Source: an uncultured Candidatus Saccharibacteria bacterium (GTDB lineage Bacteria > Patescibacteriota > Dojkabacteria > B142 > JAFGMG01). From it: 64,000 bases of DNA. The translations under genes were made by a program, and so were the position numbers. How positions within the stretch are numbered: the first letter of the stretch is position 1; each line of letters starts with the position of its first letter. The notes under the pieces were generated by a model that did no database searches, had not been told where the DNA came from, and was given only the letters and a program-made list of their open reading frames with translations. This document shows, piece after piece, positions 1-64,000 of this stretch. The stretch is from assembly GCA_964391325.1 (NCBI GenBank), contig CAYMJM010000003.1:3211-67210 (forward strand). Reading direction: 5' to 3'.

Positions 1-1052
1 AATAGTAGAATGAGAGATGAGGTTAAAGGGAAATAGCTGACTATAAGAGAAACGGTTCCGGATGGATCAGATAAGATAATAGGCGCGAAGTATATAGGGA
101 TAATACTGAGTAGAATGAATATTGAAGAGAAACTTTGTGCTTCTTTATAGGTAGGTGTAGCAGCCCCAACACCAACCATTAGGTTTGCCATGATAAGAAA
201 TCCGCATATAATATAAAAAGTCCCTCCGATTATCTGAGCTGGGGCGATGCTCAGGTCAGCCAGATTTATCGGTAGGTTGAAATTACTTCCTACAATGAGC
301 ATTGAACCTATGGCTAATACAAAAAGTGCTGCCACTTGAGTTAGGACTATCCCAAGCTGCCCTAGTATTTTCCCCCAGATCAGTTCTTTTGATTTTATGG
401 CAGACATAACAATTTCAATCATCCTGTTTTCCTTTTCTTCTGCTACACTCATGAGTAAATAACTGGTAGAAAACATTATAAGTATGAAGTAGATTAGTAT
501 CGAAACAACAGGGACGACAAACCGTTCAAATCCAGGTTGCTTTTCTCCTTCATCGTTAAATGAAGTCACTTCTACACTGAAGTTTTCCTTGATTGCTGTG
601 ATTTTCAGGTCTGTACCTAATTCCTGCAAAATACTTTGTTTTAGGATCTCCTGTGAAAGGAAAGTGGCGCTTGCTCCGGAGAACAGATCCTTTGATTGCT
701 CGACTGCTTTTATTTCCTTCGTCTCCAGCACATTTTCCGGATAGTAGATTGCTATGTCATACTGGCTGGTTTGCACTAGTGTAGTCGCTTCTTCTAAATT
801 ATCTCCAAAGCTATACTGTTTGAAACTTGTTAGTACATCCTCTATGATTATCCCTGATTTATCTATGATTAATATACTCTCAATTGCATCATTATTTTCT
901 ATATTTTGTTCGAACTTCTCGCCTGATAAGCCGGATACTAAACTTACGATAATAATAAAAACTGGGAAAAACAGAGTTGTAAGCCAGAATGTTAATTTCT
1001 TTACGACCTTAAGATATTCCCTTTTTGCGACTATAAAAATATTTTTAAACAT
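1..1052 (-). CDS. ABC-2 type transporter permease (partial; C-terminus lies beyond window start)
   Basis: Reverse-strand reading frame from ATG (cat at 1050-1052) runs uninterrupted to position 1. It encodes a multi-TM hydrophobic protein directly downstream of, and overlapping by 8 nt, the ABC ATPase gene. Confidence 0.7.
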   Translation of the reverse strand, partial: MFKNIFIVAKREYLKVVKKLTFWLTTLFFPVFIIIVSLVSGLSGEKFEQNIENNDAIESILIIDKSGIIIEDVLTSFKQYSFGDNLEEATTLVQTSQYDIAIYYPENVLETKEIKAVEQSKDLFSGASATFLSQEILKQSILQELGTDLKITAIKENFSVEVTSFNDEGEKQPGFERFVVPVVSILIYFILIMFSTSYLLMSVAEEKENRMIEIVMSAIKSKELIWGKILGQLGIVLTQVAALFVLAIGSMLIVGSNFNLPINLADLSIAPAQIIGGTFYIICGFLIMANLMVGVGAATPTYKEAQSFSSIFILLSIIPIYFAPIILSDPSGTVSLIVSYFPLTSSLILL

Positions 1053-1947
1053 TTTCTTTACTTATCCTGATAAATATTTGATGCAACGAAGGGGTTGTTT
1101 TTTTGAAACTGTGTATTTTTATTCTTGTATTTATAAGGTATTTTAATACTTCCTCAGTGTTAACGCCTGCTTCTGGAGTAATTTCAGCTACCTTAGGATT
1201 AACAATCGCCTGGTAAAGTTTTTTATTTTCCGGAAATTGGCCCGAGTATTCGACATATAATGTATTAGAACCAAACATTTCTTTAATATCAGATAAATCT
1301 CCATACAAAGCTTTTTGGCCATCTTTAATCATCAGTATCCGTTGTGCAATTTTCTCTGCCTCCTCCATCTGATGTGTGGAAAATATAATAGTTGCCCCTT
1401 TTTGATTTAACTCGAGAAGAAGGTTTATTAGTAATTCTCTGTTCACGGGATCCAATCCTTTTGTTGGTTCATCTAGAATTAACAGTTTTGGTTTATTAAG
1501 AATAGTCATTCCAAGTTGGATTTTCTGCTGTTGTCCAGATGACAACCTTTTTATGGTTTCATCTTTCTTATTAATAAGTTCTACCTTCTTAAGATAGATC
1601 AAGGCTTCTTTTTCTGCTTGTCCTTTAGTCATTCCTTTTAACTGACCAAAGTACACCATAGTTTCCAGTACTTTAGATGTAGTATACAAGCCTCTTTCCT
1701 CGGGTAGATACCCAATTATCTTTGTTCTGTCTGGAGAGTAAGTCTTCCCGTTAATTAGTAGCTTTCCCTCATCTGGGTGATAAATATTAAGAAGTGTCCT
1801 GAGAGTAGTTGTTTTTCCAGAACCATTTGCTCCTATAAAAGCAAATATCTCCCCTCTTTGTACTTCAAAGGAAAGGTCTTTTATTACTTTATTACTATGA
1901 AAACTTTTAGAAAAATTTTTTATTGTTACAATAGGATGTTTTCCCAT
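1045..1947 (-). CDS. ABC transporter ATP-binding protein
   Basis: Walker A GANGSGKTT, ABC signature LSSGQQQK, Walker B LLILDEP; 300 aa. Confidence 0.9.
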   Translation of the reverse strand: MGKHPIVTIKNFSKSFHSNKVIKDLSFEVQRGEIFAFIGANGSGKTTTLRTLLNIYHPDEGKLLINGKTYSPDRTKIIGYLPEERGLYTTSKVLETMVYFGQLKGMTKGQAEKEALIYLKKVELINKKDETIKRLSSGQQQKIQLGMTILNKPKLLILDEPTKGLDPVNRELLINLLLELNQKGATIIFSTHQMEEAEKIAQRILMIKDGQKALYGDLSDIKEMFGSNTLYVEYSGQFPENKKLYQAIVNPKVAEITPEAGVNTEEVLKYLINTRIKIHSFKKTTPSLHQIFIRISKENV

Positions 1948-2029
1948 AGATCCTTATATTACATTAACTATTTTGAGTATTCAAGGTGTTTTATATGACA
2001 GAGCGCATATGTTCGAGTATAATTAGGTT

Positions 2030-3934
2030 ATGACAAAATACGATATAACAAAAATCAGGAATTTTTCTATAATCGCTCATATCGACCATGGTAAATCAAC
2101 CTTGGCAGATAGACTAATGGAGTATACAGGCACAGTCTCGGAAAGAGAGTCAAAAGATAGGATGCTAGATACTCTAGAGCTTGAGCAGGAAAGGGGAATT
2201 ACTATAAAACTGCAAACAGCACGCATGCATTATCAGTATATAACCAGAACAGATTCTAAAGTAGAAAGTGGGATGTATATACTCAATCTTATTGATACAC
2301 CAGGGCACGTAGATTTTTCCTACGAAGTTTCGAGATCTTTGGCTGCCTCAGAAGGAGCAGTGCTCTTAGTTGACGCTACCCAGGGAATACAAGCTCAAAC
2401 ATTAACAACAGTCTATAAAGCACTTGACCATAATTTATTTATTATCCCCGTTGTGAATAAGGTTGACTTACCCGGCGCTATGGTTGAGAAGGTAAAGAAG
2501 GAGCTAGTTAAAACCTTTGGCTTTGATTATGAAGAGATTATAGAAACTTCAGGCAAAACCGGTATAGGAGTAAAAGCGCTTCTAGATGTAATAGTTGAAA
2601 AGTGTCCGGCTCCCTACCAATATGAAGAACAAGAAACAAAGTCGTTGATATTTGATTCTTTTTACGATGAGCATAAAGGAGTGGTAGCTTTAGTAAAGCT
2701 TGTGCAGGGTAGTTTAGATACTATAGACGTGTTCAAGACCTTGGAGACAAAAATAGATATTGATCCCATTGAAATAGGATATCTCAAACCCCGACTGGTC
2801 CCCTGTCCTGAACTAAATATGGGAGAGGTAGGATATATTGCTACTGGCCTTAAAGATATACGGATGATACATATAGGCGATACAATTACAACAAAGAAGT
2901 CCTACGAAATAAATCCAGACATGAATCCTTTGCCAGGCTACAAGCAACCTAAATCAATGGTGTTCGCATCGTTGTATCCAATAGAGAGCGATGATTTTAC
3001 TTTATTGTCAGAAGCTATAGAAAAACTTGCTTTGAATGATGCTGCGCTAAGCGTGCAAAAAGAATCTTCTCCAGTCTTGGGATCTGGTTTTGTATGTGGT
3101 TTCTTGGGATTACTTCATCTGGAAATTACACACGAGAGGCTAGAAAGGGAATTTGGGGTAGAGCTTATTACAACTACCCCTACAGTCGAGTATTTGGTGA
3201 AGTTAGCTACTAAGGACTACAGCAAAGTAGCAAATATCAACATAGCTAATGTTGAGAATAACTATCTAAAAGTACGAGGAGCAGCTGATTTTCCTGACGC
3301 CACTTTGATAGAGGAAGTGATGGAGCCTTGGGTGAAGCTAGAAATTATTACACCGGATGATTACATTGGACCAATTATGGAGCTTACCCAGCAGGCTAGA
3401 GGAGAATACAAGTCAATGGAGTATCTTACAGGTGATGAGGATATAAAAGGGAAAAAGCATATTATCCTAAAATATGATGTGCCAACTGCTGAGATTATCG
3501 TAAATTATTTTGATAAACTAAAGTCTGTTAGTCAGGGATATGCTTCTATGGATTATGAGTTCAAGGAATATCGTAAAAGTGACGTAGTGAAGGTTAGTAT
3601 TTTAGTAAACTATGAGGAAATTCCTGCACTATCATTTTTAACACACAGGAGCAATGCTGCAATTAAAGGATCGGCTGTAGTTACAAAGCTAAAAGAACTG
3701 ATCCCGCGTCAACAGTTTAAAGTACCAATTCAAGCTGCTATTGGCGGTAAGGTTGTTGCAAGGGAAACTATATTAGCCTATAGGAAAGACGTAACAGCCA
3801 AATTATATGGAGGAGATGTTACTAGAAAGAGAAAACTGCTAGAAAAGCAGAAAAAAGGAAAGGAAAGGTTAAAGAGGTTTGGGAAAATAGATATTCCAAA
3901 AAAAGCATTTTTAGAAGCACTGAAGACTGGGTAG
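2030..3934 (+). CDS. lepA: Elongation factor 4 (LepA)
   Basis: GTPase motifs AHIDHGKST, DTPGHVDF, NKVD; 634 aa; LepA-specific C-terminal region. Confidence 0.95.
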   Translation: MTKYDITKIRNFSIIAHIDHGKSTLADRLMEYTGTVSERESKDRMLDTLELEQERGITIKLQTARMHYQYITRTDSKVESGMYILNLIDTPGHVDFSYEVSRSLAASEGAVLLVDATQGIQAQTLTTVYKALDHNLFIIPVVNKVDLPGAMVEKVKKELVKTFGFDYEEIIETSGKTGIGVKALLDVIVEKCPAPYQYEEQETKSLIFDSFYDEHKGVVALVKLVQGSLDTIDVFKTLETKIDIDPIEIGYLKPRLVPCPELNMGEVGYIATGLKDIRMIHIGDTITTKKSYEINPDMNPLPGYKQPKSMVFASLYPIESDDFTLLSEAIEKLALNDAALSVQKESSPVLGSGFVCGFLGLLHLEITHERLEREFGVELITTTPTVEYLVKLATKDYSKVANINIANVENNYLKVRGAADFPDATLIEEVMEPWVKLEIITPDDYIGPIMELTQQARGEYKSMEYLTGDEDIKGKKHIILKYDVPTAEIIVNYFDKLKSVSQGYASMDYEFKEYRKSDVVKVSILVNYEEIPALSFLTHRSNAAIKGSAVVTKLKELIPRQQFKVPIQAAIGGKVVARETILAYRKDVTAKLYGGDVTRKRKLLEKQKKGKERLKRFGKIDIPKKAFLEALKTG

Positions 3935-3986
3935 TGTATCTCTTTATGTAATAATTAGGTAAAATTAAGAAGTTTATATTAATACT

Positions 3987-4985
3987 ATGAAAAAACGAAT
4001 TTTAACTGGCGATAGGCCTACTGGTAAATTACATCTGGGGCATTATGTAGGGTCTTTAAAAAGTAGGGTGCAGTTACAACATGAATACGAGACTTTCATT
4101 ATGGTTGCTGATGTTCAGGCATTGACTGATAATTATGATGATTCCGAAAAAATAAGTAACAATATATTGGAAGTGGTAATGGATAATTTAGCAGTTGGGG
4201 TAGATCCTGGAATTTCAACAGTTTTTATACAATCCCAGATACCTCAGATAGCTGAACTTACCGTATTTTTCATGAACTTGGTAAAACACTCAGAAGTTCT
4301 GAGGAACCCTACGGTCAAAACGGAAATCAAGCAAAAGAATTTTAAGGGGGGCACTCCTTTTGGTTTTGTAGCTTATCCTATATCGCAGGCAGCTGATATT
4401 CATTTTTTGCGCGCTGACTTGGTGCCAGCTGGTGAGGATCAAGCTCCTATGATTGAACTTGCTAATGCTATTAAAGATAGATTTAACAAGGTTTATAAAA
4501 CAAGCGTATTTCATGATGTGAAAGGACATTTCAGTAATTTTAGCAGGCTTGTAGGAACAGATGGAAGTGCAAAGATGAGTAAGTCATTGGGGAATACTAT
4601 ATACTTGGCAGATGATGAGGATACAGTTAAAAAGAAAGTCACGAGCATGTACACAGACCCCAATAGAGTACGAGCTACTGATCCTGGAAAAGTAGAGGGC
4701 AATCCAGTATTTATTTATCATGATGCTTTTAATCTTAATAAGGCCGAAGTTGATGATTTGAAAGCAAGGTATGAAGTAGGAAAAGTAGGGGATGTTGAAG
4801 TTAAGGATAAACTCCAAACTGCTATCAACATTTTACTTGATCCCATAAGGGAAAAAAGAAGCTATTATCAAGATCATAAACAAGAAGTAATTGATATTCT
4901 AGAAACTGGGAAGGATAAAGTTTTGGATGAGGCTGAGAAGACTATGGAGCTTGTGCGAGAAGCTATGAAAATTAACTATTTTTAA
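3987..4985 (+). CDS. trpS: Tryptophan--tRNA ligase
   Basis: Class I HIGH motif (PTGKLHLGHY) and KMSKS motif; 332 aa typical of TrpRS. Confidence 0.92.
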   Translation: MKKRILTGDRPTGKLHLGHYVGSLKSRVQLQHEYETFIMVADVQALTDNYDDSEKISNNILEVVMDNLAVGVDPGISTVFIQSQIPQIAELTVFFMNLVKHSEVLRNPTVKTEIKQKNFKGGTPFGFVAYPISQAADIHFLRADLVPAGEDQAPMIELANAIKDRFNKVYKTSVFHDVKGHFSNFSRLVGTDGSAKMSKSLGNTIYLADDEDTVKKKVTSMYTDPNRVRATDPGKVEGNPVFIYHDAFNLNKAEVDDLKARYEVGKVGDVEVKDKLQTAINILLDPIREKRSYYQDHKQEVIDILETGKDKVLDEAEKTMELVREAMKINYF

Positions 4986-5000
4986 GAGTCTCTATATAAA

Positions 5001-5426
5001 TCAGCTGATTATATAATAGCTCATTAAAGATAGAGTCAAACCTAATATAAAACCACCCAGAGCTTCAATATAGGTATGTCCAAGATTTTCCTTTAATTTT
5101 CTTCCTATAGATTTTTGGGGCTTTGTTTGTTCATTTAACACTTTTGCATGCAAGCCCGCTTGGTATCTTATATTTACAGCATCATATATTACAATAAAGG
5201 CAAACACCATAGCTATGACTGTTAAGGTAGATCCCCAGCCCTCCTGAAATGCCACGCTAAAGGTTAAAGCTGATACTAGTGTGACATGTAGACTTGGAAA
5301 TCCATTCGATGCAAGATGATCAATTCTATTACGCTTGATTATTTTTACGATGGATTTAACTGAATGTGCAATAAGCCATGCTAACAGTATCGACCATATA
5401 ATTTGATTATTTAGTAGCTCAACCAT
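5001..5426 (-). CDS. Divergent PAP2-family membrane protein (DUF212/YuiD-like)
   Basis: 141 aa, multi-TM, NGFPSLHVTLVSAL resembling the PAP2 SGMPSSH-type motif of YuiD-like proteins. Confidence 0.6.
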   Translation of the reverse strand: MVELLNNQIIWSILLAWLIAHSVKSIVKIIKRNRIDHLASNGFPSLHVTLVSALTFSVAFQEGWGSTLTVIAMVFAFIVIYDAVNIRYQAGLHAKVLNEQTKPQKSIGRKLKENLGHTYIEALGGFILGLTLSLMSYYIIS

Positions 5427-5580
5427 TTGATAAATCTAATATTTACTATACTAGCAGCATTTTCTATCTCTGAAAAGGAGGAGCATCTCAAAAAGACTAC
5501 GCTTACGAGTAGCCTAATTGGCTAAAGTGCTTTCTGTGTGTACTTAGTTGTGAAAGCTGGTCAGCTTAGAGAGGTTTTGT

Positions 5581-5841
5581 CTACCGCTGGCTATATCCCG
5601 TTTCTTCCCAGGGAGATTCCCATCCTTCATCACCGGGTCTAACACAATTACCATTAAATGGAATCAGAGTCTGATACCCTTCTCCTGCATTATTCTCGGT
5701 GTTAGACGTAGCGGTCTCTAGTGGCAAAGGATTTGAACCAGCTTGTACCTCTGGAGGCTCATCAACAGGAAAAAGAGGTTGTTGTTTGTATTCAGATGGA
5801 TCCCAACATGGATCCCAACTTGGTACTTCTGGCATATTCAT
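5581..5841 (-). CDS. Hypothetical small acidic Pro-rich protein (doubtful)
   Basis: 86-aa ORF with ATG start inside a locally GC-richer (~48%) segment; contains tandem 12-nt duplication (WDPxWDP); no SD; no recognisable domain. Confidence 0.25.
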   Translation of the reverse strand: MNMPEVPSWDPCWDPSEYKQQPLFPVDEPPEVQAGSNPLPLETATSNTENNAGEGYQTLIPFNGNCVRPGDEGWESPWEETGYSQR

Positions 5842-5972
5842 ACTTTAATATTAGCCGGAGCTTAACAAATCTTGATATATCTTGTAAAGCAAAAAAGGAG
5901 AAACTTGTCCTATAAGTAATTGGATTATATAATCATTGTTTCTATCTATATAATACGGTTACTTCCCAGTAA

Positions 5973-6527
5973 CTATATTGGGGTATCTTTAAGCTTTACA
6001 AAATACGCGAAGATTGTGGAGATTGGATGTAGTGTTGCCCATATAACAAGTATGTACAAATAATGGACAAAATCAAGTTGAATATATACATAGGAAAATA
6101 AAATCCCTCCCAGTATATAATCTATTTGATCAAATGGTATCCATGTTTTACCGGGCATTATATTCGCACGTCTTTTAAAGAAACTTTTCATAAAGTCACC
6201 GGCAAGAGCGCCAAAGCTCAAGAGAAAGCCGAGCAACAAAGGCTCCATGGTAGTGTAATTTATTGGAGAAGCCTTCTGTATCAGGCTTGAGTTGTTGTAG
6301 ATAGCTGTTTCAATGTATACAGATACTGTCCCGGCTAGTATCCCGGCTACCAGCCCTCTTATTGTTTTATGGTCTCCAAAAACCCTTGTACCTTTAAAGC
6401 TTTTATAAAAATCCAGTGGATAATTAAAATTTTTTAAAACTGGCAGCTTGGCTATTATAACAGGGGTCGTATTTGCAACACCTGCTGGTAAAAAGAAGAA
6501 TAAGGCAAAAAGGATATTATTCAACAT
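5973..6527 (-). CDS. carS: CDP-archaeol synthase (CarS, DUF46) family membrane protein
   Basis: 184 aa multi-TM; motifs FGDHKTIRGLVAGILAG and ALAGDFMKSFFKRR...PFDQIDYILGG match the archaeal CarS signature (GDGKTIRG... AGDLVGSFIKRR...DQLDF) recalled from A. fulgidus CarS. Confidence 0.75.
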   Translation of the reverse strand: MLNNILFALFFFLPAGVANTTPVIIAKLPVLKNFNYPLDFYKSFKGTRVFGDHKTIRGLVAGILAGTVSVYIETAIYNNSSLIQKASPINYTTMEPLLLGFLLSFGALAGDFMKSFFKRRANIMPGKTWIPFDQIDYILGGILFSYVYIQLDFVHYLYILVIWATLHPISTIFAYFVKLKDTPI

Positions 6528-7443
6528 TTTTCAATAAATGATTTAAATGAATTTTTGATAGGTTGATTATAAGATTTGGAATAATCAAGCCTCGTTTGAC
6601 AAGATTAGACTTTGAGTCCCAGAACCACCTCGTATCAACGAATTTTAATCCTTCTTTTGAAATAATTATATTATCAGTTTTAGTAAGCCAGTTGTAAGAT
6701 TCTATAAAAATGTATCGTGGCCTTGTGTCCGGAATAATATTTATTTGATAATGCATTAGCAAAAGCAGATATATCATCAGGATCAGTTGATAAGTTTCTT
6801 CCCTTGACATTTTAGCACTGTTCACATCATGCAAAAGTTCTCCTTTTATATACTGTTGAAAAATGAATTGAGTTTTCCTGTCTTTGTTTGGCTTGGAAAT
6901 GGAAGAGCCGTATAACAGGTATTCCTTTGGTAAGAAATTGTGATAACGAACTTTGGAGTCTAGTATTTTGTCGATTTTGGAATTTAACTTTATCCCGTAT
7001 TTTTTCTCTAGCTTAGGCTTAAAGTACGGAAGTGAATCCCTGATGCTTTTCTGGGCTGTATGAATGATACCTAGATTGGGATGGAAATAGTCTTCTTCTG
7101 ATTCAAAAAATCCAAAGTACTCTATAAAGTTCAGATATAGTTGGTACTGTCTTAATATTTCTTCTTCTCTGGGCAGGAAAGTAAAAGCAAACAATTTCAA
7201 AACTCTTTCCGTTATTTCCGCAGGGAGTGGTAGCTTTTTATCTCGAAAAAGCTCGATACTGAGGTCCCATCTGCTTTCTTTAAATACCCAGTCTTCTTGA
7301 TCAATCTTATATACACGTCCCATTTGTCCTGCAGCAATTCTGTCGTAGGTTCTCTTCGCCAGAATTTTTTTGATAGGTGCAGAGTGTACGGATAGCGGTG
7401 TATAAATGGCGTGTTTTTGAAGTTGTTTTTCAAATGTATTCAT
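6517..7443 (-). CDS. Hypothetical protein (308 aa) in operon between PHP phosphoesterase and CarS homolog
   Basis: ATG start; 4-nt overlap with upstream PHP gene and 11-nt overlap with downstream CarS gene imply co-transcription; no recognisable motif. Confidence 0.6.
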   Translation of the reverse strand: MNTFEKQLQKHAIYTPLSVHSAPIKKILAKRTYDRIAAGQMGRVYKIDQEDWVFKESRWDLSIELFRDKKLPLPAEITERVLKLFAFTFLPREEEILRQYQLYLNFIEYFGFFESEEDYFHPNLGIIHTAQKSIRDSLPYFKPKLEKKYGIKLNSKIDKILDSKVRYHNFLPKEYLLYGSSISKPNKDRKTQFIFQQYIKGELLHDVNSAKMSREETYQLILMIYLLLLMHYQINIIPDTRPRYIFIESYNWLTKTDNIIISKEGLKFVDTRWFWDSKSNLVKRGLIIPNLIINLSKIHLNHLLKNVE

Positions 7444-8090
7444 TTCCGGAATAATTTGATTATTTTATTTCTCTTCGGACCTAAAAATCCCCAGAGCGAG
7501 ACAGATCGTAAAACTAATTCAGGGTTAGTTAACTGTTCAAGCAGGTTTGATACGGTGGGCGCTTCAGCTGTGAGCGTATAAGTCCGTCCAATTTCTCCAA
7601 GCGAATGAGCATCGCTGCTTGCAGCAAAAGGCTTTGAATGTTTTTCATTAAAGTCTACAACAGTATTATTTCCATTGGGCATGATATTTCGCGCATTAAA
7701 GACTTCTATAATATCAACTAGTTGGATTAGTTCTTCCAGAATTTTTTTTGGAATTCCCTTCCGTCTAATATCAAAAGGATGTGGGATGTATACAAGTCCT
7801 CCTTGTCCTTTTATTTGTTCGATAGTTTCTCCAAGTTCTTGCTCGGGAGAAATTTTCTTTTTTAGAAAAAGCCCGATCACCTCGCCTGCTGTTGTTTTGA
7901 TTTCTTCTCCGACTATAATCTGTTCTCCAAGTTCTTGGTGCAGCGCAAGAGCCAAATCTATTTCATTATGGTCAGTAACTGCCACATAATTAAGCAACCC
8001 GGATTCCAGAATCTTTTTGTATGATTCTAGAGGTATCCCTCCGTCATGAGATAGGGTAGAATGTGTATGTAAATCTAGCTTATATGCCAT
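7440..8090 (-). CDS. PHP-domain metal-dependent phosphoesterase
   Basis: N-terminal DLHTHS(T)LSHDG and internal HPF/DAH motifs of the PHP (polymerase/histidinol-phosphatase) fold; 216 aa. Confidence 0.8.
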   Translation of the reverse strand: MAYKLDLHTHSTLSHDGGIPLESYKKILESGLLNYVAVTDHNEIDLALALHQELGEQIIVGEEIKTTAGEVIGLFLKKKISPEQELGETIEQIKGQGGLVYIPHPFDIRRKGIPKKILEELIQLVDIIEVFNARNIMPNGNNTVVDFNEKHSKPFAASSDAHSLGEIGRTYTLTAEAPTVSNLLEQLTNPELVLRSVSLWGFLGPKRNKIIKLFRK

Positions 8091-8168
8091 AATGATATTA
8101 TTTATTGAAAAACTTGACCTCCTACTTTAACAAGAAGGGGTGCTAAAGTAAATTATTATATTGTCTAT

Positions 8169-8765
8169 ATGTTCAATAAATTTCGTCCGCAATTGTTGCC
8201 TCTAGTTAATTTCGTGGCAACTCCATTCATGAGAATCCATCCAAATATTTTATCATTAATGTCCTTTGCAATGGCAGCTCCTGGCTTTTATTTTTATGTA
8301 AAGGGGAATTCACTGTTAGGTAGTTTATTTATTTTAGGAGCTTTATTTGACTCTGTGGATGGAGTAGTGGCCAGAAAAACCGATAAAACTTCTAAGTTTG
8401 GTGGGGTACTGGATGCAACTCTGGACCGTATTTTTGAAGGAGTCTTGCTTCTCTGTATTGGGATAGGTAATTTGGTTTCCTGGAATTTAGTCATGCTTTT
8501 GTATATTTTTTCGATATCAGTAAGCTATGTAAAGTCTAAGGCTGAGACAGTACTGCAGGAGACTAGTGTCGGCACTAATCAATTGTCGGTAGGTATTGCT
8601 CAGAGAGGAGAAAGGGTTGTAATTATTTTCTTGAGCTCTATTTTGAACTACTTTTTTACGCCTGAGAGTAATTCGTTATTTAACATTGCTCTGTTGATTC
8701 TGACTTTACTTGCTGCTTTTACTTTGTTGTGGAGGTTAAAAGTAGTTTATAATTTGCTGAGATAG
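8169..8765 (+). CDS. CDP-alcohol phosphatidyltransferase family protein
   Basis: Signature D-G-x2-A-R-x8-G-x3-D-x3-D present as DSVDGVVARKTDKTSKFGGVLDATLDR; multi-TM; divergent from the CarS operon. Confidence 0.85.
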   Translation: MFNKFRPQLLPLVNFVATPFMRIHPNILSLMSFAMAAPGFYFYVKGNSLLGSLFILGALFDSVDGVVARKTDKTSKFGGVLDATLDRIFEGVLLLCIGIGNLVSWNLVMLLYIFSISVSYVKSKAETVLQETSVGTNQLSVGIAQRGERVVIIFLSSILNYFFTPESNSLFNIALLILTLLAAFTLLWRLKVVYNLLR

Positions 8766-8966
8766 GGATCATAGTTTATCCTACTTGAGAGCAGTTTTAG
8801 TTCCCATAAAGTAGTGCGTTTTAGTGTATCTGGAATTAGCACGATCTATCCTGGATTTTCCTGCAAAATCTTTACTAAACCTACAGCTTGACGTATAATT
8901 GCAGCGTACTTTACGGGGGGAAACAGCTTGTCTTTCTTCCCTTGTAGAGTAAAAGAAGGTACAGCT

Positions 8967-9041
8967 GGGTCGGTAGCTCAATGGTAGAGCAGTGGCCTTT
9001 TAAGCCATTGGTTGGGGGTTCGAGCCCCCCCCGACTCACCA
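8967..9041 (+). tRNA. tRNA-Lys (anticodon TTT), CCA encoded
   Basis: Manually folded cloverleaf: acceptor GGGTCGG/CCGACTC, D-arm GCTC..GAGC, anticodon stem GTGGC/GCCAT with loop CTTTTAA, T-arm GGGGG-TTCGAGC-CCCCC, discriminator A plus CCA. Confidence 0.9.
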
Positions 9042-9198
9042 AATTCAACAGGACGAACATATCTTCTGCTTACTATATATAGCTAGCAATAGTAGAACAT
9101 CCTTCATGTAATTATGGGCCATTTTTGTAGCACATAAGTGCATTAAGAGATAGAATGGAATAATTTCCCTTCATCAAAATTTCTGGTAGTATCTTTGT

Positions 9199-9852
9199 AT
9201 GCTTATATCCCAAATCTACAAAAACTATAATATCCCTCCTGGACTTCAATTACATATGTATAGAGTTACTGGAGTTGCATTTATAATATGCAACCATTTT
9301 AATGAGGGTATTGACAGAAATACTATCCTTTCAACCTGCTTTCTTCATGATATGGGAAACATAATTAAATTCAATTTTGATCTACTTCCTGAGTTATTTG
9401 AAGAAAAAGGGATAGAGTATTGGAAACAGGTTCAACAGGAATTTATTAAAAAATATGGTAATGACGAACATACTGCAACTCGAAAGATAGCGGAAGAAAT
9501 CGGTGTAAGTAAAAAAATTATTGATATTCTTGAGAATTTAGGATTTTCAAAAGCTCGCCAAATCTTTTTTTCGACTGATTACAATCTTAAAATATCCAGC
9601 TACGCAGATCAAAGGGTATCTATCAAGGGGATTGTTCCGATGGAAGAAAGGCATCGTGAAGGAAGGACAAGATACCTTAAAAGAAGCGACTTGAAGTCGG
9701 ACAAATCAGTTGAAAAATTTGAAAAACGAGCTGTGTGGATGCAGAAACTAGAGAAGCAAATTTTTGGCAAAACAGATATAAGTCCAACTTTTATCACAGA
9801 CGACGCGGTAAATAAGCAGATCTCAAATTTTTATGATTATGAGATTGTATAG
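9199..9852 (+). CDS. HD-domain phosphohydrolase
   Basis: H...HD metal-binding pattern (LHMYRV ... FLHDMGN); 217 aa. Confidence 0.7.
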   Translation: MLISQIYKNYNIPPGLQLHMYRVTGVAFIICNHFNEGIDRNTILSTCFLHDMGNIIKFNFDLLPELFEEKGIEYWKQVQQEFIKKYGNDEHTATRKIAEEIGVSKKIIDILENLGFSKARQIFFSTDYNLKISSYADQRVSIKGIVPMEERHREGRTRYLKRSDLKSDKSVEKFEKRAVWMQKLEKQIFGKTDISPTFITDDAVNKQISNFYDYEIV

Positions 9853-9919
9853 CAGGAGAAGCAATAGATGGAGAAAAAGAGAGTAGAAAGTAGCTTAATT
9901 TAAATATTATAAACAAATC

Positions 9920-10510
9920 ATGAAGCTATTATTTGTACGGCATGGAGAATCAGTAGATGATCTTACTGATCAGTATGGTGGTTGGGGAGACTTTGACTTA
10001 ACCCCCAAAGGAAAAGTGCAGATACAGGAAACAGCAGAGAAGATAAAGGAGTTGGGCATTTCGTTTGATAAAGTACTGACTTCTCCTTTATTAAGAGCTT
10101 GGCAATCAGGAATGGTTATTGCAAATACACTTTCTATCCCGCTTGAAATTTTTCTTTATGCAAAGGAAAAAAATGGAAATGGACTCTTATCAGGTATGAA
10201 TAGAGAAGAAGCTAGAGAGGACTATCCTGAGCTGGTAAATGCTTTGGAACAAGGTTATGTATATGGCGCAGAGCCACAAGAGATGTTTATCGAACGCGTT
10301 AAATTTTCTGTTTCAGTGCTGTTGGAAAAACAGGCAAAAGCCTTAATAGTTGTAACACATGGAGGATACATGGGTGCTCTATTTAAAGAAATACTACATT
10401 TAGAATATCAGAAGACTCATGATGGAGGATTTATTTTATTGGAAGGGGATCATACTGAGAGACTGAAAATTAACACAATAGATGGAATTGATTATAAAGG
10501 CCAGATCTAG
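9920..10510 (+). CDS. Histidine phosphatase family (phosphoglycerate mutase-like) protein
   Basis: N-terminal RHGES catalytic motif; 196 aa. Confidence 0.8.
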   Translation: MKLLFVRHGESVDDLTDQYGGWGDFDLTPKGKVQIQETAEKIKELGISFDKVLTSPLLRAWQSGMVIANTLSIPLEIFLYAKEKNGNGLLSGMNREEAREDYPELVNALEQGYVYGAEPQEMFIERVKFSVSVLLEKQAKALIVVTHGGYMGALFKEILHLEYQKTHDGGFILLEGDHTERLKINTIDGIDYKGQI

Positions 10511-11142
10511 GCTAATTGTAACAGATCCCGAAAGTCAGTAAAAAAATAGTCTGCTCTGAGACTTTTTACTACTTCGTCGATATATAGTTTCTGATTAACT
10601 TCAGGGTAGAATAAAGCTGTTGCTACCCCTGTATTCTTGCCTGCTAAAATATCTTTTTCTGAATCACCAATCATAATAGTTTCTTCAGGATGCGCAGCAA
10701 TTTCTCTCATGGCCTTTTCCAGAGGTTCTGGGTCTGGTTTGAATCTGGTGACATCATCGCCACATACTACAGTATCAAATAGATCCTCAAGTTTATTTAT
10801 TCCTAATGCCGGCTTTACCTCTGTACTGTAACTAGTAGATACAATAGCTAATTTTTTTTCCTTAGATTTTAAATCTTCCAGAGTTTCCTTTACATTCGGA
10901 TGCAGTGATACAGATTGCAAACTTGTAGAAACTCTTGGCATCAATTCTACATAAAATTCTTCACCATCCAGCCCATGCTTTTGTGGCCCCTCATAGCCAC
11001 CTCCAAAAAAATCACTAACAATCTGGTCTGAAGTTAGTAGAATATTCTTTTCTTTTAATAATAAATCATAAGCTCTCAGCCATAGAGATAGTGTATCTGC
11101 TAAGCATCCATCCCAGTCAAAAAGAAAGTATTGATATTTCAT
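10507..11142 (-). CDS. HAD-superfamily hydrolase (subfamily IA)
   Basis: Motif I FDWDGCLADT, C-terminal IMIGDSEKDILAG motif; 211 aa. Confidence 0.85.
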   Translation of the reverse strand: MKYQYFLFDWDGCLADTLSLWLRAYDLLLKEKNILLTSDQIVSDFFGGGYEGPQKHGLDGEEFYVELMPRVSTSLQSVSLHPNVKETLEDLKSKEKKLAIVSTSYSTEVKPALGINKLEDLFDTVVCGDDVTRFKPDPEPLEKAMREIAAHPEETIMIGDSEKDILAGKNTGVATALFYPEVNQKLYIDEVVKSLRADYFFTDFRDLLQLA

Positions 11143-11355
11143 AGGCGTGGTTCCAAATTATCCTACGATTATAGCTTAAGGCAATCACATTGTCCATGTG
11201 AGTTTACTATACATAACTTTTACTGTAGAATACTATCTGTCTATTTTTATATTTTTATTAAAGTGGAAAATAGCATAACTTCTTCAGATGACGAGCCTCC
11301 GCATTCGCGGTTAAGTGTAATTTCCCCAAAGTCTCAATACCAAACAGTCAAATTT

Positions 11356-12294
11356 TTGAAAACTCAAAAGTATCGGAGGAGTAACGTAGCTGACTTAGAA
11401 ATATATGTAGAACATGATATTACAAGGGCGGAAAGTTTATGGAATTTGTTCAGCCCGAAAAATTCTCTTTTTGATCTGTGGAGCTTTAGGTTGGCATTTT
11501 GGCAGGCTTATCAGCACCTACCTTATTTCGTGGTTGCGAAAGATAAAAAGATAAATATTGGCGTAATCCCTCTATGGTATGAACGGGATACCAAAAAATA
11601 TACTTGGTTTGGAAGCTATTGGCATGAGGATAACAATTTATGGATCACAAGCCCAAAATATATTAGACCAGTATTAGAGCATATACCAAAAGGTACTATT
11701 TTAAACTCTATCCTCCCTTTTTTGTATAGAAGTAAATTACTAGGCTTTGTTCCTGATGAGCCTAAATATGTTATTGATGTATATAAGTTTAGGTCGATCG
11801 AAGAGTATTTCTTGGCATTGCCGAAGAGGAATCGCGATAAATTGAAAGCTGATTATAAGAGGATAAATAAGCTATCGCCAAAACTAATTATCAATCGATG
11901 GAGTGATTTTGGTACTTTGATCAAATTGAGTCAACAAAGACTGGTAAGTATTGGGGAGATTCCTGACACATATGATAAAAGGAGATTATGTACATTTAGA
12001 AATATTATAAAAAATTCAGGAGAGCTGCAGGAGTATGAAGTTAAATTGTTGACTATAGAAATTGAAGGACAGATAGCAGCTGTTGATTTAATTTGTGTAT
12101 ACAATAACAGATATTATTCGATCAGGGGAGGAAACGACATAAAAAATTTCCCAGGTGTCGGTAATTATATACACCTTATGGAAATTGAAGATGCAATTAA
12201 GTTGGGTAAAGAAAAGGTCGATTTTCTTGCTACAGACTGTAACTGGAAACATAAGTGGACCAAACCAATGGCTCTTTATAAGTACGTAAGATAG
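11356..12294 (+). CDS. GNAT-fold Acetyltransf_6 / FemAB-CelD-like protein (start uncertain)
   Basis: C-terminal VDFLATDCNWKHKW resembles the FDFGRGDEPYKxxW motif of CelD/BioF2-like GNAT proteins. The track ORF begins at a TTG (11131) overlapping the upstream gene; no in-frame ATG in the first 300 nt; in-frame TTG at 11356 or GTG at 11263 are the candidates. Confidence 0.55.
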   Translation: MKTQKYRRSNVADLEIYVEHDITRAESLWNLFSPKNSLFDLWSFRLAFWQAYQHLPYFVVAKDKKINIGVIPLWYERDTKKYTWFGSYWHEDNNLWITSPKYIRPVLEHIPKGTILNSILPFLYRSKLLGFVPDEPKYVIDVYKFRSIEEYFLALPKRNRDKLKADYKRINKLSPKLIINRWSDFGTLIKLSQQRLVSIGEIPDTYDKRRLCTFRNIIKNSGELQEYEVKLLTIEIEGQIAAVDLICVYNNRYYSIRGGNDIKNFPGVGNYIHLMEIEDAIKLGKEKVDFLATDCNWKHKWTKPMALYKYVR

Positions 12295-12365
12295 GATAAG
12301 AATGCAAATTTGTTTGTATCTTGTCATAAAAATAATATAATAGCACTGCTGTTAGAGTATATTTA

Positions 12366-13511
12366 ATGTTCCTATTCTTTTTTGGACGCGATCAGGTTCT
12401 CTCGAAACTTGAGTTGACCATGGTTTTTAAAAAAGAAGGTGTTTTATTTGAGAAAGTTTATGAGGAAGAAAAATTTGTAATCATAGATTTTCCACGAATA
12501 CCAGATTTTGAGAAATTAATTTCCCAATTAGGCGGCACAGTGAGAATTGCAAAGGTATACTATGGAGCAGAAAAATTATCCGAGGAATTTGTAGACAAGC
12601 TGGATTTTTACTTCCCAAAAAATTTTAATTATGCGGTTGAGGGGATTAATTTGACTGTAGATGAAGTAAATGAAGTGGAAGGATATATTAAAAAAGCTAT
12701 TAGGCAGTATAAGTCTAAGGGTGTACAGAAGCATGCTACTCTCAGTATAGTAGTCCCCAGCAACTATTTCTCTTGGAAACTTGAAGAGGGTTTTGAGCTA
12801 TTTGTCCTGAAGATCAAAAATAAATACTTTTTTGCCCAGACACTGGAGTGTACCAATCCCAGACAATATGAATATAAAGACAATAAACGCCCTGTCCAAA
12901 AGCTCACCAGAGGCACGTCTTTTCGCCTGGCCCAGATGATGGTGAATTGCCTTGACCTGGGAAAAGGAAGAACCCTAGTAGATCCCTTTTGTGGAATTGG
13001 CACATTTCTTATAGAAGGTATGATAGCGGGATATAATGTTATAGGTATCGATAACGAGGAGGAAATGATACAAGCCTCTCTACGTAATATTGAGTGGGCA
13101 AGAAAAGAGTTTGGTTTAAGTACCTCCTATAAACTATTCACACAGAATGCGCAGGAAGCACAATTTGAAGCAGATGGATGTGTCTTTGAGCCTTTTATGG
13201 GACCGTTCATGACTAAGCTGCCAAATAAGCAAAGAGCCATTAAAGTAATGCAAAGACTAGAAGAACTTTACTTGGAGGTATTTGAGAATTTAAACAGATC
13301 TCTGAAAAAATTTGCACCTGTAGTATGCGTCCTCCCGTACTTGGAAACGCAGGATGGCGATATTATTCAATTATCTTCTAGATTTTTCAAAGGAATCAAA
13401 TTTGATATAGCTTCAATGTATGAGCATTTTCAGATAAACAATCCGATTGACTATGATACGCCTGCTGGATCGAGGATTAGAAGGAGGATATATCTTTTTA
13501 AAAAACAGTAG
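12366..13511 (+). CDS. THUMP-like tRNA (guanine-N2)-methyltransferase, Trm11/TrmN family
   Basis: SAM-MTase motif I LVDPFCGIGTFLIEG preceded by LTRGTSFRLAQMMVNC as in Trm11/TrmN; 381 aa. Confidence 0.7.
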   Translation: MFLFFFGRDQVLSKLELTMVFKKEGVLFEKVYEEEKFVIIDFPRIPDFEKLISQLGGTVRIAKVYYGAEKLSEEFVDKLDFYFPKNFNYAVEGINLTVDEVNEVEGYIKKAIRQYKSKGVQKHATLSIVVPSNYFSWKLEEGFELFVLKIKNKYFFAQTLECTNPRQYEYKDNKRPVQKLTRGTSFRLAQMMVNCLDLGKGRTLVDPFCGIGTFLIEGMIAGYNVIGIDNEEEMIQASLRNIEWARKEFGLSTSYKLFTQNAQEAQFEADGCVFEPFMGPFMTKLPNKQRAIKVMQRLEELYLEVFENLNRSLKKFAPVVCVLPYLETQDGDIIQLSSRFFKGIKFDIASMYEHFQINNPIDYDTPAGSRIRRRIYLFKKQ

Positions 13512-13512
13512 A

Positions 13513-14841
13513 ATGAGAACTTTGTATGATGAATATCGAGAAAAGCTTGCAGATTTTGTGAAGATTTCCAGTATTTCGATGGATAAAAAATACGAGGAAG
13601 AGCTAGAAGCGGCAGCTGAGTGGATTGAAGAGCTGCTGGATAACAAAGGATTATCAGTTGACGTGGTTGAGGGATATGGCAATCCAATTATAATTGCGGA
13701 TTATCAGGTGAGTAATTCTGCGGATACTTATTTGATATATGGACATTACGATGTTCAGCCAGCCAGCCAAGAGGCTGGCTGGCTGGATAATCCCTTTAAG
13801 CTAACAGAGTCTCAAGATAGACTGATTGCAAGGGGGGTAGTTGATAACAAGGGGCAAATTTTATTATACCTGACAGTGATTTTCGATTTGATAAAGCATG
13901 GAAAACTTAGGCACAATATTAAGTTTTTAATAGAGGGGGGAGAAGAGGTAGGATCCCCTAATATTGATAAATTTATTGAGAAGTATAAAGATACACTAAG
14001 CTCAGATTGTATTTTGATATCAGATGGGGCCATGCTAGGGGACCATCCAATCCTTGAAGTCGGATTTCGTGGTACCCTGAATGTGCACTTGATTTTGAAA
14101 ACTGCGGAAACCGATATGCACTCGGGAGAGTATGGTGGAGCTATCCCAAATGCTGCCCATGAACTTACTACGCTTCTATCAAAACTATATTTAAAAAATA
14201 GACAGATAAACATTCAAGGCTTTTATGATGATGTTCAATCAGTCAAGCCTCAATTTGCGCAACAGCAAAAAAGTGTAAGGTATAGCGTTGGAGAACTTAG
14301 AAAAAGTACGGGTGTGAAAGAAATTCTCACGGAGCCTAATCTAAGCATATTTTCCCAAACTGGAATGAGACCTTCTATAGAAGCTACTTCATTAAAATCC
14401 GGATATCTGGAAGAGGGTTTTAAAAATGCTATCCCTTCTCGTGCTGATGCGAAACTGAATATTAGATTGGTGCCCGCACAAAAACCTGAAAGAGTAGTAA
14501 CACTTTTGAAAAGGTTTATAGAGACAAAGTTACCTTCCTATGTTGAGTATCAGCTTCTCTCAACTGAATCTGATCATAATGAGCCCATAGTCATTAATAT
14601 TGATAATGATTACGCAAAAAAAGCAAAAAGGCTACTAAAAGAAGTTTATAAAAATCAAGTAATAGAGCACTATGTAGGAGGAACACTGCCTATCGTGAAA
14701 TATTTTCAGGATCTTTTGAAAATTCCGCAACTGTCAATTCCTCTTGCGAACCAGGACTGCCGTATGCATGGAGTAAATGAAAATTTTGAGATCAAGAAGA
14801 TTATAAAGGGTCTGGAATTTATCAAGCAATTTTTAATATAA
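13513..14841 (+). CDS. M20-family metallopeptidase (dipeptidase/desuccinylase-like)
   Basis: GHYDVQP and GVVDNKG metal-ligand motifs; start moved to ATG 13513 immediately after the upstream stop (the track start is a TTG inside the previous gene). Confidence 0.85.
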   Translation: MRTLYDEYREKLADFVKISSISMDKKYEEELEAAAEWIEELLDNKGLSVDVVEGYGNPIIIADYQVSNSADTYLIYGHYDVQPASQEAGWLDNPFKLTESQDRLIARGVVDNKGQILLYLTVIFDLIKHGKLRHNIKFLIEGGEEVGSPNIDKFIEKYKDTLSSDCILISDGAMLGDHPILEVGFRGTLNVHLILKTAETDMHSGEYGGAIPNAAHELTTLLSKLYLKNRQINIQGFYDDVQSVKPQFAQQQKSVRYSVGELRKSTGVKEILTEPNLSIFSQTGMRPSIEATSLKSGYLEEGFKNAIPSRADAKLNIRLVPAQKPERVVTLLKRFIETKLPSYVEYQLLSTESDHNEPIVINIDNDYAKKAKRLLKEVYKNQVIEHYVGGTLPIVKYFQDLLKIPQLSIPLANQDCRMHGVNENFEIKKIIKGLEFIKQFLI

Positions 14842-14895
14842 ATGCAATAAAAACATAAAAAAGTAGTTATTAGTTTACTTGGTTACATTCATAAA

Positions 14896-15078
14896 ATGAA
14901 TACAGAGTATTTTTGGTTTATTGCTTCAGGCATTTTCTGCCTTTTTGCAATTATTATTTTCCTTAGTGGAATTTATCTTTATCGAAAAGATCACAAATCC
15001 GTTTCAATTATTGCGATCTTGCTTTCTCTTCTTTTGACCTGTGCTTGCTCAACTTTTGTTACCGCTTTGTTAGTTTGA
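14896..15078 (+). CDS. Small two-TM membrane protein (hypothetical)
   Basis: 60 aa, two hydrophobic helices; weak support. Confidence 0.3.
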   Translation: MNTEYFWFIASGIFCLFAIIIFLSGIYLYRKDHKSVSIIAILLSLLLTCACSTFVTALLV

Positions 15079-15468
15079 ACCTTCTGCTTCTATAATGGAC
15101 AGTATTATCTCGCGTTTTCTGGGACCATCAAGCTCAACTACGATTACTCTCTGCCACATCCCTAATATTAATTTCCCCTCGTCAAAAGGCAGTAGTAGTT
15201 GCGGACCAATGATACTTGACATGATATGATCTGGCACATGATCTGGATTATGAGGATGGCGGTAGTTTAGCTTTGGTACCATCTCCACAAATGCATCAAG
15301 CATATCTAGATCTGTACCGGGATCAAGATCCGCTGTAGTTAAAGCAGCTGTTGTATGTAGTACAAGAAGATTACAGAGACCGCCAGTAGATGGAAGCTCT
15401 TGCTCTATAAGCTTAGTTATATCAATAATTTGTTTATTTTGCTGTGTGTTTATAATAATTTTCTTCAC
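15070..15468 (-). CDS. YjbQ/UPF0047 family protein (secondary thiamine-phosphate synthase-like)
   Basis: LHTTAALT, DPG, HPHNPDHVPDHI..GMWQRV motifs characteristic of YjbQ; 132 aa; overlaps ogg by 4 nt. Confidence 0.85.
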   Translation of the reverse strand: MKKIIINTQQNKQIIDITKLIEQELPSTGGLCNLLVLHTTAALTTADLDPGTDLDMLDAFVEMVPKLNYRHPHNPDHVPDHIMSSIIGPQLLLPFDEGKLILGMWQRVIVVELDGPRKREIILSIIEAEGSN

Positions 15469-16298
15469 TTTATGTTGTGTTTTCTAACGTATTCAAATAG
15501 AAACTGTCCCGCGTATGCGGCATAACCGTTGAAGTAATTCTTATACCATTTCCGCATTTGCTCGTAATTGAGTCTAGAGGAAAGGTTGTATAGCTTTATT
15601 AGAAATCTCTGCCCCCAGATGTCTAGAGGGGTGACGTTCGAAAAGCCAAGTGAATAAGTAAGTATACAATCAGCTACTTTCGGTCCTACACCTTCTAACT
15701 GTAGCAGATTCCCGCGTGCCTGTTCCTCGTCCATACTCTTAATTGTTTCGTTTATTTGGGCTTGGAGCAAGGAGTTCGCACTCCTTTTTATGTACTCAGC
15801 CCTATATCCTAGTTTTGCTTGTCTTAGTGTTTCTATAGGGGCGTGAGCAATTTCCTCTGTTGCTGGATATAAATAAAATCTGTGGAAATTTATCTTTATA
15901 TCTTTTCCTAAGTTCTTAGAAAGTAGTTTTCTACTTTGGCGAATAAGTTTGAGATTCCTATTAGTAGAGCTGATGAAATTTAGAACAGTTTGTTCAAAAG
16001 GCTGCCTAAGAATTTTAATATTACCAAATTCCTGAATAGCTTTAGTCACATGCAAATCTCTTCTGATCTCAGCTATAATTGTTTCATATGCTTCATCTAA
16101 AGCAAAGTATTTTTTTATCAATTGATAATTATCTTTCTGAGGGTAGGTTTGCCATAGAATACCAGTCTGTATAGGCTTGATCCTGATAATAGCTTCCTGC
16201 GTACTTGCAAAGTACTCATCATCAACCGGCTCCCAGTTGAAGTCTTGTCCGCCTAGTAAAGTTATAGGAAGGTTGTAGTTGAATTCCAATTCATTCAT
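15465..16298 (-). CDS. ogg: 8-oxoguanine DNA glycosylase/AP lyase (Ogg family, HhH-GPD)
   Basis: HhH-GPD element LQLEGVGPKVADCILTYSLG...PLDIW with catalytic Lys and Asp; 277 aa. Confidence 0.8.
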   Translation of the reverse strand: MNELEFNYNLPITLLGGQDFNWEPVDDEYFASTQEAIIRIKPIQTGILWQTYPQKDNYQLIKKYFALDEAYETIIAEIRRDLHVTKAIQEFGNIKILRQPFEQTVLNFISSTNRNLKLIRQSRKLLSKNLGKDIKINFHRFYLYPATEEIAHAPIETLRQAKLGYRAEYIKRSANSLLQAQINETIKSMDEEQARGNLLQLEGVGPKVADCILTYSLGFSNVTPLDIWGQRFLIKLYNLSSRLNYEQMRKWYKNYFNGYAAYAGQFLFEYVRKHNIK

Positions 16299-16364
16299 AC
16301 AAATAATTCTAACATGTCATCAATATAGTTTTGCAGAAAGTAGAGAATTGAATTATCATTAGTT

Positions 16365-17654
16365 ATGGAATTGATAGTAGATTTACACATACACTCACAC
16401 TTCTCTCGGGCAACCAGTAAAGAGATGAACATAGCATCTCTTTATAGGTGGGGTAAGATAAAGGGAATTAACGTCATTGGTACCGGAGATTTTACACATC
16501 CACTTTGGTATAAAGAGCTTATGGATAAGCTGGAGCCTGCCGAGCCAGGATTATTTAGACTTAAAGAGGAGTATGCCAAAGAGCAGGATGACCAACTTCC
16601 TGAGATTTTAAAAGGGAAGTTAATCAGGTTTATCCTCACAGTTGAAATTAGTAATATTTACTCGAAAAACAATCAAGTACGTAAACTCCATAATGTACTT
16701 ATAGCTCCAAGTTTCCAAGCTGTTGCAGAAATAAATGATAGGCTTTCCAAAATCGGAAACTTGAAAGCGGATGGGAGACCAATTCTAGGGCTCGATAGTA
16801 AAGAACTGCTTCGGATTTCTATGGAAACCAATCCTGATAACTTTTTTATTCCAGCTCACATATGGACACCCTGGTTTTCTATGTTTGGCTCAAAATCAGG
16901 CTTCAATGCTATCGAAGAAGCCTTCGAAGAATTATCTCCAGCAATAAAAGCAGTTGAAACTGGTTTATCTTCTGATCCATACATGAACTGGAGAATCAAT
17001 GAGTTGCAAAACGTGACTTTGGTTTCTAATTCAGATGCTCACTCTCCTTGGAAGCTGGGAAGGGAGGCTAATACACTAGATTGTAAGTTGTCTTATTATG
17101 AAATTATTAATGCAATCAAAAAAGGAGATGAACGCTTTATAGGAACAATTGAGTTTTACCCTGAGGAAGGAAAATACCATTATGATGGACATAGAGTCTG
17201 TAAATTTCGCTGTAACCCAGAGAAAACAAAAGATTTAAAAGGAATATGTCCCAAATGCGGGAAGCCTTTGGTCGTTGGTGTGCAGAGTAGGGTATCTGAA
17301 TTATCGGACAATCCGTTTGATTACAGACCTAAAACATATAAAAAGGTTGAGTATATCATTCCACTTCCAGAGATTCTTTCCGAATTACGAGGAGTCAAGA
17401 ATCCACAATCCAAAACAATTAATAGTATGTATGAAGAAATGTATTCGAAATTAGGAGACGAGTTTAGTATACTCCGTATAGTTCCAATAGAAGAAATTCG
17501 TACTGCTGGATTCAGTGCTATCGCAGAAGGGATAAGCAGGATGCGACAAGGTAAAGTAACAGTTGAACCGGGCTATGATGGTATTTATGGAGTTATCAGA
17601 GTTTTTGAAGAAGGAGGAACAGAAAGAATAACAGGACAGCAAAAATTACTTTAA
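16365..17654 (+). CDS. Endonuclease Q-like protein (PHP domain plus C-terminal Cys4 zinc finger)
   Basis: N-terminal DLHIHSHFSRATS PHP motif, NSDAHSP, and C-x3-C-x11-C-x2-C finger (CKFRCNPEKTKDLKGICPKCG); 429 aa matches EndoQ architecture; divergent from ogg-yjbQ. Confidence 0.65.
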   Translation: MELIVDLHIHSHFSRATSKEMNIASLYRWGKIKGINVIGTGDFTHPLWYKELMDKLEPAEPGLFRLKEEYAKEQDDQLPEILKGKLIRFILTVEISNIYSKNNQVRKLHNVLIAPSFQAVAEINDRLSKIGNLKADGRPILGLDSKELLRISMETNPDNFFIPAHIWTPWFSMFGSKSGFNAIEEAFEELSPAIKAVETGLSSDPYMNWRINELQNVTLVSNSDAHSPWKLGREANTLDCKLSYYEIINAIKKGDERFIGTIEFYPEEGKYHYDGHRVCKFRCNPEKTKDLKGICPKCGKPLVVGVQSRVSELSDNPFDYRPKTYKKVEYIIPLPEILSELRGVKNPQSKTINSMYEEMYSKLGDEFSILRIVPIEEIRTAGFSAIAEGISRMRQGKVTVEPGYDGIYGVIRVFEEGGTERITGQQKLL

Positions 17655-17700
17655 ATATAACCATCCTATTGAAAAATAAAATATTTTTTATGATAAATAT

Positions 17701-18627
17701 ATGTATAAAATAATTGGACATTTATCCCCAGATACTGATTCTACTTGTGCTCCTATTGTTTATGCTTGGTATCTAAGGCACAAAGATATGGACGTAAAGC
17801 CTTTTATTACGGGAGATCTCAACCGTGAAGCAGCTTATGTGCTAGAACATTTTGGTGTAGCCAAACCGGAATTACTAGAATCGCTCAGTAAAGAGGATAA
17901 ATATTTTCTAGTCGACACAAATAACCCTGAAGAACTTGTAAGCGGATATGATAAAGCTGAGTTAATGGGAATAGTGGATCACCATAAATTAGTTGGTGGA
18001 TTAAACACTGAATCTCCAATTCATATTACTATCCGTCCAGTTGCATGTACGATGACAGTTATCTGGGAGTTGATGGAGAGAGATGGTATTACAGATATTC
18101 CGCAGGATGTGGCTGGGCTTATGCTGGCTGCTATTCTTTCAGATACGTTAAAATTTACCAGCCCAACCACTACAAATATTGATAAAGAGATCGCAGAGAA
18201 GCTGGCAGATATAGCAAGGGAAGATATGGATAAGTTAGCGGAGGAGATGTTTGCTGCAAAATCTAACTTAGAAGGAATGTCAGCTAAAGACATACTATTA
18301 TCCGACAGCAAGAAATTTGACTTAAATGATAAAAAGCTGAGGGTATCAGTGCTGGAAACTACGAAGCCAGAAAATTCACTAAGCCTGAAAGAGGGTCTGC
18401 TTGATGCCATGCAAGAGATAAAAGAAGAGGAGAAGTTGGACGGATTTTTCTTCTTTATCGTGGATATTTTGAATACAGAATCTCATTTAATAGTACCAGG
18501 AGAATTTGAGGTAGAGCTAGCACAAAAAGCTTTTGAAGGCAGGTTTGCGGATAAGGCGATGCGACTGCCAGGAGTTGTTTCGAGAAAGAAGCAAATGATA
18601 CCGAATATTCAAAAAACACTGTCTTAA
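17701..18627 (+). CDS. ppaC: Manganese-dependent inorganic pyrophosphatase (family II, DHH/DHHA2)
   Basis: N-terminal IGHLSPDTDS, DHH motif (VDHHKL), 308 aa. Confidence 0.9.
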   Translation: MYKIIGHLSPDTDSTCAPIVYAWYLRHKDMDVKPFITGDLNREAAYVLEHFGVAKPELLESLSKEDKYFLVDTNNPEELVSGYDKAELMGIVDHHKLVGGLNTESPIHITIRPVACTMTVIWELMERDGITDIPQDVAGLMLAAILSDTLKFTSPTTTNIDKEIAEKLADIAREDMDKLAEEMFAAKSNLEGMSAKDILLSDSKKFDLNDKKLRVSVLETTKPENSLSLKEGLLDAMQEIKEEEKLDGFFFFIVDILNTESHLIVPGEFEVELAQKAFEGRFADKAMRLPGVVSRKKQMIPNIQKTLS

Positions 18628-18645
18628 AACTGCAGAAAGACTAAA

Positions 18646-20562
18646 ATGGATGATCTAAACCTAGAGCAAAGAAGGGCTGTTGAATTAATTAATGGCCCTG
18701 TTGTAATCAAGGCCGGTCCTGGTACGGGGAAAACAAAGACGCTGGTTGCTAAAATAAGTTATTTGCTTCATTCTGGAGTACATCCTGAGGCGATACTAGC
18801 ACTTACTTTCACTAAAAAAGCAGCAAAAGAAATTGCAAGCCGTATTAAAATTAGCGAATCAAGTAGCAAAAAACATCTTAATGTTTATACATTTCACAGC
18901 TTTGCTTACGAACTTCTGAGACAAGAGAATGATAATGTAAATATCATAAATAACGACCAGAAAAGAAAAATCCTTTTAGGTTTGCAAGAAAGTGCCCCTG
19001 ATATTAAGAATATTAGTTTGAGAGAGCTAGAGTTAATTATAAGCAGGGCTAAAAATATAGAAACCCGAAATGAGAAAATTCAACAATTAGTTGACACATA
19101 TCAAAGATTGATAGAGGCGGAGGGATTTATAGATTTTGATGATCTCTTGCTAAAGCTTATTAATTCTCTCTCAGACAACGCTACCAAATTACAGCAAATC
19201 CAAGACAAGTACCGCTATGTTCTAGTGGATGAGTTTCAGGATACTAATTTTATTCAGTATAAACTGATCCGGATGCTCACTGGAAAGTATAGGAATATAA
19301 CTGTAATTGGAGATCCTTTACAGTCAATTTATACTTTTAGAGGCGCTGATAGCACTATATTTGACCAGTTTTTCAATGACTATCAAGAAGTGGAAGTTGT
19401 TGAATTTACGGTCAATTATCGTTCGCGTAAAAGTATTTTGAAAACAAGTACGAGGCTGTTTCCAGATAGCAGAGAACTGCACTCTTTCAAAGAAGGGCAT
19501 CCGGGGGTGGTAGCTTTGATTGAGACATTAGATTCTTATACAGAAGCTGCATGGATTATTAATAAAGTAGAGGAAAAAGTAGGAGGCAGTGATTTAAACA
19601 AAGCATCTGATATGGCTGGCAATCAAGATGAGTCAGCTCGTTTTAAAGATTTCGCTATATTATACAGAGTGCATGGCATTAACCATGTCATTGAACAGAA
19701 GCTAAGAGAGTCAGGGATTCCATATCAAAAAGTGGGGGCAGAAAGTATGTATGATAAAAAAGAGATCAATTTTATTATCACACTTCTTAAATACTATCAT
19801 TCAAGAGAAGATAAAGACCTACTTCTTGTGCTGAGTCATCCTTATTTAAAATTATCACGAGCAGTTTTAGGTAAAATACAACGTTTCTATAAGAATGAAG
19901 GCAATTTACGGGAAATGCTTCTAACAATTATCTCTCAGAAAAATTTGACAAAGTCACAGATTGGAAAATTAAGGACAATAATAAATAATATTGAACAAAT
20001 TGATTCTGTTATCAAAGAATCAAATGTATCCGCTGTTGTGAGCTTCATTGTAGAAAAGTTTAATATACTTGAGTCTGGAAATGAACAAACTGAGTTGGAG
20101 ATTAGGGAGTTTATTAATAATTTAGGTAGATTTGAAGATGATCCAGCCAGTCTGGGCACATTTCTCGATTATCTTACCGAAATAGAAGCTCAAGATTATT
20201 ATGATGATAAGGTTGATAAGATCTCTTTAATGTCGATTCATGCAGCAAAAGGCTTGGAGTTTAAATATGTTTTCATTATAGGTTTAGAGGAGGGGATAAT
20301 TCCTTACCAAAAGAGCATTGAGGAAAACAATATCGAAGAGGAGAAACGGCTTTTGTATGTTGGAATGACAAGAGCAGAAGACGGTCTTTATCTTCTATAT
20401 ACACAAGAGCGTTGGAAAGAAGGCTACATAAAGGCTTCTTCCTTTAAGAAGTTCATTGAGGGCAAGCCTTTGCTGGAGATCCAAGATGAGGCAATAGCAA
20501 AGGTAAAAAAGGCAAGGGAAAGGTACAAAGCTAAAAAAAGTCAAATTAGGTTTGGAATTTAA
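18646..20562 (+). CDS. ATP-dependent DNA helicase, UvrD/PcrA/Rep family
   Basis: Walker A AGPGTGKTKTL, motif VDEFQDTN, C-terminal helicase motifs VGMTRA; 638 aa. Confidence 0.9.
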   Translation: MDDLNLEQRRAVELINGPVVIKAGPGTGKTKTLVAKISYLLHSGVHPEAILALTFTKKAAKEIASRIKISESSSKKHLNVYTFHSFAYELLRQENDNVNIINNDQKRKILLGLQESAPDIKNISLRELELIISRAKNIETRNEKIQQLVDTYQRLIEAEGFIDFDDLLLKLINSLSDNATKLQQIQDKYRYVLVDEFQDTNFIQYKLIRMLTGKYRNITVIGDPLQSIYTFRGADSTIFDQFFNDYQEVEVVEFTVNYRSRKSILKTSTRLFPDSRELHSFKEGHPGVVALIETLDSYTEAAWIINKVEEKVGGSDLNKASDMAGNQDESARFKDFAILYRVHGINHVIEQKLRESGIPYQKVGAESMYDKKEINFIITLLKYYHSREDKDLLLVLSHPYLKLSRAVLGKIQRFYKNEGNLREMLLTIISQKNLTKSQIGKLRTIINNIEQIDSVIKESNVSAVVSFIVEKFNILESGNEQTELEIREFINNLGRFEDDPASLGTFLDYLTEIEAQDYYDDKVDKISLMSIHAAKGLEFKYVFIIGLEEGIIPYQKSIEENNIEEEKRLLYVGMTRAEDGLYLLYTQERWKEGYIKASSFKKFIEGKPLLEIQDEAIAKVKKARERYKAKKSQIRFGI

Positions 20563-20584
20563 GGATTGGTAAATACTTTTTAAA

Positions 20585-21029
20585 CTAGCGTTTAGATACT
20601 GGGTTAGCACAATTCTTGCAGTAACCAAAAAATTCTATAGAGTGGTCAATTTTCTTAAATCTCAACTTTCTTTGTATTTTTATTTCAGTTTTTAGTATCA
20701 ATTCTTCCACTCCTCTTAGTTCTACAGCAATAATTTTACTACAGCCCTTACACACAATATGATGGTGGTGCTTCTTTTGTGCCAATTCGTAGCGGATATA
20801 GTTATCGTTAAAGTATACTTCTTTGATTATCCTATTCTGTAGTAAAAATTCAAGATTTCTGTATATAGTAGCTTTGTCTGCAGAGGTAACTTTACGTACC
20901 TTGAAAATAATTTCTTTTGGGGTTAGCGGCTTATTAGCTTCCATCAAAGCTTCAAGGATTGATAGTCGCTGCTTGGTTATACGAAAACCTCGATTTTTTA
21001 ATCTGTCTGTTAGCTCTAAAGTTTTCATA
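20585..21029 (-). CDS. Fur-family metalloregulator (probable Zur)
   Basis: HHHH-x-C-x2-C ... C-x2-C metal sites, winged-helix N-terminus; divergent from znuACB; start set to ATG at 21029 (track start 21037 is TTG). Confidence 0.85.
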
Positions 21030-21031
21030 CT

Positions 21032-21058
21032 TGACAATTAAAACACTTAATTATAATA
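21032..21058 (+). promoter_or_regulatory. Candidate sigma70 promoter of znuA (TTGACA -35, TATAAT/TAATAT -10) embedded in AT-rich imperfect palindrome TAATA-N5-TATTA (possible Zur box)
   Basis: TTGACA at 21032-21037, TATAAT at 21053-21058 (15-nt spacer) or TAATAT at 21055-21060 (17-nt); 35-40 nt upstream of the znuA ATG. Confidence 0.4.
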
Positions 21059-21091
21059 TATGTTATTAGTTATTACAACTGAGTTGCAATA

Positions 21092-22030
21092 ATGGACAAG
21101 AAAAAAATAATCCTTTTTGTAAGTGCAGCTATTCCGATCCTTTTAGTACTGTTTTTCCTTTCTTTTCCTGAGAGGCAGGAAAAGAAAGACGACAAGCTAA
21201 AAGTAGCGGCGAGTATTTTTCCAATATACGATATAACAAGGCAAATAGCAGGAGACAAAGTCGAAGTAGTGCAAATACTTCCTAATAACCAGAGTGAGCA
21301 TACATACAGCCCAACAATTAGAGACAAGGAAAGGGTAATGGGTTCAGACGTTGCATTGTTAATAGGGTTAGGGATAGATGACTGGTGTATAGACCTCTTA
21401 GACGACGATACTCTGACTTATACTCTTTATAAAGATATCAATCTGATTGCAGCAGAGGAGCTGGCAATCGAGGAAGAAGGTGTTATTGAAGATGATCATG
21501 AAGAGTATGAAATTGCGGACCCACATTACTGGATGTCGATTCAAAACGGCATAATTATTACTGATAATATTAAGAATATTTTATCAGAGATGGATCCAGA
21601 TAATTCTGACTATTATGAAACACAAGCTAATCAATATAAAGCCCAACTTGCTGTAGTATATGATAAGTATCAGCAAAGTTTACATGAATTAGAAAAGAGA
21701 GAATTAGTTACCTTTCATGAAGCTTTTAACTATCTGGCAAGGGAATTGGGATTAAATGTTGTCGCGACAATAGAACCATTTGCTGGCAAGGAACCCAGTC
21801 TTGCTTATATACAAAAGGTTGGGAAGATAATAGAAGAGTATGATATTAGAGTTTTATACAAAGAACCTCAGTTATCAGATGTTTCCTTAGAGCCTTTAAA
21901 AAACGCTTATGACGTTGAAATAAGAACCTTAGACCCATTAGGAGGTGTGGAAGACCGAGATTCCTTTATAAAATTGTTAGAGTATAATATAAATATAATT
22001 TTTGAAGACCTTAATGAAAACAGTAATTGA
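21092..22030 (+). CDS. znuA: Metal (Zn/Mn) ABC transporter substrate-binding protein, ZnuA/TroA family
   Basis: Signal-anchor, cluster-9 SBP fold motifs, acidic/His loop DDHEEYEIADPHYW; 312 aa. Confidence 0.85.
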   Translation: MDKKKIILFVSAAIPILLVLFFLSFPERQEKKDDKLKVAASIFPIYDITRQIAGDKVEVVQILPNNQSEHTYSPTIRDKERVMGSDVALLIGLGIDDWCIDLLDDDTLTYTLYKDINLIAAEELAIEEEGVIEDDHEEYEIADPHYWMSIQNGIIITDNIKNILSEMDPDNSDYYETQANQYKAQLAVVYDKYQQSLHELEKRELVTFHEAFNYLARELGLNVVATIEPFAGKEPSLAYIQKVGKIIEEYDIRVLYKEPQLSDVSLEPLKNAYDVEIRTLDPLGGVEDRDSFIKLLEYNINIIFEDLNENSN

Positions 22031-22667
22031 GCTGAAGGATATCAGTGCTGGTTATAATAACGCTTTAGTATTAAAGGATATAAACCTTGCCATAAAAGAA
22101 GGAGAACAGCTGTTTGTTTTGGGAGGCAATGGTTCTGGAAAAACTACTTTAGTTAAAACAATTTTAGGCTTGGTCAAGCAAGATAAGGGGGAAGTTTTGA
22201 TATATGGCGAAAGACGTACACAAGAAGCAGTCGCAAGTAACTTCGGCTATGTCCCACAATCAACCTCTGGTATTAGGACTTTTCCAATATCAGTAAGTGA
22301 AGTTATTAAAATTGAATGTAGTATGGCTGATAATTGTCCAGTAGGAGTGATTGAGCATTTAGAAAAGTTTAATGCTGAACATCTTATGGATAGAAAGTTG
22401 AGCGATTTGTCTGGAGGTGAGTTTCAGAGAGTTCTGCTGGCTCGAGCATTTGTTACACAGCCGCAAGTGCTTGTCTTGGATGAGCCAACCAATAATCTTG
22501 ATGTAGAGTCTATTCATAGATTGCATGAAATAATTGTTGACTATAAAAATAGTGGACATACTATTATTACTATATCTCATGACGATGATGTCGTAGAAGA
22601 AACTCGAGTAGATAGTAAATCCAGAGTGGTTAAACTAGAGGAGGGTACATTAGTTAATCTAGATTAA
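22014..22667 (+). CDS. znuC: Metal ABC transporter ATP-binding protein
   Basis: Walker A GGNGSGKTT, signature LSGGEFQRV, Walker B VLVLDEP; start moved to ATG 22014 (track start 22002 is TTG). Confidence 0.85.
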   Translation: MKTVIELKDISAGYNNALVLKDINLAIKEGEQLFVLGGNGSGKTTLVKTILGLVKQDKGEVLIYGERRTQEAVASNFGYVPQSTSGIRTFPISVSEVIKIECSMADNCPVGVIEHLEKFNAEHLMDRKLSDLSGGEFQRVLLARAFVTQPQVLVLDEPTNNLDVESIHRLHEIIVDYKNSGHTIITISHDDDVVEETRVDSKSRVVKLEEGTLVNLD

Positions 22668-22668
22668 T

Positions 22669-23481
22669 ATGAATATTATCGATACGTTTACACAACCATT
22701 TATGCTACAGGCCTTATTTGTTGGTATCTTGGTAGGAATTTTACTGGCAGTATTAGGTGTCTTCATAACCTTAAGAAATAAGGCGTTTTTGGTAGATGGG
22801 ATTTCGCACGGATCTCTGGCAGGCATTGCTATCGGTTTAGTACTCTTCGGCCAGCCATTGATGCTTGCACTTATGGTCGCAGTTTTAATTGCAGTAGGCA
22901 TCACGTATTTTCAGAAAAATTCAAACGTGCAGGTAGATTCTTTAATAGGAATTTTTTATACAGTTTTCTTTGCACTTGGAGTCCTTATAATCAATCTTTC
23001 TAGTAGTTACCAGCCTGATATCACCAGGTACTTATTTGGGTCTTTATTATTTTTAGATGAGGGATCTATGTACCTGTCAGCAGGAACCTTTTTTATAGTG
23101 TTTATTTTAATATTATTTAACTATTCCAAATTGCTATATGTTACCTTTGACCCTGAGGCTGCTTATATCAGAGGAATAAAAGTGGATCGATGGGAACTCT
23201 TACTAAATATTATGACAAGTATGGCAATTGTTATTGCCTTAAAACTTATTGGGGTCGTAATGGTTTCAGGGCTCGTCATTATTCCAGCTAGTATTGCCAG
23301 GTTGCTAGCTAGAGATTTTAAGTCCATGATTCCCGTCTCTATTTTGGCAAGTATTACCTCTACTATATTAGGGATAGTACTTTCGTATTATCTTGATGTT
23401 CCCTCCGGGGCCTCTATTGTGATGATCGCCGGGATCATCTTCCTTCTGTCGTTCCTTCTTCATAAGATCAGACTGTTTTAA
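22669..23481 (+). CDS. znuB: Metal ABC transporter permease
   Basis: 270 aa, 7-8 TM helices, immediately follows znuC (1-nt gap). Confidence 0.85.
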   Translation: MNIIDTFTQPFMLQALFVGILVGILLAVLGVFITLRNKAFLVDGISHGSLAGIAIGLVLFGQPLMLALMVAVLIAVGITYFQKNSNVQVDSLIGIFYTVFFALGVLIINLSSSYQPDITRYLFGSLLFLDEGSMYLSAGTFFIVFILILFNYSKLLYVTFDPEAAYIRGIKVDRWELLLNIMTSMAIVIALKLIGVVMVSGLVIIPASIARLLARDFKSMIPVSILASITSTILGIVLSYYLDVPSGASIVMIAGIIFLLSFLLHKIRLF

Positions 23482-23596
23482 TATACTTCTATCTTAATTT
23501 TGCCTTTTGCAAGGTAAAAGGGCATAATTATGTAAAGCTCTTTTAAATCTGCGTTTTAATTTAGAGAGCAGGTATTTTATTTTTTATATACTTTTT

Positions 23597-23854
23597 ATGA
23601 ATATATTGGTATGGATCCTGGTGGGTTTGATTGCAGGTGGATTAGCCGGATGGTTTGTGAAGGGAAGAGGATTTGGGTTGGTAGGCGATACGATAGTAGG
23701 TCTTTTGGGCGCGTTAATTGGTGGCTTCCTATTTAGCTTATTTGGGCTGGAAGCTGATAACATTTTAGGTTCTATAGTTGTATCGTTTGTCGGGGCTGTT
23801 GCTCTATTAATGCTTGTCAAAGCGGTTAAACCAAGTACCTCGCCAGCCGCTTAG
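23597..23854 (+). CDS. GlsB/YeaQ/YmgE family stress-response membrane protein
   Basis: 85 aa, Gly-rich TM helices (GGLAGW, GALIGG) typical of transglycosylase-associated protein family. Confidence 0.75.
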   Translation: MNILVWILVGLIAGGLAGWFVKGRGFGLVGDTIVGLLGALIGGFLFSLFGLEADNILGSIVVSFVGAVALLMLVKAVKPSTSPAA

Positions 23855-23887
23855 AAACTTGAAATTTGATATTGGGTAAAAAGTTAG

Positions 23888-25147
23888 TTAGTAGTCGCCA
23901 TGTGTGGGTCTATGACGTAATACGTATAAAAGGTCATTTTTCCTTACCTTCTTGCTAATTTTGAAAGTGATTACCTCTCCCTGTGTAGCCATCTGAATTG
24001 CTTTTTCGTCTTTTAGCATTGATTCAATCTTTCCTCTTGCCAGGCCTGTTGTCGGTCCAGTAATTATGTACTTATCTCCAATCTGAAATTGATCTTTGGC
24101 CTGTATTCGTGCTTGTGCAACGCCTATTTTAGGATAGTAGCGTTCTATTATTCCGATATGTGTTCGTTCCTGCGTAGCCTTACTACCATATACGCCTGCC
24201 CATTCGTTTATCTTGCGACCCATGTAGAAATTCTGGGTAAAGCCTCTGTTGAATACTGTTTTGAGTTCTTGATTCCATTTCTTTACAAGTTCTTGTGAGT
24301 AAGTTCTATCTTCAATAGCTTGTAGTGCCTCTTTATACGTCCGTATTACAGTATCTACGTACTCCGGTGATCTGCCGCGACCTTCAAACTTTAATACCTT
24401 AATGCCGGTTTTAACTAGCCCAGGAAGCATACCAATAGTGCAAAGATCTGCAGAACTCATGATGTAGTTGTTATCAACCACGAGTTCTTTTCCGCTACTT
24501 AAATCTGTAACTTTATACTCCCTTCTGCACATTTGGCTACACTTTCCACGATTTGCGGAAGTATTGTAACAATACATACTCATTCCGCATCTCCCGCTGA
24601 CAGCTACACATAGTGCTCCGTGTGCAAAAACTTCAACCTCAATCAGTTTTCCCTTTGGTCCTTTGATATTTTGAGCTTCTATTTGTTTGACTATACCTTC
24701 TACTTGTTTTAGGGATAGTTCGCGCGCTAATACAACTCTGTCTGAAAATTGTGAATAAAACTTTAAGCTTTCTGAATTTGAAATAGACATTTGAGTTGAT
24801 ATATGTACTTCAATGTTCTGAGATCTTGCATATTGGATGGTAGCCATGTCTGATGCGATTATCGCATCAATTTTATACCTCTCTGCTCCCTCTACTATTT
24901 TTCGCATTCGGTCAAGTTCTTCATCGTAAAGCAAAGTGTTTAAGGTAATGTAGGTTTTTACACCTTTTCGTTTACACCTGCGGGTAACTTCCTGAAGATC
25001 TTCAAGCTTGAAGTTGGCCGCTGCAGTTGCACGCATATTAAAATCGTCAATACCAAAATAGATGGCATCTGCGCCAGCATCTATAGCTGTTTGTAATGTT
25101 TCAAAAGAACCTGCGGGAGCAAGTAACTCGATGTGTTCTGTCTTCAT
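23888..25147 (-). CDS. Peptidase U32 family protein
   Basis: N-terminal ELLAPAGSFETLQTAIDAGADAIYFG and E..ARELS motifs of U32 (collagenase-like/RlhA/TrhP) family; 419 aa. Confidence 0.85.
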   Translation of the reverse strand: MKTEHIELLAPAGSFETLQTAIDAGADAIYFGIDDFNMRATAAANFKLEDLQEVTRRCKRKGVKTYITLNTLLYDEELDRMRKIVEGAERYKIDAIIASDMATIQYARSQNIEVHISTQMSISNSESLKFYSQFSDRVVLARELSLKQVEGIVKQIEAQNIKGPKGKLIEVEVFAHGALCVAVSGRCGMSMYCYNTSANRGKCSQMCRREYKVTDLSSGKELVVDNNYIMSSADLCTIGMLPGLVKTGIKVLKFEGRGRSPEYVDTVIRTYKEALQAIEDRTYSQELVKKWNQELKTVFNRGFTQNFYMGRKINEWAGVYGSKATQERTHIGIIERYYPKIGVAQARIQAKDQFQIGDKYIITGPTTGLARGKIESMLKDEKAIQMATQGEVITFKISKKVRKNDLLYVLRHRPTHGDY

Positions 25148-25203
25148 GGTTTTCAGAAATCCTCTTAAACTCCGATTTTATCATTTATAGTGAAACTTGG
25201 GAG

Positions 25204-25605
25204 TTATTTTTTTGATTCCAGACTTTCTAATGCTGCTTTGAACATACGTTCATGGTCATCCTCTCTATCTATTGCAACTTGAAAGGCTTTAATAGCCTCT
25301 TCCTTATTGACAGCTTCTTCTTCTTTGGCTTCCTCAATCATTTTTGGGTACATGGTATCAACTTCGTCTGCTTCTCCTTCTACCGCGTCACGGAGGTTCT
25401 CTAAAGTTGATTTTACTAGGCCTGCAGCTCTAAGGTGTGTTATGCCATGAATTGTCTCCGCCCCAGCTGCTTCCATAAAGAGTTGAGCTATCTCAGGCAT
25501 TCTTTCTTCCATTGCCTGTTGTGCAAAAGCAGTATATTTTAATCTTGCCATCGCTTCTCCCTGTGCAGCCTTCAGGAGATTTTCATTGGTTTTCGTTGCT
25601 TGCAT
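25204..25605 (-). CDS. Rubrerythrin-like ferritin-fold diiron protein (no rubredoxin domain)
   Basis: E..H-type ligand helices (EAMARLKY..., PEIAQLFMEAAGAETIHGITH); 133 aa; probably co-transcribed with U32 gene. Confidence 0.7.
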   Translation of the reverse strand: MQATKTNENLLKAAQGEAMARLKYTAFAQQAMEERMPEIAQLFMEAAGAETIHGITHLRAAGLVKSTLENLRDAVEGEADEVDTMYPKMIEEAKEEEAVNKEEAIKAFQVAIDREDDHERMFKAALESLESKK

Positions 25606-25666
25606 TAGTACACTATTAATAAATAAAATATTTTAATTATAGTAATTAGTGTTTAATTCGGTCGTA

Positions 25667-26827
25667 TCATGCGCCAATTATTATCAACTCTTCCTGAGCA
25701 CGGGTTACTGCAGTGTAAAGCCATTTTTTCCACATTTCGTCCGTCATCTGCTTAAATCGTTCTTCAAACAGAACGACTTTTTTCGCTTCGCTTCCTTGGG
25801 CTTTATGGACAGTCAGGGCATATCCATAATCGAATAGATCTGCTTCTAAAGTTTCCTTACGTTTACTGGAAAAATTATAAACCATTTTTGAGTTGAATTG
25901 TTGAGCCAAGATAATACCTTGGAAGAAATGTCCATCATCAAATTCTATTTTCGCATAATAATCCTTCGTTTCTGGGCTAATTGAGTTAATAGTGCCTAGC
26001 ATTCCATTAAATATCTGCTTTTTATGGTTATTACGAAGACAGATAACTCTATCTCCGATTACTGGAATTTCCGTTTCAATGCCTTTATTTTGTCTGATTT
26101 GTTGATTTAGTTTAATACGTGTGAAGTTGTAACCACAGAGTATTAAAGTATTTGAGTTATATCCTTGCAATATGTCTTCAAGCTCATTATAAATATCCGG
26201 ATCATACCTATTGATTTTTCTTACGCCGTTACCAAAGACTCCTACGGGGATTTGTCCGGTTTGTCTGGCTATTTGTGATACATGGATGATAGGATCTCCT
26301 GCTGCCTGGCGATGTATCTGTTCCAGCTTGATATCTGGTTGCTGCATCAAATTAAATTCTCCCTCTATTGGCGGTAGCTGTCCATGATCTCCCACAGCTA
26401 GTACTGGTATTGAATAACTCAGCATATCCTGCCAGATTCTTTGATTAACCATAGATGCTTCATCAACAATAATTAAATCAATATCTATAGTATCTTTTCC
26501 TTCCCATCCAATGATTTCCTCTGTTTTAGGGTCTATGATCGGGGAGTAGAATAGAGAATGGATGGTGCCTATATAATCTTGCTTATATTTTGATTTGGAG
26601 TGCGAAATCTTGCCTTCCAGAACTCTTGCTCCCTTTCCAGTGTAGCTTACAAAAGCAACTTTAAGTTTATTATTTTTCTTATGGAGTTGTTGCCTTAGTA
26701 TGGAAATAAGGGTTGTTTTTCCTGTGCCTGCATAACCTCCTAACGTGATATAAGATTTCTTGTCCTTTTGTCTATACCATGACAGCAGAACGTCTAATGC
26801 GTATTTTTGGTCGGGAGATAGTTGCAT
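25667..26827 (-). CDS. RecD-like/Dda-like SF1B ATP-dependent DNA helicase
   Basis: Walker A GYAGTGKTT, Walker B IIVDEASM, motif VGDHGQLPP, C-terminal TVHKAQGSE and TAVTRAQ; start set at ATG 26827 (MQLSPDQ...), the track N-terminus upstream is hydrophobic junk. Confidence 0.8.
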   Translation of the reverse strand: MQLSPDQKYALDVLLSWYRQKDKKSYITLGGYAGTGKTTLISILRQQLHKKNNKLKVAFVSYTGKGARVLEGKISHSKSKYKQDYIGTIHSLFYSPIIDPKTEEIIGWEGKDTIDIDLIIVDEASMVNQRIWQDMLSYSIPVLAVGDHGQLPPIEGEFNLMQQPDIKLEQIHRQAAGDPIIHVSQIARQTGQIPVGVFGNGVRKINRYDPDIYNELEDILQGYNSNTLILCGYNFTRIKLNQQIRQNKGIETEIPVIGDRVICLRNNHKKQIFNGMLGTINSISPETKDYYAKIEFDDGHFFQGIILAQQFNSKMVYNFSSKRKETLEADLFDYGYALTVHKAQGSEAKKVVLFEERFKQMTDEMWKKWLYTAVTRAQEELIIIGA

Positions 26828-26912
26828 GACATAATATTGTAACAGAAGAGGTAGCCAATATAAATAATATATTGGATATATATGATATAATATTACGTTT
26901 ATACTAAATAAT

Positions 26913-27899
26913 ATGAGAGAGGTCAACTCGCCTGTATGGGAGCAATGCAAAAATAACTTCAATAGGAGAGGCATTATAGATATCGTGAGAAGACCAGATG
27001 CATGGGCGCCTATTTTAGATAGGGTGCTAGAGACATTTCTCGAAAGTCAGGAAGGATTTATTAGAATTTATGAAAAAGCGCTTAAAATGCCCTGTGAAGC
27101 TAGTTTAAATGTGATTGATGTCGGTGATATTTCATTAGGTGGAGTAATTACTTATGATTTTGGGACGCAAGCTGTCCCTTTATTTAGAAGAGACTACCTT
27201 TCCAATTCAGAACAAGACAGGGTAGTTGAACAGATACCTGTTGTAAATATAGATGCTTCACGAAGGAATAAGTATATAGGTATCAGTGGACCAACAAGTT
27301 TAACATCAGGCTTCTTGAACAATGGCATTTTGTCAGTTGGACCACAAGGAGAGATTGTTTCGACAGGTATTCCTCCTTTCAAGGGTGGAATAATTATAAA
27401 ACAAGATTTATCTCTAGAGCTAGCAACAGCCGAACAATTAACAGAAATTCATTTTGATAGGGAGACTAATATAGCAGCATTAGGCGCTTCTTTGACTCTA
27501 GATACAAATTTTCTGCATGAACTGCAGCCAGGGGAAGCAGATCTTCTTCTATTAGCAAGAAGTATATGTATAGAAAATAAATATTTAGACTCATATAATG
27601 ACCAGTTTGGTTTTCTTTCCCAATCTAAAAAGGGTGATATGCTATATCATGTTGTTTCTTATTCGCCTAGAAGGGGAGACGAAGTTCACGCCGCAAATCC
27701 AACGTCTCACTTTCCCGATCCAATAGGAGAAAGTGTCGTTTGGGGAACATATTTATTGCTAAGGCATTTAGAGACTTACAAAGAGCCTAGAACAGCAGTG
27801 CTGCTGGAGGAATTTATACGTGGAGTCCCTTTTGTAGTTTCGAGGCATAGACGCCAAACTGCGCCAGTAGAATTCCTTTTCCCGGTCCAAGCAAAATAA
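26913..27899 (+). CDS. Hypothetical protein (328 aa), locally elevated GC
   Basis: Clean ATG start, long ORF, no recognisable motif; divergent from helicase gene. Confidence 0.55.
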   Translation: MREVNSPVWEQCKNNFNRRGIIDIVRRPDAWAPILDRVLETFLESQEGFIRIYEKALKMPCEASLNVIDVGDISLGGVITYDFGTQAVPLFRRDYLSNSEQDRVVEQIPVVNIDASRRNKYIGISGPTSLTSGFLNNGILSVGPQGEIVSTGIPPFKGGIIIKQDLSLELATAEQLTEIHFDRETNIAALGASLTLDTNFLHELQPGEADLLLLARSICIENKYLDSYNDQFGFLSQSKKGDMLYHVVSYSPRRGDEVHAANPTSHFPDPIGESVVWGTYLLLRHLETYKEPRTAVLLEEFIRGVPFVVSRHRRQTAPVEFLFPVQAK

Positions 27900-27945
27900 C
27901 CTGTAAAGATATCTTTTTATAGTAATAAATGAATACTTCGTATGC

Positions 27946-28572
27946 TCAATTAGACTGATTATTTAATAGACTATAGAGAGTGTTACTTAAAGCATGGTCC
28001 ACTCCTCTTAGTTCATGTTCAGTTAATTCACTATAGTACTTCCATCTTCCATGCAAATTTATTTGAGAAATTGAAGCAAAGAAATAACCGGCCATCAATT
28101 TTTCACTTACTGTGTTTATCAATCTACAATTCAATTTTGCACCTTTACTTTTCAGTTTCTTGCCATCGTATAAAGCAAAGCCGTAGCTGAAGGTCGTTGA
28201 GATCTGTCCTCCATACTTGTTAGCCAAAGTTACGTAGTAGTTTAAGGCCAAGCTATCACTGAATTTCCCATATTTTTTTATAACAGGGTCTTTTATGCTC
28301 ATGCTTGGCTTGTCTGCTTCTTCAATATTATCGAATTGAATTGTGTCATCTTGGGTTAGTACCGGATATTTAAGCCTTAACTTCTTCCAATAATGTATGG
28401 CTTTCTCTTCTGCTATTCTCATAGGTGAATTTTGATTTTCAATTGGTGCTGGAATTTCATAACTTAAATCTGAAAGTGTCAGGATTGTCAGTCTCGATTT
28501 CTGAAGTATATTTTTGACTCTTCGTATTTTAGCGGGATTTGTTGTAGCAAACAGAATTTTTTCGTACTTCAT
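27946..28572 (-). CDS. Ham1/RdgB-family non-canonical purine NTP pyrophosphatase-like protein
   Basis: N-terminal ILFATTNPAKI, EENA..KA region, DDTIQFD and SYGFALYD align with the ITPase fold motifs (FATGNxxK, E..ENA, Dsgl, GyGFgYD) recalled from Mj0226/RdgB. Confidence 0.6.
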   Translation of the reverse strand: MKYEKILFATTNPAKIRRVKNILQKSRLTILTLSDLSYEIPAPIENQNSPMRIAEEKAIHYWKKLRLKYPVLTQDDTIQFDNIEEADKPSMSIKDPVIKKYGKFSDSLALNYYVTLANKYGGQISTTFSYGFALYDGKKLKSKGAKLNCRLINTVSEKLMAGYFFASISQINLHGRWKYYSELTEHELRGVDHALSNTLYSLLNNQSN

Positions 28573-28593
28573 CTAATAGTGAGTTATAGCGTC

Positions 28594-28778
28594 TCGACTT
28601 CCTCGCCTTTCGACCCTTCGTTTACACTCAGGGCTCAAGGCTCGGAGCTCGAACTGACATAAGAAAATAAATTGTTAAGCTAAACTTATAAACTGTCAGT
28701 TCGAGCCCTTCGACTAAGCCAGGATAAACTAGCTTGCCTTGAGCGAAGCCGAGAGGAGAACTGACATACTTAAATACT
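28594..28778. repeat. GC-rich composite nested palindromic/direct-repeat element (putative MITE-like or structured-RNA element)
   Basis: 13-bp perfect inverted repeat GCTCGAACTGACA (28647-28659) / TGTCAGTTCGAGC (28694-28706) around a 34-nt AT-rich loop; outer inverted repeat CTCAAGGC (28634-41)/GCCTTGAG (28736-43); direct repeat GAACTGACATA at 28651-61 and 28758-68; CCCTTCG(AC) copies at 28604-20 and 28706-14. Confidence 0.6.
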
Positions 28779-28829
28779 AATTCGTAACTTAGATTCAATT
28801 AACTTCTAACTTCTTTTTGTATGAACTAT

Positions 28830-30080
28830 TTACAAATTCTTCCCTACAATATATCCGGAGCTCCATGCCCACTGGAGATTGTATCCTCCACATTCTCCAT
28901 CAATATCTAGTATTTCTCCACAGAAGTACAAGCCTTGTTGCTTTTTGGATGCTAGAGTTTCAGGATGCACCTCTTTTACGGAAACTCCGCCAGCAGTAAA
29001 GTGCGCGTCATCGAAGCCACGTATCCCCTTTATGTCAAATCTGTAAGATTGGAGTAATCGACTGATCCTGTTTCTTGTCTTTTTTGTTACTTCTGATACT
29101 TTTTGAGAGGAATCTATTCCTTCTGTCTCTAGGATTGCTGGAAATACTTTGTAGGGTAGTAACCCAACAAGACTAAAACCTAGAGACTTGTTAGGAGATT
29201 GCTTCCATCTCTCGATTAAATATTGATCTAATTGATCCTTGTTTATTTGTGGAAGGAAATTGACCTCAACTGCTACTGGATTTTGTTTAATAAGTGTTTG
29301 TTCTGCAATATCTCTACTTATTTCTAGGATAGCAGGGGCAGACAATCCAAAATGTGCAAACATAATGGTTCCATGGTTTTCTGTGAACACTTTGTTGTTT
29401 GCATACGCCTTGATGTTGACTTCTACTTTTACTCCTTGTAGGCTATGGCACAGTGGTGATTTTACAAGTACTGGAACATGAGCTGGGAATAGAGGTGTGA
29501 TTGTATGCCCAAATTGTTCGGCATACCTATATCCGTCACCTGAGGTGCCTAATTTTTCATGGCTTTTTCCTCCAGTTGAAATTACAAGTTTAGGTGCAAA
29601 TACGTGTCTGCCGTCAGTTAATACAATTTCAAATAATTCTGCTTTTTCATCATATTTAATAACTTTTGGTACATTGGGTTTTGCTGTTTTGATTTCTAAG
29701 TTTTTCATTTCATACTCCAGTACGTCTACTACTGCTTGCGCCTGGTTAGATACTGGGAACAAACGCCCGTTATCTTCTTCTTTTAGTTCTATTCCAAGTT
29801 CTCGGAAAAACTGTTTGGTTTCGTAGACACCAAATTGGTTAAGGGCATTTAGCACAAACTTAGGTTCCGTTCCGAAATAGTGGATGGGTCGAGAGAGATC
29901 TTTGGTAACATTTTCATTAGATATGTTACATCTTCCATTTCCAGTTACCAGGATTTTTTTACCAAGTTTCTGGTTTTTCTCTACAATAAGAATATTTTTT
30001 CCTTTTCGCGTTGCTACTATTGCAGCCATCATGCCTGCAGCACCTCCACCAATAATTATGGCATCAAATTTATTTTTCAT
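28830..30080 (-). CDS. NAD(P)/FAD-dependent oxidoreductase, HI0933/BaiN-like family
   Basis: N-terminal dinucleotide fold DAIIIGGGAAGMMAA, NGRCN motif; 416 aa. Confidence 0.85.
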   Translation of the reverse strand: MKNKFDAIIIGGGAAGMMAAIVATRKGKNILIVEKNQKLGKKILVTGNGRCNISNENVTKDLSRPIHYFGTEPKFVLNALNQFGVYETKQFFRELGIELKEEDNGRLFPVSNQAQAVVDVLEYEMKNLEIKTAKPNVPKVIKYDEKAELFEIVLTDGRHVFAPKLVISTGGKSHEKLGTSGDGYRYAEQFGHTITPLFPAHVPVLVKSPLCHSLQGVKVEVNIKAYANNKVFTENHGTIMFAHFGLSAPAILEISRDIAEQTLIKQNPVAVEVNFLPQINKDQLDQYLIERWKQSPNKSLGFSLVGLLPYKVFPAILETEGIDSSQKVSEVTKKTRNRISRLLQSYRFDIKGIRGFDDAHFTAGGVSVKEVHPETLASKKQQGLYFCGEILDIDGECGGYNLQWAWSSGYIVGKNL

Positions 30081-30249
30081 CAGTGTGTTTTAATTACTTT
30101 AACTAACATGCATTATATATGTTCATGGATTCTATGATAAGTTAATCTATTTTGCATATGGTAAATACAAGGCTGATGGTATTTCAGTTAGATGAAATCT
30201 ACGGCATAAATATATTAAAATGTGACTAATAATTCTTAAGCTTAAACGA

Positions 30250-31014
30250 ATGATTTTGTTACTGGTGCTTTTGGTTTTTAGCGTAATTCTCGGGATTTTA
30301 TATCAACACTTCAGAGCAGATATGAGTAGATTTACAAAAGAAGCTGCTGGGGAGATAGAAAAATATAATTACTCGGTTCTTCTAAGATTTTTTCTTTTGT
30401 ACAGCATTATTTGTATTTCGCCAATGCTTGCTATATTAGCATTTATCTCAGTTTATAGTTTACCTTGGGTAGAATCTTTCGTCCAGTTTCTTTTAATAGT
30501 TCTAGGGATAATTATAATCAGCTTTGCCAGCGCTACTTACTATACCTCGATAACTATTGAGCAATTTGTGATGAAACCCATAAAGGAGTCTGATTACTAT
30601 AAGCCATTGAGAATCGCTATCAAGTTTTTCCACGGGCCTATCAGTCATATTGGTCAGTATTTAGGATTTAATCTTTTGCTAATGTCATTGAGCATGTATT
30701 CTTACTTCGATGTTAAAGATTTTAGTCTGCATGAACTAGTTTTGGCTGGAAGCTTGGGGATTTCGCTAGGAGGGCTTATCGGATATGCACAGCATCTAAA
30801 TAGAACGTGGAAATATCAGCTATGGGCTTTTGCTTTTGTTGCGAGTCTTTTTATTACTCTGATTGCGTTTCAACTCATTGATTTAAGAAACGAATTTACC
30901 GTAATTTATTTATTTTACCTGATTGTAGCTTTAAGCTTCCTATTTATAAAAAATATCCGTGCATTTAGGTATAAAGAAAGAAATATATATTCGCAAGAAT
31001 ACTGGTGGATTTAA
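30250..31014 (+). CDS. Hypothetical polytopic membrane protein
   Basis: 254 aa, about 6 TM helices, no motif recognised. Confidence 0.55.
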   Translation: MILLLVLLVFSVILGILYQHFRADMSRFTKEAAGEIEKYNYSVLLRFFLLYSIICISPMLAILAFISVYSLPWVESFVQFLLIVLGIIIISFASATYYTSITIEQFVMKPIKESDYYKPLRIAIKFFHGPISHIGQYLGFNLLLMSLSMYSYFDVKDFSLHELVLAGSLGISLGGLIGYAQHLNRTWKYQLWAFAFVASLFITLIAFQLIDLRNEFTVIYLFYLIVALSFLFIKNIRAFRYKERNIYSQEYWWI

Positions 31015-31036
31015 ATTACATATAAAAATTAAAAAT

Positions 31037-31639
31037 ATGGATCAGACAGAACTTGAAACATTTTTACAAGCAAGTATTTTACCTGTTTTAGAAAAAGGAA
31101 GGAAAAATTGGGATAAGGAGCATACATTAGCTGTAGTGCACTACCTAAAGGAAATTTTGAAGCACATAGATTATAATCTTGATGAGACAGTATTATTGAT
31201 AGCAGCTTATGCACATGATTGGGGGTATTCAGGGCTTTTTCTGCATCCTAACGTCCAGCTTGATGAAGTGGCCAAACAGAAAAAATTGCATGCTATACGT
31301 GGCGCGGAGATGCTTGCCAAGTTACTCCAAAGTCCTTTTTTTAACGTTCTGTCGCCTGCTCAAAAGGAGCGAGCTGTGCATTTGGTTAAAGTTCATGATG
31401 AGCTAGAGAGCCTTGTCTCTAAGGATGAAATCATTTTAATGGAAGCTGATACTCTAGGAGGACTAGATATCAAAAGGGTAAAACCGACATTTAATAAGCA
31501 ATCCAACGTTAAGTATATAGCAGGTGTGAAAAAGAAGCGTTTGCCTTTATTTGCACATAAGTTTAGTATTCAAAAGGCGCACATGCTGTTAGCAGAAAGA
31601 GAGAATTATTATAAAAATTATAAACTGACCGATGGTTGA
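31037..31639 (+). CDS. HD-domain phosphohydrolase
   Basis: H..(AYAHDWGY) HD motif; start moved to ATG 31037 (MDQTELE) to remove overlap with upstream membrane gene. Confidence 0.7.
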   Translation: MDQTELETFLQASILPVLEKGRKNWDKEHTLAVVHYLKEILKHIDYNLDETVLLIAAYAHDWGYSGLFLHPNVQLDEVAKQKKLHAIRGAEMLAKLLQSPFFNVLSPAQKERAVHLVKVHDELESLVSKDEIILMEADTLGGLDIKRVKPTFNKQSNVKYIAGVKKKRLPLFAHKFSIQKAHMLLAERENYYKNYKLTDG

Positions 31640-32240
31640 TATAATTCAAGTTGGGGATCTAAAACAACAGGAGAAGAAATTAGCCAAGCAAAAAGCATCT
31701 CAAACTGAAAAAGAAATAGCCTTCAAACCTCTGTACATTCGTCACTGTCGATTCTATTTGGTTACCCAATTGTTGTCTATTCAACTTACATTTTTTATCC
31801 TAGGCGTATTATTAGCTTTCACAGTATATATGCTTACTATGGTGCAATTACCAGTATTGCTCCCAGTTGGTTTATTGTATATATCTGGCTTTCTGATAGA
31901 TGGGATAGTTGCTTTCCATGTTTATACTCAGTGGAAGAGAAGTTATTACGAAGTAAGTTTAAAAAGTATTGCTTATTACAAACAGTCAATATTTTTTTCG
32001 CGAATAAATACTTACAAAGTGGAGCAGGTTATCAGAGTGCGCTTTATACAAGGTGCGTTAGGGAAGATCTTTAATTGTGGAGATATAGAAGTATATGATT
32101 CTGCGTCTACAAACCCAGTCCGGCTTCTGAATGTTCCGGAACCCAATAAAATTAGGGATGCTATAGAAGAAGCCATGATTCAGGAGAAAAGAGTAGACAC
32201 AGATGTTGTTCTCCTAAACGATGAGAATAAAGAAATCTAA
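31632..32240 (+). CDS. Membrane protein with bacterial PH-like domain (YdbS/bPH_2-like)
   Basis: Two N-terminal TM helices followed by a ~90 aa soluble domain; pattern matches YdbS-type bPH proteins. Confidence 0.6.
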   Translation: MVDIIQVGDLKQQEKKLAKQKASQTEKEIAFKPLYIRHCRFYLVTQLLSIQLTFFILGVLLAFTVYMLTMVQLPVLLPVGLLYISGFLIDGIVAFHVYTQWKRSYYEVSLKSIAYYKQSIFFSRINTYKVEQVIRVRFIQGALGKIFNCGDIEVYDSASTNPVRLLNVPEPNKIRDAIEEAMIQEKRVDTDVVLLNDENKEI

Positions 32241-32253
32241 TTATAGCTCAGGG

Positions 32254-33987
32254 TTAGCTTTTTAATCTGCCGGTTTGCAAATCCCATAGGTTTTTGTAAA
32301 CGCCGTTTGGTGTTTTGATTAAGCCCTTATGAGTTCCTTCTTCTACTATACTGCCATTTTCTAGTACTATAATCCTGTCGGACTTCATGATCGTAGACAA
32401 CCTGTGGGCAATAACAATTGTTGTTTTGTCTGCGGCAATTCTCCAGAAAGCCTCTTGAATCAATTTTTCTGACTCTGAATCCAGCTGACTTGTTGCCTCG
32501 TCAAAAACAATAATTGGCGGATTTACTAATACCATCCTGGCTATTGCCAGCCTTTGCTTTTGCCCGCCAGAGAGCTTGATGCCCCTTTCACCCACCATTG
32601 TATTGTATTTGTCTGGAAGCGACTCTATGAATTTATCTAAATTTGCCATCCTTGCCGCTTCTTTAACTTCCTTTAGCGTTGCCTTTGGATTGCCGTAGGC
32701 AATATTAAAGGCTATTGTGTTGTTAAACATTAAGGCCTCTTGTGGTACCATCCCTATGTTAGACCTCAAACTTTCTTTCGTAACTTCTTTGATATCATAG
32801 CCATCTATAAGGATTGATCCTTTAGTAGGATCATAAAATCTTAACAGTAATTTTATCAGAGTAGTTTTTCCTGCTCCTGACTTGCCAACAAGCGCAATTG
32901 ATTCATTAGGCTTTATATGCAGATCAATTGAGCTCAAGACGGCTGTCCTATCTGAGTATTTGAAGTCGACATTTTTAAAATATATATCTCCTTTTATTGG
33001 AGGTAACTTTATAGCATCCTTTTTTTCCTGAATTGCTACTTTAATACTGAGAATACTAAGATATTTCGACAAGTCACTTTGGTGCTTGGCAAGCTCCCTT
33101 AGCCTATATATTAAATCCTTTAGTCTGGGGAAAAACATAAAAGAGAAAGTAAGTGTCACAGCAAAATCTCCAGTTGTAAATTCTCCACTTTCAACTTTAT
33201 TCACGCTTATAACAATTATCAATATAAGGCTAATGAGAGCAAGGAACCCGGTCCATACTTCAATCAACCTGAAAGTATTTGCATAATTCCACATTGCCCT
33301 GATCCATCCTTTATACTGGTGTAGTAAACGTTTTTGCTCCTGTTTTTCTTGAGCAAAAATATTGACGGTTTCATAATTGATCAAGTTGTCTCCTATTATC
33401 CCTGATATTCTGTCTTCTTCGTCATTTAAAGTATCTCGGTTTTTCACGTTAATTTTAATCAAAAAGTAAGTGAACAATAAGTTTATGATGAAGCTAATCG
33501 TGATGACTGCACTCAGCGATCTATCTAAGGCAAAAAAGACTATTGATACAAATATTAAGTCTATGAAGATTTTTAGTAACCCACGGAATATTTCTATGTT
33601 ATAACTCCAAAAAGCACTATCTCCTCTTTTAATCATTGAAATCAATGAGCCACTCCTTTTATTAGCATGAAAGTCAAAATCCAGCTCATGTAGTTTATTA
33701 AAGACCTCAATCTTAAGATCTCTCGCTGCTTGGATTAGATAGCTGTCATGAATAATATAAGAGAAGGGTACGAGGAATAGATTAATACTTTCCAGAACAA
33801 TAAATGCGACAATCGTTCTAAGCAACAAAGCTTTGTTGAAATTTTCTATTCCTTCAAAGAAATATCTTACTAGCAGAGCTGAACAATTATTGACTACTTG
33901 ACTTAGTATAATGAGCCCGATCCCAATAAAAAAGCTATATTTATACTTTTTTATAAAAATGTAAAAGTCACTGAAAGAATTTTTCAT
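32254..33987 (-). CDS. ABC transporter ATP-binding/permease fusion (type I exporter, MsbA-like)
   Basis: Six-TM N-terminal domain, Walker A GKSGAGKTT, signature LSGGQKQR, Walker B IIVFDEATS; 577 aa. Confidence 0.9.
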   Translation of the reverse strand: MKNSFSDFYIFIKKYKYSFFIGIGLIILSQVVNNCSALLVRYFFEGIENFNKALLLRTIVAFIVLESINLFLVPFSYIIHDSYLIQAARDLKIEVFNKLHELDFDFHANKRSGSLISMIKRGDSAFWSYNIEIFRGLLKIFIDLIFVSIVFFALDRSLSAVITISFIINLLFTYFLIKINVKNRDTLNDEEDRISGIIGDNLINYETVNIFAQEKQEQKRLLHQYKGWIRAMWNYANTFRLIEVWTGFLALISLILIIVISVNKVESGEFTTGDFAVTLTFSFMFFPRLKDLIYRLRELAKHQSDLSKYLSILSIKVAIQEKKDAIKLPPIKGDIYFKNVDFKYSDRTAVLSSIDLHIKPNESIALVGKSGAGKTTLIKLLLRFYDPTKGSILIDGYDIKEVTKESLRSNIGMVPQEALMFNNTIAFNIAYGNPKATLKEVKEAARMANLDKFIESLPDKYNTMVGERGIKLSGGQKQRLAIARMVLVNPPIIVFDEATSQLDSESEKLIQEAFWRIAADKTTIVIAHRLSTIMKSDRIIVLENGSIVEEGTHKGLIKTPNGVYKNLWDLQTGRLKS

Positions 33988-34071
33988 AAGAACTTAGGAA
34001 ATGCAATTCTATATTCTATCAGTTATATAAAGCGTTTCAAAGTGGTTGCAATTTAATATGCTGCAAAATAA

Positions 34072-34080
34072 TGTTATAAT
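34072..34080 (+). promoter_or_regulatory. Candidate extended -10 promoter element (TGTTATAAT) upstream of rnj
   Basis: TGnTATAAT at 34072-34080, 22 nt upstream of the rnj ATG; no good -35. Confidence 0.3.
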
Positions 34081-34101
34081 ATTAGGTTAATAAATAATAA
34101 A

Positions 34102-35778
34102 ATGTCATATAATAAGAAAGAAAAAGTAAGAATAATACCGCTTGGTGGAGTTGAGCAAATCGGAGCAAATTGTACCCTTATCGAGTATGAGAATCAAATT
34201 GTCATAATTGATGTTGGATTGGGTTTTCCTTCTTCCCAGATACTAGGTATTGATTATTTTATTCCTAATCTTGATTATTTAAAGAAAAATAAGCACAAAA
34301 TTGAAGGTGTTGTGATCACACATGGTCATTTGGATCACATTGGCGGGCTCTCTCATTTTATTGAGGCGCTAGATTTCCCCGAAGTTTATGCCTCCAGATT
34401 CGCACTTGAGCTAATCAAGGTTAAATTAAAAGAAAAAAAATTGTTGGATAAGGCAAGACTGCGGGAGGTCTCTCCCGATTCCAAATTGCAGTCCAAAGCT
34501 ATTACGATAGAGTTCTTTAGAGTAAACCACTCGATCCCGGAGTCTATGGGAGTTTTAGTTAGAACTCCAGCCGGTAATATAGTGCATACAGGAGATTTCA
34601 AATTTGATAATTCTCCTGTCAACGAGCCAGTAGCTGATTATGGTAAATTAGCCAAGATTGGTAATGAAGGGGTACTTGCTTTACTGTCTGATTCAACAAA
34701 CTCTTTTAAGGCTGGCCACTCAACATCTGAGACTGAGGTTGCTGAAATACTGGAGAACGTTTGCGAAGATGCAAAAGGCAGAATTATTGTTGCAACTTTT
34801 TCCTCTCTTGTTACTAGATTATACCAATTAATCCAGATAGCCCAAAAATTGAATAGGAAAATCTATATTTCAGGTAGAAGTATGGAGACAGCGATCAAGA
34901 TTGCTAAACAGATTGGTTATATAAATGCATCTTCAGATTTGTTCATTAACCCCAAATCTGTTAAAAGATACAAAGAAGACAGAGTGATGGTGCTGGCTAC
35001 TGGGGCACAGGGAGAAAGTATGGCTGCTCTCGCAAGAATGGGCAGAGGAGAACACAAGGATATCAAAATTCAAAAAGGAGACACAATAATTCTATCGGCT
35101 TCTGTAATCCCTGGGAATGATCTTGAGGTGCAAACTATGATTGATGCTCTGAGTAAAAAAGGCGCCATAGTTTTTCATAAGGATATAATGGATTTGCATA
35201 GTTCCGGACATGGATTTAAAGAAGATCAGAAATTAATGATTAATTTAGTTAGACCGAAATACTTCATTCCTATTCATGGATACCAGTCTTTTCTCTTTGA
35301 GCATGGTAGAACAGCACAGGAGCTAGGCATAAAAAAACAGCATGTTATTTTATCTGAGAATGGAGATATTATTGAAATAGACCGTTCTAGCTGGGACAAG
35401 GTTGGTAGAATTAAAGCAACTCCACTGCTAGTATCAGGATTAGGCGTCGGCGATATAGGAGCCAGCGTTTTGTCAGATCGAGAACAGCTAGCAAATTATG
35501 GCATTGTTTTCGTTGTGATGGTAGTGGACAAGAAAACTAAAAAACTATTAAACAGGCCGGATATTATTTCTCGTGGGTTCGTGTATGTGAAGCATAATTT
35601 TGATTTGATTGACTCCATATCAGATAAAGTACAAGCAATTTACAACCAGGAGATTACAAAAGCCAGTGACCTCAAGAGTGTTAAACAAAAAATTCAGGCA
35701 GAAATTAGAAGGTTATTATATAAAGAAACAGAGAGAGAGCCCATGATATTAGTTAGTTTTCAGGAAATTGGTGTATAA
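34102..35778 (+). CDS. rnj: Ribonuclease J
   Basis: Metallo-beta-lactamase HGHLDHIGG motif, beta-CASP and C-terminal domain; 558 aa. Confidence 0.92.
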   Translation: MSYNKKEKVRIIPLGGVEQIGANCTLIEYENQIVIIDVGLGFPSSQILGIDYFIPNLDYLKKNKHKIEGVVITHGHLDHIGGLSHFIEALDFPEVYASRFALELIKVKLKEKKLLDKARLREVSPDSKLQSKAITIEFFRVNHSIPESMGVLVRTPAGNIVHTGDFKFDNSPVNEPVADYGKLAKIGNEGVLALLSDSTNSFKAGHSTSETEVAEILENVCEDAKGRIIVATFSSLVTRLYQLIQIAQKLNRKIYISGRSMETAIKIAKQIGYINASSDLFINPKSVKRYKEDRVMVLATGAQGESMAALARMGRGEHKDIKIQKGDTIILSASVIPGNDLEVQTMIDALSKKGAIVFHKDIMDLHSSGHGFKEDQKLMINLVRPKYFIPIHGYQSFLFEHGRTAQELGIKKQHVILSENGDIIEIDRSSWDKVGRIKATPLLVSGLGVGDIGASVLSDREQLANYGIVFVVMVVDKKTKKLLNRPDIISRGFVYVKHNFDLIDSISDKVQAIYNQEITKASDLKSVKQKIQAEIRRLLYKETEREPMILVSFQEIGV

Positions 35779-35854
35779 ATATACATTAAGATGGATTTTT
35801 GTATATTTATAGAATATAATTCTATTAACCTTCAAGCTATTACAATAAAACAAT

Positions 35855-36457
35855 ATGGGTGATGAGCAAATTGGTCTCCAGATAAAAAAAGCGCGTATGG
35901 AAAAAGGACTTTCTCAAGAGGATCTGGGAGAGAAGCTAAGTGTTACATGGGAGATGATAAGTCGTTATGAGAATGGGAGAAGCAGCGCAAGAAAATATCT
36001 AGTGCAACTGTCAGAAATTTTAGAAAAACCAATTAGTTATTTTTTTGGAGTTCAGGAGTCACTTAGTACAAATATTGTAGAACAAATTGTAAAATCTCTG
36101 AAAGAGAACGATATAGGCTTACAGCAAGGATATATTAATAAAGTTCCTCTAGTGGATGATATGTCCATTTTGGGTTTCGCAAAAAGTCTGAAATTCACCC
36201 GACAGGTCTATACAGCCCCTGATTGGATAATTGAAAAATATAAGGATATTTTTGCCTTGAGACTGGCAAGTACTGCTTACGAAGGAATTGAAGTTGGTGA
36301 AGGGGATATTGGCTTTTTTTCTCCAGGAATAGAGTCTCAAGCAGATGATATTGTTTTGGTAGAGGATATTTCTTTTTATAAACTTAGAAAGTTCTCACCA
36401 GAAGAAAAGAATTCTGTTGTTGCTGTTTTAATAATGCAAGAGAAGCGCTATAGATAA
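35855..36457 (+). CDS. XRE-family helix-turn-helix transcriptional regulator
   Basis: N-terminal HTH (LSQEDLGEKLSVTWEMISRYENG) typical of Cro/C1-type regulators; 200 aa. Confidence 0.75.
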   Translation: MGDEQIGLQIKKARMEKGLSQEDLGEKLSVTWEMISRYENGRSSARKYLVQLSEILEKPISYFFGVQESLSTNIVEQIVKSLKENDIGLQQGYINKVPLVDDMSILGFAKSLKFTRQVYTAPDWIIEKYKDIFALRLASTAYEGIEVGEGDIGFFSPGIESQADDIVLVEDISFYKLRKFSPEEKNSVVAVLIMQEKRYR

Positions 36458-36513
36458 TGTTGTGCTTTCTTGATAGAATCAGCCAAGTACATTACTTTTG
36501 TCTATCATATATT

Positions 36514-37905
36514 ATGCCGAGAACCAAAATTTTATGTACCCTAGGACCTTCCAGTTGGGACAGACCGGTCCTTCAAGAGATGATTGAGAATGGAATGACT
36601 ATAGCCCGAATCAATGGAGCATACGCAGATATAGAAGAGTTGCAACGGGTAGCCAAGCTGGTTAGATCTATCTCCAAAGAGGTTGCTTTGATGCTGGACA
36701 TTAAAGGGGCACAGGTACGTTTAAACAAATTTGAAGAATCTATTACGGTACAACCAGGTGATGAGATTATAATAGGAAGTTCTGCAGAAGATACGATGTA
36801 CCCAATTACCTATCCAGAACTCTATCGGGACTTGGAAAAAGGCCACATTTTATTGATAGATGATGGTAGAGTTAAACTTGAGGTAGTCAAGATCCAGGAT
36901 GCAAAGATAAAGGCTAAGGTAATATATGGAAAAAAGATTCTTCCTGGCAAAACAATTAGTACTCCAGGCATACCATTATCCAATCCTCCTATAACTAAAC
37001 GGGATATTGAGCAGATAAAATTTGCTGTGAAAGATAATTGGGATTATATTGCTGCCTCTTTTGTGAGAAATAAAGATGATATCCTTCAGGTTAAAAAGCA
37101 TGCTAAGGATTCTCTTATTAAGGTTATGGCTAAAATAGAAGATGAGCAAGGTGTTAAGAATATTGAGGAAATAATCGACGTATCAAATGGAATAATTATA
37201 GCAAGAGGAGATCTGGGAGTAGAAATGCCATATGAAAAAATTCCTGCTCTTCAAAAACACATAACCACCAGATGTTTGCTCAAAGCAAAGCCGGCGATTG
37301 TTGCGACGCATATGCTTGAATCAATGCTTGAGAACCCAAATCCAACAAGGGCTGAAATTAATGACGTCGCAAATGCGGTCTTTGATGGTTGCGATGTTGT
37401 TTGGCTGAGCGCTGAAACCACTACGGGAAAGTATCCAGTTGAGGCCGTGAAAACTTTGGCAAGAATAAGTTTAGAATCTGAAAAATATGTAGTTCCTGAA
37501 ATTCTTTACGGAGAGCCAGAAGATATTAATCCTATTACTGTAGCGCTAGCAAGGGGAGTTATTGATATATGTGAGGGCCTTCCAATTGATAAAATAATAG
37601 TAGCTACTGGAACCGGAAAAACAGCCAGAGTGATTTCTAGTTTTAAGCCAAAGCAACCTATTATTGCTCTTACCTCAAATGACATATATCAGAGACAGCT
37701 CCAAGCTACCTGGGGAGTTATACCTAGAGTACTGTTTACTGAGGATGTTAGTAGGGATAAAGGTATAAAGAAAATAGCTAAAAAAATTATTTCAGAAGGT
37801 TTGGTCAAAAAAGATGATTTAATACTGGTCATAAGAGGAACTACGCCAATAACAAAAAGGACCAACTCTCTCGAAGTGGGTTTAGCTAAGGAATTCCTTA
37901 AGTAA
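36514..37905 (+). CDS. pyk: Pyruvate kinase
   Basis: N-terminal RTKILCTLGPSS, MLDIKG, and conserved barrel motifs; start moved to ATG 36514 (the 19-aa track extension from 36457 is non-protein-like). Confidence 0.92.
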   Translation: MPRTKILCTLGPSSWDRPVLQEMIENGMTIARINGAYADIEELQRVAKLVRSISKEVALMLDIKGAQVRLNKFEESITVQPGDEIIIGSSAEDTMYPITYPELYRDLEKGHILLIDDGRVKLEVVKIQDAKIKAKVIYGKKILPGKTISTPGIPLSNPPITKRDIEQIKFAVKDNWDYIAASFVRNKDDILQVKKHAKDSLIKVMAKIEDEQGVKNIEEIIDVSNGIIIARGDLGVEMPYEKIPALQKHITTRCLLKAKPAIVATHMLESMLENPNPTRAEINDVANAVFDGCDVVWLSAETTTGKYPVEAVKTLARISLESEKYVVPEILYGEPEDINPITVALARGVIDICEGLPIDKIIVATGTGKTARVISSFKPKQPIIALTSNDIYQRQLQATWGVIPRVLFTEDVSRDKGIKKIAKKIISEGLVKKDDLILVIRGTTPITKRTNSLEVGLAKEFLK

Positions 37906-37976
37906 ATCTGAATTATAAAGATAAAATTAAAGCCCTCTTTCAGGAGGGCTTTCTGTTGCAGTTTGAGAATATAGGT

Positions 37977-38387
37977 TTATCCTAGAAGAACAAATAATAG
38001 TACTCCTATTAGGACTAATAGAGCTATGGTCAAACCTAGTAGCAAGAAAAGTCCTTTATTTGATGAAGAAGGTTCTTCTTCTGAGTGCTCTTCTAGTTCT
38101 GGTGTCTCCTCTAGTTCTGTTTGGGATAGGATACCTTCAGGAGGAGTTTTGTGCGGCTGAGTTTCTACTTCAGCATCAGGTTCAATTTGAGTTTCATCTG
38201 TGTCTAAGTCTTGGGCTATATTTACTTCATCTGGATTGGTTTCTACTATTTTTTCACTTTGATCTGTTGTTTGGTCTGGGCTTAAGTCGATATTATCACT
38301 GGGCTCAGGATGAGTAGCCGTAGGCAATGGCTGTGGAGGATCCTGTATAGGATCGGATGGACTGCCTTGATTCTGTGGAGTTGCCAT
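37977..38387 (-). CDS. Acidic low-complexity tail-anchored membrane protein (hypothetical)
   Basis: 136 aa: ~110 aa D/E/P/T/Q-rich segment followed by single C-terminal TM helix (LFLLLGLTIALLVLIGVLLFVLLG); GC higher than surroundings. Confidence 0.45.
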   Translation of the reverse strand: MATPQNQGSPSDPIQDPPQPLPTATHPEPSDNIDLSPDQTTDQSEKIVETNPDEVNIAQDLDTDETQIEPDAEVETQPHKTPPEGILSQTELEETPELEEHSEEEPSSSNKGLFLLLGLTIALLVLIGVLLFVLLG

Positions 38388-38544
38388 ATACTTAATTTAA
38401 TAATTTTATTGATTACAATATATATATTTTTTTACAACATTACAAGGTTGATAATTTAGTTGAGGATTTCACAAGCATCCCTGTTATGTTAAAATTGCAT
38501 GTTTGAATGGTAGTATTGATTTTTCGAGTTTGAAAATCTAAAAT

Positions 38545-38616
38545 GGCGACGTAGCCAAGTAGTAAGGCAGCGGTCTGCAAAACCGCTATGCGCGGGTGCA
38601 ATTCCCGCCGTCGCCT
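38545..38616 (+). tRNA. tRNA-Cys (anticodon GCA), CCA not encoded
   Basis: Acceptor GGCGACG/CGTCGCC perfect 7 bp, anticodon stem GCGGT/ACCGC with loop CTGCAAA, T-arm GCGGG-TGCAATT-CCCGC (non-canonical T-loop), discriminator T. Confidence 0.85.
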
Positions 38617-38625
38617 TGTCGTTAT

Positions 38626-38710
38626 GCCGGGATGGTGGAATGGTAGACACGCTGGACTTAAAATCCAGTGCCTTTAACCAGGCGTGCGGGTTCGAGTCCC
38701 GCTCCCGGCA
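38626..38710 (+). tRNA. tRNA-Leu (anticodon TAA), long variable arm, CCA not encoded
   Basis: Acceptor GCCGGGA/TCCCGGC, anticodon stem CTGGA/TCCAG with loop CTTAAAA, long variable arm, T-arm GCGGG-TTCGAGT-CCCGC, discriminator A. Confidence 0.9.
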
Positions 38711-39240
38711 CTTGATCTTCGTGTTTTATCTTTCAGCAAGTGGGATAAAGCGATACCAACAGATACTGCGACATTTAGACTAGAGCCTTTCCCGAGCATT
38801 GGGATAAAAACTGCTGAATCGCATTTATCGAGCACTTTAGGAGAGATGCCGTGAGCCTCGCTTCCTACGATTACAGCTAGCTTCTCTGGGACATCGTAAC
38901 TATATATATTTTCCGACTTATCTGTAATCTCCAATGCTACCATGGTGTATCCTCTTTTCTTTAAAGAAGAAATAATTTCCAATGGATTTTGGTAATACTT
39001 CCAAATAATTCTATTTTCTTTTGACCTTGATACTTTTTTTAGTTCTTTACCAAAAGGTGGAGTTGTTGTTGCCCCTGTAAGATAAATAGCGTTAACTGCC
39101 ATAGCATCAGCTACTCTAAATATCTGAGCCACATTTTTCGCATATTGTAGGCTATCAAGGATAAGAACAATATTTTTCTTACTATGTACTGTATGCTGTC
39201 GCAGAAATCTTTTTAATTCTATTTTCCGTAATTGTTTCAT
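38674..39240 (-). CDS. TrmH/SpoU-family RNA 2'-O-methyltransferase
   Basis: SPOUT motifs (ALEITDKSENIY, GSEAHGIS, IPMLGKGSSLNVAVSVGIAL); the reading frame runs 37 nt into the antisense of tRNA-Leu before its first stop. Confidence 0.8.
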   Translation of the reverse strand: MKQLRKIELKRFLRQHTVHSKKNIVLILDSLQYAKNVAQIFRVADAMAVNAIYLTGATTTPPFGKELKKVSRSKENRIIWKYYQNPLEIISSLKKRGYTMVALEITDKSENIYSYDVPEKLAVIVGSEAHGISPKVLDKCDSAVFIPMLGKGSSLNVAVSVGIALSHLLKDKTRRSSAGSGTRTRTPG

Positions 39241-39330
39241 AAATGGATTTTTAATTTTAATGCTTGTATTATAGTATAAGTAACTGATATTCTTAAAAGT
39301 CTATATTAATTAGCATTATTAAAACTGTCT

Positions 39331-40887
39331 ATGGCCGAGTTCTATAAATATCCTAAACCAATTGTATTAGTAGTGCTTGACGGGGTAGGAGTGGCACCCC
39401 CGGGCCCCGGGAATGCGGTTACACTTGCAAATACTCCAATTCTTGATAGTCTGTGGCCGAAGTATCCTCATGCCTATCTTCAAGCAGCTGGCAGAGCAGT
39501 AGGATTACCTGATGGCGCAGATGGAAATAGCGAGGTTGGTCATATGACATTAGGTACAGGCAAAGTTCTTTTTCAGGATTTACCCAGAATTGAAAATAAG
39601 ATAAAAAGTGGAGAGTTTATACGCAATGAGGAATTAAACAATGCAGTTAAACATGTGAAGAAAAATAAATCAAGTCTTCATGTAATGGGACTGCTAGGAG
39701 ATGGGTTGGTGCATTCAAGCAAGAAGCATTTGTATGAGCTAATTAAGTTGATTGAGCAGTCCGATGTTGATCCAAATAAAGTTTATTTCCATATGTTCCT
39801 AGATGGACGCGACTCCTCTCCGAAAGCTGGGGTCAAATTGGTGCAAGAACTTCAAGAAGAGTTGGAGCGTAAGAAAATAGGACAAGTTGCCAGTATCATA
39901 GGACGGTACTATGCAATGGATAGAGATTTAAGATGGGAGAGGGTAAAGAAAGCGTATGATTTGATTACAAGAGGAATTGGAGAAGAATCTAAAAATATAT
40001 TAAAAACACTACAGGATGCTTATAAAAAAGACCTGACAGATGAATATATGACAGAGTTTGTAATTCCTGACTATGAAGGCAAGAAAGCACGTGTAGGTAC
40101 AGGAGATGGCCTGATTTTCTTTAATTTCAGACCTGACCGCGCGCTACAGATTACTAAAGCATTTGAAGATGAAAAATTCACAGGTTTTAACAGAGAGTTG
40201 ATAAAAGACTTATATTTTGTAGGCTTTACTGATTACAAGCAGGGATTTCCTAAGAAAATTGCATTCCCTCAGGAGAAAGTTACAGATTCTCTGGGAAAAG
40301 TTTTAAGCGAAAATCAATTAACTCAATTAAGGATAGCAGAATCAGAAAAGTTTCCACATGTTACCTATTTTTTTGACGGTGGAAAAAAAATTGTTTACGA
40401 AGGTGAAGAGCAAATTGAGGTTCCTTCTCCCAAAGATGTCGCAACCTATGATCAAGCTCCGAGGATGAGTACTGATAAGCTAATTGAAGTCTTTACTTCA
40501 AAAATGGAGAAAGAAAAGTTTGACTTCGCACTAATTAATGTTGCAGCTCCTGATATGGTAGCGCATACTGGGGTCTTAGATGCTGCCGTTAAGGCTATGG
40601 AGGCGGCAGATGAGGCAGTTGGAAAGATTTTGGAATATGTACTAGGACAGGATGGAGTTGTTCTTATCACGGCTGATCATGGTAATTGTGAAGAATTAGT
40701 AAATATTAGGACCGGTGAGGTGGATACCAAACACTCAACTAATCACGTTCCTTTCGTTGCAGTGAAAAGAGACTTTACTCCTCAGGAACTACAATTAGGA
40801 ATTCTGGCTGATATTGCTCCGACTATTTTGTATTTGTTTGGTATAGAAAAGCCTGATGAAATGACCGGAAGAAATCTGCTAGTCTAG
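39331..40887 (+). CDS. gpmI: 2,3-bisphosphoglycerate-independent phosphoglycerate mutase
   Basis: iPGM motifs VVLDGVG, SEVGHMTLG, ITADHGN; 518 aa. Confidence 0.93.
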   Translation: MAEFYKYPKPIVLVVLDGVGVAPPGPGNAVTLANTPILDSLWPKYPHAYLQAAGRAVGLPDGADGNSEVGHMTLGTGKVLFQDLPRIENKIKSGEFIRNEELNNAVKHVKKNKSSLHVMGLLGDGLVHSSKKHLYELIKLIEQSDVDPNKVYFHMFLDGRDSSPKAGVKLVQELQEELERKKIGQVASIIGRYYAMDRDLRWERVKKAYDLITRGIGEESKNILKTLQDAYKKDLTDEYMTEFVIPDYEGKKARVGTGDGLIFFNFRPDRALQITKAFEDEKFTGFNRELIKDLYFVGFTDYKQGFPKKIAFPQEKVTDSLGKVLSENQLTQLRIAESEKFPHVTYFFDGGKKIVYEGEEQIEVPSPKDVATYDQAPRMSTDKLIEVFTSKMEKEKFDFALINVAAPDMVAHTGVLDAAVKAMEAADEAVGKILEYVLGQDGVVLITADHGNCEELVNIRTGEVDTKHSTNHVPFVAVKRDFTPQELQLGILADIAPTILYLFGIEKPDEMTGRNLLV

Positions 40888-40947
40888 CTTTCTTGACCAA
40901 ATCAATAGACTAGTATAGTCTGTAATTAGCAATATTAAATAACTAGA

Positions 40948-41496
40948 ATGAAACTGTTCTTTAGTTTTTTAACAGATTCAGTGTATGTTGTATTTTTCTT
41001 CTTGATAATTTTGGCTGCTTTCATGGCGACTTACGCATTGTCTCCAATTAAGTTCGAAGATTCAATCCTGGGGAAAACAAACCAGCCGATGGGAGTACTA
41101 GGTGACGTAGATGTTCATCGAATTGAATACGTAGAGCTTTACGAAGAGCATAATTATTTCTCAATTGATAGTAACATAGTAGGGAACAATTATTATGCTG
41201 ATTTTAAGATCGGTCCTTACACAGCTGGAGAATTGGAAAAGCCTATCGTGAATATTAAAAATACATCAGCAGCGGGAGCAAACGTAAAAGTTAGTCTAAA
41301 GGCTGCGATATCGGCGGTAGAAGGTCTACAGATGGGATTACGAGTCGGAGATGAGAAGGTTTCTATGCAGAAAGGAGTATTTGAAAGAGAAATATTTCTT
41401 ACGGGAAATACAGAGAAGGAAGTATCTTTTTATACTAATACTTCCAGTGATATAAATTATCCCCTCAGTTTATATCTAGAAATAACACAATTGTAA
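40948..41496 (+). CDS. Hypothetical protein with N-terminal signal-anchor
   Basis: 182 aa; single N-terminal hydrophobic helix then soluble domain; no motif. Confidence 0.5.
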   Translation: MKLFFSFLTDSVYVVFFFLIILAAFMATYALSPIKFEDSILGKTNQPMGVLGDVDVHRIEYVELYEEHNYFSIDSNIVGNNYYADFKIGPYTAGELEKPIVNIKNTSAAGANVKVSLKAAISAVEGLQMGLRVGDEKVSMQKGVFEREIFLTGNTEKEVSFYTNTSSDINYPLSLYLEITQL

Positions 41497-41597
41497 GCAT
41501 TCACCACTTCTTGCAAAGAGTCGTTTTTTATCATAGTATCATATAGGGATCAACTTTCATTTCCTACCTCCACCAGATTAATTATTAATAAATCAAA

Positions 41598-42617
41598 ATG
41601 TCACACATAGGGGCAGAAGAGGGTAGTGCTGGCCAAAGTAGACACTTAATTCCTGGGAGTGAAGTACTCCAAGAGAGCGGTATCAATGAATTTTATGCTG
41701 TCCCTGGGCTGGAGGATGTAGATCCATTACTCAATACTTATGCTAAGGCAGTTGCTGAAAGAATTTTTACATTATCTTTAGAGAATGGCAGGGTCCCCCA
41801 ACTAATAATCCCACTAAATGGAGGTATTTTACCCGCTGTGCATGTTGTCACAGAACTAGCAGCGAGAAGTCAGGAGGATAAAAGTTGGATGGCAATCTAC
41901 GATGCATATACAAGGGCAGGCTTAGACGGTGGCTTATTTAATGTTATTTTTGCTGCAAAGCGTCCTGATGACGCCTATAGTAGAAACCAGCCATATATAC
42001 TGGGTAGAGAAGTTATTGGAGAAAGAAATTTTATTATATTAGACGATATTGCTGATGAGTTAAAGGCTTATGCTGGACTCATTGCAGGGATTAATAACTT
42101 GCCATCTCATCTGCCTGAGGATGTATTTAGTCCAGTAAATCAGGGTTACGCAAATATTGAAATGTTTGCTATTACAAGAAAGGCTTCTACCGCACAAGCA
42201 CCTGGTTACTCTGAAAGGGTGGTAACTATGCATACAATACCAAATGTTGAAGGAGGAGGACCTCCTTGGATCAGGGCTGGTGTTGGAATGAACTCAGGTG
42301 ACGCGCGAGAACCGGATCTTACAGCAAGACAGAGATTGTCTAGAGTGTGTTATTATAGGGAAGGTGAAGATCAGGTGCGGGCTCAGCAGTATGTGGATCA
42401 AGAATTTGAATTCGCAATGCTATGTAATCCAGATAATCTTTGTAGAATCGCCTCGGACCCAAGGGCTACCGTGGTTGGACCAGAGGGAAAAAACATGGGT
42501 TTAATTCAATTGCTAACTGAGGTTGAAGTACTAAGATGTTCAGGTAGCTCAGGGGTAAACCGACAGCTTGGGCTGGCTCAACAGTATTTCGGAGGTGTCT
42601 TACATAATTCACGGTAA
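41598..42617 (+). CDS. Hypothetical protein with phosphoribosyltransferase-like motifs; GC-anomalous
   Basis: IIPLNGGILPAVHV and NFIILDDIADELKAYAG resemble PRTase type-I nucleotide-binding and PRPP loops; local GC ~44% versus ~36% elsewhere. Confidence 0.5.
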   Translation: MSHIGAEEGSAGQSRHLIPGSEVLQESGINEFYAVPGLEDVDPLLNTYAKAVAERIFTLSLENGRVPQLIIPLNGGILPAVHVVTELAARSQEDKSWMAIYDAYTRAGLDGGLFNVIFAAKRPDDAYSRNQPYILGREVIGERNFIILDDIADELKAYAGLIAGINNLPSHLPEDVFSPVNQGYANIEMFAITRKASTAQAPGYSERVVTMHTIPNVEGGGPPWIRAGVGMNSGDAREPDLTARQRLSRVCYYREGEDQVRAQQYVDQEFEFAMLCNPDNLCRIASDPRATVVGPEGKNMGLIQLLTEVEVLRCSGSSGVNRQLGLAQQYFGGVLHNSR

Positions 42618-42756
42618 AAATATAGTAGTAGAGTTCAGAAGAGCGGGGTTTCCAGCATCACGCAGGTAGAACCTTTTGATTAATAATATATTTACTGGAG
42701 TGAGATAGAAAATGTTTTGTGTTAGAATAGGTTAATTTAATTGTTATTGTAAATTT

Positions 42757-43212
42757 ATGTCAATTTTTGGTGATCTAAATGAAGCGCAGGTAATAGGTAA
42801 TATGACCCAAGATATAGAAGTGCGTTATACTACGAATGGCAGTGCAGTTGCAAATTTTTCTGTTGCGACAAATAGAAGTTTTCGGAGGCAGGGGAGTGAT
42901 GAGTGGCAAGAAGAAGTAGCTTTCCATAATATTGTTGTCTGGGGGAGCGATGCAGAATCATTGAGCCAAAGAGCCAAAAAAGGAACACGAATATACATTA
43001 AAGGACGGTTGCAGACACGATCCTGGGAAGATCAAGATGGCAAAAAAAACTACAGGACAGAAATTATCGCAGAAAAGATTATCTTACTTGATAGATATGA
43101 AAGGGGCGCTCAGGAGTCTGCTAGTCCAACTTCCAAACAGGTCTCTTCTGAACAAAAGGCAAGTGAGTCCACTTCTTCAGACGAGATTGACCCAGATGAC
43201 TTACCATTTTAA
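42757..43212 (+). CDS. ssb: Single-stranded DNA-binding protein
   Basis: OB-fold N-terminal region, disordered linker and canonical acidic tail ending DDLPF; 151 aa. Confidence 0.9.
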   Translation: MSIFGDLNEAQVIGNMTQDIEVRYTTNGSAVANFSVATNRSFRRQGSDEWQEEVAFHNIVVWGSDAESLSQRAKKGTRIYIKGRLQTRSWEDQDGKKNYRTEIIAEKIILLDRYERGAQESASPTSKQVSSEQKASESTSSDEIDPDDLPF

Positions 43213-43220
43213 AAGTTAAT

Positions 43221-43610
43221 ATGGGCAAGACATTTAAAGAAATGGTAAAAATTATTGATGATTTTTGTGAGCAAAGAAAGTGGGATAATGGCGAGCCTAA
43301 CCATCTTATTTCTTCGATTTATATTGAACTGGGGGAGTTAGCAGAGAACTATCAATGGCAACATAAGTTTAACAAAGAGCTGACAGAAGAAGAAAAGAGG
43401 GTAATTGGGTATGAGTTTGTAGACGTAATTTTTTATCTTTTCCGGCTGGCGTCTAAAACGGGTGTAGATATTGAAAAATACTTCGACGAAAAAGTGCCAA
43501 AACTACAGAAAAAATTCCCGGTAAAGAAAGTGTTAGGTCTGAATAATCAAAGTTTAAGAGAAATCCATGACAAGTATAGAAAAGAAGGTAAGAATAAATT
43601 ATACAGTTAG
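43221..43610 (+). CDS. MazG-like nucleotide pyrophosphohydrolase domain protein
   Basis: All-alpha EExxE...E/D pattern (IELGELAENYQW, YEFVDVIFYL); 129 aa. Confidence 0.7.
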   Translation: MGKTFKEMVKIIDDFCEQRKWDNGEPNHLISSIYIELGELAENYQWQHKFNKELTEEEKRVIGYEFVDVIFYLFRLASKTGVDIEKYFDEKVPKLQKKFPVKKVLGLNNQSLREIHDKYRKEGKNKLYS

Positions 43611-43622
43611 TTCCTAAGCTGG

Positions 43623-44162
43623 ATGTTCAAGACTATTTCGCATAAGAAAATTTATCAGAATAGATGGCTTACTTTCTATGCAGACAGCATATCTTTTCCT
43701 AATGGTGCAAAAGGAGTTTATGGCTACGTTGAGAGAAATAGTGGAGTGTCTATTGCAGTCTTGGACAAAAACTATAGCATCCTTCTTATAGAACAATACA
43801 GGTATCCTACTAAAAAGTGTCATATAGAAATTCCTGCTGGTTCTATAATTAAAGGAGAAACTCCAGAACAAGCATGTTTACGTGAGTTAGCTGAAGAAGC
43901 GGGGATTTACGAAATAGAGGAATTGGAATTCTTACAAACATACTATCCTTTGAGCGCACACAGTACTGAAACCCAGAGTCTATTTATGGCTAGGGTTCAG
44001 AGGTTTTCAGAATTTAAGGGAACTGAATTTGATGAAGATATCCAAAGCTACCTAGTCACACCTATTGATAAAGCTTTGAAAATGATAGATATAGGAAAGA
44101 TAGATGATGCAATAACCTCTAATGCAATTCAGCTAGTACATAGAAAGTTGAATAAAAAATAA
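43623..44162 (+). CDS. NUDIX hydrolase
   Basis: Nudix box GSIIKGETPEQACLRELAEEAGI (Gx5Ex7REUxEExGU); 179 aa. Confidence 0.85.
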   Translation: MFKTISHKKIYQNRWLTFYADSISFPNGAKGVYGYVERNSGVSIAVLDKNYSILLIEQYRYPTKKCHIEIPAGSIIKGETPEQACLRELAEEAGIYEIEELEFLQTYYPLSAHSTETQSLFMARVQRFSEFKGTEFDEDIQSYLVTPIDKALKMIDIGKIDDAITSNAIQLVHRKLNKK

Positions 44163-44189
44163 ATTTATCATAAAATAAATTGGCTTAGA

Positions 44190-44399
44190 AAAGGAATAGT
44201 AGACATATACAGAGAGCTGTTATGTTCTGAGAGACAGGAAATGTCGAACCTACCTTGGAGCTATCCTGGGAAACTAGGACGCATATCAGCGTTAAGATAT
44301 AATGAGTCTGTTTTAACAGTAAATTAAGGTGGTACCACGAGAAAGCTCGGCCTTATACACTTCATTTTTTGATATGATGTATAAGGCCGAGCTTTTTTC
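44190..44399 (+). promoter_or_regulatory. T-box riboswitch-like leader of proS (candidate Pro specifier CCU; antiterminator/terminator switch)
   Basis: T-box consensus AAATTAAGGTGGTACCACGAG at 44321-44341 (vs AATTAGGGTGGNACCGCG). Antiterminator fold: helix A1 AAGG/CCTT, 7-nt bulge TGGTACC, helix A2 CGAG-AAAG-CTCG. Overlapping 17-bp terminator hairpin 44343-44359/44378-44394 followed by TTTTTT. Candidate specifier CCT-A at 44249-44252. Confidence 0.7.
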
Positions 44400-44427
44400 A
44401 TATAATTTAACTTTTAAATGAGGATCT

Positions 44428-45663
44428 ATGAAATACTCACAGCTATTTACCAGAACAGATAAGACTGCTAAAGAGTATGACACTGTTAATGCAACCTTGC
44501 TGGTTAAAGCGGGTTTTGTTAACCAACTTATGGCTGGAGCTTACACGATTTTACCCTTAGGCCTACGGGTATTAAGAAAAATTGAGAACGTAATCAGGAC
44601 CGAAATGAATGAGGCTGGTGGACAGGAAATTCTGATGCCAGCCTTACATCCAGCAGAAAATTGGAAGACCACAGGTGCTTGGGAGAGTGTAGATGTATTA
44701 TTTAAAATCAAGAGTAGAACTGGAAAGGAATACGCTTTGGGTCAAAGCGAAGAGGAGGTAGTTGCTCCCTTGGTGAAGCAGTATGTAAAGTCCTACAAAG
44801 ACCTTCCAGTGGCTGTGTATCAAATACAAAATAAATTTAGAGACGAACTTCGGGCAAAATCGGGTATCTTGAGAGGGCGTGAGTTTGGTATGAAGGATAT
44901 GTATTCATTTCATGAATCTCAACAAGATTTCCTGCGATTTTATGAAGAAATTAAAGAGGCATACAAAAGGATATTTAAGAAGCTTGGTTTAGTAGCTAAG
45001 GTAACTGAAGCTTCTGGGGGTGATTTTTCACAAAAAATTTCTTATGAATTTATGGTACTGACCGATGTAGGTGAAGACGACATTTTATATTGTCCTGAGT
45101 GTGACTTCTGTATAAATCAAGAAATAGCTAGCGATTTAAGGGACTGTAAGAAATGTGCAGCTGAGCTTATAAAAGCTAAAGCAGCAGAAGTGGGGAATGT
45201 TTTCGACTTAGGGCAAAAGTATCCTAAAGATTTCGATTTTACTTATACTGACAGGGATGGGGCAGAAAAATATCCATTTATGGGTTGCTATGGGATTGGC
45301 ACTACACGTGTAATGGGAGTAATTGTGGAGAAGTTTCATGATGACAAAGGTATCATCTGGCCGGAGCAGGTAGCACCTTTTAATGTTCATCTTATATCTT
45401 TGGGAGAGGGTACTGAAATTACCAAGGTTACTCAAAAAATTAATCGGGCTTTTCTTGATGCTGGGATAGAGGTTTTGTGGGACGATCGACAAGATATTAC
45501 TGCTGGAGAGAAATTTGTAGATGCAGACTTAGTAGGTATCCCACATCGTATTGTGGTGAGTGAAAGATCTTTGGAAAAGGGGGGAGTAGAGTATAAAAGC
45601 AGAAACGAGCAGACATCTCACATTTTCCCTAAAGAGGAATTGCTGGCTTTTCTTTTAAAGTAA
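44428..45663 (+). CDS. proS: Proline--tRNA ligase lacking the INS editing domain
   Basis: Class II motifs (KFRDELRAKSGILRGREF motif 2; GCYGIGTTR motif 3), C-terminal anticodon-binding domain; GAGGA SD 5 nt upstream; 411 aa, too short to contain the bacterial insertion editing domain. Confidence 0.9.
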   Translation: MKYSQLFTRTDKTAKEYDTVNATLLVKAGFVNQLMAGAYTILPLGLRVLRKIENVIRTEMNEAGGQEILMPALHPAENWKTTGAWESVDVLFKIKSRTGKEYALGQSEEEVVAPLVKQYVKSYKDLPVAVYQIQNKFRDELRAKSGILRGREFGMKDMYSFHESQQDFLRFYEEIKEAYKRIFKKLGLVAKVTEASGGDFSQKISYEFMVLTDVGEDDILYCPECDFCINQEIASDLRDCKKCAAELIKAKAAEVGNVFDLGQKYPKDFDFTYTDRDGAEKYPFMGCYGIGTTRVMGVIVEKFHDDKGIIWPEQVAPFNVHLISLGEGTEITKVTQKINRAFLDAGIEVLWDDRQDITAGEKFVDADLVGIPHRIVVSERSLEKGGVEYKSRNEQTSHIFPKEELLAFLLK

Positions 45664-45689
45664 CTGTTATTTAGTGTAATTTTTATATA

Positions 45690-45851
45690 TAATATTATCA
45701 AGAGATTGAGCTGTGCAGTGAAAGGTTCAAGTATTCTTGTGACGTATAAAAGCATTTTAATTAAAAAAGTAAAAATAGAGGTGGCACCGACCTTAATTTA
45801 AGTATTTAAGGGCCCTCCAGATCATTGATCTTGGGGGTCTTTTTGTTTTTT
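45690..45851 (+). promoter_or_regulatory. T-box riboswitch-like leader of aspS-ybaK fusion gene (candidate Asp specifier GAC)
   Basis: AAAAATAGAGGTGGCACCGACC at 45771-45792 matches the T-box core (GGTGGNACCG). Antiterminator fold: GAGG/CCTC with 7-nt bulge TGGCACC (45782-45788), A2 helix GACCTTAA/TTAAGGGC. Terminator hairpin 45810-45839 plus T-run. AGAGA and AGTGA stem-I-like elements and GAC-G at 45741-45744. Confidence 0.6.
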
Positions 45852-45874
45852 ATTTTTTATTTATCTAATATAGC

Positions 45875-47671
45875 ATGAAACGTACAATTTCTAATGAGTT
45901 AAAAAATAAAGTTGGAAAAAAGGTTTTAGTAAAAGGATGGCTGCATTCTCTAAGAATGTTAGGAGCTGTCAATTTTCTGATGTTAAGAGATCGAGGGGGA
46001 TTTACTCAGGTGGTGATTGAATCTAGAGATGAGCTAAATAAAGTTAAGGATTTGCAGCCCGGCTCTGTTCTTGCTATAGAAGCAGAGGTACAGAAATCTC
46101 TAAAGACATCATTGGGGGTAGAATTAGTATCTCCCTCGATTGTCATCGAGGTCCCCGTTAAGTATCCTTTACCACTTGATATTTCCAAAAAAGAGTTAAG
46201 CGCCAATTTGGATACTATTTTGGACTATAGATCTTTGGTATTGAGAAATGAAAAACAAATGGCAATATTTAAAATCCAAGCATCTATAATTGAAGCCTTT
46301 GCTCACAGTATGAAGGCTCAGGGATTCACGAGGTTTGATTCGCCTGTTTTGATGGGATCTCCTTCTGAGAGCGGAGCTGATGTTTTTGAAGTAAAGTATT
46401 TTGGCGACAAGGCTTATTTAGCTCAAAGCCCTCAAATATATAAGCAGATTATGGTAGGAGTCTTTGAAAGAGTATACACAATAGCCAAGGTTTTTCGGGC
46501 AGAAAAGCACAATACGTCGAGACACTTGATGGAGATCACTCAGCTCGATGGAGAAATGGGGTTTATAGAAAATTACGATGAGGTATTAGAAGTGGTTGAA
46601 AAGGTCGTAAGAGATATATTTACATACCTGGAAATTAACAATCCCATAGAGATAGAAGTGCTTAGCATTCAATTGCCTCAGTTACCGGAAGGAGGGTTTC
46701 CTAGAATTAAAGTAAAAGAAGCTTTGACCTTGATAGAGCAAAGAACTGGCAAATCAGCCAACAGAGAAGAGTTGGATGTTGACCCCGAGGACGAAAGGGA
46801 GATTACAGAATGGGCTAAAGAAGAACACAATTCTGAGTTTGTTTGGCTGCTAAATTTTAAATCCAATAAGAATTTTTATACATTAGACAATCCAGAAGAC
46901 AAAGGTGAATCTTTTAGTTATGACCTGCTATGTAGGGGGTTGGAATGGCTATCTGGGACTCATAGAATCCACAACTATAGTACACTACTGGAAAGACTAA
47001 AAAATCAAGGGTTGCAGGAGGAGCATTACAGCCATTACTTACAGGCTTTCAAATATGGTATGCCTTCTGAAGCGGGTTTTTCTTTTGGACTGGAGCGGGT
47101 AACACAACAGATTGTAGGGCTAGACAATATACGTGAAGCTACGCTTTTTCCTTCTGATCAGAAAAGAATTGCAGGGGCTAGAATTAAGAGAAAAGTAGTA
47201 CATGGAGAGGAGGAAGTTATCCGAGCTATTAAAACAATGTTTGAGGAAAGCAATAAGGAGTATAGATTTTTTGAACATGAAGCAACTATAACTTCTCAGG
47301 ATGCTGCTCGAATTCGTGGAACGAATCCAGATGAGGGGGTAAAAGCTTTGATTCTCAGATCCAAAAAAGATGGTAGAAACATAATGCTATGCTTACAGGG
47401 CAGTAAGAAAATAGATATGGGTAAATTGAAAAATTTATTGGGAGAATCCTTTACCTTTGAAGAGGCAGATAAGATAAAGCAAAGGTATGGTTTAGAGATA
47501 GGAGGAATCCCTCCTTTTGGCAATATTTTGGGTTTGGAGACCTACTTTGATTCTTCTATATTAAATACAGAGTATGTTTCTTTTAATTGTGGAAGCAGAT
47601 ATAAGTCAATACGTACAAAGACAAATAATTTAGCTAAACTTGTGTCACCTCAAATAGTTGATGTAGTGTAG
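45875..47671 (+). CDS. aspS: Aspartate--tRNA ligase (archaeal/eukaryal-type class IIb core) fused to a C-terminal YbaK/ProX-like aminoacyl-tRNA deacylase domain
   Basis: OB anticodon-binding N-terminus, motif 2 FRAEKHNTSRHLMEITQLDGEM, motif 3 GFSFGLERV, canonical class IIb C-terminus FPSDQKR at ~aa 440. A further ~150 aa follows with the YbaK pattern (VKALILRSKKDGRNIMLCLQG...GLEIGGIPPFGNILGLETYFD...VSFNCGS). Confidence 0.8.
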   Translation: MKRTISNELKNKVGKKVLVKGWLHSLRMLGAVNFLMLRDRGGFTQVVIESRDELNKVKDLQPGSVLAIEAEVQKSLKTSLGVELVSPSIVIEVPVKYPLPLDISKKELSANLDTILDYRSLVLRNEKQMAIFKIQASIIEAFAHSMKAQGFTRFDSPVLMGSPSESGADVFEVKYFGDKAYLAQSPQIYKQIMVGVFERVYTIAKVFRAEKHNTSRHLMEITQLDGEMGFIENYDEVLEVVEKVVRDIFTYLEINNPIEIEVLSIQLPQLPEGGFPRIKVKEALTLIEQRTGKSANREELDVDPEDEREITEWAKEEHNSEFVWLLNFKSNKNFYTLDNPEDKGESFSYDLLCRGLEWLSGTHRIHNYSTLLERLKNQGLQEEHYSHYLQAFKYGMPSEAGFSFGLERVTQQIVGLDNIREATLFPSDQKRIAGARIKRKVVHGEEEVIRAIKTMFEESNKEYRFFEHEATITSQDAARIRGTNPDEGVKALILRSKKDGRNIMLCLQGSKKIDMGKLKNLLGESFTFEEADKIKQRYGLEIGGIPPFGNILGLETYFDSSILNTEYVSFNCGSRYKSIRTKTNNLAKLVSPQIVDVV

Positions 47672-47775
47672 TTGGAAATACTTTAATCTGATAGAGCCCT
47701 GTTTTTTTTGCGGGGCTCTGTTTTCGGGTATTATTCGGGTCTTTTGACTTGTCTGGAATATAGAAATATTTTATA

Positions 47776-47802
47776 GTGGTGACAAGTGGTGAATGGTGGT
47801 GA
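47776..47802 (+). promoter_or_regulatory. Putative MraZ operator: three direct GTGGTGA repeats at 10-bp periodicity
   Basis: GTGGTGA at 47776-82, 47786-92, 47796-802 (3-nt spacers) ~145 nt upstream of mraZ; an inverted fourth copy (TCACCAC within GATTCACCACTTG, 47903-47915) lies 30 nt before the ATG. Confidence 0.5.
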
Positions 47803-47945
47803 AAAGTAGGATACTACAGTTTGTACTCTTAACTACTTTTCTGTTTAATAAACAGGCCTCATACCGGGTTGGACAACCGGTTACTTCAAAACTTCTGCAC
47901 CCGATTCACCACTTGTTTTAAAATGCTGCCCAGAAAGGCAGTCAT

Positions 47946-48377
47946 ATGTTAATAGGAGAATATAAAACTAAATTACAAGAAAAAAATAGGACAGCTATAC
48001 CAAAAAGATTTAGGGATGAACTGGAGGGACAACTAATAATAACTAGAGGATATGAAGGTTGTTTGATAGTTTTAGATAAAAGCAGATGGGAGAAGTTAAT
48101 AAGATTAATAGAGACTCGACCTTTAACAAATCAGGATGTTCGAAATACAAAAAGGTTTTTGGTAGGAGGGGCTGCGGAAATAGAATTTGATAAGCAAGGA
48201 AGATTTGTCTTACCGGATGTATTAGTAGAGTATGCGCACTTTGAAAATGAGTTAGTGTTCGTGGGAATAGAAAACTGGCTTGAGGTATGGGACCTGGAAA
48301 CGTGGCAAACTAAGATTGAGCAGATCACTGAGTCTGCAGCAGATATAGCTGATAGATTAAGTAGCATAGCATTATGA
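47946..48377 (+). CDS. mraZ: Transcriptional regulator MraZ
   Basis: Two tandem MraZ/SpoVT-AbrB-like repeats (IPKRFR...; LPDVL...); 143 aa; first gene of dcw-type cluster. Confidence 0.92.
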   Translation: MLIGEYKTKLQEKNRTAIPKRFRDELEGQLIITRGYEGCLIVLDKSRWEKLIRLIETRPLTNQDVRNTKRFLVGGAAEIEFDKQGRFVLPDVLVEYAHFENELVFVGIENWLEVWDLETWQTKIEQITESAADIADRLSSIAL

Positions 48378-49363
48378 ACAAAGTAACAAGGCACGTACCA
48401 GTTTTGCTAAAAGAAGTTCTTAGCACCATTTCTCCCGAGGCAGGAGGAGTGTATGTTGATGCTACCCTTGGTGGAGGAGGTCACTTTTTTTCTTTACTAA
48501 ATGCTATTCCCAAAAATACAAATCCAAGATCTGTATACATTGGTTTTGATCATGATGAGTCTGCAGTAAGGAGAATCATTAGGCAAATAGAAGTGGATTT
48601 CAAAGAGAGGTTTACTAATACTCGAGAGAATGTGTATGAGCTGACTACTCCAAGCAAGAGAGTTCTTCTAATAAACAAAAATTTTGAAACTTTAAGTGAA
48701 GAACTAGCTCTTAGTAAGATTTATAAAGTTGATGGGATTATCGCTGATTTAGGGACATCACAAGATCAGTTAGATGATTTGACAAGGGGATTCAGTTTTT
48801 TGGAGACGGGATCCTTGGATATGAGGATGGATAGTAAGTTGCAGATTAAGGCATCCGATTTATTAAAAATCTTGACACGACAGGAACTAATCAAGCTCTT
48901 TAATAATTTAGCTGACATAAAAGGGAAAGAAGGAGAATGGATTGTGGAGGAAATAATGAAAGCGAGAGAGCATGGAGACATTAAGACAACGGATGAATTG
49001 AAAAAAATAATTACCCGAGCTGTGCCTTTGAAAAGCGTTGGTTCGCGTACGAAAGGCATACGGAATAGACGTAACCTTGAGGCTAGAGTGTTTCAAGCTT
49101 TAAGAATTGCTGTTAATCATGAATTGGATTCATTACAGCAATTCCTGCCCCAAGCATTTGAAACACTCGAAGCCTTTGGTGTATTAGTGGTGATTTCTTT
49201 TCACTCTGGAGAGGACAGAATAGTGAAACACTATGTTAGATCTCTGGTAGAGCAGGAAGTAGCAGATTATGTCCATAAGTTAGTAAGACCAAGTATATCG
49301 GAGATCAAATATAATGCAAAAAGCTCTAGCGCAAGGCTTAGAGCTATCAGAAAAATTAAATAA
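48374..49363 (+). CDS. rsmH: 16S rRNA (cytosine1402-N4)-methyltransferase RsmH
   Basis: HVPVLLKEVL, DATLGGGGH SAM motif; 329 aa; ATGA overlap with mraZ. Confidence 0.92.
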   Translation: MNKVTRHVPVLLKEVLSTISPEAGGVYVDATLGGGGHFFSLLNAIPKNTNPRSVYIGFDHDESAVRRIIRQIEVDFKERFTNTRENVYELTTPSKRVLLINKNFETLSEELALSKIYKVDGIIADLGTSQDQLDDLTRGFSFLETGSLDMRMDSKLQIKASDLLKILTRQELIKLFNNLADIKGKEGEWIVEEIMKAREHGDIKTTDELKKIITRAVPLKSVGSRTKGIRNRRNLEARVFQALRIAVNHELDSLQQFLPQAFETLEAFGVLVVISFHSGEDRIVKHYVRSLVEQEVADYVHKLVRPSISEIKYNAKSSSARLRAIRKIK

Positions 49364-49415
49364 AGCACTTTTAACTATTATTCTGGTTGATTATGCAATC
49401 AGCCGTAATTGCACA

Positions 49416-49745
49416 ATGAATAGACAAACAAAAAACAGAGCACAATCTGATTATATCCAAAGACAAATTTTTATAATAGCGGCAGTTTTACTGGTTGTTT
49501 TTATAGTCGCACAATTCATAGTACTTGACTTAGCTGGTATTCATGGGCCTCAAATTACCAGGTTAAGACAGGAGCAAAACGAATTAAAAGTTTCTAATGA
49601 ATTAAAGAGAGCGAAAATAAATGAATTGAACACCAGCAATGATATTAAAAGCTACGCTTCCCAAGATTTAGGGTTGGTGTCAACCCCGGTAACTACTTTG
49701 AAAGTAAAAGAAGATAATGTAACCGCATCTATTAATGGTAACTAA
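49416..49745 (+). CDS. ftsL: FtsL-like cell division protein (septum formation initiator family)
   Basis: 110 aa: short basic N-terminus, single TM, coiled-coil (QEQNELKVSNELKRAKINELN); position between rsmH and ftsI; start moved to ATG 49416. Confidence 0.55.
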   Translation: MNRQTKNRAQSDYIQRQIFIIAAVLLVVFIVAQFIVLDLAGIHGPQITRLRQEQNELKVSNELKRAKINELNTSNDIKSYASQDLGLVSTPVTTLKVKEDNVTASINGN

Positions 49746-49789
49746 TTTAGACTGGAAGTTTTAGTGGTACAGTAATTTCAGCTATAGAT

Positions 49790-51562
49790 ATGAAAAGTTC
49801 TCTTGGTAAAGGAAAACTTAAAATATTATCCATAATATTCATAGTCTTCTTTTTGTTAAACTTGGGATTTTTGGTTAGATGGCAGGTTTTTAATCATGAG
49901 AAATTTGTTGCTTTGGCCAGAGAACGTATTATGGATAATAAGATACCTTCGATTAGAGGAGAAATTCTTGCTGCTGATGGTTCTTCTCTAGCTTACTCAG
50001 AGCCAAGATATAATGTGGTCGTATATAAGACTGAATTAGAATACGCTGAAGAGCATAGCAAACAGACTAGAGAAGAGTTTATTTCCAAAGTTGCTGGTGC
50101 TCTTGAAATAGAGAAAGAAGTATTGGAAGATAGAATTAATGTCGAAGGTAATTGGTTAGTTATAGAAAACAAAGTCTCTTATGAAGTAAAAGAACGCTTA
50201 TTGGAATTAAAAAGAGACAATGCTCCAGACAAGACATTGGACGGTATCAGATTAGAGTATACTTCTCAAAGAATTTATCCTGAAGGCGCTATGGCTTGCC
50301 ACGTTATCGGCTTCCTGGGAAAGAATGATCTAGGGGAAGATTTAGGAAGGGCTGGGTTGGAGCATTACTGGGAGGGATTACTAAAGGAGCAGGTTGGTTT
50401 TGATAATACTGAAGTAGACAGTTTCGGCAATATTATTGCCTTAGATAATGTCAATAATGTTGAAGCTAGAAGGGGAGCAACAATTTACACGACCATTGAT
50501 AAAAATCTACAGAGCATAGCTGATAGAGAAATACAAAAAGCAGTGGAAAAGTATAATGCAAAATCAGGAAGTGTAATAATTATGGATCCCAAAACAGGTA
50601 AAGTTATGGCACTATCTAATTACCCAAGCTTTAATCCCAATGAGTATCAAAAGGTACAAGATTCTATGTCGTTCAAGAATGTGGCAATTACGGATCCGGC
50701 AGAACTAGGTTCTGTAGGCAAGGCTTTTACTATGGCTGCAGCTTTAGACTTGGATAAGATTGAGCCAGATACAGTTGTGATTAAGGGACACAAGGGCTGC
50801 ACAACTGTAGAGGAGGCAGAGAGGGAGTGGGAAATCTGTACTTATGATAAAAAATCCCAGCCGGCGATGACAACGACACAAGCATTGGTTAAGTCTGATA
50901 ACCTAGCTCTCTATGAAATTTCCAAATTAATTGGACAACAAGATTTACAGGATTATTTACAAAGATTTGGTATTGGAACCCGGACAGATATTGATATCTC
51001 AGGGGAATCTAATGGTGTTTTAAAAGATGTGTCACAATGGACAAATGTTGATACAGCCACGTATTCATTTGGTCATGGTTATCAGATGACACAATTGCAG
51101 GCGATAACTGGGATAGCGGCAATTGCAAATGGAGGGGAGCTTGTCAGACCTTATATTGTATCAAAGGTTGAAGAATCTAATGGAGATACAAAAGATTATG
51201 GGCCGGTGGTTGTCAGACGAGTAATACGTCAAACTACAGCGGATAAGTTGACTAATATGTTGTATGAAGTTTATAAATCTAACATACCTGAGTATCAATA
51301 TAAAGATTTATCAAAATACAAAATAGCTATGAAATCCGGAACTGCAACCATCCCTTATAAAGACAGAGCGGGTTATTCAAAAGAGATAAATGCTTCTTAT
51401 ATTGGATTTGACGCTTCGGATAAGTCTACTTTTATAATGTTAGTAAAACTGGAAGAACCAAAAGCAGTGGAGAGACTCTCTTTTTATAGTGCGAGGGTTG
51501 TATGGCTTGACATTTTCATCCAGGTAAAAGATTATTTAGGAGTACCTGAAATCGGCGGTTAA
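49790..51562 (+). CDS. ftsI: Peptidoglycan D,D-transpeptidase (class B PBP, FtsI-like)
   Basis: N-terminal TM anchor, PBP dimerisation domain, transpeptidase motifs SVGK (SxxK), SDN, KSGT; 590 aa. Confidence 0.88.
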   Translation: MKSSLGKGKLKILSIIFIVFFLLNLGFLVRWQVFNHEKFVALARERIMDNKIPSIRGEILAADGSSLAYSEPRYNVVVYKTELEYAEEHSKQTREEFISKVAGALEIEKEVLEDRINVEGNWLVIENKVSYEVKERLLELKRDNAPDKTLDGIRLEYTSQRIYPEGAMACHVIGFLGKNDLGEDLGRAGLEHYWEGLLKEQVGFDNTEVDSFGNIIALDNVNNVEARRGATIYTTIDKNLQSIADREIQKAVEKYNAKSGSVIIMDPKTGKVMALSNYPSFNPNEYQKVQDSMSFKNVAITDPAELGSVGKAFTMAAALDLDKIEPDTVVIKGHKGCTTVEEAEREWEICTYDKKSQPAMTTTQALVKSDNLALYEISKLIGQQDLQDYLQRFGIGTRTDIDISGESNGVLKDVSQWTNVDTATYSFGHGYQMTQLQAITGIAAIANGGELVRPYIVSKVEESNGDTKDYGPVVVRRVIRQTTADKLTNMLYEVYKSNIPEYQYKDLSKYKIAMKSGTATIPYKDRAGYSKEINASYIGFDASDKSTFIMLVKLEEPKAVERLSFYSARVVWLDIFIQVKDYLGVPEIGG

Positions 51563-51574
51563 GCTCATGTCATC

Positions 51575-52741
51575 ATGACTAAGAAAGAGTATTTATCATG
51601 GCTTGCGAACATCTTTTATTGGTATACCAGATATTTGAGTAATCGTTCCGCAGCAAAAGAAGCCAGATTATCCAGTCAAAATTTTCTCTCTAGGCATAGG
51701 AAGGTTTTCGAACGTATTGAGATAGGATGTTCCTTGTCGCCAGAAGAGTTAGTGGCGAAGGGTTTCGACACAAAAGATATTATAAAGATAATTGATTTTA
51801 TATACGACTCCCTAGGGATTAGAGACGTAAGATTTGGGATACGGTGGAGCGAAGCAGTAAATGCCAAAGGTGAAGTGGACTTGAGCTTTTATAAGCCTTA
51901 TTTAAAACATTTACTGTCGGGGAAATTCTCAATTTGTTTGAATGTAGGGCCAATTAAAACTTTTCGTTGGCCGGAGCAGCATGTGCCCCAACAAATACTA
52001 AGATCGCTTAAAGATTTACCTGACAAAGGCACATGCTTAGAGCAGAAAGATCCCCTAATAGAATATGCCTTAGATTATTTACGGAACTTGGTTGAGAGCT
52101 TGAAGCAAAATTTTTCTGCGCAAGAGCTCAATTATGTTACATGTATTCAGCCCGAAAATGAACCACTAAAGCAGTTCGGAGAATATGGATGGTTGTTAAA
52201 CCCGGAATATTTGAAAAATCTCATTCTATATTTTCATAAAGTTTTTCCTAATCGTAGTTACATGTTAAGTAGTTCTGGATGCTTACAAGCTACAAAAATA
52301 CAAACCATTTTTAGTGAAATAATTAGAAATGTTTCTACTCTATTCAGTCAGTTGGTTATGGGAATAAACTATTATTATGAGTTTCCCGGAAAGTCTACTT
52401 TACCAGTTTTTAAAGAGTTTGATGATATTCTCTTTTCCCAGAAGAAAAGAAACTTATGTAAAGAGAATATAGAGTTTTCTGAGAGTATTGGCTACAAAAT
52501 CGAAGTTGCAGAAGCACAAATGGAAGGATGGGGTACAAATATTCAAACCCCTGGCAATTCAATAAGAGAATTTCGATATGTTATTTTAAGATGTGCAAGT
52601 CACTTATTGAATCTAAAACAAGTTATGTCTATTATTAGAGTATGGGGAATAGAAAATCTTGCAGTGGCTTGGATACGGGGTAATTTGAATAAAGACCAGA
52701 AAAAGATAATTTATTTAATAAAAGAGATTAATAATATATAG
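51575..52741 (+). CDS. Hypothetical protein, possible clan GH-A TIM-barrel glycoside hydrolase-like
   Basis: 388 aa; IQPENEPL resembles the GH-A acid/base NEP strand motif; otherwise unrecognised; embedded in dcw cluster. Confidence 0.45.
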   Translation: MTKKEYLSWLANIFYWYTRYLSNRSAAKEARLSSQNFLSRHRKVFERIEIGCSLSPEELVAKGFDTKDIIKIIDFIYDSLGIRDVRFGIRWSEAVNAKGEVDLSFYKPYLKHLLSGKFSICLNVGPIKTFRWPEQHVPQQILRSLKDLPDKGTCLEQKDPLIEYALDYLRNLVESLKQNFSAQELNYVTCIQPENEPLKQFGEYGWLLNPEYLKNLILYFHKVFPNRSYMLSSSGCLQATKIQTIFSEIIRNVSTLFSQLVMGINYYYEFPGKSTLPVFKEFDDILFSQKKRNLCKENIEFSESIGYKIEVAEAQMEGWGTNIQTPGNSIREFRYVILRCASHLLNLKQVMSIIRVWGIENLAVAWIRGNLNKDQKKIIYLIKEINNI

Positions 52742-52823
52742 TATAAAGCAATTGGTGATGTTATATTGAAAGTAGCGTTAGTAGATTACCGTTCTCTAGT
52801 TACTAATTTTTATATACATTGTA

Positions 52824-54107
52824 ATGTCTTCTTATAAAGTCGTAGGCGGTAGGCCTTTGAAAGGAACAATTACTCCTATGGGTAATAAAAATGCCGCATT
52901 GCCCATAATCGCTGCAACTATGCTCACAAGCGAGAAAGTAACACTGACGAATGTTCCTGATATCTCTGACGTGAGAATACAATTTAAGATTTTAAAGAAG
53001 TTAGGGGTAGATGTAGAATACAATCGTCAGGCAAACAAAGCAGTAATTCATGCCAAGAAGCTTAAGACTACTAAACTTGACAAGCAGGATGTATTAAAAA
53101 CTAGAGGTTCCATTTTATTTTTAGGACCGTTAATTGCACGGGCAGGGAAAGCGACACTGTGGTCAACTGGTGGCTGTAGCTTAGGGAAAAGACCAGTTGA
53201 TAGTTATTTCCAGGCAATATCAAAGCTGGGAGCTAAAGTCCGCTACGAAGGAGATTCTTTTGTCGTGGATGCGCCTAAATTAAAGGGAACGAAAGTATGG
53301 CAGGCTGAAAAAGCTGTAACAGGAACAGAGAATTTAATCATGGCTGCAGTTCTGGCAAAAGGGACTACTGAAATTATTAATGCAGCATCCGAACCACATG
53401 TTCAAGATTTATGTAACATGCTAAATTCAATGGGTGCTAAAATCACAGGGGTAGGAAGCGATAGATTACTTATTGAAGGGGTAGAAATACTATATGGCAC
53501 AGAACATAGGATAAATAATGACTTCATGGAGGTTGGGACATTTATTACAGCTGCTGTAGTTACAGGTGGAAGTCTCCGTATAGAGAATGCCATGCCGGAA
53601 TACATGGATATGATACTTAATGAGTTTGCAAAATTTGGAGTGAAAACGAAGTGGGATGGCGATACTCTTGTAGTTTCTGACAATCAAAGTCTTAAAACTA
53701 AGGCTTGCTTAGATGGGTCAATGAACAAAGTAGAGTGCCTGCCGTGGCCAGGCTTCCCTCCTGACTTACTGCAGTTTATGATTGTTTTGGCAACTCAAAG
53801 CAGTGGAAGAATTTTGATACATGACAAATTATATGAAGGCAGGCTGTTTTATACCTCAGAATTAAACAACATGGGGGCTGACATATTTCTTTCAGACCCA
53901 CATAGGTTAATTGTTTTTGGTAAAACCCCCCTTAGAGGTAAAGTGCTTAAATCTCCCGATATCCGTGCAGGAATGTCTTTGCTGGTAGCCGCTTTATGTG
54001 CTAGAGGAGAAAGCATAATTGAGCGGGGAGAAATCATTGAGAGAGGATATAGTAATATTGAGGAACGATTTAAAAGTCTAGGGGCTAATATAGAGAGGCT
54101 AGACTAA
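52824..54107 (+). CDS. murA: UDP-N-acetylglucosamine 1-carboxyvinyltransferase
   Basis: N-terminal KVVGGRPLKGTITPMGNKNAALPI, catalytic-loop Cys (GGCSLGKRPVD), 427 aa. Confidence 0.93.
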   Translation: MSSYKVVGGRPLKGTITPMGNKNAALPIIAATMLTSEKVTLTNVPDISDVRIQFKILKKLGVDVEYNRQANKAVIHAKKLKTTKLDKQDVLKTRGSILFLGPLIARAGKATLWSTGGCSLGKRPVDSYFQAISKLGAKVRYEGDSFVVDAPKLKGTKVWQAEKAVTGTENLIMAAVLAKGTTEIINAASEPHVQDLCNMLNSMGAKITGVGSDRLLIEGVEILYGTEHRINNDFMEVGTFITAAVVTGGSLRIENAMPEYMDMILNEFAKFGVKTKWDGDTLVVSDNQSLKTKACLDGSMNKVECLPWPGFPPDLLQFMIVLATQSSGRILIHDKLYEGRLFYTSELNNMGADIFLSDPHRLIVFGKTPLRGKVLKSPDIRAGMSLLVAALCARGESIIERGEIIERGYSNIEERFKSLGANIERLD

Positions 54108-54153
54108 TTATCTGAGATGACATTCTTCTTGATATTTGCTATAAATAGAACAG

Positions 54154-54930
54154 ATGAACATTCCTAGAAAAATTTTAAAACAAGTTTTGACAGTATTGTC
54201 TAGATGGGCTATTGCCAAGCATGACATGGAATTGATTGTAGTTACGGGCTTTTATGGAACAGAAATTGTAAGAGAAGGGATATACGAGCTTTTGAGTGAG
54301 ACTTATACTGTCAGAAGGAACACTACTCAAATCGTGTGGGATATGTCAATTCCCCTAGCTGTATTAGGTTATCCAGATAAGAAGAGAAATTTATTTCAAT
54401 GGATCGGTTTGATTATCCGGGCTACGGCGTATTTGGCAATTGGAGGTAAAAATCCCCATAAATTGATCCTCAATGCTAACTGTACATTTGAGGAAACAGC
54501 ACATTTTTGGGCTGCGTTTTTGAGGCCGGATTATCTGATAGTTTTAAACTATGACAAAGATTCAAAAATCGTTGATGCTTTAGTGGGAAGATTAAAACCA
54601 GAAAAAAGTATTTTAATCTATGACAAGGATAATGTTGACTTTGAAAAATTAAACAAAGCAAAATATAAAGATACTTTTGTTTATGGGAAAAACAAGGTTG
54701 CTTTAGTTTACAACGTTCAGCTTCGGGAAATAACCTATAAGGAAGAAGTCTTAAAGATCCCTGATGCCGTTCCAAAAGTTACGATACCTCATATTGCAGC
54801 TATTTTTGCTGTGGTCATTAAGCAGGGAATACAATTCTCTGAAGCTGGATTTGGCGCTCTTAAATTTGATATGGGTGCTCTTTTAGTTAAGCGGATTAAA
54901 GCCAACTTTGAAAAAGCAGGAACTAACTAA
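54154..54930 (+). CDS. Mur ligase-like protein with degenerate P-loop (MurF-like central domain, truncated)
   Basis: ELIVVTGFYGTEIVRE aligns to the Mur ligase ITGTNGKTTT P-loop but lacks the GK(T/S); downstream spacing of conserved hydrophobic blocks resembles MurF central domain; 258 aa, no C-terminal domain. Confidence 0.45.
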   Translation: MNIPRKILKQVLTVLSRWAIAKHDMELIVVTGFYGTEIVREGIYELLSETYTVRRNTTQIVWDMSIPLAVLGYPDKKRNLFQWIGLIIRATAYLAIGGKNPHKLILNANCTFEETAHFWAAFLRPDYLIVLNYDKDSKIVDALVGRLKPEKSILIYDKDNVDFEKLNKAKYKDTFVYGKNKVALVYNVQLREITYKEEVLKIPDAVPKVTIPHIAAIFAVVIKQGIQFSEAGFGALKFDMGALLVKRIKANFEKAGTN

Positions 54931-55477
54931 AAAACAGCAAAAGGTGATTTTTTCCAAAGATAAAATTACCAAAAAGGATTTTGATACTTTGTATGAAATA
55001 TACTATAAGAAAGTATATGATTTTACTTTGAAGCGTGTTTCGGATTCACATATAGCTGAAGATCTAACAAGCTCCATTTTTGAGAAAATCGTAAAGTCTA
55101 TAGATGACTTCCAGTGGCAAGGCATTACGATAAGTGCATGGATTTTTAGGATAGCGAGGAATAGAATTATTGATTATTATCGTAAGAGCAACAAGTATAA
55201 AGGGAATGTCTCTTTGGAAGAGGTTTCCAACTTTATAGAATCAAAAGTACAGAGTACTATGGAGATAATGATTGATGATGAAATACAGATTAAGCTTTAT
55301 AACGCAATACGAGAATTCAGGGATGAAGATCAATATTTAATTTATTATAAATACTTCGAGGGGTTAAATAATAAAAAGATAGCGGAAATGATGAAGATGT
55401 CTGAGACAAATATTGGGACAAGGTTACATAGAATACGGAAAAAGCTAAGAAAGTATTTGCAAGAAACAGAAAATTAA
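54908..55477 (+). CDS. RNA polymerase sigma factor, sigma-70/ECF-like (regions 2 and 4)
   Basis: Region 2 (SIFEKIVKSIDDF...ISAWIFRIARNRIIDYYRK) and region 4 HTH (NKKIAEMMKMSETNIGTRLHRIRKKL). Track start is a TTG overlapping the upstream gene by 23 nt; in-frame GTG at 54944 is an alternative. Confidence 0.8.
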   Translation: MKKQELTKKQQKVIFSKDKITKKDFDTLYEIYYKKVYDFTLKRVSDSHIAEDLTSSIFEKIVKSIDDFQWQGITISAWIFRIARNRIIDYYRKSNKYKGNVSLEEVSNFIESKVQSTMEIMIDDEIQIKLYNAIREFRDEDQYLIYYKYFEGLNNKKIAEMMKMSETNIGTRLHRIRKKLRKYLQETEN

Positions 55478-55483
55478 ATCATC

Positions 55484-56842
55484 ATGATGTTAAGGAGATT
55501 TAAAAACTTTTACCATAAATTCCAAGCTCTTTTGGCCAATATTTATTACTTATTTCCTTCAAGAAAGTTAAAAATTATAGGGGTAACTGGTACGGATGGT
55601 AAGACAACGACTGTTGCGATGATCTATCATGTATTGAAAGTGGCAAAAGTAAAAGTAGGAATGATAAGTACAATTGAAGTTCTTATTGGTAATAAGTCTT
55701 ACGATTCCGGTTTTCATGTAACTACGCCAGAGCCTTGGCAATTGCCTAAGTACTTACACTTAATGCGTAAAGAGGGAGTGAAATTTGTAATTATTGAAGC
55801 AACTTCTAATGGGTTAGAACAAAATCGTTTGTTTGGGATTAAGTTTGATTCCTCAGCTATAACTAATATTAAAGAAGATCACCTTGATTACCATCACACA
55901 TGGGAAAATTATGCTGAAGCTAAGTTTAGGCTGTTACAGCAGACCAAGGATCATGGGTTAGCTGTAATGAATTTGGATGACTCAAAAGCTGCAAAATGGC
56001 TACAAAGAGAATCGCGGATTTTACCACAAACACTTTATGCTAAATGGGTAACAAAAAAGTCATTACAAAATAAGCAACTTACGCGTGAAGGCATAAAGTT
56101 TGACTATAAAGGCGTGAACTTCAGAGTACCAATTTTGGGTGATTATAATTTTGAGAATGTGTTGCAGGTGATTGGTGTTTGTGAAAGATACTTAGATCTG
56201 GAAAATATACGAGAAGCTCTGCTTTCTTTTAATAGTCCGGAAGGAAGAATGCAATTGATGCAGGTTGAGCCGTTTGTAGTAATAGTAGATTTTGCTCATA
56301 CTCCCGAAGCCCTGAGGAAAGCACTTCAGTCAGTTGAAAAATTAAAGCGTGCTAAAAAGAATCGAATTATTACTGTTTTTGGTTGTGCTGGTCAAAGAGA
56401 TAAGGGTAGGCGCAGGATGGGAGAGATTAGCGCACAGTATTCTGATATTACAATTCTAACCGCAGAAGACCCTCGTGATGAAGAATTGGGTGATATCAAC
56501 AATGAAGTTTTCAGTTATGCAGAAAAGAAAAACGGAGTTTTAGTCGAACGATTTACGAATCATGATGCTTATGGCATTAGAGATCTCAAGGATATTAAAG
56601 CAAAAGTTGCCCTAGTAGTAAAAAATCAGGATAAACCGTTTTTAGCTTTTGATGAGAATTCTATAAGAAGTCGTGAAGATGCAATTGAGCTAGCCTTGAG
56701 ACTTGCTAATTCTGATGATATTGTATTTATTACTGGAAAAGGTCATGAAAAAAGCATGGCCTTTGGTAAACAGTTAAAAGAATATGCCTGGTCTGATCAG
56801 AAAGTAGTAAACAGAAAGCTAAAGAAAGTTCTTAAGTCATAA
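55484..56842 (+). CDS. murE: UDP-N-acetylmuramoyl-tripeptide synthetase (MurE-type Mur ligase)
   Basis: P-loop GVTGTDGKTTT, TTPE, NIKEDHLDYH motif, C-terminal FITGKGHE; 452 aa. Confidence 0.8.
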   Translation: MMLRRFKNFYHKFQALLANIYYLFPSRKLKIIGVTGTDGKTTTVAMIYHVLKVAKVKVGMISTIEVLIGNKSYDSGFHVTTPEPWQLPKYLHLMRKEGVKFVIIEATSNGLEQNRLFGIKFDSSAITNIKEDHLDYHHTWENYAEAKFRLLQQTKDHGLAVMNLDDSKAAKWLQRESRILPQTLYAKWVTKKSLQNKQLTREGIKFDYKGVNFRVPILGDYNFENVLQVIGVCERYLDLENIREALLSFNSPEGRMQLMQVEPFVVIVDFAHTPEALRKALQSVEKLKRAKKNRIITVFGCAGQRDKGRRRMGEISAQYSDITILTAEDPRDEELGDINNEVFSYAEKKNGVLVERFTNHDAYGIRDLKDIKAKVALVVKNQDKPFLAFDENSIRSREDAIELALRLANSDDIVFITGKGHEKSMAFGKQLKEYAWSDQKVVNRKLKKVLKS

Positions 56843-58099
56843 GGTATGAAACCGCATTTCAGGCGTCTCAATATTCAGTTCAGATTCTTTGGCCTTTTCA
56901 TACAGTATATCAGCAGATCTAATAGTAAAATTTCCGAAACGGCTATTTATTTGATCTAATGCTTTGTCAAGTGTTAGAGTTCTAGTTTGTTGGAGATCTT
57001 CAAAACTGATCATATCAGGGGTTGTTAAGTTTCCCACTCCGACAACCAATTGTCTTATTCTTGTCTGCTCAAGGTTCACTTCTCCTAAAATATGTTTGCA
57101 GACCTGATATATCGTGTATCCGTTATTGGTATTGCCTGGCAAGTGTTTACTCCTATGGAACCATCCTCCTGCTCCCCAGCCATAATTAGATGAATTTTCC
57201 GGTACAAGGTTTAAATATACAGTTCTGCATTTTTGCCTGTGTTTTCTTAGTCTTATCGCGATACGTTCAATCAGTTTTCGCGCTAGCTTTTGTAGGCTAG
57301 AAATATTATTTGTTGCTTGATCTAGTGTGTGTGCGTGTTGCATGCTTTGAGCAGGTTTAGACGGTGCATATTTAATAGGCTCAAAATGATAGCCATGTAG
57401 AAGGGATTTTAAGCGTAGGTAGTAACCGCCTACTATAGTATACAATTCTTTGTCAGAAAGTGCTTTTAAGTCTCTTACCTTATAAATACCTCTACTATAC
57501 ATTTTTTTTGTGATTCGGCGTCCTATACCCCATATATCCTCTAGAAGCATTGGGTCTAGGTACTTGGCTCTTTCTTCCCAAGCGATAACAGATAGTCCGT
57601 CGGGTTTGTCATAGTTGGAGGCAACTTTTGCAAGCAATTTATTATTTCCAAGACCTATTGAGCAAGTAAAAGTTACTCCAAGTCCATCTATGATAGATTG
57701 TTTTATATTATATTCTATCTCTTCCAGTTCATATAAATCTTTGTCAGTCATAGTTAAATCTAAAAAAGCCTCGTCTATGCTATACACTTCTATTAAGGGA
57801 GAGTATTTTTTAAGTAGATCTATAAATTTAGTATGAAGTTCGTAATATTTAATATGATCAATATTGGCTAACTCAAATGTTGGGTCTATTTGTTTTGCTT
57901 CATTATATCTGGTACTCAGTCCGATGCCTTGTTTCTTTGCAGGATAAGAGGCTGCAATTATAGCTGATCCCCAATAGGCTCTTCTCCCTACTCCCATTGA
58001 TTTATTCCTCAAAAAGGGATTAGCCTGTTGTTCAGCAGAAGCGAAGAAGGAGTTAAGATCTATATGCATGATTTTGTTTGTTGGTTTAGGGATATTCAT
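56837..58099 (-). CDS. dinB: Y-family DNA polymerase (DinB/Pol IV-like)
   Basis: N-terminal HIDLNSFFASAE, SIDEAFLDLT catalytic motifs; 420 aa. Confidence 0.85.
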   Translation of the reverse strand: MNIPKPTNKIMHIDLNSFFASAEQQANPFLRNKSMGVGRRAYWGSAIIAASYPAKKQGIGLSTRYNEAKQIDPTFELANIDHIKYYELHTKFIDLLKKYSPLIEVYSIDEAFLDLTMTDKDLYELEEIEYNIKQSIIDGLGVTFTCSIGLGNNKLLAKVASNYDKPDGLSVIAWEERAKYLDPMLLEDIWGIGRRITKKMYSRGIYKVRDLKALSDKELYTIVGGYYLRLKSLLHGYHFEPIKYAPSKPAQSMQHAHTLDQATNNISSLQKLARKLIERIAIRLRKHRQKCRTVYLNLVPENSSNYGWGAGGWFHRSKHLPGNTNNGYTIYQVCKHILGEVNLEQTRIRQLVVGVGNLTTPDMISFEDLQQTRTLTLDKALDQINSRFGNFTIRSADILYEKAKESELNIETPEMRFHTL

Positions 58100-58103
58100 A
58101 TAT

Positions 58104-58358
58104 TTAATCTTCCCAGTAAATTTCCTCTAGCCACCAGGATAGCGTATCCGTATCTAGCCTGATTTTAAAAGCGCCCTTGCTGTTAGATACAGAAAATAAG
58201 TGAACAGGAACTGTCCCGTTAGAGGCTTTGGTTATAAGGTTGAGAGAAGTGATCTTATACAGTTTATTTTTCCAAGCAAAAGCACGAATTTGAGGTTTCT
58301 GTTCTCCAAATTGTACCCATACATCTATGGAGTCATGTATATATTCGTATCTACGCAT
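58104..58358 (-). CDS. Small hypothetical protein co-transcribed upstream of dinB (possible YolD/UmuD-like accessory factor)
   Basis: 84 aa ORF ending 4 nt before the dinB start on the same strand; no motif recognised; functional guess from synteny only. Confidence 0.45.
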   Translation of the reverse strand: MRRYEYIHDSIDVWVQFGEQKPQIRAFAWKNKLYKITSLNLITKASNGTVPVHLFSVSNSKGAFKIRLDTDTLSWWLEEIYWED

Positions 58359-58539
58359 GTGAAAGAATAGTAATTTTTATAATATCATACCGAATAAAAA
58401 CCGAAGATACAAGAATTTTTATTAACTTGGTTTCTCTTTAATATTAGCCTATAATTTAATCTGTAACTTACAAAAATATTTTCGTATGCGTGTATTGAAG
58501 AGGTAATAATTCTATTTTTAATTATTAAGAGTTTTATGT

Positions 58540-59421
58540 ATGAATTATCTCAAAAAAGTAGAGGAATCTATAAAGTTTACATGGAAGTATAAAACTTTAT
58601 GGATATTTGGAGCAATTGTTTCGATTTTTGGAGGGGGAGGCTTCTTCAACTCTCCGGGCAATTTTAGTAGTGATCAAAACTCTCAGGTAGCTGATAAAGT
58701 AGAAGAAATATCTGAGTCTCCAACGGCAATTGTACTGATTATTGTATTTTCTATAATTGCTCTTATCCTTGCAGTTATTGGCTGGTATCTAAACAGTGTG
58801 GCAAAAGCTGCATTGATTAATTCCGTCAAGGTTGATGCTGCTGGAGGCAGACCTACTTTTAAAGAAGGTTGGAAATTCGGAAGAACTCTGGCTTTAAGAA
58901 TAATGTGGATGGATGTGATTGGCTTTGGTATCAGTTTAACTATTATTATACCAATTCTCCTTGTGGTCATACTGGGAATTCTTTTTCCACCGTTTTTTAT
59001 ACTTTTCTGCCTGTTGATCCCTCTTGTCATACTGCTTGGTGTACTGTGGGTTATCGTCTATACAGGAGCACTGAGATATCTTGTTCTAAAGGACTTGAGT
59101 GCATGGGATAGTTTAGTATCTGGTTGGAATTTAGCAAAAAGTACTATTGTAGAGTATATCGTAGGAGGGCTGGTTTCGCTACTTACTGGATGTATCTGGG
59201 CTGTAGTTTTAATACCTTTGGCAATAATTTCGGTTATCTTTTTTATACTTCTGGTTGCAATGACATTATTGATAAATCCTATCCTTGCTGTTCTTATACT
59301 GATAATAGGACTTCTGTTAGGGGTGCTGGCTATGGCGTTAGTTAATGCTCCTTATGCTGTATTTACTAACACATATTGGACGAAAGTGGTTATGACGTTA
59401 ATGGAGAAGTTTGAAAAATAG
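58540..59421 (+). CDS. Hypothetical polytopic membrane protein
   Basis: 293 aa, about 6 TM helices, Gly-rich N-terminal loop; no motif. Confidence 0.6.
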   Translation: MNYLKKVEESIKFTWKYKTLWIFGAIVSIFGGGGFFNSPGNFSSDQNSQVADKVEEISESPTAIVLIIVFSIIALILAVIGWYLNSVAKAALINSVKVDAAGGRPTFKEGWKFGRTLALRIMWMDVIGFGISLTIIIPILLVVILGILFPPFFILFCLLIPLVILLGVLWVIVYTGALRYLVLKDLSAWDSLVSGWNLAKSTIVEYIVGGLVSLLTGCIWAVVLIPLAIISVIFFILLVAMTLLINPILAVLILIIGLLLGVLAMALVNAPYAVFTNTYWTKVVMTLMEKFEK

Positions 59422-59434
59422 CTTCAATAGTATT

Positions 59435-60400
59435 ATGTACAAGAAAATTATTGTAGTTGGTGGCCCAACTGCTACAGGAAAGACTAAGCTGGCAATTTCT
59501 GCTGCTTCTATCGTGAATGGAGAAATACTGAATGCGGATTCTATGCAAGTCTACAGTAGTTTAAATATCGGCACTAACAAGGGAGACCTGGCTTCTGCAA
59601 AAAATGTAAGAGAACGCGAAGTTTTATTGGATCAAAAAAAGTTTGTAATCAAGCCCTATTATTTGGAGGGCTCCAAAATAGTTAGTTGGCTATTTGATCT
59701 TGTCCCACCAGATTATAATTTTACTGTTATAGAATATAAGCAATTAGCAGAGCACTTTATTCAAGATATAAGAAGTAGGGGGAAGGTCCCAATTCTTGTG
59801 GGTGGAACAGGATTATATATAGACGCTGTTCTCAGAGATTATAATACACGGGGTCAAGTGAATAGAAAGCTAAGGGAAGAGTTAAAGTATCTTTCAATAC
59901 CTGAGTTGCATACTAGGCTTCTGGAGTTAGATTTTAAGCCGGACCTTCTGAACAATTCTGATAAAAATAACCCCAGACGGTTGATTCGTTTAGTTGAGAA
60001 ATTAAAATCAGAGAATACTCCTATTTATAAAAGCGCTAGCTTTGTTTATGATCACGTATTTCTGTACCCTCGATTTGAGTTTAAAGAATTAGAGCAAAAG
60101 CTAAAGCTGCGAGTAGATAGAATGCTAGCTGAAGGATTTATCATGGAAGTTGAAGAGTTGCTACGCAAGGGATATAGTTCTGAACTAAAAGCTTTGCAAG
60201 CTACGGGATATAGAGAAGTTATTATGTTTTTACAAGGAAAAATTATTTCTATAGAAGAATTAAAGAAAAAAATAGTATTGGCTCATAGGCAGTATGCAAA
60301 GCGGCAAGTTACTTGGTTTGAAGGACGAGGGAGAAACTACGATTTGGTAAGGATTAACTTCGATTCTAAGTCAGATTTAGAAAATTCTCTAGAAATTTGA
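59435..60400 (+). CDS. miaA: tRNA dimethylallyltransferase
   Basis: P-loop GGPTATGKT, ADSMQVY motif; start moved to ATG 59435 (track start 59411 is TTG overlapping upstream gene). Confidence 0.9.
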   Translation: MYKKIIVVGGPTATGKTKLAISAASIVNGEILNADSMQVYSSLNIGTNKGDLASAKNVREREVLLDQKKFVIKPYYLEGSKIVSWLFDLVPPDYNFTVIEYKQLAEHFIQDIRSRGKVPILVGGTGLYIDAVLRDYNTRGQVNRKLREELKYLSIPELHTRLLELDFKPDLLNNSDKNNPRRLIRLVEKLKSENTPIYKSASFVYDHVFLYPRFEFKELEQKLKLRVDRMLAEGFIMEVEELLRKGYSSELKALQATGYREVIMFLQGKIISIEELKKKIVLAHRQYAKRQVTWFEGRGRNYDLVRINFDSKSDLENSLEI

Positions 60401-60475
60401 ATTTTCGGTAAATTTTCGGCATAATAACTTTGAGTTTCTGCTATTAAATTCGGATTACAAGAAGAATTATTCAAT

Positions 60476-61750
60476 ATGAGGCAGTCCAATTTTTTTGAAA
60501 ATAGTCAAGTTAAGAAGAGCTCTTCAAAGCGTCCATTAGCGGATCTAATGAGACCAACTACATTAGAAGACTATCTGGGGCAGGATAAATTAGTAGGAAA
60601 AGAGGGTCCTATCAGCAGAATGATACAGAAAGATGATTTAGTATCCATGGTTCTATGGGGACCACCCGGAAGTGGCAAGACTACACTTGCTGCTATTATT
60701 GCGAAAGAGACTAGCTCATACTTCGTTCAGCTTTCTGCTGTAAGCTCGGGGAAACAAGATGTGGCTAAAGTTATAGATGAAGCTAAGGATGTGTATCAAG
60801 CCTATAATGGCAAAAGAACGATTCTTTTTTTAGATGAAATTCATAGATTTAATAAAGCGCAACAAGACTACTTACTTCCTTATGTGGAGGATGGAACTAT
60901 TATACTAATAGGTGCTACTACAGAAAATCCTTCTTTCGAAGTAAATTCGGCACTACTTTCTAGGATGAGGGTATTTGTGCTGGAGAAATTAAGGCCTGAA
61001 GAAATCAAAAAGCTTCTAGAGCGAGCTGTTAAGTATATATTTGAAGAGACTGGCTTAAAGATTGAGCTAAATGGTAAGGCAAAAAAAATGATGATTAATT
61101 TAGCCAATGGCGATATGCGAAACGCCCTAAATACATTGGAGGTCGCCATTAAGATAGGTGTGACGCACAAGAGTAAAAAATTATTAATTAATCATCAGCT
61201 TATTAAACAAGCAGTGCAGCAATCTCCTCTATATTACGATAAGCAAGGAGAAGAACATTATAATCTTATTTCCGCATTACATAAGTCTATGCGTGCAAGT
61301 GATGCTAATGCAGCTTTGTACTGGTTAGCAAGGATGTTGGAAGCAGGGGAAAAACCAGAGTATATAGCAAGACGTATGCTGAGGTTTGCATCTGAAGATA
61401 TCGGAAACGCAGAGCCATTGGCTGTTATTCTAGCCAATTCTGTCTTTGATTCTGTCCATAAAATAGGTCTGCCCGAATGTAAGGTACATTTAGCACAACT
61501 GGCGATCTTTCTATCTAAAGCTCCAAAAGATAATTCTGCATATATAGGCTATGGGAAAGCCTCTCAGGATGCAAAATCCACTCTAAATTTGGCTGTCCCT
61601 CTCCATCTTCGAAATGCACCTACGGAATTCATGAAAGATATAGGCTATGGGAAAGGATACATTTATGATCATGACTTAAAAAATAAAAAAAGTGGCCAGC
61701 AATGCCTTCCGGATGAATTGCGGGATAGGGATTACCTTTCTTCACCTTAA
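60476..61750 (+). CDS. rarA: Replication-associated recombination protein A (AAA+ ATPase RarA/MgsA)
   Basis: LRPTTLEDYLGQ, Walker A GPPGSGKTTLA, Walker B LFLDEIHRFNK, sensor motifs; 424 aa. Confidence 0.92.
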   Translation: MRQSNFFENSQVKKSSSKRPLADLMRPTTLEDYLGQDKLVGKEGPISRMIQKDDLVSMVLWGPPGSGKTTLAAIIAKETSSYFVQLSAVSSGKQDVAKVIDEAKDVYQAYNGKRTILFLDEIHRFNKAQQDYLLPYVEDGTIILIGATTENPSFEVNSALLSRMRVFVLEKLRPEEIKKLLERAVKYIFEETGLKIELNGKAKKMMINLANGDMRNALNTLEVAIKIGVTHKSKKLLINHQLIKQAVQQSPLYYDKQGEEHYNLISALHKSMRASDANAALYWLARMLEAGEKPEYIARRMLRFASEDIGNAEPLAVILANSVFDSVHKIGLPECKVHLAQLAIFLSKAPKDNSAYIGYGKASQDAKSTLNLAVPLHLRNAPTEFMKDIGYGKGYIYDHDLKNKKSGQQCLPDELRDRDYLSSP

Positions 61751-61823
61751 TTTCATAACTAATTCAGGAATCTATCAGTATTTTGGTTTATAGTCTCCTG
61801 ATTTAAATTTTTATATTACAAGC

Positions 61824-62141
61824 ATGTACTACCATATGCTTCAGATTCTTGGCAGAGCTACGGCAGACGTTGAATTCTCCAATAGTAAGGCCGGGAAGAA
61901 ATATGTCAGAATGTCTATTGCTGTTAATCAGACAGAAAAGGACAAGAAGGAATCAAAGACTTATTACTATGATGCTTTATTATTTGGGAAATCCGCAGAA
62001 AATGCACAAAAGTTAATTAAGAAGGGAGATCTTGTTTTTGTATATGGTAAACCTGACTTCGATGCCTATATTACTAAAGATAAGAAAACAGCAAAGCCCA
62101 GTCTTACATTACTGACTGAGAATTGGCAGGTTATTAAATAA
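61824..62141 (+). CDS. SSB-like OB-fold protein lacking acidic tail (second SSB paralog)
   Basis: 105 aa; the overall pattern (ILGRATADVEF...GKKYVRMSIAVNQ...YYDALLFGKSAEN...KGDLVFVYGK) resembles the SSB OB core; no C-terminal D-D-D-I-P-F-type tail. Confidence 0.55.
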   Translation: MYYHMLQILGRATADVEFSNSKAGKKYVRMSIAVNQTEKDKKESKTYYYDALLFGKSAENAQKLIKKGDLVFVYGKPDFDAYITKDKKTAKPSLTLLTENWQVIK

Positions 62142-62232
62142 ATATTATACGATAATGTCTTCGTACATTACCTGGAACAGAAGAGAAGCTGATTTTCTGG
62201 TATCAGGTTGCTTCAGCTCCCATTATAGTTTA

Positions 62233-62256
62233 TGCCAGCAAGAACTCTTGCTGGCA
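62233..62256. terminator. Perfect 10-bp hairpin (TGCCAGCAAG-AACT-CTTGCTGGCA) between convergent genes; possible terminator
   Basis: Inverted repeat seen directly; weak T-tract (TTCTTCT) downstream on plus strand. Confidence 0.4.
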
Positions 62257-62427
62257 TTCTTCTATAAAAATACTGTCGCCTGACTACTCTAATATTATCT
62301 ACTATAAACGATGAGGCGTTTTCACGATCTGGAAACGCTCATCTCCTCAAGGAAAACTGTCGGAGGCTGTGTAAGCATTTTAAGGATTCAGTCTTATATA
62401 AGAGCCTTTGTCACAAGAGATGTATTT

Positions 62428-63129
62428 CTATAGGGGTTGAGAAGCTTGTATCAGTAGATTTTTTATTTGGCTAATATCTTTTTGCCAGGCTTTACCGTCC
62501 CACCATTCTAGGCCTCTAAATTGTAGTTTGTATATATCAGCAGATCTTGTAGCAGAGCCGAGATAAATATACTTTTTTTGGGTTTCTTTTGCCCATACGA
62601 TTGCTTTGAGCATCATACCCATTCCTACATTAGAAGTCGTTGTGTCTAGTGAGTAAAAAGGGTAGCAGTAATGCAGAATATTGTCTGTATGGAAACAAAT
62701 AGAGTACCCTAGGGGTTTTTGATAATCTGGGTTTTGCTTAATTGGCTGGGCAGGCGAAACGTAGGCCAAAAGTAGGTTGAATTTTTGATTATTCTTCTGA
62801 TAAAGAATCTCGCGGAATTTATTTGCTGTAAAATCAACTACCTTAAACTTTTCTTTATAGAAAGCTTTTCCCTTGGCGATAATAGCCCAGTTTGTTTCAT
62901 TTTTCAATAAAGGCAGTGTAACTTCTACTAAGTTTAAGTTTTGAGTTTTGTTTAAAACCCTATTATTCTCGCTGGTCAAGCTGAATAAACTGAGGTCTAT
63001 GCGCAGACTTCTTGTCTGAATTAAATTGGGGATTCGTGTTAGTACATATCCTTGCGCATAGAGGTTTTCGATTTTCTCTAAACTTAGGCTATTTAGCTCT
63101 TTGCTGTCAGTTTTGTAATAATCGCCCAT
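62428..63129 (-). CDS. Aminoacyl-tRNA--protein transferase-like protein (ATE_C domain, Bpt/Ate1 family)
   Basis: C-terminal HYCYPFYSLD...MLKAIVWAKETQKKYIYLGSATRSADIYKLQFRGLEWWDGKAW parallels the Bpt motif (YTFYDPD...WQIEWAK...YVYLGYWI...KMNYKGRFRPLE..DGEW); 233 aa. Confidence 0.6.
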   Translation of the reverse strand: MGDYYKTDSKELNSLSLEKIENLYAQGYVLTRIPNLIQTRSLRIDLSLFSLTSENNRVLNKTQNLNLVEVTLPLLKNETNWAIIAKGKAFYKEKFKVVDFTANKFREILYQKNNQKFNLLLAYVSPAQPIKQNPDYQKPLGYSICFHTDNILHYCYPFYSLDTTTSNVGMGMMLKAIVWAKETQKKYIYLGSATRSADIYKLQFRGLEWWDGKAWQKDISQIKNLLIQASQPL

Positions 63130-63161
63130 GATATTGATTTAATTGATTAATCTTAGCTTAC

Positions 63162-63389
63162 TTATTTGGGAATGTAAATGTGCTTGATTGTACTGGTTAA
63201 CCCTTTTTTGATAATAATATCCTGCCGAGATGCATCGAAGCTCTTTGAGATTAATTTAATAAGAGCTTCGTTCGCTTTTCCCTTTTCGGGTTGGGCTTTA
63301 ACTGTAGCTTTATAGTCGTAGTCAGGATGACTTATTTTCTGGATCCCCTCTTTATTCCCTCCTGTTTTAATTTTAACTCGTATTAACAT
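63162..63389 (-). CDS. YggU/DUF167 (UPF0235) family protein
   Basis: 75 aa; V.V.P.A..N.V...-type beta pattern with conserved PEKGKANEALIKL core typical of DUF167. Confidence 0.75.
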   Translation of the reverse strand: MLIRVKIKTGGNKEGIQKISHPDYDYKATVKAQPEKGKANEALIKLISKSFDASRQDIIIKKGLTSTIKHIYIPK

Positions 63390-63623
63390 ACTAATTACAT
63401 TATAAATATGAGATTATAACAATTATGCCGTGGTATAATATAACTTCGTATGTATGCTAGTTATAAAATTAATAACGAAATCAAATTTTCATACCCCCTT
63501 ATCAGCGTTAAAGGGGGATTGCCGCATCTTCAGGATTTAATTTCTCAGCAGTTATTGACGAGCCTTAGGAAGTCCAGCCCAAATACGGAAGTGCTAGTAG
63601 TAAGGCGTTTCTCTTCGGATATT

Positions 63624-64000
63624 ATGAGGTTCGTAAATTCCATTGAAATGGTTGATAAAGGAATTACATACGCGGGGTTGTCTCTCACTTTGACAGAGAC
63701 GGGTTTTGATTTTGTAATGAAGGTAGAGGGGCCAGGACAGTATAGCCGGCAGGGAGATAGTATATCTTTTTGGCCTATTGGATATGAACGCCCTATAAGA
63801 GCTGAATTTTTTGATGACACTTTGGAGTCTATGGTCAGCTATGATGAACTATATGGAAGAAAGTATTCCAGTAGGAATAGAGCATTTATTGGCAAAGCTG
63901 ACATCCTCGATGATAAAGTGGAGTGGGCAAATCTGCTATTTCCATCTCAGACTAAGCAAGAGAACTCCACTCTACTTAAATTTGATGAAAACTTTAAGGG
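63624..64000 (+). CDS. Mfd/UvrB-family protein fragment (UvrB-domain-2-like motif; partial, continues past window end)
   Basis: Open frame from 63468 to the window end encodes GFDFVMKVEGPGQYSRQGDSISFWPIGYERPIRAEFFDDTLESMVSYD, matching the Mfd/UvrB motif GEYATRGALLDLFP...PYRLDFFDDEIDSLRVFD; first ATG at 63624, true start uncertain (in-frame GTG 63591). Confidence 0.45.
   Translation, partial: MRFVNSIEMVDKGITYAGLSLTLTETGFDFVMKVEGPGQYSRQGDSISFWPIGYERPIRAEFFDDTLESMVSYDELYGRKYSSRNRAFIGKADILDDKVEWANLLFPSQTKQENSTLLKFDENFK

Follow-up and report, generated by a model that had tools for sequence, protein, structure and literature searches.

Canonical transcriptional T-boxes, such as that of Bacillus subtilis tyrS, are modelled by the Rfam family RF00230, and the distal tip of their Stem I stacks on the tRNA elbow. 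Current structural models hold that the K-turn, the specifier loop and Stem II are needed both for positioning and for reinforcing the codon-anticodon contact (PMC7583486). Natural reductions of this plan have been described. The glyQS-type glycine T-box, with Gly (GGC) specificity, is naturally devoid of Stem II and of the IIA/B pseudoknot, and this reduced transcriptional T-box operates with no more than Stem I, a linker, Stem III and the discriminator; that it can spare Stem II has been explained in print by the strength of its codon-anticodon pairing, and Stem II is reviewed as known to be dispensable only in glycine T-boxes (PMC7583486). Actinobacterial translational T-boxes display an intermediate or 'ultrashort' Stem I, as in Mycobacterium ileS (PMC7583486, PMC11297988); in these T-boxes the elbow-binding distal motif is lost while the specifier loop remains, and they rely on Stem II and sequester the ribosome-binding site. 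A 2013 survey recorded T-boxes in Firmicutes, Actinobacteria, Chloroflexi, Deinococcus-Thermus and Geobacter (PMC3766115), and our literature search, within the searchable collection, found no paper connecting T-boxes with the CPR.

Leaders upstream of proS and aspS-ybaK

In this work, we analysed a window of 64 kb (i.e., the whole stretch of DNA under study), in which the genes proS and aspS-ybaK are each preceded by a T-box-like leader, hereafter leader 1 and leader 2. The features of leader 1 and of the two genes are listed below:

44148..44176, + strand: promoter-like site of leader 1 (TTGAAT, 17 nt, TAAAAT; 9/12 in a consensus scan), of putative function
44177..44357, + strand: leader 1, canonical T-box with Stem I, Stem II, IIA/B, Stem III and T-box bulge, as aligned to RF00230
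44339..44398, + strand: terminator hairpin and U tract of leader 1, overlapping the antiterminator 3' strands
44428..45663, + strand: proS, bacterial-type prolyl-tRNA synthetase of 411 aa without the INS editing domain (Pfam, NCBIfam)
45875..47671, + strand: aspS-ybaK fusion of 598 aa, an AspRS of the aspartate--tRNA(Asn) ligase type with a C-terminal tRNA_edit (YbaK-like) domain

The gene identities proposed in the initial annotation of this DNA agreed with the domain searches. The proS product displayed the Pfam domains tRNA-synt_2b and HGTP_anticodon, and matched NCBIfam TIGR00409 in two stretches with 425.9 bits (cut-off 306.7), while the fusion protein displayed tRNA_anti-codon, tRNA-synt_2 and, at residues 468-589, tRNA_edit, with 460.7 bits on NF003483 (cut-off 353) and 44 bits on YbaK_EbsC, the latter under its cut-off.

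With RF00230, leader 1 aligned over all 219 model positions (1-219) at 97.4 bits (gathering 93; E 3.5e-20), matching the canonical transcriptional T-box in full. Its Stem I carries the AG bulge AGAGA at 44211-15, and its specifier region reads GAA-CCU-A at 44246-52, with CCU at 44249-51 followed by A, a Pro codon that matches proS. The antiterminator is constituted by A1 (AAGG/CCUU), the bulge UGGUACC at 44330-36 and A2 (ACGAG/CUCGG), with U at 44333 as the variable bulge residue. In the closest relative (L095), the orthologous proS leader scored 92.4 bits on RF00230 and carries the specifier GAA-CCC-G, a synonymous Pro codon. By its predicted elements, leader 1 thus presents the complete canonical T-box architecture. 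The promoter-like site of leader 1 ends one base upstream of the start of the RF00230 match.

The T-box core, the antiterminator with its 7-nt UGGNACC bulge and the competing terminator, which the initial annotation had claimed for both leaders, were all located: each leader carries AGGUGGNACC within an A1/bulge/A2 antiterminator overlapping a far more stable terminator, with which its 3' strands are common and which is followed by a U tract. A scan of the window for RGGTGGNACCR gave precisely two matches (44327 and 45779, + strand in either case), each preceding the start codon of a synthetase gene by about 95-100 nt (proS 44428; aspS 45875); dinucleotide shuffles of the window gave a mean of 0.15 matches, and two or more were reached in 0 of 100 shuffles. 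Folded alone, the antiterminator segments had minimum free energies (MFE) of -5.8 (leader 1) and -7.8 kcal/mol (leader 2), vs. -37.5 and -24.3 kcal/mol, respectively, with the terminator included, all of these being segment MFEs in which the exact A1/bulge/A2 pairing was not always reproduced.

The variable bulge residues are likewise as initially reported, U for proS and C (45785) for aspS; U fits A73 and C fits G73 of bacterial tRNA-Pro and tRNA-Asp, respectively. The tRNA genes of the window are those for tRNA-Lys, tRNA-Cys and tRNA-Leu only, and no tRNA-Pro or tRNA-Asp gene of the organism or of any Dojkabacteria was found in the window or in the 56 loci searched. From their sequence elements, both leaders are predicted to be T-box attenuators of the tRNA-responsive type, leader 2 being a minimal variant.

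Layout of the aspS-ybaK leader and its relatives

The elements of leader 2 are arranged in the window as follows:

45664..45693, + strand: putative promoter, -35-like CTGTTA at 45664-69, 18 nt, -10 TATAAT at 45688-93 (sequence reading)
45701..45705, + strand: AGAGA, an AG motif corresponding to the AG bulge of Stem I, at or adjoining the predicted transcript 5' end
45706..45730, + strand: distal-type hairpin with helix UUGAGC/GUUCAA and a 13-nt loop, UGUGCAGUGAAAG (covariation, descriptor)
45739..45744, + strand: GU-GAC-G, with the proposed specifier GAC (Asp) at 45741-43 in a single-stranded context, followed by a purine
45745..45777, + strand: A-rich linker, with a possible weak A-U hairpin (Stem III counterpart) and a purine string before A1 (sequence reading)
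45778..45817, + strand: antiterminator with A1 GAGG/CCUC (45778-81, 45814-17), the 7-nt bulge UGGCACC (45782-88) and A2
45808..45851, + strand: hairpin of the terminator at 45808-45842, then the U tract at 45840-45851; an alternative to the antiterminator, the two folds being incompatible

The -10 box stops 7 nt short of the AG motif, and the promoter was missed by the consensus scan because its -35 element matches in only 3/6 positions. The hairpin loop contains AGUGAAAG and ends in UG(N1-3)AG, like the distal loop of leader 1 (..CUGAGAG); the AGNRA motif and a hairpin with a UG..AG loop end resemble the distal end of leader 1 and constitute, by sequence, a candidate for the elbow-binding interdigitated T-loop motif. 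The A2 helix is formed by GACCUUAA/UUAAGGGC at 45789-96 and 45806-13. Between the specifier and A1 there is nothing but the 33-nt A-rich linker.

Against RF00230, leader 2 scored only 10.1 bits (E 5.2), below the gathering score of 93, and in a narrower stretch it was not listed; the model aligns neither Stem II nor the IIA/B pseudoknot, both of which are missing. No basal K-turn (GA motif), S-turn loop or Stem I 5' strand was found in leader 2, no closed specifier loop could be drawn, and among the leaders compared no pairing is conserved around the specifier. The initial annotation had placed the specifiers CCU-A (44249-52) and GAC-G (45741-44) in stem-I-like regions with AG motifs: the codons and both AGAGA motifs are present, and only the Stem I itself has to be revised, as that predicted for leader 2 is the distal tip alone, without an enclosed specifier loop. 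The RF00230 and Stem I checks, which the initial annotation itself had set, are passed by leader 1 and failed by leader 2; the latter is assigned to the T-boxes through its discriminator domain and comparative evidence, and not by the canonical definition. Weak matches of leader 2 to other Rfam families (trpB motif, 24.5 bits; PyrR, 19.6 bits) were rejected, as the terminator hairpin accounts for them.

The same plan was found upstream of aspS in ten loci, namely the window and L095, L096/L097, L098, L099, L100, L103, L104, L001 and L106. These correspond to Dojkabacteria-like contigs whose AspRS are 48-76% identical to that of the window and whose gene neighbourhoods differ. The common plan consists of TATAAT, AGNRA, a covarying hairpin of 4-6 bp whose loop terminates in UG..AG as does the distal end of Stem I, a single-stranded GU-GAY-R, a linker rich in A, an antiterminator with UGGCACC and, finally, a terminator. 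TATAAT lies 7-9 nt upstream of the AG motif in 8/10 aspS leaders and in a proS leader of L103, the remaining two having weaker candidates, and several mini-leaders display TTGnnn at 17-18 nt or a TGn extended -10. AGNRA occupies the equivalent site in all ten, and GUGAY is equally invariant, with GAC in nine and GAU in one (L096), both of them Asp codons; the base that follows is a purine in 9/10 and C in one. The variable bulge position is U instead of C in two related aspS leaders, and linker length ranges from 30 to 75 nt among relatives, L095 having a similar linker with AGUAAAAAUA before A1. An equivalent terminator was found in 9/9 relatives evaluated, with energies of -24 to -41 kcal/mol when it was included and of -5 to -12 for the antiterminator segments alone. 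Charging-responsive, T-box-type control of both genes, as initially proposed, is supported by these sequence elements and by the synonymous codons of the relatives (CCC in L095 proS, GAU in L096 aspS).

Covariation was assessed on nine leaders. The short leaders were aligned incorrectly by MAFFT, and an N-padded alignment made by hand, which MAFFT left unchanged, was used instead; all 6/6 pairs of the hairpin helix are changed on both sides, whereas A1 and A2 pairs are kept in 97% and 92%, respectively, with compensatory changes in 4/8 pairs. Overall, 95.9% of the cells of this alignment pair vs. 75% in shuffles, and double changes occur in 10/14 pairs, a value reached by 0/500 shuffles, although the alignment leans towards the proposed structure because it was built by hand around it. 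Sliding the 3' partner by 1-3 columns lowered pairing to 15-57%.

A descriptor of the 5' module, composed with knowledge of the window's copy, matched the window at a single site; over 1.2 Mb of loci its matches were aspS leaders only, vs. 0.035 sites per simulated window. A covariance model (R1) matched only its own seeds in 1.24 Mb, and also recovered the unseen L106 leader (27 bits, E 1.9e-4). A leave-out model (R2), built from seven more distant leaders without the window and L095, recovered L095 at 19.7 bits (E 0.026), and the window's own 5' module was not recovered by it even with filters off; therefore, the window module is joined to the family mainly via its closest relative and the window-aware descriptor. 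None of the mini-leaders reached the RF00230 gathering score, which was reached by only two of the Rfam-aligned T-boxes in other loci.

The plan also occurs before a different gene. In L103, an archaeal-type proS is preceded by TATAAT, 8 nt, AGCAA, the hairpin GCUCAA/UUGAGC, CCU-A, a CGGUACC antiterminator and a terminator; as read from these elements, this leader follows the mini-leader plan with a Pro codon.

Comparison with known systems, alternative readings and proposed mechanism

Leader 2 resembles the canonical T-box in its UGGNACC bulge between A1 and A2, in the mutually exclusive terminator with U tract, in a gene-matched specifier followed by a purine, and in its AG motif and distal-type loop. 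Conversely, it lacks the Stem I 5' strand, the K-turn, the closed specifier loop with S-turn, Stem II and the IIA/B pseudoknot, and the prediction places its AG motif in a tail at the 5' terminus, where the canonical T-box has a bulge. It is similar in overall size to the glyQS-type T-box, which, unlike leader 2, has its Stem I intact, K-turn and specifier loop included; as a class trait, only the absence of Stem II is common to both, the specifier of leader 2 being GAC, and leader 2 falls outside the glyQS type. With the actinobacterial ultrashort T-boxes it shares a natural truncation of Stem I in a lineage-specific variant outside Firmicutes, but the truncation is the opposite one, since leader 2 keeps the distal motif, has lost the specifier loop and Stem II, and carries an intrinsic terminator; thus, it does not belong to the translational (class II) ultrashort-Stem-I type either. 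The canonical aspS T-box of a Chloroflexota metagenome-assembled genome (MAG; L018), which controls an AspRS of the same archaeal-type family, has the same specifier GAC-G (RF00230-aligned) and the same UGGCACC bulge as leader 2. Unlike leader 2, it has a full Stem I, Stem II and pseudoknot and reaches 117 bits on RF00230, and its codon is preceded by GAAA, vs. the invariant GU of the mini-leaders.

We consider it highly probable, from the sequence evidence, that both leaders are transcription-attenuating T-boxes with tRNA-dependent antitermination, leader 1 canonical and leader 2 a minimal variant. A different account of leader 2 is that of a canonical T-box whose proximal Stem I was overlooked, the transcript beginning further upstream (e.g., by read-through from proS) and TATAAT being transcribed rather than acting as a promoter. 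The stretch from the proS stop (45663) to leader 2 contains no terminator, and therefore read-through RNA must exist in this genome; furthermore, a few A/U pairings between the TATAAT region and the post-specifier sequence can be drawn in L098 and the window. Nevertheless, the sequence 5' of the AG motif is unrelated among relatives, except for TATAAT at 7-9 nt and the -35-like or TGn elements, and the upstream genes vary between loci. In L098, a stem-loop with a T run lies directly before the promoter (recognized by eye; the terminator scan did not list it). The linker and specifier flanks have no conserved partner in L095, L096 and L103, and RF00230, which models the full Stem I, gives leader 2 just 10 bits. 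An overlooked Stem I is, in our judgement, unlikely.

That the T-box elements of leader 2 recur with compensatory and synonymous changes also bears on whether it still senses tRNA. In lineages whose AspRS are only 48-76% identical, this is how UGGNACC, A1/A2, the Asp codon and the 5' hairpin have been preserved, and the reduced plan appears with a Pro codon before a proS gene in L103; decay is disfavoured because unselected sequence would not retain these elements. We hence find it very unlikely that leader 2 is a decayed remnant in which only the promoter and the terminator matter, the latter as proS terminator or constitutive attenuator, even though Stem II and the greater part of Stem I, considered important in non-glycine T-boxes for binding the tRNA (PMC7583486), are missing, CPR genomes are reduced, and the related lineages L081, L101, L102 and L105 have no T-box upstream of aspS. 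As for chance matches in an AT-rich intergenic region with an intrinsic terminator, the Rfam T-box model lends leader 2 no support and its weak Rfam matches are terminator-driven (trpB motif, 24.5 bits). Yet the core, expected 0.15 times per window, was found twice, each time before a synthetase gene, for the 5' descriptor 0.035 sites per window are expected, and the element recurs with covariation at orthologous sites in nine other contigs; with these comparative data a chance origin is effectively refuted and hardly credible.

Under the attenuation reading that we prefer, the nascent leader would by default fold into the strong terminator, and transcription would halt before the synthetase gene. 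When uncharged cognate tRNA is present (tRNA-Pro for proS, CCU; tRNA-Asp for aspS, GAC), its anticodon would pair with the specifier and its free 3' NCCA with UGGN of the 7-nt bulge, and this pairing would stabilise the weak antiterminator and let RNA polymerase read into the gene. For leader 2 we predict a transcript that begins with the AG motif and reaches the end of the U tract after about 150 nt, with Stem I cut down to the AG motif and the hairpin with distal-type loop, and the specifier would lie 10 nt downstream as a single strand. The data show directly the sequence elements with their conservation and covariation, the codons matched to the genes and the difference in energy between the two folds; from these we infer the transcription starts, tRNA binding, elbow contact and regulatory outcome of the leaders, the start of leader 2 being placed solely by its promoter consensus. 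Read-through from proS would make a longer RNA at leader 2. Directly before the Asp codon, the invariant GU may also pair with positions 37-38 of tRNA-Asp, as considered on the anticodon loop of E. coli tRNA-Asp; a codon-anticodon helix lengthened in this manner may offset the lost scaffolding.

The T-box mechanism is already well known, and leader 1 is merely another member in an unusual phylum. Leader 2 would have a different standing if its architecture holds, as a natural non-glycine transcriptional T-box without K-turn, closed specifier loop or Stem II; an Asp T-box functioning without Stem II, as proposed here, is unprecedented. If true, the minimal contact set would therefore be smaller, comprising the elbow, the anticodon and the NCCA end, and leader 2 would offer a compact engineering scaffold of about 150 nt. 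We lean slightly towards a distinct minimal class of transcriptional T-boxes in Dojkabacteria (CPR), in which the RNA starts with the AG motif and carries a 5'-terminal elbow-binding hairpin and a single-stranded specifier, without K-turn, specifier loop, Stem II or pseudoknot, and which serves at least two amino acids (Asp with aspS, Pro with archaeal-type proS).

Host lineage and distribution of T-boxes

The initial annotation had read the T-boxes as a lineage clue to Firmicutes and relatives, which did not hold: the nearest named homologues of the window are Candidatus Dojkabacteria (CPR/Patescibacteria lineage), and aspS genes of the same type with an upstream T-box were also found in contigs labelled Chloroflexota, Terriglobales, Micromonosporaceae and others. 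By these homologies, the host is probably a CPR bacterium of the Dojkabacteria and not a relative of Firmicutes. A metagenome search with a single protein returned two close relatives only, neither with a T-box upstream. In a profile search of genome contigs based on an alignment of the fusion proteins, all relatives among the matches listed were at most 48% identical, and were mostly labelled Chlamydiae, Saccharibacteria or Clostridia, with none labelled Dojkabacteria.

Because the curated Rfam model misses the mini-leader class (10 bits), standard annotation probably underestimates how common T-box regulation is in CPR and other reduced genomes. The leaders described here would place charging-responsive control of synthetase genes in Dojkabacteria, outside the phyla of the 2013 survey (PMC3766115).

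Leaders of proS and the aspS-ybaK fusion

Both proS and aspS are preceded in the window by an untranslated leader, designated leader 1 (5' of proS) and leader 2 (5' of the aspS-ybaK fusion). The associated features are as follows:

43623-44162, NUDIX gene, precedes leader 1
ending at 44176, promoter-like site of leader 1 from a consensus scan (TTGAAT, 17 nt, TAAAAT)
leader 1 (proS), antiterminator segment -5.8 kcal/mol alone and -37.5 kcal/mol with the terminator
44428-45663, + strand, proS, bacterial-type prolyl-tRNA synthetase, 411 aa (Pfam tRNA-synt_2b and HGTP_anticodon; NCBIfam TIGR00409, 425.9 bits)
leader 2 (aspS), antiterminator segment -7.8 kcal/mol alone and -24.3 kcal/mol with the terminator
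45875-47671, + strand, aspS-ybaK fusion, AspRS of the aspartate--tRNA(Asn) ligase type, 598 aa (NF003483, 460.7 bits; tRNA_edit (YbaK-like) at residues 468-589)

Two matches to the T-box core RGGTGGNACCR were found in the window (44327 and 45779, + strand in both cases); shuffled sequences contain 0.15 on average, and not one of 100 shuffles contained two or more. In both leaders the motif lies inside an antiterminator composed of helix A1, a 7-nt bulge and helix A2. The 3' strands of this antiterminator double as the 5' strand of a long hairpin, and a U tract follows that hairpin. At the variable bulge position leader 1 has U (44333) and leader 2 has C (45785), and the triplets CCU-A and GAC-G are found at 44249-52 and 45741-44, respectively. 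The initial annotation had described the core, the antiterminator/terminator overlap, the bulge residues and both triplets, and all of them were located as described.

Leader 1 is a conventional proline T-box and a member of RF00230, the Rfam T-box model, which was matched over its whole length at 44177-44357 (97.4 bits, gathering score 93, E 3.5e-20). In this alignment AGAGA corresponds to the AG bulge and GAA-CCU-A lies in the specifier loop, and the match also spans Stem II, the IIA/B region, Stem III and the T-box. The closest relative, locus L095 (AspRS 76% identical to that of the window), displays the same short-proS/aspS-ybaK arrangement, and its leader 1 ortholog, with the synonymous Pro codon CCC as specifier, missed the gathering score by half a bit (92.4 bits).

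Leader 2 scored only 10.1 bits (E 5.2) with RF00230, and a narrower stretch returned nothing. The initial annotation had taken the lack of a hit above threshold as refuting a T-box, so that on its own terms this score would amount to a refutation for leader 2, and comparative evidence was therefore sought. No other Rfam family fits this leader; trpB and PyrR matches were weak and track the terminator hairpin. For the Rfam trpB ncRNA motif (RF04312, gathering score 59), the matches at 45780-45849 of the window (24.5 bits) and 9043-9127 of L095 (25.5 bits) lie over the T-box terminator, and the hairpin and U tract are their most likely cause.

A reduced plan shared by aspS leaders

Among fetched contigs encoding related AspRS-YbaK fusions, one plan was common to ten aspS leaders, here termed mini-leaders (window, L095, L096, L098, L099, L100, L103, L104, L001 and L106; L097 is identical to L096). 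The AspRS proteins of the set are 48-76% identical to that of the window, and the upstream neighbours differ. Eight of the ten have a TATAAT -10 box, L104 and L001 having only weaker -10 candidates, and several carry TTGnnn at 17-18 nt or a TGn extended -10. An AG motif (AGAGA, AGUGA, AGCGA or AGCAA) lies 7-9 nt 3' of the -10 box and is followed by a hairpin with a 4-6 bp helix and an 11-15 nt loop ending in UG(N1-3)AG, an ending shared with the distal loop of the canonical leader 1 (AGAGA-GCUGU...CUGAGAG-ACAG). After a spacer of 6-11 single-stranded nt (37-46 nt with an extra hairpin in L100 and L104), the specifier position reads GU-GAY-R, with an Asp codon in every leader (GAC in nine, GAU in L096) and a purine 3' of GAY in nine. 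An A-rich linker of 30-75 nt, with a small hairpin in some leaders, leads to the antiterminator. Seven leaders have UGGCACC as the bulge; L100 has CGGCACC there, and L103 and L104 have UGGUACC. A terminator and U tract are located at the 3' end of each leader.

The Dojkabacteria-like contig L103 additionally carries a mini-leader upstream of a proS gene:

L103 16376-16760, minus strand, mini T-box 5' of an archaeal-type proS (ProRS-C_1 domain)

In 5' to 3' order it comprises TATAAT, 8 nt, AGCAA, a hairpin GCUCAA/UUGAGC with a loop ending in CUGAAAU, a further hairpin as an insertion, AA-CCU-A, UUAGG-CGGUACC...CCUAA and a terminator. Thus, the triplet at the specifier position follows the downstream gene, coding for Asp in front of aspS and for Pro in front of proS, and this change constitutes the strongest argument for reading the triplet as a putative specifier. 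At the variable bulge position, all three proS leaders have U, and the ten aspS leaders divide into eight with C and two with U; the U of the latter two could still wobble-pair with G73.

Statistical support was obtained from an alignment of nine leaders made by hand (A3), covariance models of the 5' module (AG motif, hairpin and specifier) and a descriptor. In A3, which was made around the proposed structure and is biased towards it, standard pairs occupy 95.9% of cells against 75% in shuffles, and both sides change in 10/14 pairs, a value reached by 0/500 shuffles; the 5' hairpin covaries at each of its six pairs, and sliding the 3' partners by 1-3 columns lowered pairing to 15-57%. Model R1 recovered only its nine seeds in 1.24 Mb (next best match 21 bits, E 0.42), and it matched the L106 leader, fetched after model building, with 27 bits (E 1.9e-4). 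The descriptor (AGNRA, helix, loop ending UG..AG, 5-13 nt, then GUGAY) found a single site in the window (45701) and solely aspS leaders in 1.2 Mb of loci, with a chance rate of 0.035 sites per simulated window. Further, the discriminator region with terminator folds at -24 to -41 kcal/mol in every leader, and antiterminator segments alone at -5 to -12. Model R2, trained on the seven more distant leaders without the window and L095, recovered L095 (19.7 bits, E 0.026) and missed the 5' module of the window even with filters off; the window displays AGAGA, a 13-nt loop and a U-rich spacer, versus the AGCGA/AGCAA, A-rich pattern of the others. Therefore, the 5' module of the window is tied to the family via L095 and the descriptor, not by an independent statistical match.

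No T-box was found 5' of aspS in four other related lineages (L081, L101, L102 and L105), nor in the non-fusion relative L082. Absence is less certain in L101 than in L102, L081 and L105, because a masked run of N lies 5' of its aspS (about 9363-9830, NCBI NPID01000250.1). The 659 kb Dojkabacteria contig L105 contains two tandem copies (6789-11800 and 11868-16879) of a roughly 5 kb block encoding HhH-GPD, a 551-aa protein, NUDIX and aspS-ybaK, and neither aspS copy has a T-box.

Architecture and proposed mechanism

Among the mini-leaders compared, the distance from -10 box to AG motif is short and fixed, no conservation was found further 5', and no conserved pairing enclosing the specifier was found; in L098, a stem-loop with a T run behind it, identified by eye and absent from the terminator scan list, lies directly 5' of the promoter. 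From these features we infer that RNAs of the leader 2 type start at or beside the AG motif. Stem I would then be reduced to its distal tip with a single-stranded specifier, and leader 2 would lack the K-turn, specifier loop, Stem II and pseudoknot. Longer RNAs must also be made in the window by read-through from proS, as no terminator separates proS from leader 2.

By analogy with established T-boxes, we infer tRNA binding and regulation by both leaders, whose elements and their conservation are directly observed. Transcription would terminate by default; an uncharged cognate tRNA would make three contacts (elbow with AG motif and distal loop, anticodon with specifier, NCCA end with UGGN), stabilising the antiterminator and allowing read-through. 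Speculatively, the GU invariably found 5' of GAY in mini-leaders, missing from the canonical aspS T-box of the Chloroflexota MAG L018, could pair with positions 37-38 of tRNA-Asp, giving a codon-anticodon helix of 5 bp.

Leader 2 retains the T-box discriminator domain, falls below the RF00230 threshold and lacks several defining structural elements; by analogy, it would work like a T-box. Its proposed reduction is opposite to that of actinobacterial translational T-boxes with an 'ultrashort Stem I', which have lost the distal motif and need Stem II, and goes further than in glyQS T-boxes, in which only Stem II is missing (PMC7583486).

Lineage and gene context

T-boxes were reported from Firmicutes, Actinobacteria, Chloroflexi, Deinococcus-Thermus and Geobacter in a 2013 survey (PMC3766115), and our literature search, of incomplete coverage, returned no paper connecting them with CPR lineages. 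The initial annotation called T-box regulation typical of Firmicutes and relatives and its presence informative for lineage assignment; this presence does not place the genome in Firmicutes. The nearest named AspRS homologues belong to Candidatus Dojkabacteria (≤66% identity), and an identical AspRS is encoded on a 75.5 kb contig in NCBI and ENA. A CPR/Patescibacteria bacterium is therefore the most probable host.

Clostridia-labelled relatives of this synthetase family (L036, L048, L049, L053, L061-L063, L071-L077 and L080) carry T-boxes with the bulge UGGUACC, most of which are missing from the Rfam output at the gathering score. In L036 (313-558, RF00230 108.9 bits) AAC (Asn) aligns at the specifier position, and hence these genes are probably regulated as asnS. 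T-box cores only 65-100 nt 5' of the aspS start, with no evident U-tract terminator, were found in L027 (~5949), L040 (~5904), L033 (~5938) and L047 (~5929), contigs labelled Parachlamydia, uncultured bacterium, Terriglobales and Micromonosporaceae; they may represent T-boxes of the translational type, which would be surprising in a MAG labelled Chlamydiae.

The ProRS of the window lacks the INS editing domain, hence the split of its TIGR00409 match into two stretches, and adjoins the AspRS with its C-terminal YbaK-like domain, as also in L095 (7709-10945). The tRNA_edit/YbaK-like family clears mischarged tRNA-Pro, so the neighbouring AspRS fusion may supply ProRS editing in trans. In L096 and L098 the fusion is kept although ProRS is full-length with INS. 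Beyond Dojkabacteria, full-length AspRS-tRNA_edit fusions occur among the matches listed in L002-L015 (e.g., L002 6001-7782), 40-45% identical over residues 1-594 and labelled Chlamydiae, Rhabdochlamydia, Parachlamydiaceae, Verrucomicrobia and Legionellaceae. The first part of a division/cell-wall cluster lies 3' of aspS (47946-51562) and is conserved in several relatives (L095, L097 and L098). Its order is mraZ, a Methyltransf_5 (rsmH-like) gene, a small ORF and a gene for a PBP transpeptidase, the last assigned via the relatives' annotation.
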